Origin: Bacteroidota bacterium | GTDB lineage: Bacteria > Bacteroidota > Ignavibacteria > Kryptoniales > JAKASW01 | Direction: 5' to 3' | NCBI GenBank assembly: GCA_021789975.1 | Contig: JAJYIT010000009.1 | Location: forward strand, 14,557-78,556 | DNA length: 64,000 nt | Shown: one piece after another, positions 1 through 64,000 of the stretch | Numbering within the stretch: position 1 is the first letter of the stretch | How the letters are laid out: every line of letters starts with the position of its first letter | Made by a program: the position numbers and the translations under genes | The notes under the pieces: model-generated | Seen by the model: the letters and a program-made list of their open reading frames with translations, nothing else | What the model was told of the DNA's origin: nothing | The model's database searches: none

Positions 1-1
1 T

Positions 2-1366
2 ATTAATAAAGCATGCGAGGATTTGGTCTGGGAATACAGGGATGCTGATTATGGTCTGGCGAGGATTGACTCCGTCACCTATGATTCACGAGACTCCGTA
101 CTCACATTGCGCATAAGCGAGGGGAAGATATCCGATATCTCTTTGAATGGGAACCGGGATGTGAGACCTTTCATAATCCGTAGGGAGTTTCCTTTGGGTG
201 TGAATCAGATTTTCACCACTAAGAAGGCGATCGAAGGGATCGACAACATTTACAGCACAAACCTTTTCAGCCAAGTTCTTCTCTGGACTCATTTTCAACC
301 AACGCCTTCGCTAACCATTGATGTAGCGGAGAAGAGCTCACGTCTAATGCGATTTGGATTTCGGGCAGACAACGAGCGAAACGGGCAGATCTATGCTTCT
401 CTATCAGACGATGACATTCTCGGAACGGGGACACGTGGTGGCTTCGCGTTTGCAGGCGGGTTGAGGAACAGACTCGGCGAAGTTTTCCTCGGGACTACAC
501 GGGTCTTTAATACCGAATTGACGTACAACCTTGATGCATTCACAGGATTTCGGGACGTTAGATATTACGTCGGGGAGCTGACTCAGGGTAATACGCGATT
601 ATGGACATTGAGCGACAGCGGAGAATACAGGATAATTAGAAGCGGTTATGATTTCTCCATAGGGACTCAGTTGAAACGCTTCGGAATGGTAAGTGCCACT
701 CTCAGCTATGGATGGGACAGGATAAGGGAGCTCCGAAATTTTGGTGAGAATTTCAGCGGCCGGATCGTATCGCTGAAGATAGGTTCTTACGTCGACACTC
801 GTGACAAGTCTGCATTTTCTAAATCTGGAATCCTGAGCGATGTCTATTTTGAGACTGCTCTTAAAGGACTCAACAGCGAAGTGACTTTTTCGAAGATCTT
901 TTTCGACTACGAAGCTTATCAGACAGTATTTTCTGATTTTACCTTCAAACAGCACTACGAATTCGGGTTCGGGAACAGCTCGCTCCCTTTGACCCGCCAG
1001 TTCAGTCTCGGAGGGCAGGACCTCTTCTTCGGTCTCCCGCTCGATGGGCTTGTCGGCAGGCAGATATTTCTCGTCAGCGCCGGATTGCGAGTGAAACTGC
1101 CGTTCAAGGTCTTCTTTGATACATATCTTGCGGGTCGTTTCGACATCGGAGATGTCTGGGCCGAGCAACAAAACATTGTCCTGCGGACACTAAAGCAGGG
1201 GATCGGGGGTACCCTGGGTTTCGAGACGCCAATCGGTCCGATCCAATTCAGCGCCGGAAAGGCATTCTATCCAGGTAAGGAAAAGAAAATCGAAGGGTTC
1301 TCGACACCCTGGGAATTTTACTTTAGAGTTGGAGTAGAGATTCCCAACGTGTCGACTCTGCAATGA
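2..1366 (+). CDS. Omp85/BamA-family outer-membrane protein, C-terminal part (5' end lies outside the window)
   Basis: The reading frame is open from position 2, with no stop upstream of the listed TTG at 23. A POTRA-like segment (LTLRISEGKISDISLNGN) is followed by a long Gly/aromatic-rich region of alternating beta-strand character, ending EFYFRVGVEI. This is typical of surface-antigen D15 barrels. Confidence 0.6.
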   Translation: MNKACEDLVWEYRDADYGLARIDSVTYDSRDSVLTLRISEGKISDISLNGNRDVRPFIIRREFPLGVNQIFTTKKAIEGIDNIYSTNLFSQVLLWTHFQPTPSLTIDVAEKSSRLMRFGFRADNERNGQIYASLSDDDILGTGTRGGFAFAGGLRNRLGEVFLGTTRVFNTELTYNLDAFTGFRDVRYYVGELTQGNTRLWTLSDSGEYRIIRSGYDFSIGTQLKRFGMVSATLSYGWDRIRELRNFGENFSGRIVSLKIGSYVDTRDKSAFSKSGILSDVYFETALKGLNSEVTFSKIFFDYEAYQTVFSDFTFKQHYEFGFGNSSLPLTRQFSLGGQDLFFGLPLDGLVGRQIFLVSAGLRVKLPFKVFFDTYLAGRFDIGDVWAEQQNIVLRTLKQGIGGTLGFETPIGPIQFSAGKAFYPGKEKKIEGFSTPWEFYFRVGVEIPNVSTLQ

Positions 1367-1396
1367 ATTAAACAAAATCAACTTTGGAGATTGAGA

Positions 1397-2677
1397 ATGA
1401 AAATCAAATCACTAGATGCAATTGAGATCCTCGATTCGAGAGGAAACCCGACCGTAGAAGTGGATATCTTGTTGGAAGATGGCACTCAGGCAAGAGCCAT
1501 GGTACCGAGCGGTGCCTCGACCGGCGAAAAGGAAGCGACCGAGCTTCGAGACGGAGACAAGAAACGTTTCGGCGGTAAAGGCGTAAAGAAAGCCGTCGAT
1601 AATGTAATCAGAAGAATTGCCCCCGAAGTAACAAAGCTGGAGTTTACCTCGCAGAAAGAATTGGATCATTTCCTTATTCAGCTTGATGGTACGCCTAACA
1701 AGTCTTCGCTTGGAGCGAACGCGACTCTTGGAGTATCGATGGCATACCTGCGCGCGTGTGCCGCTGGCGCCGGAGTGCCGCTGTACCAGTTCATCGGTGG
1801 AGTTAATGCGAGCCTGCTCCCGGTGCCCTGCATGAACATCATCAACGGCGGAAAGCATGCCGACAACAACGTCGACTTCCAGGAATTCATGATCGCACCG
1901 CACAATGCTCCGTCATTTGCTGAATCTATCAGAATGGGCGTCGAGGTGTTCCATACCCTGAAGGGTGTTCTTCACTCGAAAGGATTAAGCACCGGAGTAG
2001 GAGACGAAGGTGGTTTTGCCCCTGACCTGAAATCAAATGACGAAGCTGTAGAAGTAATATTAGAAGCCATCACAAAGGCGGGTTACAAGCCGGGCGATGA
2101 TGTAAGCATCTGCCTCGACCCGGCTTCGAGTGAGATGTGGGACAACGGAAAGTACCTGTTTTTCAAAAGTACGAAGACAACGAAGTCCAGTGATGAGATG
2201 ATAAAGTTATGGGAAAGCTGGGCCAAGCAATATCCGATAGTGTCGTTGGAGGACGGTCTTGCAGAGAACGATTGGGATGGCTGGGCCAGTCTTACGCGTG
2301 AGCTTGGAAAGAAGATTGAGCTGGTGGGCGACGACATCTTTTGTACTAACAAAGCCATACTTGCTCAGGCAATCGAGAAGAAGGTAGGCAACTCGATCTT
2401 AATCAAGCTGAATCAGATCGGAACAGTGACCGAGACGCTTGAGACTATAGACCTGGCATTTAAGAATGGCTACGGTGCCTTTGTGTCTCATCGAAGCGGT
2501 GAAACGGTGGATACTATTATCGCCGATCTTACCGTGGCTGTTAACGCCGGTCATCTGAAAACCGGAAGCGGTTGCCGCGGTGAACGCGTTGAAAAGTTTA
2601 ACCAGCTGATGAGGATTGAGAAGCACTTGGGAAGCGCCGCAGTCTTTGCCGGCAAGAAGGCTTTCAAGAACGTTTAG
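1397..2677 (+). CDS. eno: Enolase (phosphopyruvate hydratase)
   Basis: [38 protein letters not shown] and [10 protein letters not shown] motifs. GGAGA lies 6 nt upstream of ATG 1397. The track ORF starts at TTG 1391. Confidence 0.97.
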
Positions 2678-2705
2678 ATTGTGATTGTCAGGACGCAGGT
2701 AAAGG

Positions 2706-3635
2706 TCAGCTTGCTTTACCTGCGCTCTTCGTCTGAAACCCGCCGAGTATTTTCTCTGACCACCCCCCGACAGAAAGTACGAGTGTAGCAACCAGAACGC
2801 CAGCTATCACATCCACTCCATAGTGATACCGCATATAGACGGTGGCGAAGATCAGCCCTATCCCCAGAGGTATGATTATCATTGCCGACTTGGCTCTGTA
2901 TTTCAATGCCGTCGCTATCGTAATCAGAGTCATCTCCGTGTGTCCGCTCGGGAAACAATCTCGCTGAGCGAGCGTCGCCGCCCTTGCCACATTTGTAATC
3001 GACTCTCCGGAATTGATGATGTTTCTCAGGATTGGAGTCAGGTACAAGCCCGGTAGCTGTTTGTTCAACATGGCGAAGTTGTAAAGAGTAAATCTCGGAC
3101 CAATAGCAGGCACAAAAAGGTATCCCACATAAGAAGCATAAAATCCAAGCATAAGCACGAACAGGAAATAGACAAATCCGCTCTCATTCTTATTCCTGAG
3201 AAGATCTATGCCCAAGATTATCCACAGAAGGTAGAAACTACTGTAGCAGATCTGAAGAAATTCAGTCAGACCCGGCGTCGCGATCCTGTCAAGGACATGC
3301 GTGGGATCACCTCCGAAAATGAGCCTGTCGAGTCTGATCAAAAGGTAGTCAAGATCTTGTGGGTGGATGGGGTGGACCATGAGATACATCTCTTTGAAGG
3401 TGACAAAGATCAGCGGCATGGTGTACCACTGTGAGATGAACTTCAGAATCCCGCTTCTCTTCCTTTGTTCGAAAGTACGCAGGGCGACCAACGCGATCAT
3501 TGTCAGCGCATTGATGCCGACTATCAAGAGAAAAGCGTTGACCCTGGTATGGAAGACCACCACAACGATGGCGATGGCAGACAGGCCTATCAGGTTGAGC
3601 CTATCCAACGGCCTTAAACTGCGAAAATCAAACAT
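2706..3635 (-). CDS. PAP2-family membrane phosphatase
   Basis: Multi-TM protein with the PAP2 motifs CFPSGHT and MRYHYGVD near the C-terminus. The start is uncertain: ATG at 3635 gives an 8-nt overlap with the rsmA stop, while the longest ORF extends to 3692. Confidence 0.7.
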   Translation of the reverse strand: MFDFRSLRPLDRLNLIGLSAIAIVVVVFHTRVNAFLLIVGINALTMIALVALRTFEQRKRSGILKFISQWYTMPLIFVTFKEMYLMVHPIHPQDLDYLLIRLDRLIFGGDPTHVLDRIATPGLTEFLQICYSSFYLLWIILGIDLLRNKNESGFVYFLFVLMLGFYASYVGYLFVPAIGPRFTLYNFAMLNKQLPGLYLTPILRNIINSGESITNVARAATLAQRDCFPSGHTEMTLITIATALKYRAKSAMIIIPLGIGLIFATVYMRYHYGVDVIAGVLVATLVLSVGGWSEKILGGFQTKSAGKAS

Positions 3636-4449
3636 GGTTCCTGAGTATTTTGAAAATTGAATATATGTCTGCGGGTCCAAAAGTTTCGACACGATTCGTC
3701 AGGAATCTTGGGTCGAGCAGTGCAACAGACTCTTTTCCGAAAAAGTGCGTTGTGAAATGTCTGAACATCTTTCTCCGCATTGAGAAAGCAAGCTTAACGA
3801 ATCTAACGAAATCCTTTTCGTTCTCAAGAGGGTTGCGATCTTTGAATGTAATTTTCACAACTCGCGAATCTACATTGGGCCGGGGTTCAAAGCAATTGCG
3901 GCTGACTCTGAATAGTTTCTCGACTTCAGCAACGAGCTGTAGCCTTACGGATAACGCTCCATATTGCTTTGTCCCGACGTCGGCAGCGAGCCTCTGCGCT
4001 ACCTCCTCCTGTACCATGATTACTGCAAAATCTATGTTCCTCCTTTCATCGACAACTCTGGACACTATTTCGCTTGTTAAGTTGTACGGTATATTGCCGA
4101 CTACTTTCATTCTTGCAAGAGAGGTCGGGAAGGACACTTGGAGGAAGTCGCCATGTATCAGCCTGACATTCGGAGTATCTTTAAGCCGGTCCGACAAGTA
4201 AGCATACAGATCAGAATCCTTCTCAACCGCCTGAAGTGTACATCCGGATTCGGCGATCATGCTTGTGAGGGCGCCACGGCCCGGCCCTATCTCGAGCACA
4301 GAGGAGGACTCGGACAACTGCAGTGCTTCGATAATCTTGCGCACTATATTTGCATCAGTTAAGAAATTTTGCCCCAGGGATTTTTTTGCGCGGTAATGTG
4401 ATTCCCTCTGTAGCTGTCCGGTGCGGGAATAGAGTTTCTTGACGGTCAC
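3628..4449 (-). CDS. rsmA: 16S rRNA (adenine1518/1519-N6)-dimethyltransferase
   Basis: KKSLGQNFL, SAM-binding VLEIGPGRGALT and GNIPYN motifs. 273 aa. Confidence 0.9.
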   Translation of the reverse strand: MTVKKLYSRTGQLQRESHYRAKKSLGQNFLTDANIVRKIIEALQLSESSSVLEIGPGRGALTSMIAESGCTLQAVEKDSDLYAYLSDRLKDTPNVRLIHGDFLQVSFPTSLARMKVVGNIPYNLTSEIVSRVVDERRNIDFAVIMVQEEVAQRLAADVGTKQYGALSVRLQLVAEVEKLFRVSRNCFEPRPNVDSRVVKITFKDRNPLENEKDFVRFVKLAFSMRRKMFRHFTTHFFGKESVALLDPRFLTNRVETFGPADIYSIFKILRNHV

Positions 4450-6857
4450 TTCTGAGATAGGAATCCGTTTGATCCGAACAGGCCTGTCTGAGCCACAGTT
4501 CCGTTAAGAGACACAATTGTGAACCGTGCATCACTCGTGGTACCACCGGCAACTAGACCGAGCATCAGGCTTCCACTTTTACCGAGGTTCAAATCGGGAT
4601 AACTGTGTCTGAGATAGTGAAACATGTCGAGACTTGTAGGTGGGATAACTTTCATGGCGAGCTTGTAATCGAGCGTGCCGTCAAAGCCGTGCCATCCCGC
4701 CAGAGTGAAACTCAGCGGTGAGCCTCGCGCGGTAAATCTATCGAAATAAATCCTTCCGTCGGCAATTTGGATAGTCACAGATGCTTTGTCCACTTGTATG
4801 GAGTCCATGCCCGTAGATCCCAAATAGTTGAAAAGTTTGTTGAGCACGGAATAATTGTCGATTGCGGCATCTGTCACAGTCATCCGTCCCCTACCGCCAA
4901 GTGTCGCGAGGTCCACTCTTCCCGAATCATCAAGGACACCGTTCAAAGAGATGTTTCCGACGCCGCTGCCTCCGGAGAGATCGATGTTGCCAAGGTACTT
5001 GCGCAAAAGCCCTCCAAAGTGCGGTGTGACAACCGAAGTTCTTAAACTGAAAGTCGTCCTGGTTTCCTGGCTGTAATCGGTCCATCCGGAAACACTGAAC
5101 GTCCCGTCTTGCGAGGTATACCGCAACCGGTTTATGCGAACGAAATAATCAAGAAGATGTACCGTTCCCGAGACGTCAGACAGGGTGTCAGATTGAGAGA
5201 CAAACTTTCCGATTTTCAGATTGAGAGAAACGTTAGCCGAGGGGATCCACGCGAGAGACTCTCTTCCTAGATTCAAATTCAAGTGAGGCAACATCCCAAT
5301 CGTACTGAAAGTCCTGCTAACTGCAGCAAGTCTTAAGGTCGGAGTTTCACTCTTCACACCTAAGAATATGTTCTGGTAATCTTTAAATGCACCGGAGAGG
5401 GACATGTCAGTTCCGCCGAGTCGAATCGATAGATTCTTGAAAGTCGCAAGGTTGTTAAACAATGAGACCGAGCCGTTGAATTCTCCCCGATAGAGTGTGT
5501 CAATGCCGATGGGTATTTGAATCATGGCTCTCGAAAAGGTGATTTTCCCGTGCGCATTAACCTGGTTCGCATTGACGTTATAGTTGAGGTTGCAATCTGC
5601 GGTCAAACCGCCCGAGAGCCTGTCCTGCCCCGAAATGCCGAGGTCGGCAGCTATTTTTGCGAAGTCCACATTTACAAACGCGTGCGCATATGATATGCTT
5701 CCCTGTACCACCCTGAATCCGAGTGAGGCGAAGTTGTCGTTAAGACTTGCGCGCGGCATGTAAAAGCTGACGACGGATGAATCGTTTCTTGCTCTATACC
5801 TTGCGGACAAACTGCCGATAGAAAGCGAATCTCCCGAACGCGCCTTAGCGCTTACACCCTTTAAGGCGAAGAGAACATTCCAATTGCTGGTTGCGGTGTG
5901 TCGCTCGTAGTGCATTTCGATTGCGAGGTGACCTTTAATCGAGTTCGGTCTTACCACATCCTTTATTGACTGAGGAAGGAGAGGGTAAAGACTCTTGACA
6001 CTGGAATCTACATTTGCCGCATAAACCCGGATCGAGGTTGTAGGGTAGAAAGAAAGATCAACGGAAGAACGGAATCCAATGCCGAAAAGGGAATTACGGT
6101 CCGACTCAATCCTAAGCCAATTGTGTCTCTTGTCGTAATCCAATTTCGCATTGACGGTGATAGGGCTTCCGCTGAACAGCTCGGAATTTCCTCGCCAGTA
6201 TTCGAAACTACCCGCCCTGATCTTTGAGTCCAGCAGGAGCTTGTCTTCTTCAACGATAGTTCTTATTCGTGACGTAACATCTACGTTTAGAAACTTTAGC
6301 GAAGTCCCGGACCGATCAGTATACCAGATCAGACTTCCGTTTGAGACTTCAAAGTTCGAGAGCAATAGACTTGACAAGGACCCTCCCGGATTCGGTGCGT
6401 CTCTGTAGTATGAACTGCTCAGGAGACGATCTGTATTCAATCTGCCGAGGGCGTTTTGTTCTATGTAAATGGTTGGCGAGTAGAAAATAATATTGTTTAT
6501 TTCGAGCCGGTTCTTCAGAAGGGGAAGAATCTTCGCGTCTATCACGACTGATTTTGCGTCCAGAAGATATGGGCTCTCGAACCTTCCGGACGAAGGATTT
6601 GAGATACGGAATCCTGTGATTCTTATCCCGATAGTGGGAAACAAGGAAAGCTCAACGCCTTTTGCAGATACTTCTCTGTTTAATATCTGGCTGATTTTTG
6701 GAAGAACAAGAGCGGTAAGTCGGTCGCTGCTGAAAACCACCTTTGAAATGATTATGGTGGCAACGATGACAATCCCGACAATAGAAGCTATGATCCGTAC
6801 AATTCTTGATCTTGATTTCATCTCTGAAAATATATGTTTCGCGGCGTCCATTATCAA
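4446..6857 (-). CDS. AsmA-family outer-membrane biogenesis protein
   Basis: 803 aa with a single N-terminal TM helix (IVRIIASIVGIVIVATIII). The rest is a long beta-rich, low-complexity body with an AsmA-like N-terminal pattern (VSAKGVELSLFPTIGIRITGFRISNP). There is a 4-nt overlap with rsmA. Confidence 0.6.
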   Translation of the reverse strand: MIMDAAKHIFSEMKSRSRIVRIIASIVGIVIVATIIISKVVFSSDRLTALVLPKISQILNREVSAKGVELSLFPTIGIRITGFRISNPSSGRFESPYLLDAKSVVIDAKILPLLKNRLEINNIIFYSPTIYIEQNALGRLNTDRLLSSSYYRDAPNPGGSLSSLLLSNFEVSNGSLIWYTDRSGTSLKFLNVDVTSRIRTIVEEDKLLLDSKIRAGSFEYWRGNSELFSGSPITVNAKLDYDKRHNWLRIESDRNSLFGIGFRSSVDLSFYPTTSIRVYAANVDSSVKSLYPLLPQSIKDVVRPNSIKGHLAIEMHYERHTATSNWNVLFALKGVSAKARSGDSLSIGSLSARYRARNDSSVVSFYMPRASLNDNFASLGFRVVQGSISYAHAFVNVDFAKIAADLGISGQDRLSGGLTADCNLNYNVNANQVNAHGKITFSRAMIQIPIGIDTLYRGEFNGSVSLFNNLATFKNLSIRLGGTDMSLSGAFKDYQNIFLGVKSETPTLRLAAVSRTFSTIGMLPHLNLNLGRESLAWIPSANVSLNLKIGKFVSQSDTLSDVSGTVHLLDYFVRINRLRYTSQDGTFSVSGWTDYSQETRTTFSLRTSVVTPHFGGLLRKYLGNIDLSGGSGVGNISLNGVLDDSGRVDLATLGGRGRMTVTDAAIDNYSVLNKLFNYLGSTGMDSIQVDKASVTIQIADGRIYFDRFTARGSPLSFTLAGWHGFDGTLDYKLAMKVIPPTSLDMFHYLRHSYPDLNLGKSGSLMLGLVAGGTTSDARFTIVSLNGTVAQTGLFGSNGFLSQK

Positions 6858-7149
6858 TTTGTCGTATCACGGGGTATCGGCAATTCCCCAATAATCGCAA
6901 ACAGGACGCATCGAGAACGTGTCATCTGATGCTTCGTCGCCGGAACGCTCCCTGGTCTCACTTCGGGCACATGGCTATATCATCTCCATGAAAACGATTT
7001 AGGAATTTTCGATTTGATCTACGGTTTCACAGGGTAGAACGAATGGATCGAGCTCCGCACGATCGCCTGTTCAAGATTGTCCCCTTTCGAGCGGGAAGGG
7101 AGACGACAATAGTGATTGGAAAGATGTCGAATGCGAATTATTTTTAGAA

Positions 7150-7791
7150 GTGTTAATTGTTTTCGAAGGAATTGACGGTAGTGGTAAGACAACCCAGGCT
7201 GAGCTTCTGTCCAAACGTCTTGAAAAGGAAGGGGTGTTAAACGAGATCTTGCGAGAGCCCGGAGGGACCAGAGTAGGAGAGGGGATAAGGGATCTCCTTC
7301 TGCATAGAAAGGACCTGGAAATCGATCCGGTCACTGAATTCCTCCTCTTTAGCGCCAGCAGGGCACAACTTGTCCGGGAAAAAATTTTGCGCTTGGCTGG
7401 TTTGGGCAGACTGGTCATTCTGGATAGATACTTCTATTCATCAATAGCGTATCAAAGTTTCGGTAGAGGCTTGTCGGTCGACGACGTGGAGACGATAAGT
7501 AAGTTTGCCACAGAGGAGATGGCGCCGGATATCGTGTTCCTGGTTATGGTTGACGCAAAGACGGCTGCGGCGCGGATGCGAAATGGAAGGCGATCCGCGG
7601 ACCGGATGGAGGATGTCAACATAGATTTCCTCCAGAGAGTTTCCGACGGATTTTTATATTGTGCGAGGAAGGAACCCCGCCGCTTTGTAATCGTTGATGG
7701 AGAAGAACCGGCTGACGTAATCTCTGATGGGATCTTCGGTCAGGTTATGAAAAGAATTAGACAGGTAACGGAGGAGAAAAATGCGACGTAG
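7150..7791 (+). CDS. tmk: Thymidylate kinase
   Basis: P-loop FEGIDGSGKTTQ and DRYFYSSIAYQ motif. GTG start. Confidence 0.92.
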   Translation: MLIVFEGIDGSGKTTQAELLSKRLEKEGVLNEILREPGGTRVGEGIRDLLLHRKDLEIDPVTEFLLFSASRAQLVREKILRLAGLGRLVILDRYFYSSIAYQSFGRGLSVDDVETISKFATEEMAPDIVFLVMVDAKTAAARMRNGRRSADRMEDVNIDFLQRVSDGFLYCARKEPRRFVIVDGEEPADVISDGIFGQVMKRIRQVTEEKNAT

Positions 7792-9430
7792 CGTCGTAGT
7801 GATTTTGACAGTTTTGCTGATCGGAACGAGTATCGGATTTATCACAATGCGTGAGAGCGATACTTTCTTCCAGGTTCGGAGAAGTATCGATTTGTTCGGC
7901 GCCGTGTACAAAGATGTGATCGAAGATTATGTTGATCCCGTGCCACCCGAACAGATCATGAGAAAAGGGATCGATGCAATGCTGGCATCCCTTGATCCGT
8001 ATACTGTATATATGGATCAGCAGAATAGTGGTGAGATTAATTTGCTAACCACCGGTAAGTATGGAGGTATTGGAGTTTCTATCAGTTCCTCTAACGGAAA
8101 AGTGATCATAACCGGTGTGTTTGATGGCTACAGTGCCCAAAGGCAGGGCTTGAGAATTGGCGATCAGATCTTGACGATTGATAGTGTCGAGGTGAGTTCG
8201 CTGAAGGTTGATGCCGTAAGTAACATGATTCGCGGAGAACCGGGAACTCAGGTCACATTGACGATTAAAAGGGAGGGTGAAGAAAAACCGTTCAAGGTTG
8301 TACTTGTAAGATCCGAAGTAAGGTTAAAGTCGGTCTCGTACTACGGGCTGATCGACTCCAACATTGCGTTCATTAAGCTGGACCAATTTTCTCGCGGTTC
8401 CGATCAGGAAGTGAAAGACGCTTTGACCGATCTTATGTCCAGGACCAATCTCAAGGGCATTATTCTCGATTTGCGGAACAATCCCGGAGGTTTGCTGGAA
8501 GATGCGGTGAATATTGCCGAGCTGTTTGTACCTAAAGGAAGTCTCATCGTGATGACTAAAGGGAGAAACGCGGCAGCCGATAAGCGATATGTGTCTGACA
8601 AAGAACCGCTTGCCCCAAACGTACCGATGACAGTCCTGGTGAATGGCAACAGTGCCAGCGCAAGCGAAATAGTGACCGGCGCACTCCAGGATTTGGACAG
8701 GGCCATAGTTGTCGGCACGAATTCCTTCGGCAAGGGGCTGGTACAGACCATACTTCCACTCGGCTATGACGCGCAGCTAAAGATCACCACTGCAAAATAC
8801 TATACACCTAGTGGTAGATGCATTCAGAAAATCAGCTACGGCAAGGAACGAGACGGCGAAAATCCAATCACCCCGGATAGTCTCCGGCAGGAATTCCATA
8901 CTCTCGACGGCAGACCAGTATATGCGTCCGGTGGTATTGCACCTGATTCCACAATTGCCGAATGGAGACCGTCTGACTATGTAGTCCAGCTAATGAGAGG
9001 CGGCTACTTTTTCAATTTTGCCACAGACTTTAGGTCGCAGCACGATTCAATACCCCCGGATTTTATTGCCGGAAAGAACGTCCTCGATCAGTTCCACCAG
9101 TACATCGAAAAGAAAAACTTTACCTACAAATCGCATCTTGCGGAACTTCTCGGCGATGCCTACAATCTTGCGGAAAAGTCCAATTACAGTTCGGAAATCG
9201 ACAAGAAGATTGTCTCCACGTCCGACCTGATTAGGGAATACGAGAGAGGGATGTTCGAGAAAAATGAAAAGGAAATCTCGGAGTTGTTGACGACCGAGAT
9301 CGTCGGAAGATATTGGGGGAATGCCGCCCAGACTAAGGCATTTCTGAAATATGACAACCAGGTCGAAGCAGCGATCTCGATTCTCGATAGACGCAGCCTC
9401 TACCGACAGCTCCTTGGCTTCACGCATTGA
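7781..9430 (+). CDS. S41-family C-terminal processing peptidase with PDZ domain
   Basis: N-terminal TM/signal segment, PDZ-like GLRIGDQILTIDSVEV, and S41 catalytic region NGNSASASEIVTGALQD...GKGLVQ. GGAGGAG RBS upstream of ATG 7781. 11-nt overlap with tmk. Confidence 0.85.
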   Translation: MRRSVVVILTVLLIGTSIGFITMRESDTFFQVRRSIDLFGAVYKDVIEDYVDPVPPEQIMRKGIDAMLASLDPYTVYMDQQNSGEINLLTTGKYGGIGVSISSSNGKVIITGVFDGYSAQRQGLRIGDQILTIDSVEVSSLKVDAVSNMIRGEPGTQVTLTIKREGEEKPFKVVLVRSEVRLKSVSYYGLIDSNIAFIKLDQFSRGSDQEVKDALTDLMSRTNLKGIILDLRNNPGGLLEDAVNIAELFVPKGSLIVMTKGRNAAADKRYVSDKEPLAPNVPMTVLVNGNSASASEIVTGALQDLDRAIVVGTNSFGKGLVQTILPLGYDAQLKITTAKYYTPSGRCIQKISYGKERDGENPITPDSLRQEFHTLDGRPVYASGGIAPDSTIAEWRPSDYVVQLMRGGYFFNFATDFRSQHDSIPPDFIAGKNVLDQFHQYIEKKNFTYKSHLAELLGDAYNLAEKSNYSSEIDKKIVSTSDLIREYERGMFEKNEKEISELLTTEIVGRYWGNAAQTKAFLKYDNQVEAAISILDRRSLYRQLLGFTH

Positions 9431-9483
9431 TTATACGTCGGTCTTCTTTTAACTTTTTGAGTAAAACAAAGGAAATTCAATAG

Positions 9484-10635
9484 ATGTCAAACCCGGCACC
9501 CGCAGGAGAAGTACCAGCATCGTTTTCAAAGGGTTTGGACGGAATAATAGCCGGCCAGTCGTCAATATGTTTCATAGATGGAAAGAAGGGAGAGCTTGTA
9601 TATCGGGGAATAAACGTCGACGAGCTCGCCGGAAATGCTACATTTGAAGATGTCGTCTATTTGTTGTGGCATGGGACGCTTCCCAAGAAAGATGAGCTGG
9701 CCAGACTTCAAAAGGATCTTGGTGCCAGTCGGCATTTGCCGGAAAATGTGATCGCGTTTCTTAGATCGGTTCCCAATAAAGCGAATCCCATGGATGTCCT
9801 CCGGACTGCTGTTTCTCTGCTGGGATTGTATGACCAGGAACCGGGTGACAACTCAGTTGAAGCCAACTGGAGAAAGTCCCTCAGGATCGTTGCGCAGTTG
9901 CCTACCGTGGTGGCAAATTTTCACACCGCAAGACATAATGGTGATTGTCTAAAACCGGACCCGAAGCTGGGACATTCCGCGAATTTTCTTTACATGTTGA
10001 ACGGCGTTGAGCCGGGAGAAATGGCCGTTAAGACATTCGATTGTGCATTGGTACTTCATGCCGATCACGAATTCAACGCCTCGACTTTCTCCGCGCGCGT
10101 TACCGCTGCGACTCTTTCCGATATGTATTCGGCAATCACTTCAGCCGTCGGGACACTTAAAGGGCCCCTGCACGGAGGTGCCAACGAAAATGTCATGAAC
10201 ATGCTTTTGGAGATAAAGACAATCAAGAATGTAGAGCCTTATCTTCAAAAGCTGTTCGCGGCGAAGAAGAAAGTGCCTGGATTCGGACACCGCGTTTATA
10301 AAGTGGAAGATCCACGCGCAAAACACCTCAGGAAATTTTCAAAGCAACTGGGAGAGACGATCGGAAACTTAAAATGGTACGAGATTTCTGAAAAGATCGA
10401 AGAATACGTCAAGCGCGAGAAGGGTCTCCAACCCAATGTGGATTTCTATTCGGCATCGACTTATCACTATCTCGGAATTTCGATAGATCTTTTTACACCG
10501 ATATTTGCTATAAGCAGAGCTGCAGGATGGACGGCGCATGTAATGGAGCAGTTCTCGGACAACCGGTTGATCCGACCGATATCCGAATATGCCGGACCAC
10601 ACGGTGTACATTTTGTTCCGCTAGACAAAAGATGA
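9484..10635 (+). CDS. gltA: Citrate synthase (short ~380-aa type). A 2-methylcitrate synthase cannot be excluded from sequence alone.
   Basis: HADHEFNASTF and GFGHRVYKVEDPRA signatures. Located near icd. Confidence 0.85.
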   Translation: MSNPAPAGEVPASFSKGLDGIIAGQSSICFIDGKKGELVYRGINVDELAGNATFEDVVYLLWHGTLPKKDELARLQKDLGASRHLPENVIAFLRSVPNKANPMDVLRTAVSLLGLYDQEPGDNSVEANWRKSLRIVAQLPTVVANFHTARHNGDCLKPDPKLGHSANFLYMLNGVEPGEMAVKTFDCALVLHADHEFNASTFSARVTAATLSDMYSAITSAVGTLKGPLHGGANENVMNMLLEIKTIKNVEPYLQKLFAAKKKVPGFGHRVYKVEDPRAKHLRKFSKQLGETIGNLKWYEISEKIEEYVKREKGLQPNVDFYSASTYHYLGISIDLFTPIFAISRAAGWTAHVMEQFSDNRLIRPISEYAGPHGVHFVPLDKR

Positions 10636-10755
10636 TTTGCCCGGGCAGATCCGGATTTGTAAGGCGGATTTTTAGTAGAAGCCTTCGGTCCGGTGAATAT
10701 CGCCCGAAGCAAGTATCGAACATGTAAATCCGCACCGGTCAGTAAGTCAAAAGAA

Positions 10756-11193
10756 ATGTCTTGCCCTTTTTGTGACATAATCAGGAGAGAGGCGTATGCT
10801 CAGATTCTTTTTGAGACACCTCTAAGCATAGCTTTTCTGGATGTCAAGCCGATTAACTTCGGGCACACGCTCGTCGTTTCGAAGAAACACTTTACCGGTT
10901 TGCTGGAGTTACCTCAGGACTCATATGAGGATGTAACTCGAACGCTAAGAGTTGTTGCCGAAGCAATTGTCGATGCGTTCCAGCCGGCCGGTTTTAATAT
11001 TTTCAACAACAACGGGGCCGCAGCAGGTCAATCAGTTTTTCATTTTCATTTTCATGTGGCGCCGAGATACAATGAAGACGGTCTTAAGATAAGGCCATAT
11101 TTTAAGATTTATGATTCCCCTGAGCAAATGGCAGAGTACGCGAAAAGGATTCGCGACAAGATAGATTTAAAAGAAAAATCAGGAGAACAATAA
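10756..11193 (+). CDS. HIT-family (histidine triad) nucleotide hydrolase/transferase
   Basis: Histidine triad HFHFHVAPR and N-terminal CPFCDI. ATG 10756 was chosen over the longer TTG/ATG-extended ORF starting at 10693. Confidence 0.85.
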
Positions 11194-12449
11194 TGAATTC
11201 GTATGAAAGGTTGTCTCCGCCGGTTAAAGGCGACAAAATTAAGTACTCTAATGGAAAACTGGAAGTAACAAACAATCCCGTAATTCCCTTCATCGAAGGG
11301 GATGGAACGGGACCCGACATTTGGCGCGCAAGTAAGCTGGTGATCGACGCTGCAGTCCAAAAGGCCTATGGCGGCAAACGGAATATCGAATGGTTCGAAG
11401 TGTTTGCGGGCGAAAAGGCCAACAAGGTATACGGCAGAGAAGTCTGGCTGCCAGATGACACGCTCAAGGCGATCGGTGAATACATTGTTGCTATAAAAGG
11501 GCCCCTGACTACACCGGTCGGCGGAGGCATAAGATCATTAAATGTTGCACTACGACAAATGCTTGACCTTTACGTTTGTCTGAGGCCCGTCAGATATTTT
11601 GAAGGAGTACCCTCACCGGTAAAGAGACCTGAACTTATCAACATGGTCATATTCAGGGAAAACACGGAAGACATTTACGCCGGAATCGAATGGAAGGCTG
11701 GAACTGCAGAAGCTGAGAAGATTGTGAAATGGTTGATGGCCGAAATGGGTGTGAAGAAGATCAGATTTCCTGAGTCTTCAAGCATCGGCATAAAGCCTGT
11801 CTCCGAAGAAGGATCGAAGAGGTTGATTCGAGCCGCAATAAACTACGCACTTTCGAACAATCGTAAGAGTGTTACTTTTGTCCACAAGGGCAATATCATG
11901 AAGTACACGGAAGGCGGCTTCAGGGATTGGGGTTACGAGTTGGCAAAGAAGGAATTTCGTGACAGGATCGTTACTTGGGAAGAAGTTCAGCAGGGTGCGG
12001 CCGCAGAAGGCAAGCTTCTGATAAAGGATGCGATAGCAGATAATTTCTTGCAACAAATACTTACCAGACCGGCGGAGTATGATGTGATTGCGACTTTGAA
12101 TTTGAATGGCGACTATATCTCAGATGCTCTCGCTGCTCAGGTTGGTGGAATCGGCATAGCTCCCGGTGCAAATATCAACTACACAAATGGATATGCCATA
12201 TTTGAAGCGACGCACGGCACCGCGCCAAAGTACGCAAACCAGGACAAAGTCAATCCCGGATCCGTGATATTGAGTGCCGTTCTGATGCTTGAATACATTG
12301 GGTGGAACGAAGCCGCAGACATGATAGTCAAAGGTATGGAAAGCACCATCAAGCAAAAGGTCGTCACTTATGATTTCGCACGGCTGATGGAAGGCGCGAA
12401 AGAGGTTAAGACCTCTGATTTTGCCAAAGCGGTCGTTCAGAATATGTAG
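11193..12449 (+). CDS. icd: NADP-dependent isocitrate dehydrogenase
   Basis: 418 aa with [22 protein letters not shown] and [33 protein letters not shown]. 1-nt TAATG overlap with the HIT gene. Confidence 0.93.
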
Positions 12450-12487
12450 GCAACGTCGCAATAACTGTCACTGCCTTGAATCATCAA

Positions 12488-12520
12488 CCCCGCCGGATTT
12501 CGACTCGGCGGGGTTTTCGT
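12488..12520 (+). terminator. Rho-independent terminator after icd
   Basis: An 8-bp GC-rich stem (CCCCGCCG 12488-12495 pairs with CGGCGGGG 12506-12513), a 10-nt loop, then TTTTCGTTT. Confidence 0.8.
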
Positions 12521-12601
12521 TTGTGCATCCATGAAGACATGACATTGTTCATTTCGATGCCCGGATGGTCAGAACACTTCGTGATAATAATATACACTTG
12601 A

Positions 12602-13102
12602 TCAGTTGTGTCCGGCGTTGAGGCGAGTCTTCTTTCCCAGCTTCGGAATTTCCATGAAGCCCTGTGAGGGATTCTTGAGAATTATGTAATCGTAGACTTT
12701 TCGAATTGCGTCTTTCTGTCCCGGCCAAACTAAAAGAGAAACGGCTTCATCCATGTTTAGCCACCTGAAGTCCTGGTGCTCGGCAGACAGATGGACAGCC
12801 GAGTCGTTTGAAAAAGCTGCGGCAAATACGGGACTGACGTTTACCGTGTCATTCGTATAGAAGTAGAAGACATTGGTCAATGGAGTGTTGAACAAAGACT
12901 CAGGTTCGATGCCTGTTTCTTCCACCACCTCCCGGTACGCCGCCTCGAAAGCCTTCTCTCTCTCTTCAATTCCTCCGCTCACCAGCTGCCATAAGCCGGG
13001 ATAAATATTGTCGTTATCAGATCGTCGGAGAACGAGGAACTCAGGGGTCTCCTTTAATCTGAAGACTACCACTTCCACGATCTTGAAATCAATATTCGGC
13101 AT
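12602..13102 (-). CDS. NUDIX hydrolase
   Basis: Nudix box GGIEEREKAFEAAYREVVEETGI. Confidence 0.85.
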   Translation of the reverse strand: MPNIDFKIVEVVVFRLKETPEFLVLRRSDNDNIYPGLWQLVSGGIEEREKAFEAAYREVVEETGIEPESLFNTPLTNVFYFYTNDTVNVSPVFAAAFSNDSAVHLSAEHQDFRWLNMDEAVSLLVWPGQKDAIRKVYDYIILKNPSQGFMEIPKLGKKTRLNAGHN

Positions 13103-13851
13103 TATTCAAATATCTTTCCTATTTCTTGTTCCGTTATTTTACGCCACTTGCCCTCAGGTAGATCCAGTTCCAACTTCCCGATTGTCGATCGGTGGAGTGA
13201 CAAGACGCGCTTACCGATAGCCTCAAACATTTTCCTGACCTGCCTGTTCTTGCCTTCGTGAATTCTCATCCTGACAAGCGATGTTGATTGCCCTGCTGAA
13301 ACGATCACACATTCGTCTGCGCTAACGGTAATTCCCTCCGCGATCTCGATGCCTGAAAGGAGCTTTTCAACGATGTGCTCGTTTAGCTTACCGCTAACTG
13401 TGGCAAGATATGTCTTGTCGATCTTGCTTCCCGGCGACGTGATTTTCTCCGATAGTTCACCATCGTTGGTTAATAGTAATAGCCCGGTCGTGTCAAGGTC
13501 CAGTCTCCCGACAGGGAACAAATGGGAGTTGTCCGGCACCAACTCCATAACAGCCTTCCTTGAAAGTTCATCGTGAAAGGTGGTGACATAACCGGCCGGT
13601 TTGTTCAGCATGATTACAACTGTGGACGGCTTCGACAGGAGTTGATCTCCGACTTCTATGTGGTCATTGACAAGGTCTACTTCCTGCCAGGGATAAGTGA
13701 CTCTCTTCCCATTGACGGAGATTTCTCCACTTTTTATAAGGGTTACTGCGCGTGATCTGGAACAATATCCAAGCTTGGAAAGAGCACGTGCAAGTGGGAT
13801 TCTCCCCGTCGCAATCGCGGCGGAGCGACTTGTAGCAACTGGGCGTTTCAA
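13102..13851 (-). CDS. rRNA pseudouridine synthase (RsuA/RluB family) with S4 domain
   Basis: S4-like N-terminus (RIPLARALSKLGYCSRSRA) and catalytic motif VGRLDLDTTGLLLLTND. Confidence 0.85.
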   Translation of the reverse strand: MKRPVATSRSAAIATGRIPLARALSKLGYCSRSRAVTLIKSGEISVNGKRVTYPWQEVDLVNDHIEVGDQLLSKPSTVVIMLNKPAGYVTTFHDELSRKAVMELVPDNSHLFPVGRLDLDTTGLLLLTNDGELSEKITSPGSKIDKTYLATVSGKLNEHIVEKLLSGIEIAEGITVSADECVIVSAGQSTSLVRMRIHEGKNRQVRKMFEAIGKRVLSLHRSTIGKLELDLPEGKWRKITEQEIGKIFE

Positions 13852-14337
13852 TCTGGAATGGTGCCAGCTATTAATCTTCGAACATCCATAATCTTCCGCA
13901 ATAAAATCTCAATTCCGAAAATCCATCGTGTGTAATTTACCCTAACGGGAATATTTTTGCCAACTGAGCGTGGTGGATCACCTCGGTTTGCTTGCCATGG
14001 GTGAAACAGAAAATATTTCACTTCTCAACCGGAATTTAGTGGAATCTTATCTCCATCCGATGGGGCGACCGTCCTTTGACTGTTTGCGGGATGATCTCAG
14101 GGAAGGGCTGAGACTCAAGCCCGCATGCCGATCCAGACGGGTTCCCGTGCCATCGGGCATTAATCACTGAGTAACATGGGCCCCGGTAGATCCCGAAATA
14201 ACACGTCACCATGAACACCATGGTGTCGAAAAATTCCGTCCTCGCAATTGAAAATATTACCCGGACTCTATGTCGAAAATGGTCAGGTGGGTATTGCAAT
14301 TAGTAAATAGGTGCGTTATCATTGGCAGTAAACCATC

Positions 14338-16149
14338 TTGCAACGAAAAGTGGAGGGTACCTTGGATGCGCCACGTACTCTGTGTGAGTTGCTCGAGAAG
14401 TCAGTTGAGTCTTACAAAAACCCAAAGATGCTCAACAGTAAAGTCAGGGGCACTTGGGAATCTTTAAGTTCCGATCAGGTTTATCTGTCTGTTAAGCACG
14501 TAGCACTTGGACTGCACTCGCTTGGAATTGTCCCCGGCGACCGAGTTGCGCTTTACGCGGACAGTTCGAGTTATTGGACCATCGCTGATCTTGGCATCAT
14601 CCAGGCAGGCGCTGCGGATGTACCGATCTACGTCACGCAAGCTTTGCCGGATATTGAATTCATATTGAAGAATTCGGAAGCGATATGCATTTTTGTCGGT
14701 TCAAAGAAGTTGTACGAACGGGCGAGAGGGGCAATAGAGAAGACAAAGTGCAAGTTGGTGATAGGGTTTCCACGGGAAGATTTCGGCTCGGGAGTCATTG
14801 AGTGGTCGGACCTTATTGCTGAAGGCCGTAATGAAGAAGAGGTGGCTCCGGATAAATTTGAAGAATTTCGCGGCGCCGCAAAGGAAGACGACCTCGCTAC
14901 GATAATATACACAAGTGGAACTACGGGCGAGCCAAAAGGGGTGATGCTTTCACACAAGAATCTGGTGTCGAATGCGGTGGACTGTGCCAGGATCTTTACC
15001 TTCAACGGTATCGATGACGTCGCCCTGAGCTACCTCCCTCCGTCTCACGTGTTCGAAAGGATGATTCTGTACCATTATATCAATGTAGGGATACAAGTTT
15101 ATTATGCCGAGTCGGTTGATGCTTTACCGAAAAACATGCTCGAAGTAAGGCCCCACATCATGACGACCGTCCCTCGAATGCTTGAGAAAGCTTTTGAGAA
15201 AGCACAGACAGTTGTTGAGAATATGCAGGCTTATAAGAAAGCGTTGTTCAAGTGGGCAGTGAATCTTGCGAGGGAATTCGATTCTGAAAAAAAGTTGCCG
15301 TTGGGATATAGGGTGAAACAGCGAATCGCGAGTTTCCTGGTATATAAGAATTTGCGGGCTGCTTTTGGAGGTAGGATAAGATTCATCATAAGTGGTGGAG
15401 CGCCGCTCGACCCGGAACTGGCAAGAATTTTCTGTGCGGCTGGCCTTCCGGTGCTTCAGGGTTACGGCTTGACGGAGACCTCGCCTGTCATATCAGTGAA
15501 CAGGGTAGCCCGGAACCGCATAGGCTCCGTCGGTCCTTTGATTCCCAATGTGTCGGTAAAAATAGCGGGTGATGGAGAAATACTTGTAGACGGGCCGAAT
15601 GTTATGCGCGGGTACTATAAGAACCCCGGGGAGACCGCCGCCTCGTTCGAAGGATCGTGGTTCAAAACCGGGGATATCGGACATCTTGATAAGGATGGGT
15701 TCTTGTTCGTGACAGACCGGAAAAAGGATTTGCTGAAAACCAGCGGTGGAAAGTTCATCGCACCACAGGAAATTGAAACGCTGCTTGCCAGAAGCCTTTA
15801 TGTAGAGAAGGCAATTGTGATAGGCGACCGGCGTAAGTTTGCTTCTGCACTGATCTTCCCCAACTGGGATGCGCTTACTGGATTCACCGAGAAAAATGAG
15901 ATTAGCTATTCATCGAGATCGGATCTACTCGCAAACGGGAAAATCAAAACACTGTTCAGCGGCATCGTGGAAGACGCCAACAGCCACCTGTCACAGTGGG
16001 AAACGATCAAGAAATTTGCGGTGGTAGAAGGCGAGCTATCGGTGGAAGCAGATTACCTGACGCCGACACTAAAGATGAAACGGCGAAATGTCGAAGGACG
16101 TTATCGTGACCTGATTGAAAGCTTTTATCAAGAGGAACAAAAAAGATGA
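14338..16149 (+). CDS. Long-chain fatty acid--CoA ligase (AMP-forming)
   Basis: AMP-binding signature IIYTSGTTGEPKGV, plus GYGLTETS and FVTDRKKDLLKTSGGKFIAP. 603 aa. Start taken from the track (TTG) and is uncertain. Confidence 0.85.
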   Translation: MQRKVEGTLDAPRTLCELLEKSVESYKNPKMLNSKVRGTWESLSSDQVYLSVKHVALGLHSLGIVPGDRVALYADSSSYWTIADLGIIQAGAADVPIYVTQALPDIEFILKNSEAICIFVGSKKLYERARGAIEKTKCKLVIGFPREDFGSGVIEWSDLIAEGRNEEEVAPDKFEEFRGAAKEDDLATIIYTSGTTGEPKGVMLSHKNLVSNAVDCARIFTFNGIDDVALSYLPPSHVFERMILYHYINVGIQVYYAESVDALPKNMLEVRPHIMTTVPRMLEKAFEKAQTVVENMQAYKKALFKWAVNLAREFDSEKKLPLGYRVKQRIASFLVYKNLRAAFGGRIRFIISGGAPLDPELARIFCAAGLPVLQGYGLTETSPVISVNRVARNRIGSVGPLIPNVSVKIAGDGEILVDGPNVMRGYYKNPGETAASFEGSWFKTGDIGHLDKDGFLFVTDRKKDLLKTSGGKFIAPQEIETLLARSLYVEKAIVIGDRRKFASALIFPNWDALTGFTEKNEISYSSRSDLLANGKIKTLFSGIVEDANSHLSQWETIKKFAVVEGELSVEADYLTPTLKMKRRNVEGRYRDLIESFYQEEQKR

Positions 16150-18551
16150 GACAAATCAAAAAAGCGGCCGTCCTGGGCGCAGGCGTAATGGGCGCCCAGA
16201 TAGCAGCACATCTTGCAAACGCGGGAATAAGTTCATATTTGCTGGATATTGTTCCGGACAATTTGAATGGAGATGAGACGAAGAGAGGATTGAAGCTCAG
16301 CGACCCTGCTGTCAGAAATCGGTTTTCTTCCGGGGGCTTGAAACGCGCGATGGAGCTTAAGCCCGCACCACTCTTCACCAAGAAATTGGCACAATATATT
16401 ACAATCGGGAATCTCGAAGACGACCTTGATAAGATTTCTAAAGTCGATTGGATTATCGAAGTAATCGTGGAAAGTCTGAAACCCAAGCGGGACCTTATGA
16501 AGAGGGTAGATGCCCTGCGGAAGCCGGGTACTTTTGTCAGCTCTAACACCAGTGGGATCCCGATTTCCGAGATTAGTTCCGGATTGTCAGATGACTTCAG
16601 AAAGCATTTTCTAGGGACACACTTCTTCAATCCTCCGCGGTACCTTTATCTCCTTGAGCTGATCCCTACCTCGGAAACCCTGCCGGAGGTTGTCTCCTTC
16701 ATGCGCTCCTTCGCAGAGGACGTGCTCGGAAAAGGTGTCGTCGTGTGCAACGATACTCCGAACTTCATCGCTAACCGAATCGGCGTAGCAGCTATGAATT
16801 ACGTCATTCATAAAATGGTTGAGCGCGACTATACGATCGAGGAAGTGGATGCGATAACAGGGCCCGCATCGGGACGACCGAAGAGCGCGACATTTCGAAC
16901 CGCCGACGTAGTCGGGCTGGATACGATAATTCATGTGTCAGAAAACCTTTATGACGCCGCCGCGGACGATGAGATGCGTGACTTCTTTAGAGTACCGCAG
17001 TTCGCACTCGAGATGCAAAAGAAAAACTGGCTGGGAGAAAAGACAAAAGGTGGTTTCTATAAACGGACGAAGAACGAAAAAGGTGAGACGGAGATACTGA
17101 CTCTGGATTATCGCAAAATGGAATACCGGAAAAGGCAGAAGGCTTCATTCGCCTCCATCGAAACGGGCAAAAACATCGACGACGTAGCGGAACGCGTGAA
17201 GAATCTGGCCTACGCGAAGGACAGGGCCGGAGAGTTCTTCTGGGATATCACCGCGGAGATTCTTCTGTACTCGGCGAATCGAATTCCGGAGATTGCCGAT
17301 GACGTGGTGAGCGTTGACAACGCAATGAAGTGGGGATTCGGCTGGGAACTCGGTCCATTCGAGATTTGGGATGCGATAGGTTTGGAAAGATCTGTCGCTA
17401 AGATGAAGGAAGAAGGGAGACAGATTCCGGAGAAGATCCTCGCCATGATTGCTTCAGGAGCCAAGGACTTCTATAAAGAGAGCGAGGGGAAGAGGCTCTA
17501 CTTCAACTTCGTATCGAATTCTTACAAGGCTGTGGAATCTTCTAAGAAGGTTATCAATATCAGAAACGAGAAGAAGAAAGGGAAAATCATCAAATCGAAT
17601 TCGGGGGCGTCTCTGATCGACATCGGCGATTCCGTAGCCTGTTTGGAATTCCATTCCAAGGCGAACGTCATCGGAGAAGATGTGCTCCAGTTGACTGATT
17701 ATAGTTTGAGCAAGCTTGAAAGCGATTTCGACGCTCTGGTTATTTCCAACCAGGGGAAGTATTTCTCTGCTGGCGCCAATCTCATGCTGGTGCTTATGCT
17801 CGCTCAGGATGGTGAATTTGATGAGCTTGATCGCGCTGTGAGATTGTTCCAGTCCGTGAACATGCGGATCAAGTATGCGCCTAAACCGGTTGTCGTCGCC
17901 CCCTTCAATATGACTCTTGGTGGCGGGACGGAAATGGTGCTCCATGGGGCACGTGTCAGAGCTGCTGCAGAAACATATATCGGGTTGGTCGAAGTTGGGG
18001 TGGGCGTGATTCCCGCAGGCGGCGGCACGAAGGAGATGCTCGCGCGCAGTCTCAAGAGAGCTCCGAAGAGTCAGGATGCCGACCTTATGCCCTTTGCTCA
18101 GGAAGTTCTTGAGACTCTCGGAACTGCGAAAGTTGCGACGAGTGCGTCAGAAGCAGTCGAGCTTGGGTTTCTGAGATCGACGGATGGTATATCTATGAAT
18201 CACCAATTCCTTCTCCATGATGCTAAGGTGACAGCTCTTTCTTTGGTTCGTGAAGGATATAAACCCCCGGTGAAAGATAAGATTGTTGCACTTGGTCAGC
18301 CTGTACTTTCAGCTTTAACGCTCGGATTATACCTGTGGAAAGAAGGGAAAAGAATTACGGAGTACGAGTTTCACATCGGGAAGAAGCTGGCGTATGTTAT
18401 CACAGGTGGAGACTTCACGTCTGCCCAGGAGGTGGACGAAGAATACTTCCTGAGCCTCGAGCGCGAAGCGTTCCTGAGCCTGTGTGGTGAGCGCAAGACC
18501 CAAGAAAGGATGCAATATATGTTGAAGAATAATAAAGCTCTAAGGAATTGA
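16146..18551 (+). CDS. Bifunctional 3-hydroxyacyl-CoA dehydrogenase / enoyl-CoA hydratase (FadN-type domain order)
   Basis: N-terminal Rossmann AAVLGAGVMGAQIAAHLA and the HFFNPP motif indicate the dehydrogenase. A C-terminal crotonase-like segment (GKYFSAGANLML...GGGTEMVLH) indicates the hydratase. ATGA overlap with the upstream ligase gene. Confidence 0.85.
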   Translation: MRQIKKAAVLGAGVMGAQIAAHLANAGISSYLLDIVPDNLNGDETKRGLKLSDPAVRNRFSSGGLKRAMELKPAPLFTKKLAQYITIGNLEDDLDKISKVDWIIEVIVESLKPKRDLMKRVDALRKPGTFVSSNTSGIPISEISSGLSDDFRKHFLGTHFFNPPRYLYLLELIPTSETLPEVVSFMRSFAEDVLGKGVVVCNDTPNFIANRIGVAAMNYVIHKMVERDYTIEEVDAITGPASGRPKSATFRTADVVGLDTIIHVSENLYDAAADDEMRDFFRVPQFALEMQKKNWLGEKTKGGFYKRTKNEKGETEILTLDYRKMEYRKRQKASFASIETGKNIDDVAERVKNLAYAKDRAGEFFWDITAEILLYSANRIPEIADDVVSVDNAMKWGFGWELGPFEIWDAIGLERSVAKMKEEGRQIPEKILAMIASGAKDFYKESEGKRLYFNFVSNSYKAVESSKKVINIRNEKKKGKIIKSNSGASLIDIGDSVACLEFHSKANVIGEDVLQLTDYSLSKLESDFDALVISNQGKYFSAGANLMLVLMLAQDGEFDELDRAVRLFQSVNMRIKYAPKPVVVAPFNMTLGGGTEMVLHGARVRAAAETYIGLVEVGVGVIPAGGGTKEMLARSLKRAPKSQDADLMPFAQEVLETLGTAKVATSASEAVELGFLRSTDGISMNHQFLLHDAKVTALSLVREGYKPPVKDKIVALGQPVLSALTLGLYLWKEGKRITEYEFHIGKKLAYVITGGDFTSAQEVDEEYFLSLEREAFLSLCGERKTQERMQYMLKNNKALRN

Positions 18552-18554
18552 AAA

Positions 18555-19733
18555 ATGCATGATGCAGTCATAGTTACCTCAGTGAGAACGGCCGTCGGCA
18601 AAGCGAAGAAAGGTGCTCTGCGAGATTTCAGGCCCGACGAGATGGCCGCCGAAGTGATTAGGGCAGCGATTGAGCGCACGCCGAAACTTGATCCGGAAAT
18701 GGTTGACGATGTCCTTCTGGGCTGTGCGATGCCGGAAGCCGAACAAGGGATGAACGTTGCCAGGGTTTCTGCGCTGCGTGCGGGCATGCCCGTTTCTGTG
18801 CCCGCAGCCACGGTAAACAGATTTTGTTCTTCCGGTTTGCAGACAATCGCAATGGCTTCCGAAAGGATAATGGCAGGCTTTGCCGAGATCATCATTGCCG
18901 GAGGTACCGAGACAATGAGCCTCGTGCCGATGGGCGGCTTCAAGGTCGTCCCCAACCCGAGCTTGATCGACAACCGTCCGGAAACGTATTTGAGTATGGG
19001 ATTGACCGCTGAGCGAGTGGCAGAACAATACAATATCTCGCGTCAGGATCAAGACAAGTTTTCGCTGCGAAGTCATGAAAGGGCGGTCTCCGCAATTAAG
19101 AACGGGAAATTTGTGGACGAAATCGTTCCCCTGAAAGTAAAACGCAAATTTGGCAGGAATGGCAAGTCGGCGCAGGAGGAAATCACCTTTAAGGTGGATG
19201 AAGGTCCTCGCGAGGACACGACACTCGAAAGGCTATCTTTGCTGAAGCCTGCGTTCATGGAGGGCGGAACTGTAACGGCGGGCAATTCGTCTCAGATGAG
19301 CGACGGCGCGGCTGCCTCGGTAGTGATGAGCGCCGAAATGGCGAACACGCTCGGATTGAAACCGCTGGCGAAGTTCGTTTCGTTTGCGGTTGCGGGAGTT
19401 CCGCCTGAAGTAATGGGTATCGGGCCGGTGAAGGCGATACCCAAGGCTCTTAAACTTGCCGGGCTTGAGCTTGATGATATTGATATCGTCGAGTTGAACG
19501 AGGCGTTCGCTTCGCAGGCTCTGGCGGTGGTACGCGAACTTGGGATGGATGAAGAAAAGGTAAATGTAAACGGCGGGGCCATTGCTCTTGGCCATCCGTT
19601 GGGCTGTACTGGAGCCAAACTGACCGCTTCTTTGCTTCATGAGATGAAGCGAAGGAAAGCAAGGCTTGGTATGGTGACGATGTGTATCGGCGGAGGCATG
19701 GGCGCAGCCGGCATTTTCGAAAATCTGGATTGA
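18555..19733 (+). CDS. Acetyl-CoA C-acyltransferase (thiolase)
   Basis: Active-site Cys context [26 protein letters not shown] and C-terminal MCIGGGMG. Confidence 0.92.
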
Positions 19734-19809
19734 GGCAGGAATTCCAGTTAGGACAACTTAAACATTCACAGAACTGACGAATCGATTTGGGAAACGAAGG
19801 GAGTCAAGC

Positions 19810-21603
19810 ATGAAGGCGGGTTCAAATCAAAGTCTGAGTTACAAGAAGGGTGGCAGTTTTCTTATCGAAGACACGAAGCCCGATGAAGTATTTACTCCTG
19901 AAGATTTCACTGAGCAACACAAGATGATCGCCGATACTACGAGGGATTTCGTAGACAACGAGGTGATGCCAAACGTCGACAAGCTCGAAGAGCTTAACTA
20001 TGATCTTTCTGTTAAACTCCTTCGCAAGGCGGGCGAAATCGGACTTCTCTCAGTTGATATACCTGAAGAATACGGCGGGCTCGAATTGGACAAGACAAGC
20101 TCTATGCTGGTTGCCGAGAATCTCGGTAAGACCGGAGCTTTCGCGGTGAGCCACGGTGCGCATACCGGAATCGGCACTTTGCCGATCGTGTACTTCGGCA
20201 CGGAAGAACAGAAGAAGAAATACTTGCCGAAATTTGCGACTGCAGAATTGATCTCTTCTTACTCGCTGTCGGAGCCGGGATCAGGTAGCGATGCGCTTTC
20301 CGCAAAGACTACCGCGACGCCTGCTGCGGACGGCAAGTCGTTCGTTCTTAATGGATCAAAAATGTGGTTGTCAAATGCAGGCTTTGCCGACGTCTATATC
20401 ACTTTCGCACAGGTCGGCGGAGATAAGTTTACATCTTTCATCCTGGAAAAAGGCTACAAGGGGATTTCCCTCGGCAAAGAAGAGAAGAAGATGGGGATCA
20501 AAGGATCATCCACCCGGGCATTGAACCTTGACAATGTCGAGGTCCCTGCAGAAAACATTGTCGGAGAAGTTGGGAAAGGGCACCGAGTTGCTCTCAACAT
20601 TTTAAATATCGGAAGGTTCAAGCTTGGTGCCGGTGTAATCGGCGGTGCCAAAGCAATAATAACTGAATCGGTGAAATACGCAAAGACCCGCAAGCAATTC
20701 CGGGTCCCAATTAGCTCATTTGGGATTATCAAACATAAACTGGGAGAGATGGCGATTAGGACCTTTGCCGGCGAGTCCATGGTATACCGTACTGCCGGGC
20801 TGATAGATTCAATTTTGGGAAATCTTGACAAGGGAGCTCCGGATGCAGGCATGATGGCATTGAAGGGGATAGAGGAATACGCTGTCGAATGCAGCATAAT
20901 CAAAGTTTATGCTTCCGAGATTCTAAACTACGTCGCGGATGAAGGCGTCCAGATTTTCGGGGGATATGGTTATACGGAAGAGTATCCAGTTGCGAGGCCT
21001 TACCGCGACTCCCGGATCAACAGGATATTCGAAGGCACGAACGAAATAAACAGGCTGCTTATTCCGTCAATGCTGATAAGGCGGGCGATGAAGGGTGAAC
21101 TTCCTTTGATGGCCGCCGCTCAGAAGCTTATGGATGAAGTGGTTTCGTTCTCTGCCGGTGAATCGTCAATCGAAGGACCGCTTTCCGAGGAGCTCAATCT
21201 TGCATCGAATGGAAAGAAAATAGGCCTGATGGTTGCCGGAGCGGCTTTCCAGAAATACATGGACAAACTGGAACACGAGCAGGAGGTAATATGGCACATC
21301 AGCGATATAGCCATGGAAGCTTACGCGATGGAGAGTATCCTTCTTCGCGTTCGGAAAATGTATGAGCGGAACGGAAAAGATGTGAACTTGTATGGCGACA
21401 TGTCACAAGCGTTCGTCTATGATGCAATAGAAAGAATTGAAAGCCATGCAAAAGCCGCTTTGGCGATAATTGCGGAGGGTGATGTTTTGCGAACTTACCT
21501 TACTGCGATTCGCAGGCTGTTGAAATACACACCCATCAATTCAGCTTACATCCGTAGGGCCGTCGCTGATAAACTGGCTGATGCCGACCGGTATGATCTG
21601 TGA
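19810..21603 (+). CDS. Acyl-CoA dehydrogenase (long ~600-aa form with C-terminal extension)
   Basis: LSEPGSGSDA, the FILEKGYKG...MGIKGSSTRAL region and QIFGGYGYTEEYPVARPYRDSRINRIFEGTNEI. Confidence 0.88.
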   Translation: MKAGSNQSLSYKKGGSFLIEDTKPDEVFTPEDFTEQHKMIADTTRDFVDNEVMPNVDKLEELNYDLSVKLLRKAGEIGLLSVDIPEEYGGLELDKTSSMLVAENLGKTGAFAVSHGAHTGIGTLPIVYFGTEEQKKKYLPKFATAELISSYSLSEPGSGSDALSAKTTATPAADGKSFVLNGSKMWLSNAGFADVYITFAQVGGDKFTSFILEKGYKGISLGKEEKKMGIKGSSTRALNLDNVEVPAENIVGEVGKGHRVALNILNIGRFKLGAGVIGGAKAIITESVKYAKTRKQFRVPISSFGIIKHKLGEMAIRTFAGESMVYRTAGLIDSILGNLDKGAPDAGMMALKGIEEYAVECSIIKVYASEILNYVADEGVQIFGGYGYTEEYPVARPYRDSRINRIFEGTNEINRLLIPSMLIRRAMKGELPLMAAAQKLMDEVVSFSAGESSIEGPLSEELNLASNGKKIGLMVAGAAFQKYMDKLEHEQEVIWHISDIAMEAYAMESILLRVRKMYERNGKDVNLYGDMSQAFVYDAIERIESHAKAALAIIAEGDVLRTYLTAIRRLLKYTPINSAYIRRAVADKLADADRYDL

Positions 21604-21665
21604 TCATAAACTCGTAACTGTCTGAGACTGCTTGTCGGGCTACTCTGTAGGGATTGTAGGGGATA

Positions 21666-22256
21666 CTATAAGTGTAAGAAAGGATGCAGCGAGTCCTTCA
21701 GTTGACCATAATCCATTTCTGTCATGCCGTATATGTTATGGTCGAGGAATCTGTTTTTGATTCTTTCGTTTTCTCTGAGGACCCCTTCAATCTTGAAGCC
21801 GAGCTTTCTGATTACACCGTTGCTTGCGTCATTGTCGGTGGCTGCCTGTATGAAAATTCGGTGCAGTCTTAAATTGTCGAACAGGTAAGTCAGTAGGATA
21901 GCGGTGGCCTCCGACGCAAAATTCTGCCTGACAGACTCTTTCTTTATCCAGTAACCTATGCTTGTGCGCTGATTTGTCCAGTCGATCTGGCCAGTGCTTA
22001 CCATTCCCACGACTTCATCCTCTGCCTTTATAGAAAGATGGATAGCAGCCCTTATTTGCATATCATATATCCATTGCTCAATAATGTGTCTTTCATCCTC
22101 GAGACTCTGAATAAAGTCGACCCACGGCAACCACTTCTCCAGGTGTTCGCGGGAGTCTCGGATTATGGCGTAAAGCTTATTCACGTCACCGATCTTAATT
22201 GCCTGTAAGGTGACTCGTCGTCCATGAAGTTCCAGATTGTTGAAATCGTCCATCAT
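21666..22256 (-). CDS. GNAT-family N-acetyltransferase (RimJ/RimL-like)
   Basis: Pattern LHGRRVTLQAIKIGD...IGYWI...ATAILLTYLFDNLRLHRIFIQAATDNDASNGVIRKLGFKIEG. Internal ATG 22256 is preferred over the longest ORF start at 22388. Confidence 0.7.
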   Translation of the reverse strand: MMDDFNNLELHGRRVTLQAIKIGDVNKLYAIIRDSREHLEKWLPWVDFIQSLEDERHIIEQWIYDMQIRAAIHLSIKAEDEVVGMVSTGQIDWTNQRTSIGYWIKKESVRQNFASEATAILLTYLFDNLRLHRIFIQAATDNDASNGVIRKLGFKIEGVLRENERIKNRFLDHNIYGMTEMDYGQLKDSLHPFLHL

Positions 22257-22438
22257 GCAACTAAGATATGGCTTAATTGAACTTTTCACAAATCCGGTGA
22301 ATTGAAACTTCCAGCGAGCGTAATTCGCCATATGAGAACGAAATGTGATCCGCGATACCCACCTGGTTGCACAGTGACGCGGCGGCATTTATATTCCTTC
22401 AATGATATTTTTGCTTATAAGTTGAGGGAGATAGCGCC

Positions 22439-25400
22439 GTGCTTTATAAGTATGTTTCGATAGGCTACACCGCAACAAACCTCCTCCTTGCGCTGATCAT
22501 CTATTTGAAGGGGGCAAAAACCACAATTGTCCGGTTCTACGCGTTCCTTGTGATTTCCTTGGTTGCATTCGGGAGTTGCGGGTTTCTGGCCACGACGCAT
22601 CTATCATCCGACGTCGGCGCTCTCGTAACAGCAATTGCTGCATTTCTTTTCGCTCTTTTCCCGTTCTTCTTCCTTCATTTTATGATTGTGATGGTTCGAC
22701 GCGAGGAGCTTCTCCGCTCGCCGGTGACGCTCACCTTTGTTTATTTTGGCGGGTTGTTCAGTTATACATTTGAACTTCTCGGTATGCTGCCGAAGCCGGT
22801 GGTCGTGGGAGCAGGGCTATCCATGATGGGTTATCTCTTCTTTGTAACCTGGATGTCTGTTGTGTTCAGTATCGGCATTGCTTTGCTCTTCACTTTCCTC
22901 AGGGGATTTTCAGACAAGGGTCAGAAATCAAACCTGCTGATTGGCGGTTTTGCACTTTTGCTCCTCCTGTTTCCTGGGCCGTTCACCGAATCAATTTTTG
23001 TTGCTTTCTTTCCGAAAACTCTTGGGATCTATTTTGTGTCGTCGCTCCTTTCTCTTGTGATCGCGCTTTACTTCGTGTTCAGGCACAAGATTATCGTAAA
23101 CACGATTTATGATGCCATGAAATCGGCAGTCACATTCATGGGAGATGTGCTGTTCCGGACGGACGATATACTGAATATTCAGCTTGTGCGAGGCGGTGCG
23201 GCAGCACTTCTGGGTTACAACGAAAACGAGATGGTCGGGAAGAGTCTTCTCGATCTTACTCCGCAGCCAGATCTCATACGGATGCACCGGGATAGGGTCC
23301 TCGATGGAAAAGAGGAGCAAGCGGTGATTGATCTGGACTTGCTGTCCAAGCGCGGTTTGAGCGTTCCAGTAAATCTATCGTTGTCTGCGGTCGTAGAGAC
23401 CGGCCAGGTCATCGGCTTTGTAGGCGTCGGTAGGGATATGACTGAGAGAAGGCGCTCGGAGATGCTGCAGGCAGCACTGTACAGACTCGGTGAGATAACT
23501 CGCACGACTGAAAATCTCAGAGAGTTTTCAAAAGAAACTTACGACATCATCTATCACTTGATTCCTACAAACAATTTCTACCTCGGTGTCCGTGATGCAA
23601 TGACAGGAGAACTGGTCTATCCTTTTTACACGAATGAGCTTTACAATCTTCCAGGCAAGCACCCGGGTATAGATGCATTCAATGAACAGGTAATGCTAAG
23701 CGGGAACCCATCGATTCTTACTATCAACGAGGCCAGGGAGCTCGGTGAGAGAGAGGAACAGGTAGTAGGCCGCAAGATGCCGACCGATTGGATCGGAGTG
23801 CCTTTAAAGACCGGTTCAGGTACGATTGGTATCATCGGAATAGAGAACTATTCGCCGGTCACAAAGTTCGGAAACGAAGAGGAAAATATTTTGTCTCTTC
23901 TGTCCGGACAGATCGCGGCAGCAATAGAGAGAAAACAATCGGATGAAAAGATACTGGAACAGGCAGCTCTTCTTAATAAGACCCAGGATGCGGTGATCCT
24001 GGAAGCGATAGACGGCACGATAATGTTTTGGAACCAGGCTGCGTACAAAATATTCGGCTGGACCAGTGAAGAAGCGTTGGGGAAAAAGCTCTCCGACTTG
24101 TACCGGAATTTGTCTTTCTTCCCTCTGTCTTTTGCCCGGGAATCAGTGTTGAAGGAGGGAGAGTGGTCGGGGGAAGTCGTCAGATCGAATCGAGCGGGAG
24201 CCGAAGTCGTCCTTGATTGCAGATGGAAGCTTCTCTACGATGGCGACGGAAATCCGAAATCCATTATGCAGGTGTGTACGGATGTAACGGAGAAGAAGAA
24301 ACTCGAGGCTCAATTTATGCGAGCCCAGCGCCTGGAAAGCATAGGAACATTGGCAGGCGGAATAGCCCACGACCTGAATAACGTTCTCTCTCCGATTATG
24401 ATGGCAGTGAGGACTCTTAAACTGAAGCTGACCGACGAGGATAGTGAGAAGATCCTTCAAGCTCTTGAGTCGAGCGCAAAGCGCGGCGCCGACATGGTCA
24501 GACAAGTTCTGATGTTCGGACGCGGGGCCCAAGGCGACCGTTTGGTGTTACAACCGAGACATGTCATTAGGGAGATCGTGAACATCGCTACGGAAACTTT
24601 CCAGAAGTCGATCCTGATTCAGCAGTCGGTGCCGAAGGACTTGTGGACCGTTATGGGAGATGCTACACAGATACATCAGGTCTTACTAAACTTGTGTGTC
24701 AACGCCAGAGATGCGATGCCGGATGGTGGTGTCCTGGAAGTCACTGCTGACAATGTGGTGCTAAACGAAGATCTTGCGAAGATAAACATAGACGCGAAAA
24801 AGGGGAAGTACGTCGTAATCACGGTAAAAGACTCAGGGAGAGGGATACCGCCAAATCTTCTTGACAAGATATTTGAACCCTTCTTCACTACGAAGGAGAT
24901 CGGCAAGGGAACAGGACTTGGACTTTCTACTGCCCTGGCATTGGTTAAAGGCCACGGCGGATTTCTCAATGTGTACAGTGAGATTAACAGGGGATCCTCA
25001 TTCAAGGTTTTCTTGCCCGCGACCGACCTTGTCGAACCCGGTACGCCGATAGAGTTCGATATGGATCGATTCGTCGGACACGGAGAACTCATTTTGGTCG
25101 TGGATGATGAATCTTCTATACGTGAAATAGCCAGAGCGACATTGGAAGCTTACGGTTATAAAGTGGTTGTTGCCAGAGATGGCGCCGAGGCGATCGCTGT
25201 GTTTGCTAAGAACATGGGGAAGATTAAACTCGTGATTATAGATAACATGATGCCGGTCCTCGATGGCAAATCGGCTATACCTGCGCTCCGCCGTATGGAA
25301 ACCGCTGCTAAGATAATCGCGACCAGCGGTTTTCAACAGGAAGCAACGGGTATAATTCCGGACCAAATCGACGGATTTCTCGGCAAGCCGTTCACGGGCG

Positions 25401-25447
25401 AAATGCTACTGACGACGGTCCATGAAATCCTGAACGACCAAGACTGA
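22439..25447 (+). CDS. Hybrid sensor histidine kinase (multi-TM sensor, PAS/GAF/PAS, HisKA, HATPase, receiver)
   Basis: The first ~215 aa contain roughly 7 hydrophobic helices. PAS-like segments carry TERR and TEKK linkers. H-box GGIAHDLNNVLSPI. ATPase boxes DSGRGIP...FEPFFTTK..GKGTGLGLS. Receiver ILVVDDESSIRE...IIDNMMPVLDG...K. Confidence 0.88.
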   Translation: MLYKYVSIGYTATNLLLALIIYLKGAKTTIVRFYAFLVISLVAFGSCGFLATTHLSSDVGALVTAIAAFLFALFPFFFLHFMIVMVRREELLRSPVTLTFVYFGGLFSYTFELLGMLPKPVVVGAGLSMMGYLFFVTWMSVVFSIGIALLFTFLRGFSDKGQKSNLLIGGFALLLLLFPGPFTESIFVAFFPKTLGIYFVSSLLSLVIALYFVFRHKIIVNTIYDAMKSAVTFMGDVLFRTDDILNIQLVRGGAAALLGYNENEMVGKSLLDLTPQPDLIRMHRDRVLDGKEEQAVIDLDLLSKRGLSVPVNLSLSAVVETGQVIGFVGVGRDMTERRRSEMLQAALYRLGEITRTTENLREFSKETYDIIYHLIPTNNFYLGVRDAMTGELVYPFYTNELYNLPGKHPGIDAFNEQVMLSGNPSILTINEARELGEREEQVVGRKMPTDWIGVPLKTGSGTIGIIGIENYSPVTKFGNEEENILSLLSGQIAAAIERKQSDEKILEQAALLNKTQDAVILEAIDGTIMFWNQAAYKIFGWTSEEALGKKLSDLYRNLSFFPLSFARESVLKEGEWSGEVVRSNRAGAEVVLDCRWKLLYDGDGNPKSIMQVCTDVTEKKKLEAQFMRAQRLESIGTLAGGIAHDLNNVLSPIMMAVRTLKLKLTDEDSEKILQALESSAKRGADMVRQVLMFGRGAQGDRLVLQPRHVIREIVNIATETFQKSILIQQSVPKDLWTVMGDATQIHQVLLNLCVNARDAMPDGGVLEVTADNVVLNEDLAKINIDAKKGKYVVITVKDSGRGIPPNLLDKIFEPFFTTKEIGKGTGLGLSTALALVKGHGGFLNVYSEINRGSSFKVFLPATDLVEPGTPIEFDMDRFVGHGELILVVDDESSIREIARATLEAYGYKVVVARDGAEAIAVFAKNMGKIKLVIIDNMMPVLDGKSAIPALRRMETAAKIIATSGFQQEATGIIPDQIDGFLGKPFTGEMLLTTVHEILNDQD

Positions 25448-26008
25448 GTAAGTCAGTACCGCAATAGCGATTGGAAAAAGTCGGTGACTCTTGCTCGCCT
25501 GCGTTTACGAGAGGACCTTTCCTATAGCGCGTTGCAGCACTTTCTTTTGGAAACAAAGAACGATGCCTGAGATCGGACAGGGTCGGTAAGGCCTGGCCAA
25601 CAAATCTCTGACCTCAGTACTCCCGGCAACCTTGACGACCCTCTTAATTACATGCCGGACGGGTCAAAAGCCCTACGCCAGCAGACCGAGGAGGTCGTTG
25701 GACAGGCGCACGGGAAGGATCTCATCTGCAATCTGACCAGTAGCAATGATTCATGTTTCCCCACCATTTCAAGCCTTTCGGTTGCGCAATAGACTATCCC
25801 AAAAGCTGGTAGTGGCTCAATTTCAATTCACACGTCACCCCGAACCCTGGACTGATACGCTCCAGGTCAGGCTTGTTTCGGGGTCTAAAATCAGATGTTG
25901 AACCGAATTCAACATGACGGAATACTTCAAAGTGAACCAGTACTCAAAATCTCATGTAATTGCTCTTAAGACCCAGTGGGCGTAAATTAGAGAAAACTGG
26001 AGAACTTT

Positions 26009-27016
26009 TTGAGTGGTTTCAATTTTGATAGGTTAAGTCAAATTTTCGACGGCTTTAAGGGAAAGAGGGTCGCCGTGCTTGGTGATTTGATGCTGGATCG
26101 ATATGTTTGGGGCAACGTCTCAAGAATATCGCCTGAAGCACCGGTACCCGTACTTGAAGTGGAAAGTGAGTCATCACGACTTGGTGGAGCAGCCAACGTG
26201 GCAAACAACATCAGGGCTTTGGGCGCCGACCCGATTCTGATAGGGTTGGTTGGTGACGATGAGGCTGGAAAACAACTGGGGAAAATTCTCGATGAGTCGA
26301 AGCTGTCTGCCAAAGGTATCATTCTCGATCCGTCCCGGCCGACGACGGTCAAAACAAGGGTGATCGCGCACGGCCAGCATGTGGTAAGGATGGATCATGA
26401 AGTCAGACGAGATATCGAAAGTAAGATCGTAGAGAAAGTTTTGCGACTCCTCGAGTCGATGGAGACTGAAATCGACGCCATACTTATTGAAGACTATAAT
26501 AAGGGGATGTTGACGAAATCACTTCTGGAGCAAGTAATTGATTTCGCGGGGAAGAGCAAGAAGATCGTGAGTGTAGATCCGAAGCAAAACAATTTCTTTG
26601 AGTACAAGAGGGTTACAGTATTTAAGCCAAACCGCAAAGAAGCGGAGGGAGCGCTTGGATTGGCTGCAGGGTCTGACGATGAAAGCGTCTTAGCTGCAAA
26701 AGAATTACTAAAACGCCTGGAGTGTGAGTATGTCCTTTTGACCCGAGGCGAGAAAGGCATGACGCTCGTTGAAAGAGACGGCACCTTTGCCCACTTTCCC
26801 ACTAAGGCGAGGAAAGTAGCCGATGTCTCCGGCGCTGGTGATACTGTCATTTCGACGCTCACCGTTGCCCTGGTGTCAGGGGCATCCGTCAAAGAAGCAT
26901 CGGCTATTGCCAACCATGCAGGCGGCATCGTGTGCGGCGAAGTCGGAATCATTCCCGTTAACAAGGACAGACTATTCAGTGAAGTACTTAACGATTCAAA
27001 GTCGCTGGAATTCTGA
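26009..27016 (+). CDS. hldA: D-glycero-beta-D-manno-heptose-7-phosphate kinase (RfaE domain I type, PfkB family)
   Basis: VAVLGDLMLDRYVWG, GGAANVANN and the C-terminal DVSGAGDTVISTL PfkB signature. GGAGA RBS 5 nt upstream of TTG 26009. Confidence 0.8.
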   Translation: MSGFNFDRLSQIFDGFKGKRVAVLGDLMLDRYVWGNVSRISPEAPVPVLEVESESSRLGGAANVANNIRALGADPILIGLVGDDEAGKQLGKILDESKLSAKGIILDPSRPTTVKTRVIAHGQHVVRMDHEVRRDIESKIVEKVLRLLESMETEIDAILIEDYNKGMLTKSLLEQVIDFAGKSKKIVSVDPKQNNFFEYKRVTVFKPNRKEAEGALGLAAGSDDESVLAAKELLKRLECEYVLLTRGEKGMTLVERDGTFAHFPTKARKVADVSGAGDTVISTLTVALVSGASVKEASAIANHAGGIVCGEVGIIPVNKDRLFSEVLNDSKSLEF

Positions 27017-27492
27017 TGGCGAATATTTTCTCAGTCCAGGATCTTGCTATTATTCTGCGAAAGCTCCAGGCCGACGGGAAGAAAGTCGTTTTCACAAACG
27101 GCGTGTTTGACATTATTCACAGGGGACACGTTGACTACCTGAATCGCGCGCGGGAACTCGGCGATTGTTTGGTGGTAGCTGTCAACTCGGATGAAAGTGT
27201 CAAGAGGATCAAAGGCAGTACACGACCGATCGTAAACGATGATGACAGGGCATTCGTTGTCTCCTACATCAGATGTGTAGACTACGTTTGCATCTTTGGA
27301 GAAGACACGCCCTACGAAACGATAAGAATTCTTCAGCCGGATATTCTTGTCAAAGGTGCCGACTGGAAAGTGGAAGATGTGGTTGGTAAAGATATCGTGG
27401 AGGCTCATGGCGGGAAGGTTGTGACTATCAAATACATCGACGGCCGATCCACAACCAATATCATCAAGAAGATACTTGAAGTTATGAAGTAA
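27016..27492 (+). CDS. hldC: D-glycero-beta-D-manno-heptose-1-phosphate adenylyltransferase (RfaE domain II type)
   Basis: Cytidylyltransferase motif FTNGVFDIIHRGHVDYL and C-terminal RSTTNIIKKI. 1-nt TGATG overlap with hldA. Confidence 0.85.
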   Translation: MANIFSVQDLAIILRKLQADGKKVVFTNGVFDIIHRGHVDYLNRARELGDCLVVAVNSDESVKRIKGSTRPIVNDDDRAFVVSYIRCVDYVCIFGEDTPYETIRILQPDILVKGADWKVEDVVGKDIVEAHGGKVVTIKYIDGRSTTNIIKKILEVMK

Positions 27493-30400
27493 TGACTCGT
27501 GCCATGCGCAAGCGGGTCTTCCTACCCATTTTTGTCCTCTTTATTTTTCTTCCGCTACTAATCTTTGCATTCTCTTTTACAAGATTTTTCAACGACGAGC
27601 TAAGGAGTACCCTGACCTCAGTAGTCGACTCTGGCACGAACGCGAGGCTCTATCTCGGACAAATAAGAGGTAGCATTTTCGGGTCCTTTGAAATTGATGG
27701 GGCAGCACTTTACTACCACGACTCTCCTATAGCGCTGGTGGATACGGTTAAGATTTCTCACCTTCCTCTCTCCCTTATAACGAAGACGATCGAAGTCCTG
27801 AAGGTACGGCTCGTGCGACCGAGGTTCTTTCTGACGCGCCTGAGAGACGGCACCTACAACATAGATCATATTGGAAAAGGACAATCTCGACCCGGCGGAA
27901 AATTCAATTGGACCTTATTGCTGAAATCGGTCAACATGGATCGGGGAGAATTCTACTACGCGGATTCATCCGGTCAGGAAATCCGCGATACGCGAGCAGA
28001 CTCCGTAAGAGGAAATGTGCTCGACCCATCTAATTTCCAGGTTGCAGGTATCTCACTTAAAGCCTCTGCGGCACTTGCAGGTGATAATCTTTCAGTCAAT
28101 GTAAAAGCTCTCTCCCTTGGGCTGGTTCGTCCTCGACTTAGGATAGATTCGCTCTCATTTGATTTCTTCACGTCCGAAAGCGGCACTGAACTCTCCGGCT
28201 TAAAGCTCCGTTCCGGACGGACTTTCGTTAGAGCTGATCTAACTCTAATGGGAAGAAGTCTCCTTGATTCTCTTGGTCTTCATCGACTAAGATCCAGGCA
28301 TATTGACGCTGATGTAGAAGCCAGGGAGGTCAACTTCAGGACGGTGGACGACTTTATCAAACTTCCCCTGAGGCCAACTCGTGAATTCTCGCTTTCTCTT
28401 TTGCTAAATGGTGATCTCGATACGCTGAGCCTCAGTAGGGTCTCACTTCGAACGGCCGGGTCAGAACTGAGAGCGTCGGGAGCTTTATACGCTATCGCGG
28501 ATTCGTCCACTGGTGTCGACTTGACAACCGAAGGGTCCACCGTCGATATGTCTGAACTTGATTCCTTGCTTGAGATCCAGGGCATGCCTGAATTTTCGGG
28601 ACTTGGGGTGATGGATGCTGATGGCCGGGTGGTCGGAACATTAGGAGATATGCGTGTAAAACTTCACCTTCGAAACAAGACTTCTGATATTGTTGGTTCG
28701 TCGATCATTTCGCGGAAAAACTACAGAGGTGATGTCGCTTTTAGAGGTGTCGATATAAATCAATTTCTAGGAAAGGAAGCACCTCCTACCTTTCTCAACG
28801 GAAAAGTCACCTTCAATTTGTCCTCCCACGGGACCTATGTTCCTGAGGGAGAATTGACTTTGTCGATCGATTCATCTCGATACCGCGGTACGAATCTCCA
28901 TCAACTATCGCTGTTTGCCGACTCCCACAAGGATAGCATCCATATCTCCCTCAACGCAGCTACCTCAGCCGGCAACCTCGACGGACATGGAGCGGTAAAC
29001 ATTTTATCAAAAACTTATTCCGGACAGTTTGAGCTGGGTGAGCTTGACTTGGCCTCGTTTGTAATGATGCCTGCTGTTAGCGGAAGCTTGACCGGCAGAT
29101 TCCAAATTGACGGAACCGGATTCGACATTGATTCTCTGAAGTCCAAGGCGTCATTCCTTAGCGACAACTCGTCAATTGGAGATCTTCCTCTGGGGAATTC
29201 GGCCATTGCAGTGCTGGCCAACACGGAAGGAAATCGTAAAGAACTTGCAGTGAATTCCTCCTTCATTGATGCGAGTGCAGTGGGGAAATTCGATCCTCGA
29301 TCTCTACCGTCAGATTTGTCGAAGGTGCTTAGCCGCCTGGCGGAAAAATTCAGTTCTCGGTTGACAGGCAGAAATGACAGTTTAGGTAGAACGATGGAGA
29401 TGACTCCTGACCTCAATTTGACTCTTGAAGCTAAGCTCAAGGATGCCAGGCTACTTGGCAGATTTCTCGGGAATACCAACCTTAATGGTAACCCGCAAGC
29501 AAGCCTCAGGCTGGTGTCTGATGGCAGGGCGTTTTCCCTCCACGGGTCTGTTTTGCTTGACTCATTGAACATAACTCAGGATTCGCTCCGGATAAGTGCA
29601 GACAGTGCAGACGTGAGGTTTGGCTTGAATTCTGCTAGTGATCTTTCTCCATGGAGTTCGGGGAACTGGTTCTTGAATGGCAGTGTAGGGGGCCTGGACG
29701 TAAATGGTACAGAGCTAGGTATGAAGATGCTGCGTGTAAGTTACAACGCGCCTGACTCTTCTATCGATACTCTTTCCGTAATGGCGCTTGGATCGGTTAA
29801 TACGTTTCTCAGCTATTACATTGACGCTGCAGGAGAAGCTACTGCTGATACTTTTAAAATCGTCGCAAAGTCTTTATTAGGAAAGCTCTATGGTGTTTCA
29901 CTTACGAACCAGACTCCCGTCTCAATTCAGTATTCGCCTCAAACTTTATCGGTCACGCCCTCTACGTTTGCTGCGGACTTCAATGGAAATTCGGTTGGAT
30001 CGAAATCCGAAGTAAAAGTCACGGGGAGTTATTCGATAAAAGACGGGGCAAATCTTCGGTTCCTGTTCAAAGACATAGCTATGAGGTCATTGCAGGGACT
30101 TGCAAACCTTGATACCAACAGCCTGAAGCTTGATGGAAATGTGAGCGGCGATGCGAGTCTCAGTAATCCCGATGGCAAAATCATGACTTCGATAGATTTC
30201 TCAGGCAAAGACATTCAATACAATTACAACAAATCCAAGCTGATCGAAGGCAACGTTCAAGTCGATCCTAATAACCTCGCGCTTGATGTTCACCTTTCCA
30301 GCGGAAACGATTCGACAGTCAACGTCCTTCGCGTGAATGGGAATATCCCCTTGAGCGCGAAATCGTCGAGAAAAATGGAGATCAGGACAAATGCCGACTC

Positions 30401-31886
30401 GTTGAATATATCATTTCTGAGGCCGTTTCTTCCTGGCGTAGAAAAACTTGACGGAATCGTGTATGGCAAAATGTTGGTTTCCGGAGACTACACAAATCCG
30501 CTGTTTGCCGGCAATTTGGATGTGAAAGGTGGTTCGATTCGTCTCGCTGCGAATGAGATCGACTATTCATTTGACGGCAGCTTGACAGGAAAGAATAGCG
30601 GTATTGACCTCCAGCGTTTTGCAATTCGGGACGCACGCGGTCGGCATAGCGACACTATGATGGCCGACGGAACTTTGACGGTTTCCCGGAACACGATTTC
30701 AAATTTCGATGTCACGCTGAACGGGTCTCTCCTTGCTTTGAACTCTGCGGCCAATCATAGCGTGAACGGTATCTATGGCACAGCAGTCGTCGGTTCAGGG
30801 GAGCAGGGGTTGAGATTGGAGGGAAGTATGTCGAGGCCCATGCTCGAAGGTAGCGTAAGGATCCAAAGCGCAGATTTGACATTGCTTCCGATACAGCGGA
30901 CCGGCGCCTCGACTGCACAGGATATAGTCTATGTGTTTCCTGTTGACAGCACGGCGAAGAAAACAGCCGTTGCCAGCTTAGCCTCCCACTCCGGCTCAAT
31001 CCAGCAGCCCGGTGGCTCCGGAAGCTTTGTGGATAGCCTCAGATACAATGTGGATGTAGAGACGCAGGAGAACATGAGTCTTCGTATGATTTTCAATCCG
31101 GTCACCAACGATGAACTTGATGCTCTCCTTGTCGGTAGGTTGCATCTTTCTAACTTGTCCGGAGCGATGGAGCTGACAGGTGATGTTGATGTTCAGGACA
31201 ATTCCTATTACGATTTCTACGGAAAGCAGTTTGCTGCTACTGGTAAGCTTAGATTCACCGGGAATCCCGTCAACCCGACTCTGGATATTACCGCTCAATA
31301 CCAGGGGGATTACTATCCGGTGAACGACACATCTTCACAGAAGGGTCCGCAGCCAGTTGTTGTCAAACTGAGGATCACCGGCACCTTCGACAAGCTCAAT
31401 CCTGCGGAGATTTCTCTGACAGTCAATAATGCGCCGTTTCAGGGTGGTGACCCTCAGGCCAATGCTATTTCATTTATAGTGTTCAACGAGCTGGAAAGTG
31501 ATTTGACAGCTGCCCAGAGGCAGAGTTTCGAAGCAGCGGGCGCAGGAGTGGGTACTTCGCTGCTTAACGGCGTGTTAACCTCTTACCTTAGCCGCGCGGT
31601 CCCCATCATACGAAGTGCTGAGGTACGATACAATTCAACCCAGGGAATCACAAACCCGGATATCGGTATCACAAGCCAGATTGGCAATGCTACCGTCAGG
31701 GTCGCGACGCCGCTTCTGTTCAACGATATAAGCAATACTGACCTTAGCATAGATTATCCGATAGCAAGCATACTCGGAAATCGCGTCTATGTTCAGCTTT
31801 CTAGAAAAGTTTCGCTGAACAGCAGGTTTTACTACCAGCGTGAAACCGTGAATATGATGAGACTTTTTTACCAGCTCAGCTTTTGA
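27492..31886 (+). CDS. tamB: TamB-like translocation and assembly module protein (DUF490-type C-terminus)
   Basis: 1464 aa with an N-terminal TM anchor (VFLPIFVLFIFLPLLIFAF). The body is a very long beta-rich repetitive region, and the C-terminal ~300 aa show a DUF490-like pattern. 1-nt TAATG overlap with hldC. Confidence 0.65.
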   Translation: MTRAMRKRVFLPIFVLFIFLPLLIFAFSFTRFFNDELRSTLTSVVDSGTNARLYLGQIRGSIFGSFEIDGAALYYHDSPIALVDTVKISHLPLSLITKTIEVLKVRLVRPRFFLTRLRDGTYNIDHIGKGQSRPGGKFNWTLLLKSVNMDRGEFYYADSSGQEIRDTRADSVRGNVLDPSNFQVAGISLKASAALAGDNLSVNVKALSLGLVRPRLRIDSLSFDFFTSESGTELSGLKLRSGRTFVRADLTLMGRSLLDSLGLHRLRSRHIDADVEAREVNFRTVDDFIKLPLRPTREFSLSLLLNGDLDTLSLSRVSLRTAGSELRASGALYAIADSSTGVDLTTEGSTVDMSELDSLLEIQGMPEFSGLGVMDADGRVVGTLGDMRVKLHLRNKTSDIVGSSIISRKNYRGDVAFRGVDINQFLGKEAPPTFLNGKVTFNLSSHGTYVPEGELTLSIDSSRYRGTNLHQLSLFADSHKDSIHISLNAATSAGNLDGHGAVNILSKTYSGQFELGELDLASFVMMPAVSGSLTGRFQIDGTGFDIDSLKSKASFLSDNSSIGDLPLGNSAIAVLANTEGNRKELAVNSSFIDASAVGKFDPRSLPSDLSKVLSRLAEKFSSRLTGRNDSLGRTMEMTPDLNLTLEAKLKDARLLGRFLGNTNLNGNPQASLRLVSDGRAFSLHGSVLLDSLNITQDSLRISADSADVRFGLNSASDLSPWSSGNWFLNGSVGGLDVNGTELGMKMLRVSYNAPDSSIDTLSVMALGSVNTFLSYYIDAAGEATADTFKIVAKSLLGKLYGVSLTNQTPVSIQYSPQTLSVTPSTFAADFNGNSVGSKSEVKVTGSYSIKDGANLRFLFKDIAMRSLQGLANLDTNSLKLDGNVSGDASLSNPDGKIMTSIDFSGKDIQYNYNKSKLIEGNVQVDPNNLALDVHLSSGNDSTVNVLRVNGNIPLSAKSSRKMEIRTNADSLNISFLRPFLPGVEKLDGIVYGKMLVSGDYTNPLFAGNLDVKGGSIRLAANEIDYSFDGSLTGKNSGIDLQRFAIRDARGRHSDTMMADGTLTVSRNTISNFDVTLNGSLLALNSAANHSVNGIYGTAVVGSGEQGLRLEGSMSRPMLEGSVRIQSADLTLLPIQRTGASTAQDIVYVFPVDSTAKKTAVASLASHSGSIQQPGGSGSFVDSLRYNVDVETQENMSLRMIFNPVTNDELDALLVGRLHLSNLSGAMELTGDVDVQDNSYYDFYGKQFAATGKLRFTGNPVNPTLDITAQYQGDYYPVNDTSSQKGPQPVVVKLRITGTFDKLNPAEISLTVNNAPFQGGDPQANAISFIVFNELESDLTAAQRQSFEAAGAGVGTSLLNGVLTSYLSRAVPIIRSAEVRYNSTQGITNPDIGITSQIGNATVRVATPLLFNDISNTDLSIDYPIASILGNRVYVQLSRKVSLNSRFYYQRETVNMMRLFYQLSF

Positions 31887-31928
31887 CCGATGTCTCCCAC
31901 GTAAGTGGCAGGCAATCCTATTCCAGTA

Positions 31929-33077
31929 TTACTTCACGCTCAGCGGTAACTTAGCCTCGCTGATCGCTTCCTCATACAGCCTTTCATAAACCGGTACTAT
32001 CTCGTCAACGTTGAACCTTTCTACCGCACGTTTCCTGGCGTTCTGACTGAACATTTCCCATCTTCGGTCATCCGAGAGCAGTTCAATAGCGTACTTCGCC
32101 ATTCGCTGCACATCGCCGAGCTCTGCGATATAGCCTGTCTCGCCGTGTACCACTAGTTCCGGCAATCCGCCAGTGCTTGAGGAAACGACCGGAACGCTGC
32201 AAGACATTGCCTCGAGGGCTGAGAGGCCAAAACTCTCAGACTGGCTCGGCATAAGCATGAGATCAGAGGCAGAGAGAATCTCCGGAAGATGAGTCTGCTT
32301 GCCTAAAAATCTTACCTCCTCCTGCAAACCAAGCTCTCTTGCGAGTCTTTCGGACTCGGTCCTGTCGGGACCGTCACCAGCCAGTATGAGTTTGCTGGGA
32401 ATAGATTTCCTCACAATTTCGAATACCCTGATCACGTCGGGCACCCGTTTGACAGCCCTAAAGTTCGAAACGTGAACGATTATCTTTTCACCATTTGATG
32501 CGATCCGTTTTCTAAATGGCAGGTTCTCCTTCCGGACGTATAGCTCCGTGTCGACAAAGTTGGGAATAACCTGGATCTCCCTTTCGATGTTGTACATCGT
32601 ATAAGTTTTCATTTGAAGAAATCTTGAGACAGAGGTCACGTAGTCGCTTTGCTCAATAGAAAACTTGACAAGGGGAAGGAAGCTCGGCTCCAGGCCGACG
32701 AGAGTTACGTCAGTACCATGGAGCGTTGTGATCACTTTCAGCTCTTTCGTTGGAGCGAGAATTTGTTTGGCGATCAAAGCACTGGTCGCATGCGGGATGG
32801 CGTAGTGTACGTGAAGTATGTCCAGGTCGTGGTACTTCGCGACGTCCACCATTTTGCTTGCAAGCGAATCCGTATAGAGTGGGAAATCGAAGAGAGGATA
32901 CTGCGACATCTCAACTTCGTGGTAGAAGATATCTCCTGCCATACTGTCGAGCCTGGCGGGAAGAGCATAACTAATAAAATGGACCTGGTGACCGCGCTTT
33001 GCGAGCGCCTTCCCGAGTTCAGTTGCAACTACACCGCTCCCGCCATATGTGGGATAACATGTGATTCCGATTTTCAA
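31929..33077 (-). CDS. bshA: GT4 glycosyltransferase, BshA-like (N-acetyl-alpha-D-glucosaminyl L-malate synthase)
   Basis: N-terminus MKIGITCYPTYGGSGVVATELGKALAKRGHQVHFISY is characteristic of BshA. GT4 C-terminal motif ESFGLSALEAMSCSVPVV. TTG start with AGGAG 7 nt upstream. Confidence 0.75.
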   Translation of the reverse strand: MKIGITCYPTYGGSGVVATELGKALAKRGHQVHFISYALPARLDSMAGDIFYHEVEMSQYPLFDFPLYTDSLASKMVDVAKYHDLDILHVHYAIPHATSALIAKQILAPTKELKVITTLHGTDVTLVGLEPSFLPLVKFSIEQSDYVTSVSRFLQMKTYTMYNIEREIQVIPNFVDTELYVRKENLPFRKRIASNGEKIIVHVSNFRAVKRVPDVIRVFEIVRKSIPSKLILAGDGPDRTESERLARELGLQEEVRFLGKQTHLPEILSASDLMLMPSQSESFGLSALEAMSCSVPVVSSSTGGLPELVVHGETGYIAELGDVQRMAKYAIELLSDDRRWEMFSQNARKRAVERFNVDEIVPVYERLYEEAISEAKLPLSVK

Positions 33078-33567
33078 TTGTTTTCTCCTGAAGAAAGTTA
33101 ACCGACTTTACCTGTGTAAACAACGTTGAACCTGAATCCATTCCCATTCGGCATGGAAGGCAGGTTCGAACAACTGAAAGCGACGCGCGATGCTTTCCTC
33201 GTATCAGCGACCAGGAAGTGGCAGGCGTCTCCCGTCTTCTCCAACAGGGGTCTTGTCCTTAGTCATCACAGTAGAAATCTAGTACCTCTTCAGGATTGAC
33301 TCCCCCGCGTGTGGTTGCTAACTTGCAATCAAGAGATGCGTTTCGTCAAGAACTCAATTGCGGAAGTGAACCTGGATTTCGCTGTCCATAAGCAGTCTGG
33401 TGGCTCGGCACGGTTCGAAGATGTCTTCTGAAAAACTCTTGTGGACTCTTTCCCGCAAAAACCGCATACTTCTATCGCTGAACCTAAATTCGAGCACGTG
33501 TGGAAGTATATGTTCATCCTACCTGAAAAGCAGGACTCTGCAACCCAACGAAATTAGAAGGAGATTT

Positions 33568-36342
33568 ATGTCTCGATTCTCACGCGAGGTAGCCAGGATT
33601 TCAAAGGCTCGCATCCTTTCAGCTATCCTGGTTCTCACGACAGCCTCTATTTGTGTTGCCAGATCAGAAGAGTCGAAGAACACTTTTGGTCGAGATTATC
33701 AATTGTCCAACGGAGTAGTCACTTTGAGAGTCGCGGTCGACTCCGGCAAAATAGGAGCCGAGAGACTGGCTTTGGCTTTGCCTTGGGCATCAGCAGTAGG
33801 CGGACTTCTGGCGGCGGTCGAGACCGATGGCAATTTCAGAATAAATGTGTTCTGGACCGATTGGAGCGCACCCGGAAAAGTCAACAATGCCGATAACGCG
33901 GTGGCATTCACCAGAAGAGACTTCTTGTTTTCCAGGAGCGAAACCAGTCATACCGGTCACGGCGGAAAGGAGCTTGATCTCTACTTCAATGGTGTTGATC
34001 TGCCGTTTCAACTCGAGGTCAGCTATAGGATTGATTCTGGGGCGTTCTATGTTCACCGAAGGATTTCGATACGAGATACGGTAACGGGTCTCCATTATCT
34101 TCGACGGATTTGGTGTCTGGATGCAGAACTGAAGGGTGTATATCAATCGGTCAAGCGAGGCGGATTTGGGCAGCCAATTGCTTTCATGGATAAAGATGGT
34201 GGAAGTAGCTTCTGGGGATTAGAGTATCCTGCTGGCGAGAATGTGGTTCGCACGAGTAAAGGAAGGGTTACGGTCAAGTGTGGTGAAGTCTTTGGCAAGC
34301 GCATCAAGCGAGCGTGGACCAGGAGTCATTGGGTTGTGGAAGGCCTGGCGCCTGACAAGTATGTTAAGCTTTGGTTCATGAGGTACGTTCGCAGGATTAG
34401 AGTGGCACCTGCAGAGCCATACACGCTTTACAATACCTGGTATGACCTTCGGTCGCCACGCTTTCATGGCTTAGGGCAGGATCATATCATGAACCAGACC
34501 AATATCGTGGGAATCATCGACGCATTACGAAAGAACATGATTGAGAAACACGGCATAAGACTCAATGCATTTGTACTTGACGATGGATGGGATAAATATG
34601 AAAGCGACTGGAAGCTGAGGCGATCCACTTTCCCTAACGGGCTCAAGCCGATAGTAGACGATCTGAAGAAGACTAATACAACACTTGGTCTCTGGCTCGG
34701 GCCTATTGGCGGCTATTCATTTCGGAACCTGAGGGTCGATTGGATGAAGGCTCACGGATACGAGACCGTTGGAGATGAGTTATGTCTCGGAGGGAAAAAC
34801 TACAGCCAAATGTTCAAGAGAAGGGTCGTTGACTTTGCAAAGGACGACGGCGTCGGATACTACAAGTGGGACGGGATCCAATTTTCCTGCAGCCAGCCTG
34901 GTCACGGTCATCCGGTAGGCATATATTCGAGGGACGCAATACTCGACACTCTCATCAACATTTGCAGGGCGGTCCGTGCAGTCAATCCGAAAGCGTATCT
35001 CAACATTACTTCCGGTACCTGGCTGAGTCCATGGTGGGTGAAATACGCTAACCAGATTTGGATGCAGGGAGGAGATTATGGCTACGCCGACGTGCCATCA
35101 ATCAGCCCGCGTGATGCTGCAATGACCTATCGAGACCTTGTCCTATATGATGATTTTAGGAAATATGATTTATGGTTTCCGATCGCTAACCTGATGACGC
35201 ACGGAATAATCAAGGGATCCCTGGAACAGTTGGGCGGAGTAAACGAGCCTCTCGACCGTTTCACGAATGAAGCCGTACTTTACTTTGCCCGCGGGGTTTC
35301 GATGTGGGAGCTCTACGTGTCACCAGGCATACTGACAAAGGGTGAATGGATTGCCATATCAAAATCCATCCTTTGGGCGAGGAACAGATTCCCGATCCTA
35401 TCCAACACAGAAATGATTGGCGGAGATCCGGGGAAGAGAGACGCATACGGCTATGTACATTTCAAGGGCAGCCAGGGAATAGTGGCCGCAAGAAACCCGT
35501 GGGTAGAACCGACGGAGCTGGAAGTGACATTGTCTCCGTCTCTCGGGTTCTCCGCTTCCGCCAGATCATTGGTTGTCGAGCGGGTTTATCCGGATCGTTG
35601 GATCTCTCCAAGACTTTATTCGACCGGTGATAGTTTCAGAATACCTTTGGGGGGGTATGAAACATCTGTATATGAGATTTTTCCTCTTGATAGCGCTAGG
35701 CAACCTCTCCTCACGGATGTCAGTTTTGAGACGACGAAGGATAACGCCGAACAATATGCGGTTGACGTATACGGCGTTGGAAAAGATGTCAAGTTATTGA
35801 ATCCGTCATTAGTTAAGCCGGGGTGGAAACCCGCCGGGTGGGTCCGTGAACTCTCAAGCGTGACTCCTTCCCATCCGCCAGTTTCATTGACGAGCAGCGT
35901 CACGACGAACGGGAGAAAGAATCAAGGCTTTAAATTCAAGATAAGCGTCGACAAATCTGTTAAAGATGCCACTATTGATTTGCTGTTAGAGCCCTCGGCG
36001 AAATCTGAGATGATCCCAGTCCCCGATGTTAAAATAGCTTTGAATGGCGTACCAAGCTCGGTTCCGCCGCTGAAGTCAGATTCTCGATCAAAATGGTACA
36101 GCCTGGAAATTCGGCCAAAGGAGCAAACTGTCACCGTTACGTTCAGGAATGCGAAGAGCGATACGCGCTGGAGTGGAAAGGTTTCTGTCTGGGTAGCGTA
36201 CAAGCGATTGCAGCGAGATCTTAAAGTCGCTTTCGATCTTAGACACGGAATGAAGGAAGTGCCGATGCCACCCAGGCTATTGCCGCCAAACGAGACGGAG
36301 TCTTTTGTAAAAATAGTAGGTCGGAGACTGGATCTGGAATAA
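33568..36342 (+). CDS. Secreted glycoside hydrolase-like protein, clan GH-D (GH36/GH27 alpha-galactosidase-like) core with a long C-terminal extension
   Basis: ATG 33568 is preceded by AAGGAG. Signal-like ILSAILVLTTASICVA. FVLDDGWD and YYKWDG resemble the GH36 DDGW and KWD motifs. The track ORF begins earlier, at 33400. Confidence 0.5.
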   Translation: MSRFSREVARISKARILSAILVLTTASICVARSEESKNTFGRDYQLSNGVVTLRVAVDSGKIGAERLALALPWASAVGGLLAAVETDGNFRINVFWTDWSAPGKVNNADNAVAFTRRDFLFSRSETSHTGHGGKELDLYFNGVDLPFQLEVSYRIDSGAFYVHRRISIRDTVTGLHYLRRIWCLDAELKGVYQSVKRGGFGQPIAFMDKDGGSSFWGLEYPAGENVVRTSKGRVTVKCGEVFGKRIKRAWTRSHWVVEGLAPDKYVKLWFMRYVRRIRVAPAEPYTLYNTWYDLRSPRFHGLGQDHIMNQTNIVGIIDALRKNMIEKHGIRLNAFVLDDGWDKYESDWKLRRSTFPNGLKPIVDDLKKTNTTLGLWLGPIGGYSFRNLRVDWMKAHGYETVGDELCLGGKNYSQMFKRRVVDFAKDDGVGYYKWDGIQFSCSQPGHGHPVGIYSRDAILDTLINICRAVRAVNPKAYLNITSGTWLSPWWVKYANQIWMQGGDYGYADVPSISPRDAAMTYRDLVLYDDFRKYDLWFPIANLMTHGIIKGSLEQLGGVNEPLDRFTNEAVLYFARGVSMWELYVSPGILTKGEWIAISKSILWARNRFPILSNTEMIGGDPGKRDAYGYVHFKGSQGIVAARNPWVEPTELEVTLSPSLGFSASARSLVVERVYPDRWISPRLYSTGDSFRIPLGGYETSVYEIFPLDSARQPLLTDVSFETTKDNAEQYAVDVYGVGKDVKLLNPSLVKPGWKPAGWVRELSSVTPSHPPVSLTSSVTTNGRKNQGFKFKISVDKSVKDATIDLLLEPSAKSEMIPVPDVKIALNGVPSSVPPLKSDSRSKWYSLEIRPKEQTVTVTFRNAKSDTRWSGKVSVWVAYKRLQRDLKVAFDLRHGMKEVPMPPRLLPPNETESFVKIVGRRLDLE

Positions 36343-36385
36343 GACAGTCAAGGCTCGACAGTTCTACTGAAGTTGATTTGGCGAA

Positions 36386-36410
36386 GCTTGCGACGGCAAG
36401 CCCACTTTTG
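36386..36410 (+). terminator. Weak stem-loop, possible terminator after the GH36-like gene
   Basis: GCTTGC (36386-36391) pairs with GCAAGC (36396-36401) around a 4-nt loop, followed by CCACTTTTG. The stem is short. Confidence 0.3.
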
Positions 36411-36449
36411 AAAATGAAAATGTTGACACGATGACTATCGAGTGTTCTG

Positions 36450-37634
36450 CTCGGGGCTGATTTGGATCTCGATTTCCACTCGCAGCATGGTTGATATTGT
36501 CGCCTATTTTAATCCTGTGACTCGTCTATTCAGGTTGCGATGCCGCGATGGCATAGGACGGCGGAGGCAGATAACAATGCCCGTCGTCTTTTCTTGCGAG
36601 GTTGGCGAGTGTAAGCCATCAGCCTCCGGGATAGCGGAGGGAATCTCGACTGAATGGATAAAAGCACATCTTGTTCCGATTCGTGAGGGAGAACCAGAAT
36701 CCTTGTGGCTCTTACCGATGGGGCGATAGCGAGTTGCATTCTCCCTATCTATACAGTCTTGAGGAAGGGTACCGGTGTGATGTGGTACTGGCGAGGGGAT
36801 ATCTTTTCTGATAGTGAGCCAAAATGGGCGGAAGTTGATGTGAAACGGGTTAGAACAAAACGACGTCGCCGGTTTAGAGAGGAGACGTGCCGCTCAATTA
36901 TTGTATATGGGAATGCAGGATGGAGCAAGGCGCTCACTCGTTTGCTTCATGGCATTCGTCATTTGGAAAACATTCGGTCGCATGTGCAGGAACGCCGGTA
37001 TAGGTGACGAACCAAGAAAACTCATCCAGATGCTCAAGGCAATGACGCGCGTCGATATCATCCCGCCGACAGGGAAAGGGATCGACACCGGATTACAATG
37101 CGTGCCAAAACCCGGCAAAGACTTCGCGTGGATGTTCCAGAAACTACAAATTGTCCCACCCGACCGACTCACGTCAGCCAGAGGCATTATCTTTGACGCA
37201 AAGGGTTACCAATTGTAGTGCCGACTTTTGCCTGCTTTCCCTCGGCTCCGCACGGAATCGCGATTTTCAATCGAGAACTGTCGAACTTGGGTTAGAACGA
37301 CTCGCGAAACACCGGTGCTCGGGTACTTTCTAATTGCTGTATCGAGCCCTTGTACATATACCTCCTCGCCTGAAAAGAAACCGTCACGTTCAGGCTCATG
37401 AACCCCTTTTGTCAGGTCGAAGCCTCCGATCCCGTTTGTGTGAATTTCAATGAACTCCGGAAGTATGTATTTTCCCGCCGCGTCGATTATACTGGAAGGA
37501 TCACCGGCAGAAATATTTGAGTCGATGCTTGAGATAGCTTGCCCGCTGGCCTCAATATCCGCTACCCTCAATCCATCTGGGAGAAGAACTGAACAATTTT
37601 TTGTCAGAAACTTTCTGTGCATTGTTTTGTCCAC
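36450..37634 (-). pseudogene. nagA: Degraded N-acetylglucosamine-6-phosphate deacetylase (nagA) relic
   Basis: The 142-aa ORF 37206..37634 matches the NagA N-terminus (ILPEFIEIHTNGIGGFD, then TGVSRVVLTQ) and then stops. Later NagA landmarks appear in order but in other minus-strand frames. NIHAKSLPGFGTHCNP stands in for HLEGPF..KGAH, and FQMTNAM stands in for THLYNAM. The GH(S/T) block is missing. The left boundary is approximate. Confidence 0.55.
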
Positions 37635-37650
37635 TATGAAATTAGAATGA

Positions 37651-38919
37651 CTATAATTGCTCTAATAACTCTATTATCAAAATCATGTCCCTCAGAATGT
37701 GGTACGGGTCCTTCACCGGGAGCGCGACAACTTTGTTTATCGGTTTGCCTTTCCTGTCTCTTATCTGTACCCATTCTCCGGTGTTGTTATGATTATCAGG
37801 GAAAGTATTGAACGCATATTCATGTGCCCTATTGTAGAGTGATAGAAACTCATTGTCCCCGGTAAGGCTATACGAAAGGAGCGTGGCATACAACATTTCG
37901 GAATGTGGCCACCAAAGCTTGGTGTCCCACGTGTCCAGTATCAGCGTTTCGTACACATCTCCAGTTCTTTCACCTTGAGGCTGCCCGCCTGTCACGTCCA
38001 CAAATCTAAAGAGGCCGCCGAATTCACTATCCCAGCCGATTTTTATGGCCCACTTCACAGCCCCTCTTGCCTTCTCAATGTACTCGACCCTGTCCTTTCT
38101 TTTCGCGAGCTCCATTACAAACCACATATCTTCTATTGCATGGCCCGGATTAACGTGCCGGCATAAGACGTTATTGAGAATGACACCATCCGGACCTATG
38201 GTCTCAATTATTCTTCCTTGATCGTCGTCGTAGAAAACTTCCATTATTTCATCCATGTAGCGACAGCTTTCACTTTCCACATCCTTCGCTCTTTTGTCGT
38301 CCAGAGTCTCAAGCGTCAGTGCAAGTTCTTCACCTACATTTAGCATTATCATGGGAACAGAATGAAACTTATAGCCATTCGGAATGGGGTAGGGCTCGCT
38401 GCGCAGTTGACATTGATCAACTCGTTTATTAATTCGCCTGTAGGTTTGAAGTGCGAGATCCAAGTAATGTCTGTCTTTGAACGCTCTTGCATATGCTGAG
38501 AATCCAAGTGCAACAAAACAGTCCGCATAAAAACTGGTGTCGAATCCCTTCCCAGGGATGCTTTCTATCCAGTTGCCATTTCCATTCGTCAGGTAGACAC
38601 AGTTGCCATTTTGCATGAACACATGGTCCTCGAGAAAACGGACTGTCCTAGCAAGGTCCTCTCCGATAGTCTTCATATCAAGGGATAGGACCCCTCTTTT
38701 GCTGAGCTCGTAAAGTCTGCTCCAGATCCACACGAATCTTCCCTGGGACCATGTGTATTTGTCCCTACTTACGAGGGTGGTCCCCGCGTTGTTGAAGCAG
38801 TTGAATATGCCTCCGTTCTGTCTATCTACGGCGCTGTTCCAGAATCTGAAGAAACTGTTTTCAATCTGGTCCGTGTAGAATTGCAGAAGATGAGCCTTGT
38901 CTATTCCTCTATCGAACAA
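37651..38919 (-). CDS. AGE-family (N-acylglucosamine 2-epimerase-like) epimerase/isomerase
   Basis: 422 aa with FWNSAVDRQNGGIFNCF and YTWSQGRFVWIWSRLYEL, typical of the (alpha/alpha)6 AGE superfamily. The specific substrate cannot be called. Confidence 0.75.
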   Translation of the reverse strand: MFDRGIDKAHLLQFYTDQIENSFFRFWNSAVDRQNGGIFNCFNNAGTTLVSRDKYTWSQGRFVWIWSRLYELSKRGVLSLDMKTIGEDLARTVRFLEDHVFMQNGNCVYLTNGNGNWIESIPGKGFDTSFYADCFVALGFSAYARAFKDRHYLDLALQTYRRINKRVDQCQLRSEPYPIPNGYKFHSVPMIMLNVGEELALTLETLDDKRAKDVESESCRYMDEIMEVFYDDDQGRIIETIGPDGVILNNVLCRHVNPGHAIEDMWFVMELAKRKDRVEYIEKARGAVKWAIKIGWDSEFGGLFRFVDVTGGQPQGERTGDVYETLILDTWDTKLWWPHSEMLYATLLSYSLTGDNEFLSLYNRAHEYAFNTFPDNHNNTGEWVQIRDRKGKPINKVVALPVKDPYHILRDMILIIELLEQL

Positions 38920-40480
38920 GCTGGTTACCTCCGGATGAACTACCTTCTTTCAGTGTCTCTTCAATGACACTTGAGTTAGCGGCGATTATCACCGGTTCAC
39001 TTCCAACATTTGATGACGATAGCTGACCTAGCATGTGCTCAACTATTTCAGGAACCGTCCCATTTCTGTTAGCAAATCCCATCCCGAGGAATACGGACAC
39101 CGATAAGACGGTGGGCAATGCCAGTATCATGGCCTGGCTTATTCCATGCCCGACCGTTTTCATGACAAAGAAAGTCGAGATACCGGTGACAATGGAGGCA
39201 ATCGCGGCTTTGGAATCGCTGTGCTTGAAACTCGGCACCAGGCCCAGGATCATTGGAACAGCCGTCGGACCTACCAATGCTCCGAACCAGATTATTATCA
39301 AACCTATCACGCCGCCGAAGTCCTTGTAAAAAGAAGTGACAATTAGAGTCATGAAAACGAATGTAAATGTCGTGAGCCTTGCGAGTCGTAGTTCTTTCTC
39401 TGGATGCATTTTCATGAACCTCTTTGAGAGGAAGGGAATTATGTCCTTTGTTATGACAGCAGATATAGTGTTGGCATCCGAAGTGACCATCGAAAGCGTA
39501 GCGGAAAAAATTCCTGCGAGAACTAGTCCCACCAGACCTTCTGGAAGGAATCTTCTCACCATTAATGCATATGAATCTGTTGGATCGGCAAGATGCGGCA
39601 TGAACAATGGAGCGGCCCACATCGGGAAAAAGAGGATCAACGGCCAAATCAGGTACAATGCGCCGGAGAGAAGTCCTGATTTTTTGGCACTCGTTGCGTT
39701 CGGTGAAGCAATGTATCTCGTTGCTAGGCTCCAGGTACCTCCATTATAGCTGAACGATGACATGAGAAGGAAAGCGAGGGCAAAGGCGAATGTATAAGGG
39801 CCATTGAAGAGATTAGCATGGCCCTTCGGGAGACGGTGCCACATTCCCAAAATGTTTCCTGGTCCGCCCAATTTCTTAACTACCGTTATGAACATCACAA
39901 TGCCTGCAACGATCTGGATAAGGAACTGCACAAAATCAGTATACAGATCTGCCCACAGCCCTCCGACCGTTGTGTACACAAGTGCAATCGCTGCGGCCAC
40001 CACTGCTCCGGCTATAACAGGCATGCCGGTGAAGACGTTGAGCAGAATTCCAATTGAAGCCCATTTAGCGGCCACATCAAACAATTTCAGGAGCGTGCCG
40101 CTGAAGGCTGTCATAAGTTGCGTCGACGCGCTATACCTTGATTGCAGATATTCTGTAGGCGATCCGATGTCCAGGTTCTGTCTCAGCTTCGACCATTTCG
40201 GTGCAATTAGATAGGCACCGACAATAACTGCAATCGTGATTGCGAGAGCCCACCAGACATAAATCGTTAACCCATATGAATAAGCAACACCTGCATATGC
40301 GACAAATACGACTCCACTGTACCCCGATACATGATGCGAAATCCCGGCTAACCACCACGGTACTTTTCCGCCCGCAACGAAGAAGTCTTTGGAGTTCTTC
40401 ACCTTTCTTGAAGAACAGAATCCGATTAGCACCATTAGCATGAAGAAGACCCCAATGACGGCATAATCTAACGGTTTCAT
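38909..40480 (-). CDS. Sodium:solute symporter (SSS) family transporter
   Basis: 523 aa, roughly 13 TM helices. N-terminal FFVAGGKVPWWLAGISHHVSGYSGVVFVAYAG pattern. 11-nt overlap with the AGE gene. Confidence 0.8.
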   Translation of the reverse strand: MKPLDYAVIGVFFMLMVLIGFCSSRKVKNSKDFFVAGGKVPWWLAGISHHVSGYSGVVFVAYAGVAYSYGLTIYVWWALAITIAVIVGAYLIAPKWSKLRQNLDIGSPTEYLQSRYSASTQLMTAFSGTLLKLFDVAAKWASIGILLNVFTGMPVIAGAVVAAAIALVYTTVGGLWADLYTDFVQFLIQIVAGIVMFITVVKKLGGPGNILGMWHRLPKGHANLFNGPYTFAFALAFLLMSSFSYNGGTWSLATRYIASPNATSAKKSGLLSGALYLIWPLILFFPMWAAPLFMPHLADPTDSYALMVRRFLPEGLVGLVLAGIFSATLSMVTSDANTISAVITKDIIPFLSKRFMKMHPEKELRLARLTTFTFVFMTLIVTSFYKDFGGVIGLIIIWFGALVGPTAVPMILGLVPSFKHSDSKAAIASIVTGISTFFVMKTVGHGISQAMILALPTVLSVSVFLGMGFANRNGTVPEIVEHMLGQLSSSNVGSEPVIIAANSSVIEETLKEGSSSGGNQLVR

Positions 40481-40515
40481 CTTCGTGCTGCTATTGTTTG
40501 GCTAGTTGCGGACAT

Positions 40516-40998
40516 TCACTCAAACTCTAGTTCTCCGAAGTAATTCGGAAAATGAAGATTGGGTAGAGGTGATCTTATAGGCGCCCAACTCAGCCAGTTG
40601 GGGTCTGAGTTGTTCTCTGCGGATTTGTAAAAGTCAGCTCTCCACTTGCATCCTGAACGAGGCGGAGTGACTGCGGAGTAATTGTGCAATATCTCAAATG
40701 GAAGTGCGATCTCAATTATCCATGTTAGCGGCTCAGTGGCATCGGGTGGGAAGAAGAATTCGACGGATGCGTCCTTATATACTTGACTATTAAAATCTCT
40801 CATGAGGCATGGGACGAACTGGTCCCTTACTTGGTAGATCAGGTAGATAATATCATCATCGTGACTTGGCTTGACTGTAGCGCGCGGCTTGAACTCCATG
40901 GCCCAGTCTTTACTCTTTGCTATCTTTAACGATTGTGCCAGTGCCGATCCTTCTTATGTCCAGTTGCAGTCAATCGGCAATCGGCGGTTAGTCTTCAT
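40516..40998 (-). pseudogene. Carbohydrate-binding family 9-like (DOMON-like) gene interrupted by an in-frame TAA
   Basis: The C-terminal pattern CKWRADFYKS...WLSWAPI...HFPNYFGELEF is typical of CBM9-like proteins. The same minus-strand frame continues upstream as MKTNRRLPIDCNWT-TAA-EGSALAQSLKIAKSKDWAMEFKPR, with the stop at 40954-40956. The protein also looks ~50 aa shorter than usual. Confidence 0.45.
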
Positions 40999-41158
40999 AA
41001 GTTTGCAAATGTACCGGACGGCTTCAGACTCATGTTGTTCAGACAATTTCAAACTTGCATCTCTCCTTGCTCGGTAGCGGGCATAGATGATCACGGGAGG
41101 CTTTTTGGAGAATAGACGTGACCTATCCATATTTATTTGACCGCCTAAAATTATCTTC

Positions 41159-41187
41159 TTGACATCTCCCTATCAAGTGAATATATT
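41159..41187 (+). promoter_or_regulatory. Near-consensus sigma70-type promoter upstream of the ROK regulator
   Basis: TTGACA (41159-41164), a 17-nt spacer, then TATATT (41182-41187), lying 57 nt upstream of the GTG start at 41244. Confidence 0.55.
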
Positions 41188-41213
41188 ATCACGCGGTCTG
41201 AAATATTGGCTCC

Positions 41214-41229
41214 ATAACTGGTTAGTTAT
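41214..41229. promoter_or_regulatory. Inverted repeat ATAACT-N4-AGTTAT, candidate operator
   Basis: A perfect 6+6 inverted repeat lies between the putative -10 element and the ROK start codon. Confidence 0.3.
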
Positions 41230-41243
41230 TCAGAAGGGTAATT

Positions 41244-42473
41244 GTGCCAAGCAAAATAAGTGCCGTCCAGCTTTCTCCATTCTCCCGTCAATATAATGCA
41301 TCCTCTATCTTTGCCCATATTTTCCATCGCGGTCCCGTTACCCAAAGGGAAATTTCAAAAACTGCCGGGCTGAGTTTCGCGACAGTTACATCTGTCGTTT
41401 CCCCCTTGGAGAAACTGGGGATCATTCAGCGAAGCACCGCCTCGTCGACAAACACTGGGCGCCCGGCAGGACTCTACAAGTGCAATCCAACGTATCGGCA
41501 TGTATTGGGGATAGAAGCTCGAAAGGATGAACTTTTCTTCATCCTATCCGATTTGCAGGGCCATGTGTTGAGCCAGAATTCCATTTCGTATGATAAGAAG
41601 ATTGGGAAGGAAGGTTTTCTCAATCTGCTGCTGCGCGAAACGAAAGATAAAATCGCAAGGGTTGGAGCGAAAGAGAATAAGCTCCTTGGCATAGGAATTG
41701 GAGTTGCCGGCTTGGTTAATCCGGCGAATGGGAGTGTTGCCATGCTGTCTCATCTCTCGAATTGGGGGAGCATTCCTCTGAGAGAGATCATGGAGGAGAA
41801 ATTCAAACTGAAAGTGTCGGTCCATAATCTTGCCGCTGCTGCTGCTCTTGGGGAGTCATGGTACGGCCTGGGTCGTGACAAGGCTAATTTCCTTTTTCTC
41901 AGTGTGACTGATGGTGTCGGGGGAGGAATATTTATAAACGACCAACTCTATACGGGCACGTCCGGAACGGCGGGTGAGTTCGGGCATATATCTGTGGACG
42001 ATCATGGCCCTGTTTGCACATGCGGTAATGTCGGGTGTCTTGAAACATTCACGAGCGTACCAGCCATTGTTCAAAGTGCGAGAAAATCAGTCTCAGACGG
42101 AGTCTCTTCCGCTATTAAAGAAATAGTGGGTGGAGATTTGGACAAAATCACATTCTCGACCCTTGTGGAAGCTGCGAAACGTGAAGACAAGCTGGCATAC
42201 AAGCTGTTTACGGACGTGGGACGATATCTGGGTGAAGGCATAGTCAGCCTGGTGAACTTGCTTAATCCGGAGATGATAGTCATCGGCGGAGATCTTGCAC
42301 AGGCAGGCAGCCTTATCCTCGATCCTGTGAACGATGTTTTGAAAAGGCAAGCGCTTGAAGTCCCTCGGAAGTCAGTCGAGATAGTTTTCAGTGGACTGGG
42401 AGACAGTGCAAGCGCACTTGGTTCAGTCGTTCCATTGATCGAGGAATTTATAACTTTGCCTCTGCTTGAGTGA
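41244..42473 (+). CDS. ROK-family transcriptional regulator (NagC/Mlc/XylR-like)
   Basis: N-terminal wHTH (VTQREISKTAGLSFATVTSVVSPL), ROK sugar-kinase-like body (GIGVAGLVN, GTSGTAGEFGH) and the Zn-binding motif CTCGNVGCLE. Confidence 0.85.
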   Translation: MPSKISAVQLSPFSRQYNASSIFAHIFHRGPVTQREISKTAGLSFATVTSVVSPLEKLGIIQRSTASSTNTGRPAGLYKCNPTYRHVLGIEARKDELFFILSDLQGHVLSQNSISYDKKIGKEGFLNLLLRETKDKIARVGAKENKLLGIGIGVAGLVNPANGSVAMLSHLSNWGSIPLREIMEEKFKLKVSVHNLAAAAALGESWYGLGRDKANFLFLSVTDGVGGGIFINDQLYTGTSGTAGEFGHISVDDHGPVCTCGNVGCLETFTSVPAIVQSARKSVSDGVSSAIKEIVGGDLDKITFSTLVEAAKREDKLAYKLFTDVGRYLGEGIVSLVNLLNPEMIVIGGDLAQAGSLILDPVNDVLKRQALEVPRKSVEIVFSGLGDSASALGSVVPLIEEFITLPLLE

Positions 42474-42526
42474 ATAAGAATCGCTCGATTTAGATAGGCA
42501 CAGACAGATTTGATGGAGTAGCTCGA

Positions 42527-45064
42527 ATGAAGAACTGGTATATAACGGGGTCCTTACTACTCTTACTTGTTAGGGGACCTGCTCTAGGGAACGACTTGCC
42601 GAATCCCGAGACTCGTGGCGTGTGGATTAGTGAGGACTACTTGACGGGCGGGCCAAGTGCAATCAACTCAATGATGAGGACGATAAGCGACGAGAACTTC
42701 AACGTTGTCTACGTCGAGGTGTATTCCCATGGTTCAACGATCTATCCAAGTGCGGTAATGAGCAACGCGGGAGGAGTCGTCCAGAACCATACCTTTGCAG
42801 GGACCGATCCGTTGAGTACCATTATTCAAATTGCTCACAATTATGGAATAGAAGTCTTCGCATGGTTTGCGAGTCCTTTCCTCCTTTCTCAGAACAGCGA
42901 CTCGACGCAAGTTCCGGCAATCCTTGTGAAACATCCCGACTGGTCTTTTGTACAACGCGATACAACGAAACATTATTACCCGCCGCACGGTGATTATGGA
43001 TACTCATTTGAACTGGATCCGAATGTTCCTGCGGTTGCAAACTTTGTGGCAGAACTCTTCACCGAATGTGCAAAAGATCATCCGGACCTTGATGGGATTG
43101 AAAATGATATGGAAAATGACACTACCGGCTCGTACTCCGAGATCGCCCGAACCCGCTTCATGGAGGAGACCGGCAATCCTGATCCTCTGACTTTACCGGA
43201 CACCAACTCCGCATGGCTGGCGTGGCGGTGTCTTCAGGTGACTAACATCGTCAAAGGTATTTACCAAGGTGTGAAAAGTGTCAACCCGCAATGCGTAGTG
43301 AGCGCTGCCGTTGATCCACCATACTATGGTGTGAAGATAGAATCGTGGGACGTTTGGGCCAAGGACAGCTACGACGATATCCTGGAGCCTATGCTGTATC
43401 TGCCGACAAGCATCTTCGATTCACAGACAGAATGGTGCGTAGGCAACGTGCCATCTGGTTTCAAGCTGTCGGCCGGCGTAGCGATCAATTCTGCAGGGTC
43501 GGTAGCAAATGCTGTCTACGAAATGCGAGATGCAAGAAAGAGAGGTCTCAGCGGGATCGTCGTCTGGTACTACGGATATCTGCTCACATATGCTAATGCT
43601 CTTACGGATTTGAAATCTCAGATGTTTCCTGAGAAGGCTCTTCCAAGTTTTGACGACCTCTTGATTGACGACTCAGACCAGGGACAATTTCGCACAACGG
43701 GTTCATGGGATACCGCCGCCGGGGGTTATGAAGGGACTTATCATTCTGCACCAGCAGTTGCAGGTGACACCGCCGTCTTTTCACAACGCATTCTTCGAAG
43801 TGGAAGCTATACTCTTTACGGTTTTTGGTCGGGTGATTCGAGTACTAACTGCAATGTCGCGATCGTGCAAACGAGCTCGAGCGGATCCGTCAAGTCAGAC
43901 AGCATTAACGAGAGGGAGGATTTGAGTTCCTGGACCTATATCGACAAATTTGATTTAACATCAGGGGACACTGTGACGATCAAATTGTCCGGAACCGATG
44001 GTGAAAATTTGATCGCCGATGCGTTTAGGTTGAGAAGGGGCACCCCTTTTATCATGGATGACTACGCAGTTCCCGATAGTCAGTCAATCCTGCTGAAGTT
44101 CTCCGATCCGCTTCTTACACCGATGGCTTCTATAACTTCCGTATCCGCATCTCCTCCAGAAAGTGGTGTTAGTGCCTTCGTGGATGCGAGTGATAATACG
44201 ATTCTGCACGTTGTGATGCCTCCTTTGCAACAAGGTGTTCCACTGACCCTTGATGTAAAGAAATTGCTTGATGCATCCTATGATACATTGAGCTTTTCGC
44301 AGGTAGTCGCTTACAATCCCGACAGTACAACACTCATCATTGATGATGGAACGGCTAATGGCTTTTGGAAGTTGTCCGGCGCCTGGCAGGAAGACACAAG
44401 CGAGTCTGCAATTACCGGGAGCTATTGGGCGGCGAAGCAAGGAGCGCAGACGGACCGAATAAGGTGGGGACCTATTGAGGTGAAGGAGGATGGATATTAC
44501 GACTTGTATGCGCATATACCGAAGAGTAACGCACTTCTATCGACGAGGTGCCTTTATGTTATCAATGACGAGTACGGCACCGATTCTGTGTACGCCTCGC
44601 AGGCGGCCGCTGCCGGAACATGGATGGAGCTTGGCAATCTGCCCTTCACTGCAGGAGAACAGTTCGCTCCGTCGCTGACCTCATTGGCGGGGTCTGATAC
44701 CGGTCAATACCTCGTGGCAGACGCTGTCATGTTGACCCGGTCCGTGGAGTTTGCGACTGTTATCGACAACGCGCCGAAGTCTGCGAACGATTTCATGATC
44801 TACCAGAATTATCCAAACCCTTTTAATCCTCAGACAGTGATCCCGTTCAAGCTTGGAGGAAAGGCCGAAGTAAACGTGGTCGTGTACGATGTCCTCGGCC
44901 AAGAAATATCTCAGCTGCTTGATGACAAGACATTAGGCGCCGGAACATGGGACATCCGGTTTAACGGCTCACTACTTCCGAGTGGTATTTACTTTGCCCT
45001 GGTAACAATAAAAGGAAGCACCTACGAGAATCGAAAGATTCTGAAGATGCTCCTCTTGAAATAA
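42527..45064 (+). CDS. Secreted GHL10/DUF187-like TIM-barrel protein with two beta-sandwich modules, an Ig-like linker and a T9SS C-terminal sorting domain (paralog A)
   Basis: Signal peptide. ETRGVWIS...NFNVVYVEVYSHGSTIYPS...AWFASPFL...DGIENDMEND resembles glycosyl-hydrolase-like family 10. C-terminus YQNYPNPFNPQTVIPF...VYDVLGQE...GIYFALV...KMLLLK is a T9SS CTD. Confidence 0.75.
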   Translation: MKNWYITGSLLLLLVRGPALGNDLPNPETRGVWISEDYLTGGPSAINSMMRTISDENFNVVYVEVYSHGSTIYPSAVMSNAGGVVQNHTFAGTDPLSTIIQIAHNYGIEVFAWFASPFLLSQNSDSTQVPAILVKHPDWSFVQRDTTKHYYPPHGDYGYSFELDPNVPAVANFVAELFTECAKDHPDLDGIENDMENDTTGSYSEIARTRFMEETGNPDPLTLPDTNSAWLAWRCLQVTNIVKGIYQGVKSVNPQCVVSAAVDPPYYGVKIESWDVWAKDSYDDILEPMLYLPTSIFDSQTEWCVGNVPSGFKLSAGVAINSAGSVANAVYEMRDARKRGLSGIVVWYYGYLLTYANALTDLKSQMFPEKALPSFDDLLIDDSDQGQFRTTGSWDTAAGGYEGTYHSAPAVAGDTAVFSQRILRSGSYTLYGFWSGDSSTNCNVAIVQTSSSGSVKSDSINEREDLSSWTYIDKFDLTSGDTVTIKLSGTDGENLIADAFRLRRGTPFIMDDYAVPDSQSILLKFSDPLLTPMASITSVSASPPESGVSAFVDASDNTILHVVMPPLQQGVPLTLDVKKLLDASYDTLSFSQVVAYNPDSTTLIIDDGTANGFWKLSGAWQEDTSESAITGSYWAAKQGAQTDRIRWGPIEVKEDGYYDLYAHIPKSNALLSTRCLYVINDEYGTDSVYASQAAAAGTWMELGNLPFTAGEQFAPSLTSLAGSDTGQYLVADAVMLTRSVEFATVIDNAPKSANDFMIYQNYPNPFNPQTVIPFKLGGKAEVNVVVYDVLGQEISQLLDDKTLGAGTWDIRFNGSLLPSGIYFALVTIKGSTYENRKILKMLLLK

Positions 45065-45247
45065 CCATAAAGAATGCCTATGCGAATGAGTATGTATGGT
45101 GGTACAGCTACGTATTTGAGGTGAGATAATGATGACCCGTGCCCGTAAGATCCTGAAAAGTCCCGGTCTAAACGAATAGCCTAGACACGGCGGCCGTTAC
45201 ACCCGGGCGCATCGACATTTCGGTGTCAACCAAAAAGGAGAAAAGAC

Positions 45248-48200
45248 ATGAAAAGTTCTATCGATACTTTAAGAAGAGCTTTATCTGCTCCGATAGCAGC
45301 GTTTGCGGCAGTGCTTTTTTTATGGATTTTGATGTACAGTCGTGGATGGGCCCAACAGGTGTTTGCCGGACCGGACGGTTATTCGGCTTGTGCGATTGAC
45401 GCTAACGGCAATCTCTACACGTGGGGAATAGACCAATATTCACATACCGTCGTCACAGGTCCAGGCGGTAATGCGCAGGATCTGATTCCGGTGCAGGTTC
45501 CATTTCCGATTGGTGTGACAACATGGACGTCGGCATCTGTGGGCTATCTTTTCACCTTGGCAGTGGGTAACGACGGAAACGTTTATGCTTGGGGTCTCAA
45601 TTCTAGTGGTCAGCTAGGCAACGGGACAACAACGAATTCAAATACACCTGTGATGGTCAATTTACCCGGCGGAGTAAAAGCAAGGGCAGTGGCCGCAGGA
45701 ACCGCATTCGGCCTGGCCCTCGGCAGCGATGGCAATGTGTATGCGTGGGGGCTCAACTCTGGTGGCCAATTAGGCGACAGCACCACCACGAATTCATTCT
45801 TGCCTGTAATGGTCAAGATGCCCAGCGGGGTGACGGCGACCGCGATATTCGCCGGACCCGCTTTCAGCTTAGCTATCGGCAGCGACGGCAACACCTACGC
45901 GTGGGGAAGCAATGGGACGGGGCAGCTGGGAGATAGCACCACCACAAATTCGAGTATACCGGTTAGAACTCTGATGCCTGGTGGAGTGACAGCCACTGCG
46001 ATATCTGCCGGATCTTCCTTCAGTTTGGCAGTCGGCAGTGACGGAAACGTCTACGCGTGGGGTGGGAATGGTTTTGGACAATTAGGCAATGGCACAAAGA
46101 CAAACTCCAGCGTACCCCTTAAAGTTGACTTACCCAGTGGAGTAACGGCAAAGGCTGTGGCAGGAGGAAGACTCTTTGCTTCAGCAGTCGGAAGTGATGG
46201 AAACCTATACGCATGGGGAGACAACCTGTATGGCGAATTGGGTAACGACACTGTTGATGTACCGGCGAGCAATAGTTTACCGACCGTAGTGAAGCTTCCC
46301 GCCGGTGTCAGCGCAGAGGGAGTAACTGCAATACGCTGGTCCGGTTATGCTCTAGGAAGTAACGACAGCGTTTACGCGTGGGGGTACAACCAGGAAGGTG
46401 AGCTGGGAATAGGTACAAAAACAGGCGCGCCGAAATATGGGATAGCAACACCAACTGCGGACTCCGGGCTTGTTCTGGCCTTACCAGAAGTGCCAACCCT
46501 CCTGTCGCCGGCGAATGGCGCAATCAACCAGCCGACAACCACGGTGCTCACTTGGAGCAAATCTCCTGACGCTAACGGATACCAATGCGAAGTTTCACTC
46601 GATCCAACATTCACGACTCAGATTCTTTTGAACGATTCCACCTTGACGGATACTACTGATACCGCCAATGGCATGGCTACGGGGACCGTATACTATTGGC
46701 GCGTGCGTTCATACAACAGCACAATCTCGAGTGCGTTTTCCTCCGTATATTCCTTCACCACCAGCGCCCCATCTGCCACCGGACCGGAAATCATTGCCGG
46801 CCCTGACGGTTATTCAGCTTGTGTGATTGAGCCAAACGGCAAGCTTTACACATGGGGGATAGATCAGTATTCACATACGGTTGTCACCGGACCAAGTGGT
46901 AATGCACAAGATCTGACTCCAGTGCAGGTGGGATTTCCAAGTGGGGTTACAAGTTGGACATCTGCATCCGTGGGCTATCTTTTCACTTTAGCTATCGGTA
47001 ACAATGGTCAGGCTTATGCGTGGGGTCTCAACTCGAACGGCCAATTGGGAAACGGCACCACGACGAATTCCAACACACCAGTGCCTGTTGATTTGCCGAC
47101 CGGAGTGACTGCAAAGGCGGTATCGGCTGGGGAAGCTTTCGGTCTGGCCCTCGGCAGCGACGGCAATGTCTACGCATGGGGTCTCAACTCCAGCGGTCAG
47201 TTGGGCGACAGCACAACGGCAAGTTCCACCGCACCTGTGATTGTCAAATTGCCCAAAGGTGTGACTGCGACTGCGATATTTGCTGCACCAACTTTCGGCT
47301 TAGCGCTTGGCAACGATGGAAATGTTTATGGTTGGGGCACGAATTCGACGGGTCAGTTAGGTGACAGCACTACCACAAATTCCACCGTGCCTGTGGTAGC
47401 CAAGTTTCCGCGCGGTGTGAAAGCAACCGCGATATCTGCCGGATCATCGTTCAGCTTGGCGATAGGAAGCGACGGAAACGCCTACGCATGGGGTGGAAAT
47501 GGCTTTGAACAATTAGGGAACGGCACAAGTGCCAATTCCAGCGTACCTGTTAAAGTTGATTTACCAAGTGGAGTAACAGCTAAGGCAGTGGCTGGTGGAA
47601 GACTATTTTCTCTGGCCGTCGGCAGTGATGGCAACGCCTATGCCTGGGGGAATAATCTCTACGGACAATTAGGGGATGATAGTGTAAACGTGCCAGCAAA
47701 CGTCGGTATCCCCTCAGTGATCAGGCTGCCGAGTGGTGTGACTGCAACAGGGGTGGCCGGGATCCGCTTTTCTGCTTATGCATCTGCAAGCAATGATAGC
47801 GTCTACGCCTGGGGATATAATCAAGAGGGTGAACTTGGCCTCGGCATCAAAACGGGCGGCCCGAAGTACGGGATAGCAACACCCATGAGTATTTCTTTTG
47901 CCTCTGCGTTTTCGCCGGCGATCCCAACGCTTTTGTCGCCTGCAAATAATTCCGTTGACCAGCCGACTACAGTCGTGTTGAATTGGAACAAATCTGCTGG
48001 TGCAACAGGTTATCAATGCCAAGTCTCACTCGGTCCGACATTTTCCACGACGCTTGTTGCAGACGACTCAGCGTTGACGGACACTATGGACACTGTCTCG
48101 GGACTCACCGGTGGCACGACGTATTACTGGCGGGTTCGCTCGTACAATAACGTCGGCGCAAGCGCGTTTTCTGTAGCTGACTCATTCACAACGACGTCAG

Positions 48201-49105
48201 CTGCCCTTGGGACACCTGTTCTGGCTTTGCCATTGAACAATGCAACTTTCCAACGGGCGGATACTCTCGTACTAATGTGGAATAAGGTGGTAGGCGCGAG
48301 CGGATATGAAATCCAACTGTCTGAGAGCCTGGAATTTTCGAGCCTTGTTGCGAACGACTCAACTGCCGATACCGCGCAAACGTTGACGGAATTAAACAAC
48401 TCTCAGAAATACTACTGGCGCGTGCTGGCATTCAATACAGGTGGAGCAGGCCCATTCTCATCGCTGGATTCTTTCACTACTATTATGGCCGTTCCGGCAA
48501 TGCCTGCACCTGTTTCACCAGCTTTTTCGACCACGGGAGTCCCGCGCGCTGTAACTTTTTCATGGCGGAGATCCACTCTCGCAAGCAAGTACGTATTCCA
48601 GGTTGCGTTGAGCTCGCAGATTTATACTTCCGGCGACTCAGCCGGTTATTTCCAGAGCGCGGTCTTCGATACAACTCTGGCGGACACTGCATTCAAATTG
48701 TCCACACCGCTTCAACCCACCACGATTTACTACTGGCATATCAATGCAGTAGACACTGCCGGGAATACCGGGTTCTCAACCGCCTGGGAGTTCAAGACCG
48801 GGACAGGCGTTGATGCTGTAAACGAGCCTAATGGTATTCCGAAAGCATTCAGTCTTTCGCAGAATTATCCGAATCCATTTAACCCATCGACTACCATCAG
48901 GTATTCCCTACCGAAGGCTCAGATGGTGACCCTGAGAGTCTATAATATTCTAGGTCAAGAGGTTGCCACGCTCGTCGACGCAGCACAGAATCCCGGGTAC
49001 TATGAAGTGAGCTTCAACGCCGACCGTTTTGCAAGTGGCGTGTACTTCTATGTTTTGCGGACTCAGAGCTTCAGCTCGATACATAAGATGTTATTATTGA
49101 AATGA
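45248..49105 (+). CDS. Secreted double RCC1-repeat beta-propeller protein with FN3-like modules and a T9SS sorting domain (RCC1-A)
   Basis: AAGGAG RBS and signal peptide. Two sets of ~7 blades of the form DGN.YAWG.N..GQLG..TT.NS..PV. Repeated ~85-aa modules have the pattern LSP.N......L.W......Y..Q.S....F....YYWRV. C-terminal QNYPNPFNPSTTIRY...VYNILGQEV...GVYFYVL...KMLLLK. Confidence 0.85.
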   Translation: MKSSIDTLRRALSAPIAAFAAVLFLWILMYSRGWAQQVFAGPDGYSACAIDANGNLYTWGIDQYSHTVVTGPGGNAQDLIPVQVPFPIGVTTWTSASVGYLFTLAVGNDGNVYAWGLNSSGQLGNGTTTNSNTPVMVNLPGGVKARAVAAGTAFGLALGSDGNVYAWGLNSGGQLGDSTTTNSFLPVMVKMPSGVTATAIFAGPAFSLAIGSDGNTYAWGSNGTGQLGDSTTTNSSIPVRTLMPGGVTATAISAGSSFSLAVGSDGNVYAWGGNGFGQLGNGTKTNSSVPLKVDLPSGVTAKAVAGGRLFASAVGSDGNLYAWGDNLYGELGNDTVDVPASNSLPTVVKLPAGVSAEGVTAIRWSGYALGSNDSVYAWGYNQEGELGIGTKTGAPKYGIATPTADSGLVLALPEVPTLLSPANGAINQPTTTVLTWSKSPDANGYQCEVSLDPTFTTQILLNDSTLTDTTDTANGMATGTVYYWRVRSYNSTISSAFSSVYSFTTSAPSATGPEIIAGPDGYSACVIEPNGKLYTWGIDQYSHTVVTGPSGNAQDLTPVQVGFPSGVTSWTSASVGYLFTLAIGNNGQAYAWGLNSNGQLGNGTTTNSNTPVPVDLPTGVTAKAVSAGEAFGLALGSDGNVYAWGLNSSGQLGDSTTASSTAPVIVKLPKGVTATAIFAAPTFGLALGNDGNVYGWGTNSTGQLGDSTTTNSTVPVVAKFPRGVKATAISAGSSFSLAIGSDGNAYAWGGNGFEQLGNGTSANSSVPVKVDLPSGVTAKAVAGGRLFSLAVGSDGNAYAWGNNLYGQLGDDSVNVPANVGIPSVIRLPSGVTATGVAGIRFSAYASASNDSVYAWGYNQEGELGLGIKTGGPKYGIATPMSISFASAFSPAIPTLLSPANNSVDQPTTVVLNWNKSAGATGYQCQVSLGPTFSTTLVADDSALTDTMDTVSGLTGGTTYYWRVRSYNNVGASAFSVADSFTTTSAALGTPVLALPLNNATFQRADTLVLMWNKVVGASGYEIQLSESLEFSSLVANDSTADTAQTLTELNNSQKYYWRVLAFNTGGAGPFSSLDSFTTIMAVPAMPAPVSPAFSTTGVPRAVTFSWRRSTLASKYVFQVALSSQIYTSGDSAGYFQSAVFDTTLADTAFKLSTPLQPTTIYYWHINAVDTAGNTGFSTAWEFKTGTGVDAVNEPNGIPKAFSLSQNYPNPFNPSTTIRYSLPKAQMVTLRVYNILGQEVATLVDAAQNPGYYEVSFNADRFASGVYFYVLRTQSFSSIHKMLLLK
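45365..48226 (+). repeat. In-frame tandem duplication (2 x 1431 bp = 2 x 477 codons) inside RCC1-A
   Basis: GCCGGACCGGACGGTTATTCGGCTTGT at 45365 realigns with GCCGGCCCTGACGGTTATTCAGCTTGT at 46796. Similarity then continues through a whole propeller plus one FN3-like module. The copies are clearly diverged, with many third-position differences. Confidence 0.85.
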
Positions 49106-49232
49106 CCCGGAGGCCGACTCGCTTATCTATCATCACATGAAAAGTGAGTCGCACCTGGTATGAGTGCCGGTGCGCGTCTGTCGAACCGGCTTTCTAATCC
49201 AGTGGAAATTCATTGAGAGGAGGAATAGCACG

Positions 49233-51080
49233 ATGGAATCGATTGTTTTCTTGAGGAAGTTGCTCTCCATTTCGTCACTGATCTTTGCATTGTTCGTACT
49301 CTCGATCACATTAAGATGTGTGCGTGTCTCGGCACAGCAAGTTTTTGCTGCTCCGTCAGGTTACTCCGCGTGTGCGATCGACGCTAATGGGAACCTCTAT
49401 ACGTGGGGATGCGACAACTATAATCATACAGTTGTCTCCGCCAGGGCTCCGCAGGATCTTACCCCAGTCGAGGTAGCTTTACCCGCCGGGGTATCAAGTT
49501 GGGAGACCGCATCCCCAGGGGCCTATTACACTATAGCACTAGGCAGCGATGGCAACATCTTCGCATGGGGATACAACGCCAACGGTGAATTAGGAGACAG
49601 CAGCACAGCAAACAGCCCCACGCCCGTTAAGGTTGTTTTGCCGGCGGGAGTGACATCCTGGACTGCAATCGCAGCCGGCGATAGTTTCAATTTAGCAGTC
49701 GGAAATGACGGCAACCTCTATGCATGGGGAGCAAATTCTCAAGGCCAATTAGGTGACGATACGACGATGGAGTCTACCGTACCTGTAAAAGTTGATCTGC
49801 CATCCGGAGTGACGGCTACCAAAATTGCAGCTGGTGAGCAGTTTGCAGCGGTCATCGGATCCGATGGAAAAATCTATGTCTGGGGAACCAACGACAACGG
49901 ACAGCTGGGCACCGGCTCTTCCACCCCTGCTCGTTCCTCTGTACCTCTGCCCGTCAGTCTCCCTAACGGAATAACCCCGGTGGCTATTTCAACCGGCAGG
50001 AGTTTTTGTCTCGTCATCGGTAATGATGGGAACATTTACGGTTGGGGAGGCAATAGCAGCGGACAGTTGAATAACTCTGCTACTTTCGGAAAACTTGATT
50101 ACACGCCGGTTGTAGCCGCCAAACCCAGTGGAGTAACTTCGTGGAGAAAAGCCGTTGGAGGAGGTGAAGGTTTTTCACTCGGTATCGGTAGTGACGGGAA
50201 ACTTTATGCATGGGGGTACAACGGTCTCGGTGAATTGGGTATCGGCAGCACCGCTGCGACCAACGCCGCCAACGATTCGGCGCAGGCTGTGGTTTTGCCG
50301 CCGGGCGAAACTGTGCTGACGATGGCCGCAAGCGACTACTCTGACTATGCCATTGCCGGCGAAGGCGATACGCTTTATGCATGGGGGTACAACCAGCAGG
50401 GAGAAATCGGCAAGAATACTACGACGACAGATCAGTTATTGCCTACAAAAGTTCTGGGAGTCGGGGGAGTTGGGTACCTGACTCTATCGTCTGCACCATC
50501 GGCTCCTTCTTTAGTTTCACCGAATGACATAACCGGTGTCCCGCGAAGCGCGACCTTGATTTGGAATTCAGTTCACGGGGCCACAACGTATGAGTTGCAG
50601 GTGGCCACGGGAATCCACTTTTATTTTTCGTCCATTGTCGCTGATACGACTCTTCAGGATACCACTGTAACGCTGTCAAGTCCTCTTGCGTCTGTCACCA
50701 AATACTACTGGCGGGTTGTTGCCACCGGGAGCAATTTTACATCTCCATATTCCGCAGTCGATTCATTCACAACTGGCACGGGAATTACTGCTATCCAATT
50801 TGCGAATGAAACAGCGAGGAGGTTTGCCCTTTTTCAGAATTATCCCAATCCTTTTAACCCGACGACTGTCATCAGATATGATCTTCCAAAATCCGAGTTC
50901 GTTTCCCTATCAGTCTTCAATGTTCTTGGCCAGAGAGTTGCCACGCTTGTCGATGCTCCGAAAGCTTCCGGAGATTATCAGGTGTACTTTAGCGCCAACG
51001 GTTTGGCGAGTGGGACATACTTCTATACTCTCCAACAGGGACATAATGTCATCACAAGAAAGATGGTTCTTCTCAGATGA
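49233..51080 (+). CDS. Secreted RCC1-repeat beta-propeller protein with FN3-like module and T9SS sorting domain (RCC1-B, divergent)
   Basis: ATG 49233 lies 10 nt after GAGGAGG. Signal peptide LIFALFVLSITL...SAQQ. RCC1 blades (DGNIFAWGYNANGELGD, DGNLYAWGANSQGQLGD and others). CTD FQNYPNPFNPTTVIRY...VFNVLGQRV...GTYFYTL...KMVLLR. The track ORF starts at 49164. Confidence 0.85.
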   Translation: MESIVFLRKLLSISSLIFALFVLSITLRCVRVSAQQVFAAPSGYSACAIDANGNLYTWGCDNYNHTVVSARAPQDLTPVEVALPAGVSSWETASPGAYYTIALGSDGNIFAWGYNANGELGDSSTANSPTPVKVVLPAGVTSWTAIAAGDSFNLAVGNDGNLYAWGANSQGQLGDDTTMESTVPVKVDLPSGVTATKIAAGEQFAAVIGSDGKIYVWGTNDNGQLGTGSSTPARSSVPLPVSLPNGITPVAISTGRSFCLVIGNDGNIYGWGGNSSGQLNNSATFGKLDYTPVVAAKPSGVTSWRKAVGGGEGFSLGIGSDGKLYAWGYNGLGELGIGSTAATNAANDSAQAVVLPPGETVLTMAASDYSDYAIAGEGDTLYAWGYNQQGEIGKNTTTTDQLLPTKVLGVGGVGYLTLSSAPSAPSLVSPNDITGVPRSATLIWNSVHGATTYELQVATGIHFYFSSIVADTTLQDTTVTLSSPLASVTKYYWRVVATGSNFTSPYSAVDSFTTGTGITAIQFANETARRFALFQNYPNPFNPTTVIRYDLPKSEFVSLSVFNVLGQRVATLVDAPKASGDYQVYFSANGLASGTYFYTLQQGHNVITRKMVLLR

Positions 51081-53608
51081 AGGCTCTCCGCTACATCGTG
51101 ATATTTCTAGCCGCGTTTCCATTGAAGTTGGCGTTGGCGGGATATCTTCCCAATCCACAAACTCGCGGTGTTTGGATAAGTCAGAGCTATTTGACCGGCG
51201 GGGTCACCGGGATTGAAACCATGATAAGAAATTTGAGCAATGCAAACATCAATGTAATCTACGTTGAGGTTTACACTCACGGCGAGACCATATTCCCTAG
51301 CGCGGTAATGCAAAATGCGGGCGGGATTATTCAGAACCCGACGTTTGCAGGCACCGATCCACTCAAAACCGTAATCGATGTCGCCCACAAATATGGTATC
51401 CAGGTCTTTGCATGGTTCGCGAGCCCTTTCCTGTTGTCGCAGAGCAGTGATCCCACCCAGGTACCTTCGATTCTTTTGAGGCATCCCGAATGGACCGCCG
51501 TTCCTCGCGATACATCGGATAATTTCTTTCCGCCGAACGGCGGTTACGGTTATTCCTTTGGGATTGATCCAAGCATTGCAGGTGCAGCGAATTTCGTAAT
51601 TGATCTCGAAACAGAATGTGCAAGGAATTATCCCGATATCGATGGGATAGAGACTGACATCGAAAACGATACGACCGGTTGGTATGGCGATAGCACACGT
51701 GCACTCTTCATGATGGAAACCGGAAGCGCCGATCCACTGACCTTGCCTCCGACGGATCGTGCATGGTTTGCCTGGCGGCAGCTCCAGGTGACAAAGGTTG
51801 TCAGAAGAATTTATGGGAGTGTAAAGAGCGTAAATCCCAAATGCGTTGTCAGTGCGGCCGTACCACCACCTTATATGTCAAGCTACTCACTTGAAAATTG
51901 GTCTCTTTGGACAGATAGCGGCTACGTTGATGCGGTCGAGCCGATGCTTTATCTATCTTCCGGAAGTTTTGGCAGCGAATTGAGTGTATGCAGAACTTAC
52001 GTCCCAAACGGATTCGAGATGTTTCCCGGAGTAGACATTAGCACTGCCGGATCGTTTTCGAATGCACTTAATGAAATGAAGGATGCAGTTGCTGGAGACC
52101 CCGGATTGATTATTTGGTACTACGGATACCTGTTGTCTTCTCCAGGATCATTTGCCACTTTGAAATCAGACCTGTTCACAGTAAAAACGCTCCCGAGCTT
52201 CGACGACATAATAATTGACAATTACGGCGCTGGGGAGTTTCATACGACCGGATCATGGAGCACAGAACGCGGCGGGCTCGGCGGCTACGGTGGAACTTAC
52301 CTGTCTGCTGCGGCGGTACCAGGCGATACGGCGATCTTCTCGCAACGAATATTCAGGAGTGGCAGTTACGACTTGTATGGCTACTGGCCCGGTGATTCAT
52401 CGTCGAACTGTGCAGACGTCGTGGTACAGGCTGTGACAAATGAGTTCAGTAATGTCGACACCATCGATGAGAAATTTAACATTAGCGCATGGCATTATAT
52501 AGAAAACCTCTATCTGAACTCCGGTGAAACTGTGAACATAAAGTTGTACGGGAATGATGTCGGTAACCTGATTGCCAACGCATTCAGGCTGAGACGAGCC
52601 AATCAATTCTTGTTAAGTGATTATGCAGTTCAGGATAGCCAGATCGTCCTGCTCAAGTTCTCAAACCCCTTGCTTACCCCCGTGCCGCAAGTAACCTCCG
52701 TGTTCACGTCACTCGGGAAATCTAACATCAGTTTCTTCGTCGATCCTCTTGACAATACAATACTGCACGTTGTCGTTCCGCCGTTGCCTCAGGGCAAACC
52801 GTTTACTATGTACATTGGCAATCTCGTGGATGAGTCTTACGATACCTTAAAAGTCTCACAGGTGATGGATTATGATCCTGACAGTACTACGCTTGTAGCA
52901 GACGACCAGACTTCAAACTCGTTTATGAAGTTGTCGGGGGTTTGGATCCAGGACACGAGTTATTCAGCGATCAATGGTGAATATTGGCTTTCGCGACAGG
53001 GCTCGCAAATTTCGAAAGTCGAGTGGGGGCCGATCGATGTGACAAAAGATGGATACTATAATGTCTATGCCCATATTCCAAATACGCAGTTGCAGCTCTC
53101 CGGTCGATGCGCATATGTCGTAGAGAATGAGACAGGGGGCGATTCAGTTTATGCTTCCCAGGATTCAGGAAATGGTGGTTGGATAAATCTCGGGAACTTC
53201 CCATTTAGTCCGGGTGAGGAATCTGCGGTTTTCCTTTCTTCGTTGCCGGGAGCGAGTACGAGTCAATATGTTGTTGCGGATGCCGTGATGCTAACGAGGT
53301 CGGTTGAGATAACTGGTGTGAAGAAGCCGGTGGAGGCGATTTTGGAGAAATTCGCGCTCAGCAACAATTATCCGAATCCATTCAACCCGACGACGACTGT
53401 TGATATTAGCCTGCCTGAAAGCGGGATTATGAGTCTTAACATATACAACGTGCTTGGTCAACTGATCAAAGTCGTCGATGGCGGATACAAGTCCGCTGGT
53501 GACTACAATTATTTGGTCAACATGGATGGATTCGCGAGCGGCGTATACTTCTACAGACTTCAACAAGGCTCGGACGTGATAACAAAGAAGATGGAATTGC
53601 TCAAATGA
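51077..53608 (+). CDS. Secreted GHL10/DUF187-like protein with T9SS sorting domain (paralog B)
   Basis: Same architecture as paralog A (QTRGVWIS...NINVIYVEVYTHGETIFPS...AWFASPFL...DGIETDIEND). CTD NNYPNPFNPTTTV...IYNVLGQL...GVYFYRL...KMELLK. ATGA overlap with RCC1-B. Confidence 0.75.
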   Translation: MKALRYIVIFLAAFPLKLALAGYLPNPQTRGVWISQSYLTGGVTGIETMIRNLSNANINVIYVEVYTHGETIFPSAVMQNAGGIIQNPTFAGTDPLKTVIDVAHKYGIQVFAWFASPFLLSQSSDPTQVPSILLRHPEWTAVPRDTSDNFFPPNGGYGYSFGIDPSIAGAANFVIDLETECARNYPDIDGIETDIENDTTGWYGDSTRALFMMETGSADPLTLPPTDRAWFAWRQLQVTKVVRRIYGSVKSVNPKCVVSAAVPPPYMSSYSLENWSLWTDSGYVDAVEPMLYLSSGSFGSELSVCRTYVPNGFEMFPGVDISTAGSFSNALNEMKDAVAGDPGLIIWYYGYLLSSPGSFATLKSDLFTVKTLPSFDDIIIDNYGAGEFHTTGSWSTERGGLGGYGGTYLSAAAVPGDTAIFSQRIFRSGSYDLYGYWPGDSSSNCADVVVQAVTNEFSNVDTIDEKFNISAWHYIENLYLNSGETVNIKLYGNDVGNLIANAFRLRRANQFLLSDYAVQDSQIVLLKFSNPLLTPVPQVTSVFTSLGKSNISFFVDPLDNTILHVVVPPLPQGKPFTMYIGNLVDESYDTLKVSQVMDYDPDSTTLVADDQTSNSFMKLSGVWIQDTSYSAINGEYWLSRQGSQISKVEWGPIDVTKDGYYNVYAHIPNTQLQLSGRCAYVVENETGGDSVYASQDSGNGGWINLGNFPFSPGEESAVFLSSLPGASTSQYVVADAVMLTRSVEITGVKKPVEAILEKFALSNNYPNPFNPTTTVDISLPESGIMSLNIYNVLGQLIKVVDGGYKSAGDYNYLVNMDGFASGVYFYRLQQGSDVITKKMELLK

Positions 53609-56142
53609 AGAAAGCCTGCTTGATTGGAATATTTATTGTCGCAACTTTCGGAAAGAACGCGCTGGCGAAGAATTTTCCCGCACCTGAGACTCGCGGTGTC
53701 TGGATTAGTGAAGAGTATCTGACCGGTGGGCCGAGTGCAATTGAATCGGTAATTAGAAATGTGAGCGCCGCAAATTTCAATGTCATTTACGTTGAGGCGT
53801 ATGCTTACGGCTCCACTATTTATCCGAGCAACGTGATAAGCAATGCCGGCGGTGTCCTCCAAAACCAGTCGTTTGTAGGTTCTGATCCGATGAAGACGAT
53901 TATTCAAGTTGCTCACAGTTATGGTATAGAAGTCGTCGCATGGTTTGCCAGTCCATTCCTGATATCTCAGGGTGGAAGCCCGACTCAGGTGCCTTCGATT
54001 CTCGTTAAACACCCGGACTGGGCCGCGGTCCAGCGAGATACAACTAAACACTATTTTGGACCAAACGGCGCATATGGTTATTCTTTTGAAATTGATCCAT
54101 GTGTGCTTGCAGCTGCGAACTTCATGGTCAACCTCTTTACGGAATGCGCCAGGGATTACCCTCAGCTTGATGGGATAGAATCGGACATTGAGAATGACAC
54201 TACCGGCTGGTACGGAGATAGTACCCGAGCTCTCTTCATGAGAGAAACAGGGGAGGCGGATCCACTGACGCTCGCGCCCTGGGACCCAAGCTGGCTTGCT
54301 TGGCGACGACAGGAAGTAACCAATCTTGTTGCCAGGATTTACCAGGGCATCAAATCCGTAAACTCCCAATGTGTTGTAACTGCTGCTGTTGATCCACCTT
54401 ACTACGGGCAACAGTGGAAACTCGAATCCTGGGATGTGTGGTCGAAAAACAACTATGTCGACATGCTGGAACCTATGCTGTACATGTCGACATCTATCTA
54501 TGATTCTCAATTGGAATGGTGCATAGGGAACGTTCCATCTGGGTTCAGGTTGTCCGCAGGTATCGGGATTAGCTATGCTGGTTCGGTAGCCAACGCCATC
54601 TCTGAAATCCGGGATACGAGAGCGAAAGGAGTTACGGGAATTGTAATCTGGCATTATGGGAATTTGCTGTCCTATCCGGGTGCCCTGACGCAGCTGAAGA
54701 CACAAGCTTTCACTCAGAACACACTTCCGAGCTATGACGATCTTCTGATCGATGATGTGGGGCAGGGTCAGTTTCACACGACAGGCACATGGAACGCTGA
54801 AAGCGGAGGGTATGGAGGTACGTATCGATCAGCATCTGCCGTTCAAGGTGACACGGCGTTATTTTCCGAGAGAGTCCTTAGAAGCGGCAATTACGCTCTT
54901 TACGGCTACTGGTCCGGTGATTCGGTTTCTAATTGTTCACGCGCAACGGTTCAGACTACCACATCGACCGTGAGCAAGACTGATACGATCAATCAGAAAT
55001 TAAATTTGAACTCCTGGCAATACGTCGATACGTTCTACCTTAACTCCGGCGATACTGTTGACGTGAAGCTATCGGGCGTCGGCGGTGGAAATTTGATCGC
55101 AGACGCGTTTCAGTTAAGACGAAGCAATCCTTATATCCATTTTTCGCTGAACGATGATGCGGTTCCTGACAGTGAGTCAATCCTGTTGAAGTTTTCCGAT
55201 CCGCTTCTCACTCCACTGGCTTCGATAACATCGATTTCGACAACTCCGCCAGAGAGCGGTGTGAGTGCCTTTGTCGATGCAGGTGACAATACGATACTTC
55301 ACGTTGTGGTACCACCGATGCAACAGGGTGTGCCGTTGACCTTAAATGTGAGTAATCTTCTGGATGCATCGTATGACACATTGAGCTTTTCACAAGTTGT
55401 CACTTATGACCCTGACAGCACAACGTTTATCATAGATGACGCGACTCCAAATATGTTTTGGAAGCTATCGGGAGTCTGGAATCAAGACACGAGTGGATCG
55501 GCTGTCGGTGGTAACTATTGGATGGCGAAGCAGGGGGCGCAGGTAGATCGCGTGAGGTGGGGACCGCTCACGGTAGAGGAGAATGGCTACTATGACGCGT
55601 ATGTACAAATCCCGGAAAGCCGTTTGCCGTTGTCCATACGGTGCCTCTACATTGTCAACGACGAATTTGGCACCGACTCCGTATACGCTTCGCAGGCAGC
55701 TGCAGCTGGTACATGGATGAAACTTGGCAATCTACCATTTAGCGCTGGTGAGCAGTTTGCTCCGTCATTGACCTCTGTAGCTGGGTCCGACACTGGACAG
55801 TACCTTGTTGCGGATGCGGTAATGTTGACGAGGTCTGTAGAGTTTGCAACCGGCGTGCAGGGGGTTGCCAAAGAGTCGATGAAGTTCCAGCTCAGCCAGA
55901 ACTATCCGAACCCCTTCAACCCAACGACCGCAATTGAGTACACGATTCCGAAGTCGGGACAGCTTACGCTGAAAGTCTATGACATTTTGGGCAGAGCTGT
56001 AGAGACTCTCGTCGACAGGAATGAGAATGCGGGAGGACACATCGTTCAATTCGATGGGTCACGGTTTGCCAGTGGAGTTTATTTTTACGTATTGAGGACT
56101 GGCAATCTCGTAGCGATACATAAGATGCTGCTTCTGAAATGA
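53605..56142 (+). CDS. Secreted GHL10/DUF187-like protein with T9SS sorting domain (paralog C)
   Basis: Same architecture. It is the paralog closest to A: about 70% identity by eye over the first ~130 mature residues. CTD QNYPNPFNPTTAIEY...VYDILGRAV...GVYFYVL...KMLLLK. ATGA overlap with paralog B. Confidence 0.75.
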   Translation: MKKACLIGIFIVATFGKNALAKNFPAPETRGVWISEEYLTGGPSAIESVIRNVSAANFNVIYVEAYAYGSTIYPSNVISNAGGVLQNQSFVGSDPMKTIIQVAHSYGIEVVAWFASPFLISQGGSPTQVPSILVKHPDWAAVQRDTTKHYFGPNGAYGYSFEIDPCVLAAANFMVNLFTECARDYPQLDGIESDIENDTTGWYGDSTRALFMRETGEADPLTLAPWDPSWLAWRRQEVTNLVARIYQGIKSVNSQCVVTAAVDPPYYGQQWKLESWDVWSKNNYVDMLEPMLYMSTSIYDSQLEWCIGNVPSGFRLSAGIGISYAGSVANAISEIRDTRAKGVTGIVIWHYGNLLSYPGALTQLKTQAFTQNTLPSYDDLLIDDVGQGQFHTTGTWNAESGGYGGTYRSASAVQGDTALFSERVLRSGNYALYGYWSGDSVSNCSRATVQTTTSTVSKTDTINQKLNLNSWQYVDTFYLNSGDTVDVKLSGVGGGNLIADAFQLRRSNPYIHFSLNDDAVPDSESILLKFSDPLLTPLASITSISTTPPESGVSAFVDAGDNTILHVVVPPMQQGVPLTLNVSNLLDASYDTLSFSQVVTYDPDSTTFIIDDATPNMFWKLSGVWNQDTSGSAVGGNYWMAKQGAQVDRVRWGPLTVEENGYYDAYVQIPESRLPLSIRCLYIVNDEFGTDSVYASQAAAAGTWMKLGNLPFSAGEQFAPSLTSVAGSDTGQYLVADAVMLTRSVEFATGVQGVAKESMKFQLSQNYPNPFNPTTAIEYTIPKSGQLTLKVYDILGRAVETLVDRNENAGGHIVQFDGSRFASGVYFYVLRTGNLVAIHKMLLLK

Positions 56143-56324
56143 GGCTCGATAAAATCCGTTAGAGAGTAGATATAAGATGGTACAGACACATGTTGTCAAC
56201 GAGGTTATGGAAACTTAATGGCAGAAAAACCTTAAACTCCTGTCTTACTATGTACTCACTACACTGGCGTCACCACAGCGAAATGAATATGCTCGTTGGA
56301 GCTAACAAGAATAGGAGTAAGCTT

Positions 56325-58157
56325 ATGAAAGATTCTATTGTCTATTTAAGAAAACCCTACCGCACTCCAATAGCGATCTTTAGAATGGCATTTGTTTTCG
56401 CGATGTTGACCTATGCTCCTTTGCGCGCTCAACAAGTTATTGCGGGGCCGGATGGTTATTCGGGTTGCGCGATTGATGCGAGTGGTAATCTGTACACATG
56501 GGGAATCGATCAGTATTTTCAGACGGTTGTCAGCACCACTGCCGGCCACACACAGGATCTCTCGCCGGTCCAGGTTGGATTTCCCACTGGCGTGACGAGC
56601 TGGACATCAGCATCGGTAGGCTACCTCTTCACACTTGCAATCGGCAATGACGGGAATGCCTATGCCTGGGGTTTGAATTCCAACGGTCAACTGGGCAACG
56701 GCACCACAACGAATTCAAGTGTGCCGGTCATGGTTGCACTCCCAAGCGGGGTGACCGCGAAAGCCGTGGCTGCCGGAGAAGGTTTCTCTTTGGCTCTTGG
56801 CAGTGACGGAAACGTCTATGCATGGGGGCTTAACTCGCTCGGCCAATTGGGCGACAGCACGACGACAAATTCAAACTCACCTGTGATGGTCAAGTTACCC
56901 GGTGGAGTGTCAGTGAAGGCAATCTTTGCCGCTCCAGGATTCAGCCTGGCTCTGAGTACCGACGGAAGCATCTATGCCTGGGGAGGGAATTCCACGGGAC
57001 AATTGGGCGACAGCACGACGACAAACTCGACAATTCCCGTCAAGGTGGATTTGCCGACTGGAGTTACCGCAGAAGCGATTTCTGCCGGGTCTTCCTTCGG
57101 GTTGGCAATTGGCAGCGATGGAAATCTGTACTCTTGGGGGGGGAATGGCTTCGGACAATTAGGTGATGGGACAAAGACGAATTCCAGTGTCCCGGTCAAG
57201 GTTCACTTGCCAACTGGAGTTGGTGCCAAGGCAGTTACAGGCGGAAGACTTTTTGCAGCCGCAATTGGCAGCGATGGAAACATATACACCTGGGGCGACA
57301 ACTTATATGGTGAATTGGGTAACGGTACAGTTGATGTGCCAAAAAGTGACAGCTTGCCAGAGGCGATCCCCTTGCGAAAAGGAGTAACCGCACTGGGGAT
57401 TACCGCAATCCGCTGGTCCGGCTTCGTTCTCGGAAGTGACGACAGTGTTTATGCATGGGGGTACAATCAGGAAGCTGAACTTGGTCTCGGTTACGGAACC
57501 GGCGGTCCTAAGTACGCCGTTGGATCACCTGCAATCATCTCCGGTCTCGTCTTAGGTTCGCCGCTTAGCAATAATCCCGCCATACCTGTCCTCGTTTCGC
57601 CCTCAGCTGGCACAACAAGTATTCCGAGGAAAGCAACCCTGGTGTGGAATTCCTCCAGTCAGGCAACATCGTACCATCTGCAAATCTCTCCGAGTCCCGT
57701 TTTCACCACAATCACATTCGACACTACGATGGCCGATACATCCGTTAAACTATCTGCTCCTCTGACAGCTGAAACCTGGTACTATTGGCACGTCAGTGCT
57801 TCTGACACTTCCGGGTCGAGTGGCTTTTCCGCAGTGGACAGTTTTGAAACAGGGACGGGGATCGATGGGATAGATCAGCAAATGAACTTTCCGAGGCAAT
57901 TTGCACTTCTGCAGAATTATCCTAATCCTTTCAACCCGTCGACCGTAATCGGATACAACGTGGCTGCGCCAAGCATGGTCAGAATCAGCGTGTACAACGT
58001 GCTGGGTGAGAAAGTAGCGGCTTTGGTAGATGGGGTGATGCCGCCCGGTCAGTACACCCTCACCTTTGACGGAAGCAAGCTTGCCAGCGGACTGTACTTC
58101 TACCGCATGACGGCAGGACATTTCGTCTCCGTGAAAAAGTTTCTGCTTATGAAGTAG
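56325..58157 (+). CDS. Secreted RCC1-repeat beta-propeller protein with FN3-like module and T9SS sorting domain (RCC1-C)
   Basis: ATG 56325 is preceded by AGGAG. Signal peptide. The propeller is very similar to both halves of RCC1-A (TSWTSASVGYLFTLAIGNDGNAYAWGLNSNGQLGNGTTTNS). CTD QNYPNPFNPSTVIGY...VYNVLGEKV...GLYFYRM...KFLLMK. The track ORF starts at 56190. Confidence 0.85.
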   Translation: MKDSIVYLRKPYRTPIAIFRMAFVFAMLTYAPLRAQQVIAGPDGYSGCAIDASGNLYTWGIDQYFQTVVSTTAGHTQDLSPVQVGFPTGVTSWTSASVGYLFTLAIGNDGNAYAWGLNSNGQLGNGTTTNSSVPVMVALPSGVTAKAVAAGEGFSLALGSDGNVYAWGLNSLGQLGDSTTTNSNSPVMVKLPGGVSVKAIFAAPGFSLALSTDGSIYAWGGNSTGQLGDSTTTNSTIPVKVDLPTGVTAEAISAGSSFGLAIGSDGNLYSWGGNGFGQLGDGTKTNSSVPVKVHLPTGVGAKAVTGGRLFAAAIGSDGNIYTWGDNLYGELGNGTVDVPKSDSLPEAIPLRKGVTALGITAIRWSGFVLGSDDSVYAWGYNQEAELGLGYGTGGPKYAVGSPAIISGLVLGSPLSNNPAIPVLVSPSAGTTSIPRKATLVWNSSSQATSYHLQISPSPVFTTITFDTTMADTSVKLSAPLTAETWYYWHVSASDTSGSSGFSAVDSFETGTGIDGIDQQMNFPRQFALLQNYPNPFNPSTVIGYNVAAPSMVRISVYNVLGEKVAALVDGVMPPGQYTLTFDGSKLASGLYFYRMTAGHFVSVKKFLLMK

Positions 58158-58232
58158 GTGCATCCGCTCACGCTGGAAATATCAATGGAGAAGTTCGTTG
58201 AACGCGAACCGAATCAAGAAGGAGGGATACAA

Positions 58233-59729
58233 GTGTTGAATGTTGAACGTCCAGGACTAGCCACAAAGGGTCCCATTACAAACTTGCCGACTCAGTTGTT
58301 TGTATCGTCTCTGGTGTTAGCTCTGGTAATTTGCCTTTTACAGACAAGTCCCGCAAATGCCCAGGACAAAGGCATTCATAAGATCAAGCACATCATAATC
58401 ATCATGCAGGAGAATCGGTCATTCGACTCTTATTTCGGTACATTTCCCGGGGCGGACGGAATTCCGATGAAGGATGGAGTTCCGACTGTCGGCGTCCGTG
58501 ATCCGAAAACAGGCAAGATTGTCAGGCCGTACCATGATCCGGACGACCGCGATTTCGATGCCCCACATATGGCCGTAGATGCGTTTGCCGACGTAGACGA
58601 CGGCAAGATGGACGGCTTCCTCGCACAAGCCGAAAAAGAGTACAAGCGATTTCATAGGATGGTTTCCCTGAAGGATACCTATAAGCAACTTGGCTCTTCA
58701 AGTCTAAAGGGTTACAAGGAGATGATGTACACAAAGAATGGGAGACCGGTTGACAGAGTGCCATACCTTGATGCTATGGGATACCACGATCAGCGCGAAA
58801 TACCCAACTACTGGACCTACGCGAAAGACTTCGTCCTTCAGGACCACATGTTTGAGCCGATATTATCGTGGAGCTTTCCAACCCATCTTTTCATGGTCTC
58901 GGCATGGTGCGCGAACGCCGTCATACCGACTGACCCGATGTCCTGCGTGAGTGCACTTGAAAATGTACAGGATCGCACAGAAGATGACCCGGTTCCGTTC
59001 GCCTGGACTGACATAACCTATCTTCTTCATAAGGCTCACGTGAGTTGGGCTTACTATCTGGATGAAGACTCGCTGCTTCACAAGCCAGAATATAACTGGA
59101 TGGATATTCCAGACAAGACAGTGCCCACTATCTGGGATGTACTTCCTGGCTTCACAACTGTGCACGAAGATAGCCAGGTATCGAACGTACAGGTGATTGC
59201 AGATTTTTTCGAGGCGGCTAAGGAAGGAAAGTTGCCGAATGTATCGTGGGTAATTCCGAACTTCAAAGATTCTGAGCACCCACCATCTCTTATTAGCGTC
59301 GGTCAAGCATATGTTACCAGGGTCATGAATGCGATAATGAAAAGCCCTGACTGGAAGAGTTGCGCCATTTTTCTTTCGTGGGACGACTGGGGCGGATTCT
59401 ATGACCATGTCGCACCGCCAAGGGTTGACGAACTTGGGTACGGGATACGTGTTCCCGGGATCGTAATCAGTCCGTACGCCAAGAAAGGATATATCGACCA
59501 TCAGATACTCGGTCATGACGCGTATTTGAAATTCATCGAGGATGATTTTCTGGGCGGACAGAGGATTGATCCGAAGACAGATGGCCGTCCCGATTCGCGA
59601 CCCGATGTCAGGGAGAGTCTCCCGATACTTGGGAGCCTTGTCGAGGATTTTGATTTTTCGCAGCCCCCAAGGCCGGTGATGATTTTGCCACCCTTTCCGA
59701 AAAAGAGCGCATCAGATCCGGGGAAATAA
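58233..59729 (+). CDS. Phosphoesterase-family protein (phospholipase C / acid phosphatase AcpA type)
   Basis: [26 protein letters not shown] is the family's N-terminal signature, and later there is [20 protein letters not shown] 58233 with AAGGAGG 7 nt upstream was chosen; the longest ORF begins at 58158. Hydrophobic signal/anchor [15 protein letters not shown]. Confidence 0.75.
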
Positions 59730-59775
59730 GATGCTTAACCCTGCTAGAGGTACGGCCGAAAACCCAATGCAAAAA

Positions 59776-59827
59776 GATCTCGACTTTGCCCGACAAAGTC
59801 GAGGTCTCGTTCCGACTTCGTCGGAAC
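59776..59827 (+). terminator. Two tandem stem-loops, possible terminator or RNA-processing site (no U-tract)
   Basis: The first stem is 13 bp (59776-59788 pairs with 59794-59806, with one G-U) around loop CCCGA. The second is 8 bp, GTTCCGAC/GTCGGAAC (59809-59827), around loop TTC. Confidence 0.3.
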
Positions 59828-60024
59828 TGATCAGACGGTTAGGCTTTTCGGCCAGGTGTCTGGAACAGTGACAAGCCAATGAAAGAAAAGCTTGCATTAT
59901 GAAGCCGTTGGCAAACTCCCCTAAGAGTAGTCACTCTGAGCGAGCATTACCGCAAAATGCGGGAATACGAGTCGAAGAGTGGGGATCCTTCGACTCCCTT
60001 TCGACAAGCTCAGAGCCGCTCAGG

Positions 60025-61908
60025 ATGACTGAGTATCGTTTTCGCAGCTCACTAATTATCTGGTTAATTCTTCTTGTGTCAGCCAAAGCTTTCTGTATGC
60101 AGGCACCATTTCCTAAGCCGCTGCATTGCGACGTGTTGGTTGTCGGAGGAGGCACTGGTGGCACAGCCGCCGGGATAGAGAGCGCGAGGCTGGGAGCTAA
60201 AACCATTATTGTCGATTCAACTCCTTGGTTGGGCGGGATGCTCACAGCGGCCGGCGTGAGTGCGACTGACGGCAATAACAAACTACCGTCCGGTATCTGG
60301 CAGGAATTTAGGCAAGCAATATGGAAACGCTATGGTGGACCCCATGCCGTATCAACAGGATGGGTTAGCAACACTTCTTTCCAACCGTATGTCGCTGATA
60401 GCATCTTCAAATCCATGGCGGCCAAGGAGAAGAAACTCCAGGTAATCTACGATTATTGGTTCCTCCACGTGCTAAGAGTGGGAAACAAGGTGGTGGGAGC
60501 CGTATTCACAGACAGTAAGAAATCATCATTGACCGTGTATGCCAAGGTAGTCATTGACGCCACGGAGTTGGGGGATGTATTTGCGAATGCCGGAGCAGCC
60601 TATGATGTCGGCATGGAGTCCAGATCTCGTACCGGCGAACCATGGGCACTCGACTCGGCCAACGATATTATCCAGGATATCACATGGGTGGCAACTTTGA
60701 AAGATTATGGCCCCGATGCCAACATGACAATACCCAGGCCTGCGACTTACGATCCCGCCATGTTTTTCTGCTCATGCAAATGTAAGGAATGTCCGAACGC
60801 GAAATGGACACCCCAACAAATGCTTGACTACGGCAGATTGCCCGATGGTGAGTACATGATCAATTGGCCTATCCATGGCAACGACATCTACTTGAATGCT
60901 ATTGAAATGGATCATGAACAGCGCGAACTGGCCTACAGGGGTGCAAAGGAAAAGACGCTGTGTTTTGTCTATTACATACAACATGCACTCGGCTATAAGA
61001 ACCTGGGGTTGGCCAACGACGAGTATCCTACCGAGGATAAGCTCCCTTTCATACCTTACAATCGGGAAGGAAGGAGAGTAAGAGGGATAGTCCGATTTAC
61101 GATCAACGATATATTGCATCCCTATTCGCAGGAACTTTATCGCACGGCGATTTCAGTTGGAGATTATCCGATCGATCTTCACGTCACTGAAAATCCTAGA
61201 GCACCTAGAAGAATGTTCCCCTATATTCCGTCTTTTGGAGTTCCGCTTGGATGTCTGATTCCTGAGGAAGTAAACGGCCTCATAGTAGCTGACAAGGGGA
61301 TCTCTGTTTCGAACATCGCAAACGGTGCCACGAGGGTGACGACATGCATCATGCTAACGGGGCAAGCATCTGGCGTGTTAGCCTGGTATTGTGCGTACCA
61401 TCATGTTGAACCGAGAGATGTAAACATACGCGATATTCAAGAAGTCCTTCTGGACAGCCATGCTTACTTGCTCCCATATATCGACGTACCACCGGGTGAT
61501 CCTGATTTCAAAGCCATTCAGAGGATCGGTGTTACGGGGATCATCAAGGGAGTAGGAGTCCCCTATACAGGTGCTAATCAGACCTGGTTTTATCCTGGCT
61601 GGCCCATAAGTCAGTATCAGTTTGTTCAGGGTCTTAAGGAGTACTACCCGGCGCTGGATGATTTTGACTATGCGAGCGGCGAAAGATTAACCATCGATGC
61701 ACTGCTGAAGATTTTTGCCCTCACGGGCAAGAAAATCCCGTTGTCACAAGTGAGCCACGATTGGGAAAGGTTCCGCTTTGGAAAACCACTCAGCGGCAGT
61801 TTGAGGCTTAACCGGAGAATGGTTGCAGTGCTTGTTGACTATTATTTGCACCCCTTTGATCGACCTGTAAACTTCCTTGGAAAACTGAAACCTGCGGATA
61901 GCAAATAG
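60025..61908 (+). CDS. Secreted FAD-dependent oxidoreductase (PF12831-like)
   Basis: Signal peptide SLIIWLILLVSAKAF, then the dinucleotide-binding motif CDVLVVGGGTGGTAAGIESARLGAKTIIVD..WLGGMLT. ATG 60025 was chosen; the track ORF starts at 59899. Confidence 0.65.
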   Translation: MTEYRFRSSLIIWLILLVSAKAFCMQAPFPKPLHCDVLVVGGGTGGTAAGIESARLGAKTIIVDSTPWLGGMLTAAGVSATDGNNKLPSGIWQEFRQAIWKRYGGPHAVSTGWVSNTSFQPYVADSIFKSMAAKEKKLQVIYDYWFLHVLRVGNKVVGAVFTDSKKSSLTVYAKVVIDATELGDVFANAGAAYDVGMESRSRTGEPWALDSANDIIQDITWVATLKDYGPDANMTIPRPATYDPAMFFCSCKCKECPNAKWTPQQMLDYGRLPDGEYMINWPIHGNDIYLNAIEMDHEQRELAYRGAKEKTLCFVYYIQHALGYKNLGLANDEYPTEDKLPFIPYNREGRRVRGIVRFTINDILHPYSQELYRTAISVGDYPIDLHVTENPRAPRRMFPYIPSFGVPLGCLIPEEVNGLIVADKGISVSNIANGATRVTTCIMLTGQASGVLAWYCAYHHVEPRDVNIRDIQEVLLDSHAYLLPYIDVPPGDPDFKAIQRIGVTGIIKGVGVPYTGANQTWFYPGWPISQYQFVQGLKEYYPALDDFDYASGERLTIDALLKIFALTGKKIPLSQVSHDWERFRFGKPLSGSLRLNRRMVAVLVDYYLHPFDRPVNFLGKLKPADSK

Positions 61909-61999
61909 CGATGAAAGTAGTTGGTAGTAAATCTCGAAGATATTCCGAAAATAGTCCAATTGAAAAAATCGGGAATAACCGGAAGAGGATAAAATATCC

Positions 62000-64000
62000 A
62001 TGAAGATACGATTTCTTTTCAGCAGCTTAATTCTTCTCTTAGTATTTCTTAGTGTGACTGCATATTCACAAGGTGAGAGGACCAATTTAAATCTTTGTTG
62101 TGATAAGAATAGTGACTTGTATGTACTTCTTCGCAAGAACGGCATACGCATGAATGTTTACAGCACTCCGCGGCAAGCGATTATACACGCGCCGAAAGGA
62201 ACCGGGGTGCTGATTCTTGCCAATGCCTATCCTGAACGGAAGACATCGATCGATAGTCGGCTGTTGGAGGTCGCTAAAGAGAAGAAACTGAGAGTGTATA
62301 TAGAATATCCGGCACCGATACCGGGCATTGATATCCCGGATACCGTTATTGCAACAAGGCTGGAACGAGGAGTGGTGGTATCCAATGTATTCGGAGAAGC
62401 CCTTAAGGCGAAGAGCATTTTAGGGATCAGCGATTGTCATGTGATACCTGTGAAGGTTGATAGTCCCATGATCGTCCTGGGTCGAGTTGCCGGCTTCGAC
62501 AGGGCTGTATATGGAATTAGCGGCGTGAAGACTTATCCGCTTTTGTTTCGAGATCACAATATGTTGGTGGCAATGACGCGGCTGAGTAGTTTTGCAACGG
62601 GGCGATATGAGCCGTCTGCGTCGTGGAAAATCGTTTGGCAGTACGTCCTGTTATGGGTGTCAGGAAAAAAGGTCTTTGAGCTGCGACACTGGTTTTCATA
62701 CGTCTCTCCGATGTACGGAAAGAACCAGCCTCTTCCTGCCAATGCGGTGCGGACTTCAATTCGGAAAGGCGTGGAGTGGTTCTTCAAGGGACATTTCTTT
62801 GTTGCTCCGAGCTGGGAAAGTGAGTACCTGAAATACCAGGGGAAAGGGACATCTCCTCTTGGGCCGCCGGTCAAGGAATCGTGGCCGAATGGAAACGGCT
62901 CTCTGGGGATTCTCGAAGGACAGACTTCGCATGTTTACTACAATGGTGATCAGCAGTATCGGTACTGGGTCCGCGCGGACAATCAAGGCAAGGTTGCTTA
63001 CGCCCTTGCCGCTGCAGGGAATTTCCTTCACAAAAGAAGCTACTATAAGATCGCATCAAATCTGGCAAACTTCATTTTTTTCCATTCGGACTTAAGGTCA
63101 GGTCCTAAGAACGACAAAAATAGTCCGGCTTTCGGCCTCATCGGGTGGGCAGTCACACATCCCGGAGTCTTTTACGAAGATGACAATGCTCAGCTATTGC
63201 TGGGACTCATCGGTGCCGAGGCTTTTATGAGGACTGACCGATGGGATAAAGAAATTGCAGAAGCCATTATGGCCAACTTCAGAACCACAGGTCGTGAGGG
63301 ATTTCGGGGCCCGTGGGTCAGTCAGGATTCACTCTTGAAGTATGGATGGAAATATTTTTGGGATAAGAATATTATCGATCCGCATCCTCACTATGAGGCA
63401 TGGATGTGGGCATGTTATCTCTGGTTGTACGGAAGAACGGGCTACAAGCCTCTGCTGACAAAAACAGAAGATGCGATCAGGATTACGATGCGGGATTACC
63501 CAGACAAGTGGATCTGGACAAATGGGCTGCAGCAGGAACGGGCGCGAATGATACTTCCGCTTGCGTGGCTTGTGCGTGTCGCTGATACGCCGGAACACAG
63601 GAAGTGGCTCAACGAGGTAGTGACGGACTTGCTGAAGTATCAGGCACCTTGCGGTGCAATCAGGGAAGAATTGGGTGCTGCCGGGAAAGGTTTCTACGGT
63701 CCGCCAAAATCGAACAAGGCATATGGGACAGGTGAGGAGCCTCTCATATTCAACAACGGTGAACCTGTCGCCGATATGTTGTACACCAATAACTTTGCTT
63801 TTCTCAGCTTGAATGAAGCAGCCCATGTCACGAAGAACAAAAGATATATGGAGGCAGTGAGAAATCTCGGCGATTTTCTTGTACGTATCCAGGTCAACAG
63901 CACTCAACACATGGACCTCGACGGTGCCTGGTTTAGAGCTTTCGATTACGGCATCTGGGATTACTGGGCCTCTAATGGCGACTCAGGGTGGGGAGCATGG
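62000..64000 (+). CDS. Secreted hypothetical protein, Trp/aromatic-rich, function unknown (3' end outside the window)
   Basis: I translated ATG 62000 through 64000 by hand and found 667 codons with no stop. The ORF is absent from the supplied track because no stop falls in the window. Signal peptide MKIRFLFSSLILLLVFLSVTAYSQ. All listed ORFs overlapping this span are in other frames or antisense. Confidence 0.7.
   Translation, partial: MKIRFLFSSLILLLVFLSVTAYSQGERTNLNLCCDKNSDLYVLLRKNGIRMNVYSTPRQAIIHAPKGTGVLILANAYPERKTSIDSRLLEVAKEKKLRVYIEYPAPIPGIDIPDTVIATRLERGVVVSNVFGEALKAKSILGISDCHVIPVKVDSPMIVLGRVAGFDRAVYGISGVKTYPLLFRDHNMLVAMTRLSSFATGRYEPSASWKIVWQYVLLWVSGKKVFELRHWFSYVSPMYGKNQPLPANAVRTSIRKGVEWFFKGHFFVAPSWESEYLKYQGKGTSPLGPPVKESWPNGNGSLGILEGQTSHVYYNGDQQYRYWVRADNQGKVAYALAAAGNFLHKRSYYKIASNLANFIFFHSDLRSGPKNDKNSPAFGLIGWAVTHPGVFYEDDNAQLLLGLIGAEAFMRTDRWDKEIAEAIMANFRTTGREGFRGPWVSQDSLLKYGWKYFWDKNIIDPHPHYEAWMWACYLWLYGRTGYKPLLTKTEDAIRITMRDYPDKWIWTNGLQQERARMILPLAWLVRVADTPEHRKWLNEVVTDLLKYQAPCGAIREELGAAGKGFYGPPKSNKAYGTGEEPLIFNNGEPVADMLYTNNFAFLSLNEAAHVTKNKRYMEAVRNLGDFLVRIQVNSTQHMDLDGAWFRAFDYGIWDYWASNGDSGWGAW

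Follow-up and report, generated by a model that had tools for sequence, protein, structure and literature searches.

What do two types of predicted secreted proteins do when their genes stand side by side three times over on one strand? The array lies in the 64,000-nucleotide (nt) stretch of DNA that was analyzed as a whole (the window), where positions 42527 to 58157 of the + strand hold six consecutive open reading frames (ORFs). These encode only two protein types, as the first-pass annotation had stated, although their order is G1-R1-R2-G2-G3-R3 and not the strict G/R alternation that it described:

42527..45064, + strand: G1, a type 1 G protein with the AWFASPF variant
45248..49105, + strand: R1, a type 1 R protein of 1285 aa with two propellers
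49164..51080, + strand: R2, a type 2 R protein with a propeller, an FN3-like module and a T9SS sorting domain
51077..53608, + strand: G2, a type 2 G protein with G1-like architecture
53605..56142, + strand: G3, a type 1 G protein with G1-like architecture
56190..58157, + strand: R3, a type 1 R protein with a seven-bladed propeller, an FN3-like module and a T9SS sorting domain

Both types have a T9SS tail; in G proteins it is combined with a GHL10 TIM barrel and two Golvesin_C modules, which are CBM6/35/36-like, and in R proteins with FN3 modules and a seven-bladed propeller of the RCC1 type. Hidden Markov model (HMM) searches recovered every predicted match to GHL10, RCC1 and T9SS-CTD models. 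The common sorting domain said to end all six proteins was confirmed, with TIGR04183 above its cutoff in 6/6 (32 to 42 bits versus 23) and Por_Secre_tail matched by profile search in all three G and all three R proteins. Because the G paralogs are 56 to 66% identical to one another and the R propellers 52 to 82%, the array is, judging from its sequences, built by duplication and not by chance.

The three G proteins, previously described as GHL10-like and of ~845 aa, are 843 to 845 aa long and match PF02638 (GHL10) with 91 to 104 bits (cutoff, 27.9); each also contains two stretches of PF25275 (Golvesin_C) with 112 to 118 bits. An AF2 model of G1 (pLDDT, 85.6) agrees with the architecture proposed at first pass: a signal peptide is followed by the GHL10 TIM barrel (aa 29 to 365), a beta-sandwich (aa 377 to 504), an Ig-like module (aa 510 to 594), a second beta-sandwich (aa 602 to 739) and a type A T9SS sorting domain (about aa 762 to 843, from 769 in the AF2 model). 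The two beta-sandwiches can be specified further as Golvesin_C 1 and 2, i.e., CBM6/35/36-like. The structure closest to the G1 barrel is that of Cwp19 (5OQ3; Foldseek E, 2e-19; TM, 0.75). G3 is 66% identical to G1, G2 shares 68% identity with the G genes in the related loci L100 and L102, and the G2 and G3 genes overlap by 4 bp.

The three R proteins match WD40_RLD/RCC1 with 256 to 583 bits and carry fn3/Ig-like modules. They are three RCC1 proteins, as claimed, but contain four propellers, R1 being double. R1 (12 RCC1 repeats; WD40_RLD, 583 bits) starts with a signal peptide, followed by propeller A (about aa 39 to 400), an FN3 module, propeller B (about aa 516 to 880), three FN3/Ig-like modules and the sorting domain (aa 1207 to 1281). 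Its gene has a blade period of 156 nt and a 300-nt repeat at 45363 and 46794, and its two propellers (R1a and R1b) are 77 to 82% identical. The likely true starts of R2 and R3 are at 49233 (615 aa) and 56325 (610 aa), respectively, and the end of the R2 gene shares 4 bp with the beginning of the G2 gene. Among PDB structures, the R3 propeller matches UVR8 (TM, 0.91) and HERC2, RCC1 and RPGR (TM, 0.74 to 0.85) at 22 to 28% identity; several of these top matches were solved with partner proteins bound, and none is described as an enzyme.

The array is flanked by the following features:

37651..38919, - strand: N-acylglucosamine 2-epimerase (AGE) family protein
38909..40480, - strand: sodium:solute symporter (SSS), divergent from the ROK gene and conserved in related loci L089 and L099
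40516..40899, - strand: short CBM9_2-domain ORF of 127 aa (232 aa in the L099 counterpart)
41159..41187, + strand: sigma-70-like promoter match (TTGACA-17-TATATT, 11/12) upstream of the ROK gene
41244..42473, + strand: ROK-family regulator, NagC/Mlc-like with an N-terminal winged helix, at the head of the array
58158..59729, + strand: phosphoesterase-family protein (PF04185, phospholipase C/acid phosphatase type) with an N-terminal hydrophobic segment
59899..61908, + strand: FAD-dependent oxidoreductase (PF12831), a conserved neighbor of G genes
62000..64000, + strand: 5' part of the gene for a 717-aa protein, running past the window end

The ROK, SSS and AGE genes reported near the array were thus all found. 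The ROK protein matches ROK (200 bits) and MarR/TrmB HTH models, as well as a NagC model with 227 bits, under the cutoff of 650, and its gene has the same position in L089 and L099. The strong promoter ascribed to it is present as a site, but this is a consensus match only, and such matches occur in the region as often as expected from shuffling. In L089 and L099, AGE is followed by nagA and nagB, with SSS also adjoining. The PF04185 phosphoesterase adjoins the G-R pair in both loci and RCC1 genes in L101, and the PF12831 oxidoreductase is also found in L089, L099, L090 and L092. The 717-aa protein has no Pfam match, and genes of homologous length occur in L100 and L102.

The array forms part of a cluster that extends over more than 65 kb on one strand and includes seven GHL10 paralogs and TonB receptor, NAGPA, DUF4434, DUF5009, GH31, NanE and ROK genes. 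Of these, the downstream part of the contig contains NanE, DUF4855-ROK, GH31, two genes each for NAGPA and DUF5009, and four more GHL10 genes. At other G loci, GH20, a GH2 of the glucosaminidase type and DUF5009 are present. The statement that SusC and classical CAZymes are missing holds inside the array, but a TonB-dependent receptor and classical CAZymes (GH31) follow about 25 to 45 kb downstream on the same strand. The earlier proposal of a non-Sus, T9SS-dependent glycan locus fits the ROK gene, the sugar symporter, AGE and the nagA/nagB genes of relatives.

Trees of G and R mirror each other and contain two old pair types: in type 1, G precedes R (G1/R1 and G3/R3), and in type 2, R precedes G and overlaps it by 4 bp (R2/G2). 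Paralog identities of G and R match, in line with the mirrored trees. The adjacency expected in related genomes was found in three other assemblies, all related metagenome genomes, as two co-diverging pair types, but more distant G-family loci have no RCC1 gene beside them, limiting the adjacency to one G subclade. The gene order is ROK-G-R-FADox-phosphoesterase in L099, G-R(double)-G in L089 and DUF4434-R-G in L100 and L102, where R and G again overlap by 4 bp; an overlap of the R2-G2 type is seen in three genomes. No paper describing the pairing was found in the literature searched.

Because the pairing recurs in relatives and the array lies inside a putative amino-sugar scavenging cluster, G and R probably work together. 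The reading that we favor (probability, about 0.45) is that enzyme and propeller modules function jointly in a non-Sus, T9SS-dependent locus for foraging on amino-sugar polymers; what was observed directly is the domain content and folds of the proteins, the conservation and co-diversification of the pairs, and the gene context. The array would comprise three copies of a two-gene module, in which G is a putative divergent GHL10-type TIM-barrel glycanase with two CBM-like modules and R a presumably non-catalytic RCC1-like seven-bladed propeller on FN3 stalks. From their signal peptides and type A T9SS sorting domains, both proteins are expected to be exported across the outer membrane, and they would then be released or tethered to the cell surface and act together extracellularly. 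Binding of partner proteins is a function of known RCC1-like domains, and the most likely role of R is therefore to bind the G of its own pair, in a physical partnership, or else to hold the substrate polymer beside it; G would grip the polymer via its CBMs and then cleave or remodel it. These modules would be one layer of a larger foraging cluster associated with, and putatively regulated by, the NagC-like ROK protein, the rest providing a TonB-dependent receptor, more GH-like enzymes along with enzymes that cleave phosphodiesters, and HexNAc/ManNAc catabolism (AGE, NanE, ROK kinase; nagA/nagB in relatives). Given these phosphodiester-cleaving enzymes and this catabolism, the substrate is most likely a microbial cell-wall or matrix polymer that contains N-acetylhexosamine and is linked in part by phosphodiesters, with peptidoglycan glycan, teichoic-type polymers and PNAG-like polymers as candidates.

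G and R might instead be co-regulated yet independent, R being a general surface glycan-binding protein or adhesin that fills a SusD/E/F-like role without contacting G, and their adjacency reflecting only shared operon history and tandem duplication. Such a role would accord with the lack of a SusD gene in the cluster, the other G loci examined and L101, and with the secreted or surface RCC1 proteins, bearing other anchoring modules, that occur widely in Actinobacteria, Bifidobacteria, Chlamydiae and Hymenobacter. It would also suit L101, a TonB-receptor glycan locus with a more distant RCC1-CTD protein (43% identical), in which RCC1 genes are interleaved with DUF4855-CTD genes, not GHL10, beside the same phosphoesterase, GH92 and GH3. 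The glycan setting of this RCC1-CTD protein speaks for the favored foraging reading as well. Independence nevertheless seems unlikely in view of the strict link of R to one G subclade: among G genes with enough flank to judge, an RCC1 gene adjoins 8/8 of the AWFASPF type and 0/12 of the family-typical AWFE type, a count that represents essentially one or two evolutionary events and not independent replicates because the four adjacency genomes are related. The 4-bp R2-G2 overlap in three genomes and the mirrored trees are tighter than expected of a generic accessory, and the solved RCC1-like domains matched by R3 form complexes with proteins or chromatin, not glycans. Against the favored reading of joint action, more distant G-family genes work without a neighboring RCC1 gene.

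GHL10 had been considered a family without settled activity, but two members cleave peptidoglycan glycan: Cwp19 of Clostridioides difficile, a lytic transglycosylase of solved structure (PMC6016235, PMC5765458; PDB 5OQ2/5OQ3), and DigH (YddW, b1491) of E. coli, a divisome-localized hydrolase specific for denuded glycan (PMC12288456) that scores 453 bits on the GHL10 model. The G family departs from the peptidoglycan-active proteins at all three active-site motifs (NPYR to EYGF or ASPF, DDY to D[IMR]E/M, and PQ[IL]YWP to EPMLYL), and inference of substrate from GHL10 membership is therefore weak. Moreover, the array copies lack the E/N at the beta-3 end that is kept in every other GHL10 sequence examined, and they may not be hydrolases at all. 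Its replacement by A115 is confined to the AWFASPF subclade, and the E-type paralogs P0013, P0034 and P0067 are retained elsewhere on the contig, as would be expected if the array copies, each with two CBM-like modules, were inactive, lectin-like barrels in a G-R capture or scaffold complex and cutting of the polymer fell to the remaining GHL10 paralogs of the cluster, which have E115. We regard such inactivity as improbable: the G barrel is as conserved among paralogs (59 to 68%) as the other G domains, D194, E287, Y291 and G317 are kept, E162, nearby in sequence, is gained in most AWFASPF members and could compensate, and which residues of GHL10 are catalytic has not been settled (PMC5765458). 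That the pairs are weapons, secreted cell-wall-degrading enzymes that lyse neighbors with R as a targeting or adhesion partner, is more doubtful still, for although the only GHL10 enzymes whose cleavage has been assayed directly target peptidoglycan glycan, leading to lysis or cell separation (PMC6016235, PMC12288456), the G motifs are unlike theirs, the uptake and catabolic setting (symporter, AGE, TonB receptor, NanE, nagA/nagB) is typical of nutrition, and no immunity-like gene was seen.

Like the predicted G proteins, Cwp19 is an extracellular GHL10 protein with an N-terminal barrel followed by wall- or glycan-binding modules. Besides having the closest structure, it has residues in common with the G1 barrel (D195 = D194, the invariant Asp; Y297 = Y291; and a Gly at the beta-7 end), but the two are only 18% identical, and the NPYR, DDY and PQLYWP motifs of Cwp19 are replaced in G. 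Cwp19, which has no RCC1 partner, is anchored by CWB2 repeats; in G, their place is taken by Golvesin_C modules and a T9SS tail. DigH is likewise GHL10, and several G homologs are named "lipoprotein YddW (UPF0748)" by JGI. Unlike G, however, it is a 439-aa periplasmic lipoprotein that consists of the barrel alone, acts on its own cell wall, and retains the Cwp19-type motifs WFNPYR, FDDYFY and APQIYWP.

The R proteins share the seven-bladed propeller of eukaryotic RCC1-like domains (RCC1, UVR8, HERC2 and RPGR), several structures of which contain a bound partner protein, the role proposed for R. They differ in their predicted T9SS secretion, fusion to FN3 stalks, tandem duplication and location beside a glycanase-like gene; a guanine-nucleotide exchange or photoreceptor role is implausible outside the cell. 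The Streptomyces beta-lactamase inhibitor BLIP-II is likewise a seven-bladed RCC1 propeller and is comparable to R.

At the level of the cluster, the closest parallels are Bacteroidota PULs and T9SS-linked CAZyme clusters (e.g., those for T9SS-secreted multimodular cellulases and mannan-degrading enzymes), which also combine, on one strand, genes for a regulator, for a TonB-dependent receptor, for secreted multimodular glycan-active proteins bearing T9SS sorting domains, and for transport and catabolism. In contrast to PULs, the receptor here is without a SusD partner, the phylum of the host, an uncultured bacterium, is Kryptoniota-like and not Bacteroidota, and the enzymes belong almost entirely to unclassified GH-like families (GHL10, DUF4434, DUF4855 and DUF4985) and are paired with RCC1 propellers.

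The six genes of the array are consecutive open reading frames on the + strand (42527-58157 in the ORF listing) that encode two kinds of protein predicted to be secreted, one built on a GHL10 barrel (G) and one on an RCC1 propeller (R).

Genes of the array
42527-45064 (+): G1, 845 aa
45248-49105 (+): R1, 1285 aa
49164-51080 (+): R2, with a later start in public gene calls, giving 615 aa
51077-53608 (+): G2, 843 aa
53605-56142 (+): G3, 845 aa
56190-58157 (+): R3, with a later start in public gene calls, giving 610-635 aa

The first-pass annotation had described the domain content correctly, with GHL10, RCC1, and sorting-domain models all matched by Pfam/NCBIfam, but the alternation of G and R that it proposed is replaced by the order G-R-R-G-G-R. 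The RCC1 propellers are present as described, except that R1 holds two rather than one: it has 12 RCC1 repeats with a blade period of 156 nt, and a 300-nt stretch recurs within it at 45363 and 46794. A 4-bp overlap joins R2 to G2, and another joins G2 to G3; between pairs, neither intrinsic terminators nor internal promoters exceeded shuffle expectation. Judging from the type and gene order of the pairs, the array reads as (G1 R1)(R2 G2)(G3 R3), with a type-2 pair lying between two duplicated type-1 pairs. All six products carry the C-terminal sorting domain of type A T9SS cargo, as the first-pass annotation had read: TIGR04183 (also PF18962, Por_Secre_tail) scores 32.3 to 42.1 bits in 6/6 (cut-off, 23). 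Each has a hydrophobic N-terminal segment, read from the sequence as a possible Sec signal peptide, which in the R proteins ends in A-x-A/AQQ-like sites. Of the T9SS machinery, one PorP/SprF-like gene was seen, at the related locus L091.

Gene neighborhoods retrieved for homologs of G and R show the two genes side by side in three other assemblies, the simplest form being that of L099.

Homologous loci with adjacent G and R genes
L099 (GCA_023480735.1; G 73% identical): on one strand, nagB-nagA-AGE-SSS-CBM9, then ROK, small ORF, G, R (714 aa), FAD oxidoreductase, phosphoesterase
L089 (GCA_046705025.1): frame like that of L099, with G, double-propeller R (1087 aa), second G
L100 (second locus on the L089 contig) and L102 (another sample): DUF4434, 615-aa R, 843/844-aa G

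In neighbor-joining trees, the G and R families split alike into two types. Type-1 G genes (G1, G3, the L099 G, and both L089 G genes) precede their R, and type-1 propellers comprise R1a, R1b, R3, and that of L099; the L089 double-propeller R was left out of the tree because the motif search missed its propeller boundaries. In type 2, R precedes G, and both the G proteins (G2, L100, and L102; 68 to 70% identical) and the R proteins (R2, L100, and L102; 76 to 77% identical) group together. The R/G overlap in L100 and L102 is 4 bp, exactly matching the R2/G2 arrangement. The type-2 pair lies after DUF4434 in these relatives, and the DUF4434 site of the window's own genome is without it.

The adjacency that the first-pass annotation proposed to look for therefore recurs in three related assemblies but is absent at distant G loci. 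Six-frame phmmer searches placed no RCC1 propeller less than 10 kb from G at the distant loci L090/L096, L091, L093, L095, and L098, and none in the fetched loci around the other G paralogs of the window's contig (L007 and L092). Among G genes with enough flank to judge, an RCC1 gene adjoins 8/8 with the motif AWFASPF around the end of barrel strand beta-3, versus 0/12 with AWFE. Because the genomes are related, this split is a clade character that reflects one or two events and does not count as twenty separate trials, and the pairing is so far confined to one lineage. A scan of genome contigs with the full-length G alignment was dominated by the T9SS tail motif QNYPNPFN, mostly in unrelated cargo genes, with GHL10 sequence only in L010, L012, L028, L048, and L051; a scan of metagenome contigs with a tail-less alignment recovered 5 loci only.

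All three G proteins match Pfam GHL10 (PF02638) at 93.7 (G1), 104.3 (G2), and 91.2 (G3) bits (gathering score, 27.9), and each contains two Golvesin_C stretches (PF25275) at 112 to 118 bits (gathering score, 31.6). The AF2 model of G1 (pLDDT 85.6) bears out the two beta-sandwiches and the Ig-like module that had been predicted alongside GHL10.

Modules of G1 in the AF2 model
aa 29-365: eight-stranded barrel
aa 377-504: beta-sandwich 1
aa 510-594: Ig-like module
aa 602-739: beta-sandwich 2
aa 769-843: sorting domain

The Golvesin_C stretches form the beta-sandwiches, with xanthan lyase 6f2p and CBM6E among their Foldseek matches. The first Foldseek/PDB match to G1 is Cwp19 of C. difficile (5OQ3; E 2.4e-19, target-normalized TM 0.75, 18% identity), the sole solved GHL10 member, with which it shares a (beta/alpha)8 barrel. 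Contrary to the first-pass annotation, GHL10 does have reported activities: Cwp19, with its solved structure, is a lytic transglycosylase acting on peptidoglycan (PMC5765458, PMC6016235), E. coli DigH breaks down denuded glycan of peptidoglycan (PMC12288456), and maltose was reported as the product of Deinococcus DogH from soluble starch (PMC9967864). On the GHL10 model, DigH (the b1491 product) scores 453 bits.

Three conserved residues are common to G1 and Cwp19: an Asp at the end of beta-4 (D194 and D195, respectively), a Tyr at the end of beta-6 (Y291 and Y297), and a Gly at the end of beta-7 (G317 and G328). All three are invariant across 27 G-family sequences and occur in DigH and distant GHL10 sequences. 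In contrast, the G family lacks all three pocket motifs of Cwp19 and DigH (WF-N-P-Y-R, [F]D-D-Y, and P-Q-[IL]-Y-W-P); the same positions read WFASPF, D-[MI]-E, and EPMLY[LM] in G1 to G3. At the first of them, the rest of the family has WFEYGF; the other two read D-[IMR]-[EM] and EPMLYL across the G family. With the motifs replaced but the Asp, Tyr, and Gly kept, GHL10 membership stands and peptidoglycan specificity is not transferable to G, whose sequences make it a distinct GHL10 subfamily. A role for G as a DigH-like remodeler of the cell's own wall was rejected, since its T9SS tail and its CBM modules put it beyond the outer membrane.

The position at the end of beta-3 that is alanine in AWFASPF proteins (A115 in G1) is E or N in all other GHL10 sequences examined, including DigH and Cwp19, and AWFASPF barrels could accordingly be inactive and lectin-like. 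Most AWFASPF members have Glu162 (E-x-D-P; G1 numbering) in place of the A, W, or G of other members, and this may be a relocated, compensating acidic residue. G2, though of the AWFASPF type, has Gly at position 162.

The R proteins match WD40_RLD/RCC1 at 256 to 583 bits (cut-off, 150) and carry additional fn3/Ig-like modules. The AF2 model of R3 has seven four-stranded blades (propeller pLDDT >90), an FN3-like module, and the sorting domain, and its best structural matches are UVR8 (TM 0.91), HERC2, RCC1, and RPGR, all RCC1-like domains. Several of these structures were solved with a protein partner bound, and enzymatic activity is described for none. Certain propellers are lyases or hydrolases, but an enzymatic R of that type was rejected because the R3 model matches canonical RCC1 domains only. 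Secreted bacterial RCC1 relatives number at least 7807 at E <= 1e-20 (among 8000 scored candidates), and we know of none with an assigned function.

A more far-reaching reading is that an AWFASPF GHL10-Golvesin protein and its cognate RCC1 protein form an obligate extracellular heterodimer, in which the propeller positions the substrate or supplies the missing active-site function; we hold this tentatively, at roughly one chance in five. R might instead be an independent surface binding protein making no contact with G. There is also a TonB-receptor locus (L101) in which three RCC1-CTD genes, one encoding a distant RCC1-CTD protein (43% identical), are interleaved with DUF4855-CTD genes (CTD, T9SS C-terminal sorting domain) and followed by a phosphoesterase of the array-neighbor family, GH92, and GH3. 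Such a locus indicates that RCC1-CTD proteins are a recurrent accessory of T9SS/TonB glycan loci here, with partners beyond GHL10. An antagonistic, lytic role of G-R pairs is a further alternative.

The array is part of a larger cluster, which continues downstream of the window on the same contig and strand.

Genes downstream of the window, same strand as the array
~25 kb downstream: TonB-dependent receptor
after the receptor: two ~575-aa T9SS-tailed proteins
further members: NAGPA-CTD and DUF4623-CTD
fourth G (P0034)
DUF4434, DUF5009, NAGPA, and GH31
tail-less G (P0067)
GHL10-DUF4985 protein
fifth full-length G (P0013)
second ROK regulator and a DUF4855-ROK fusion
NanE, DUF5009, MFS transporter, and another FAD oxidoreductase

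This one contig carries seven GHL10 genes. Most enzymes of the L007/L092 supercluster (contig ~82-122 kb) belong to unclassified GH-like families; to our knowledge, GHL10, DUF4434, DUF4855, and DUF4985 barrels are not in the CAZy classification. Other G loci contain GH20, GH2 with a glucosaminidase Ig domain, an FGE-sulfatase-type protein, DUF5009, and NAGPA. As the first-pass annotation observed for the array, there is no SusC/SusD pair; adjacent SusC-like and SusD-like genes are absent throughout the window, and the SusD family had no match in any locus examined. In four loci (L007:465-4082, L090:271-1983, L091:2413-4137, and L101:667-2403), the TonB receptor is directly followed by a 570- to 580-aa protein in which Pfam recognizes the T9SS sorting domain alone, and which could be a SusD stand-in.

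The ROK protein upstream of G1 combines a ROK domain (200 bits) with a MarR/TrmB/HTH_24 winged helix at residues 20 to 75 and does not reach the NagC equivalog level (227 bits versus a cut-off of 650). A small ORF (83 to 96 aa, no Pfam match) separates ROK from the first G at L089:7628-7918 and L099:7059-7310; the window has a 53-bp gap alone. At L099:16533-22145, Mu-like phage genes (Phage_Mu_F and Portal_Mu) lie directly downstream of G-R-FADox-phosphoesterase, where the window's cluster continues. The CBM9_2 ORF at 40516-40899 (-) has 127 aa matching the C-terminal third of the model and may be a decaying gene; its counterparts are 232 aa in L099 and a 102-aa ORF without a match in L089. 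An ORF of 980 aa (called as 924 aa; 33400-36342, +), located between the genes for a GT4 glycosyltransferase and AGE, has a sub-threshold Melibiase match only (22.9 bits versus 27) and may encode a further GH-like protein outside the classified families. Two large AsmA/DUF748-like proteins are encoded at 4446-6857 (-; 803 aa) and 27492-31886 (+; 1464 aa). Upstream in the window are ordinary chromosomal housekeeping genes (enolase, citrate synthase, isocitrate dehydrogenase, and a beta-oxidation operon); the citrate synthase shares 72 to 76% identity with proteins of MAGs named Candidatus Kryptoniota or "Bacteroidetes bacterium," and the G homologs carry the names of Kryptobacter, Kryptoniota, Ignavibacteriales, or Bacteroidetes MAGs. 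The source is thus probably a Kryptoniota-like bacterium within the FCB group. Public copies of the window DNA are ENA ERZ27233565 k141_869435 (a 126-kb metagenome contig) and NCBI MAG GCA_021836605.1.

From what was observed, namely domain content, folds, gene context, and the conservation and co-diversification of the pairs, we infer a course in which G and R would both leave the cell via the T9SS, and R would bind its cognate G or hand substrate to it. G would bind and then cleave or remodel a polymer via its two CBM-like modules and variant barrel, and the products would be taken up by the receptor or symporter and channeled via AGE, NanE, ROK kinase, NagA, and NagB, the array being regulated by the ROK/winged-helix protein. 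The amino-sugar catabolic genes, two NAGPA (phosphodiester glycosidase) genes, and the phosphoesterase point with modest strength to N-acetylhexosamine polymers, partly phosphodiester linked, such as bacterial wall or matrix glycans. If such an amino-sugar polymer of cell wall or matrix is the substrate, the locus has a bearing on necromass turnover.

The co-diverging enzyme-propeller pair offers a concrete, testable way into two groups of proteins that are poorly understood and bears on how SusD-lacking bacteria of the Kryptoniota and Ignavibacteriota type capture polymers with T9SS cargo and a TonB receptor. A heterodimer, if true, would give a secreted RCC1 protein of bacteria its first assigned molecular role, and the pair would represent a new type of glycan-processing enzyme, made of two components and exported through the T9SS. 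Literature searches on RCC1 linked to T9SS cargo or GHL10, and on Kryptonia with T9SS, found no description of the pairing in the searchable library, so the prior characterization that the first-pass annotation had allowed for did not surface, and public annotations give automatic names only. A T9SS-linked glycan utilization cluster is a recognizable kind of locus; the new part is the conserved, co-diverging pair of a GHL10 variant and an RCC1 propeller.
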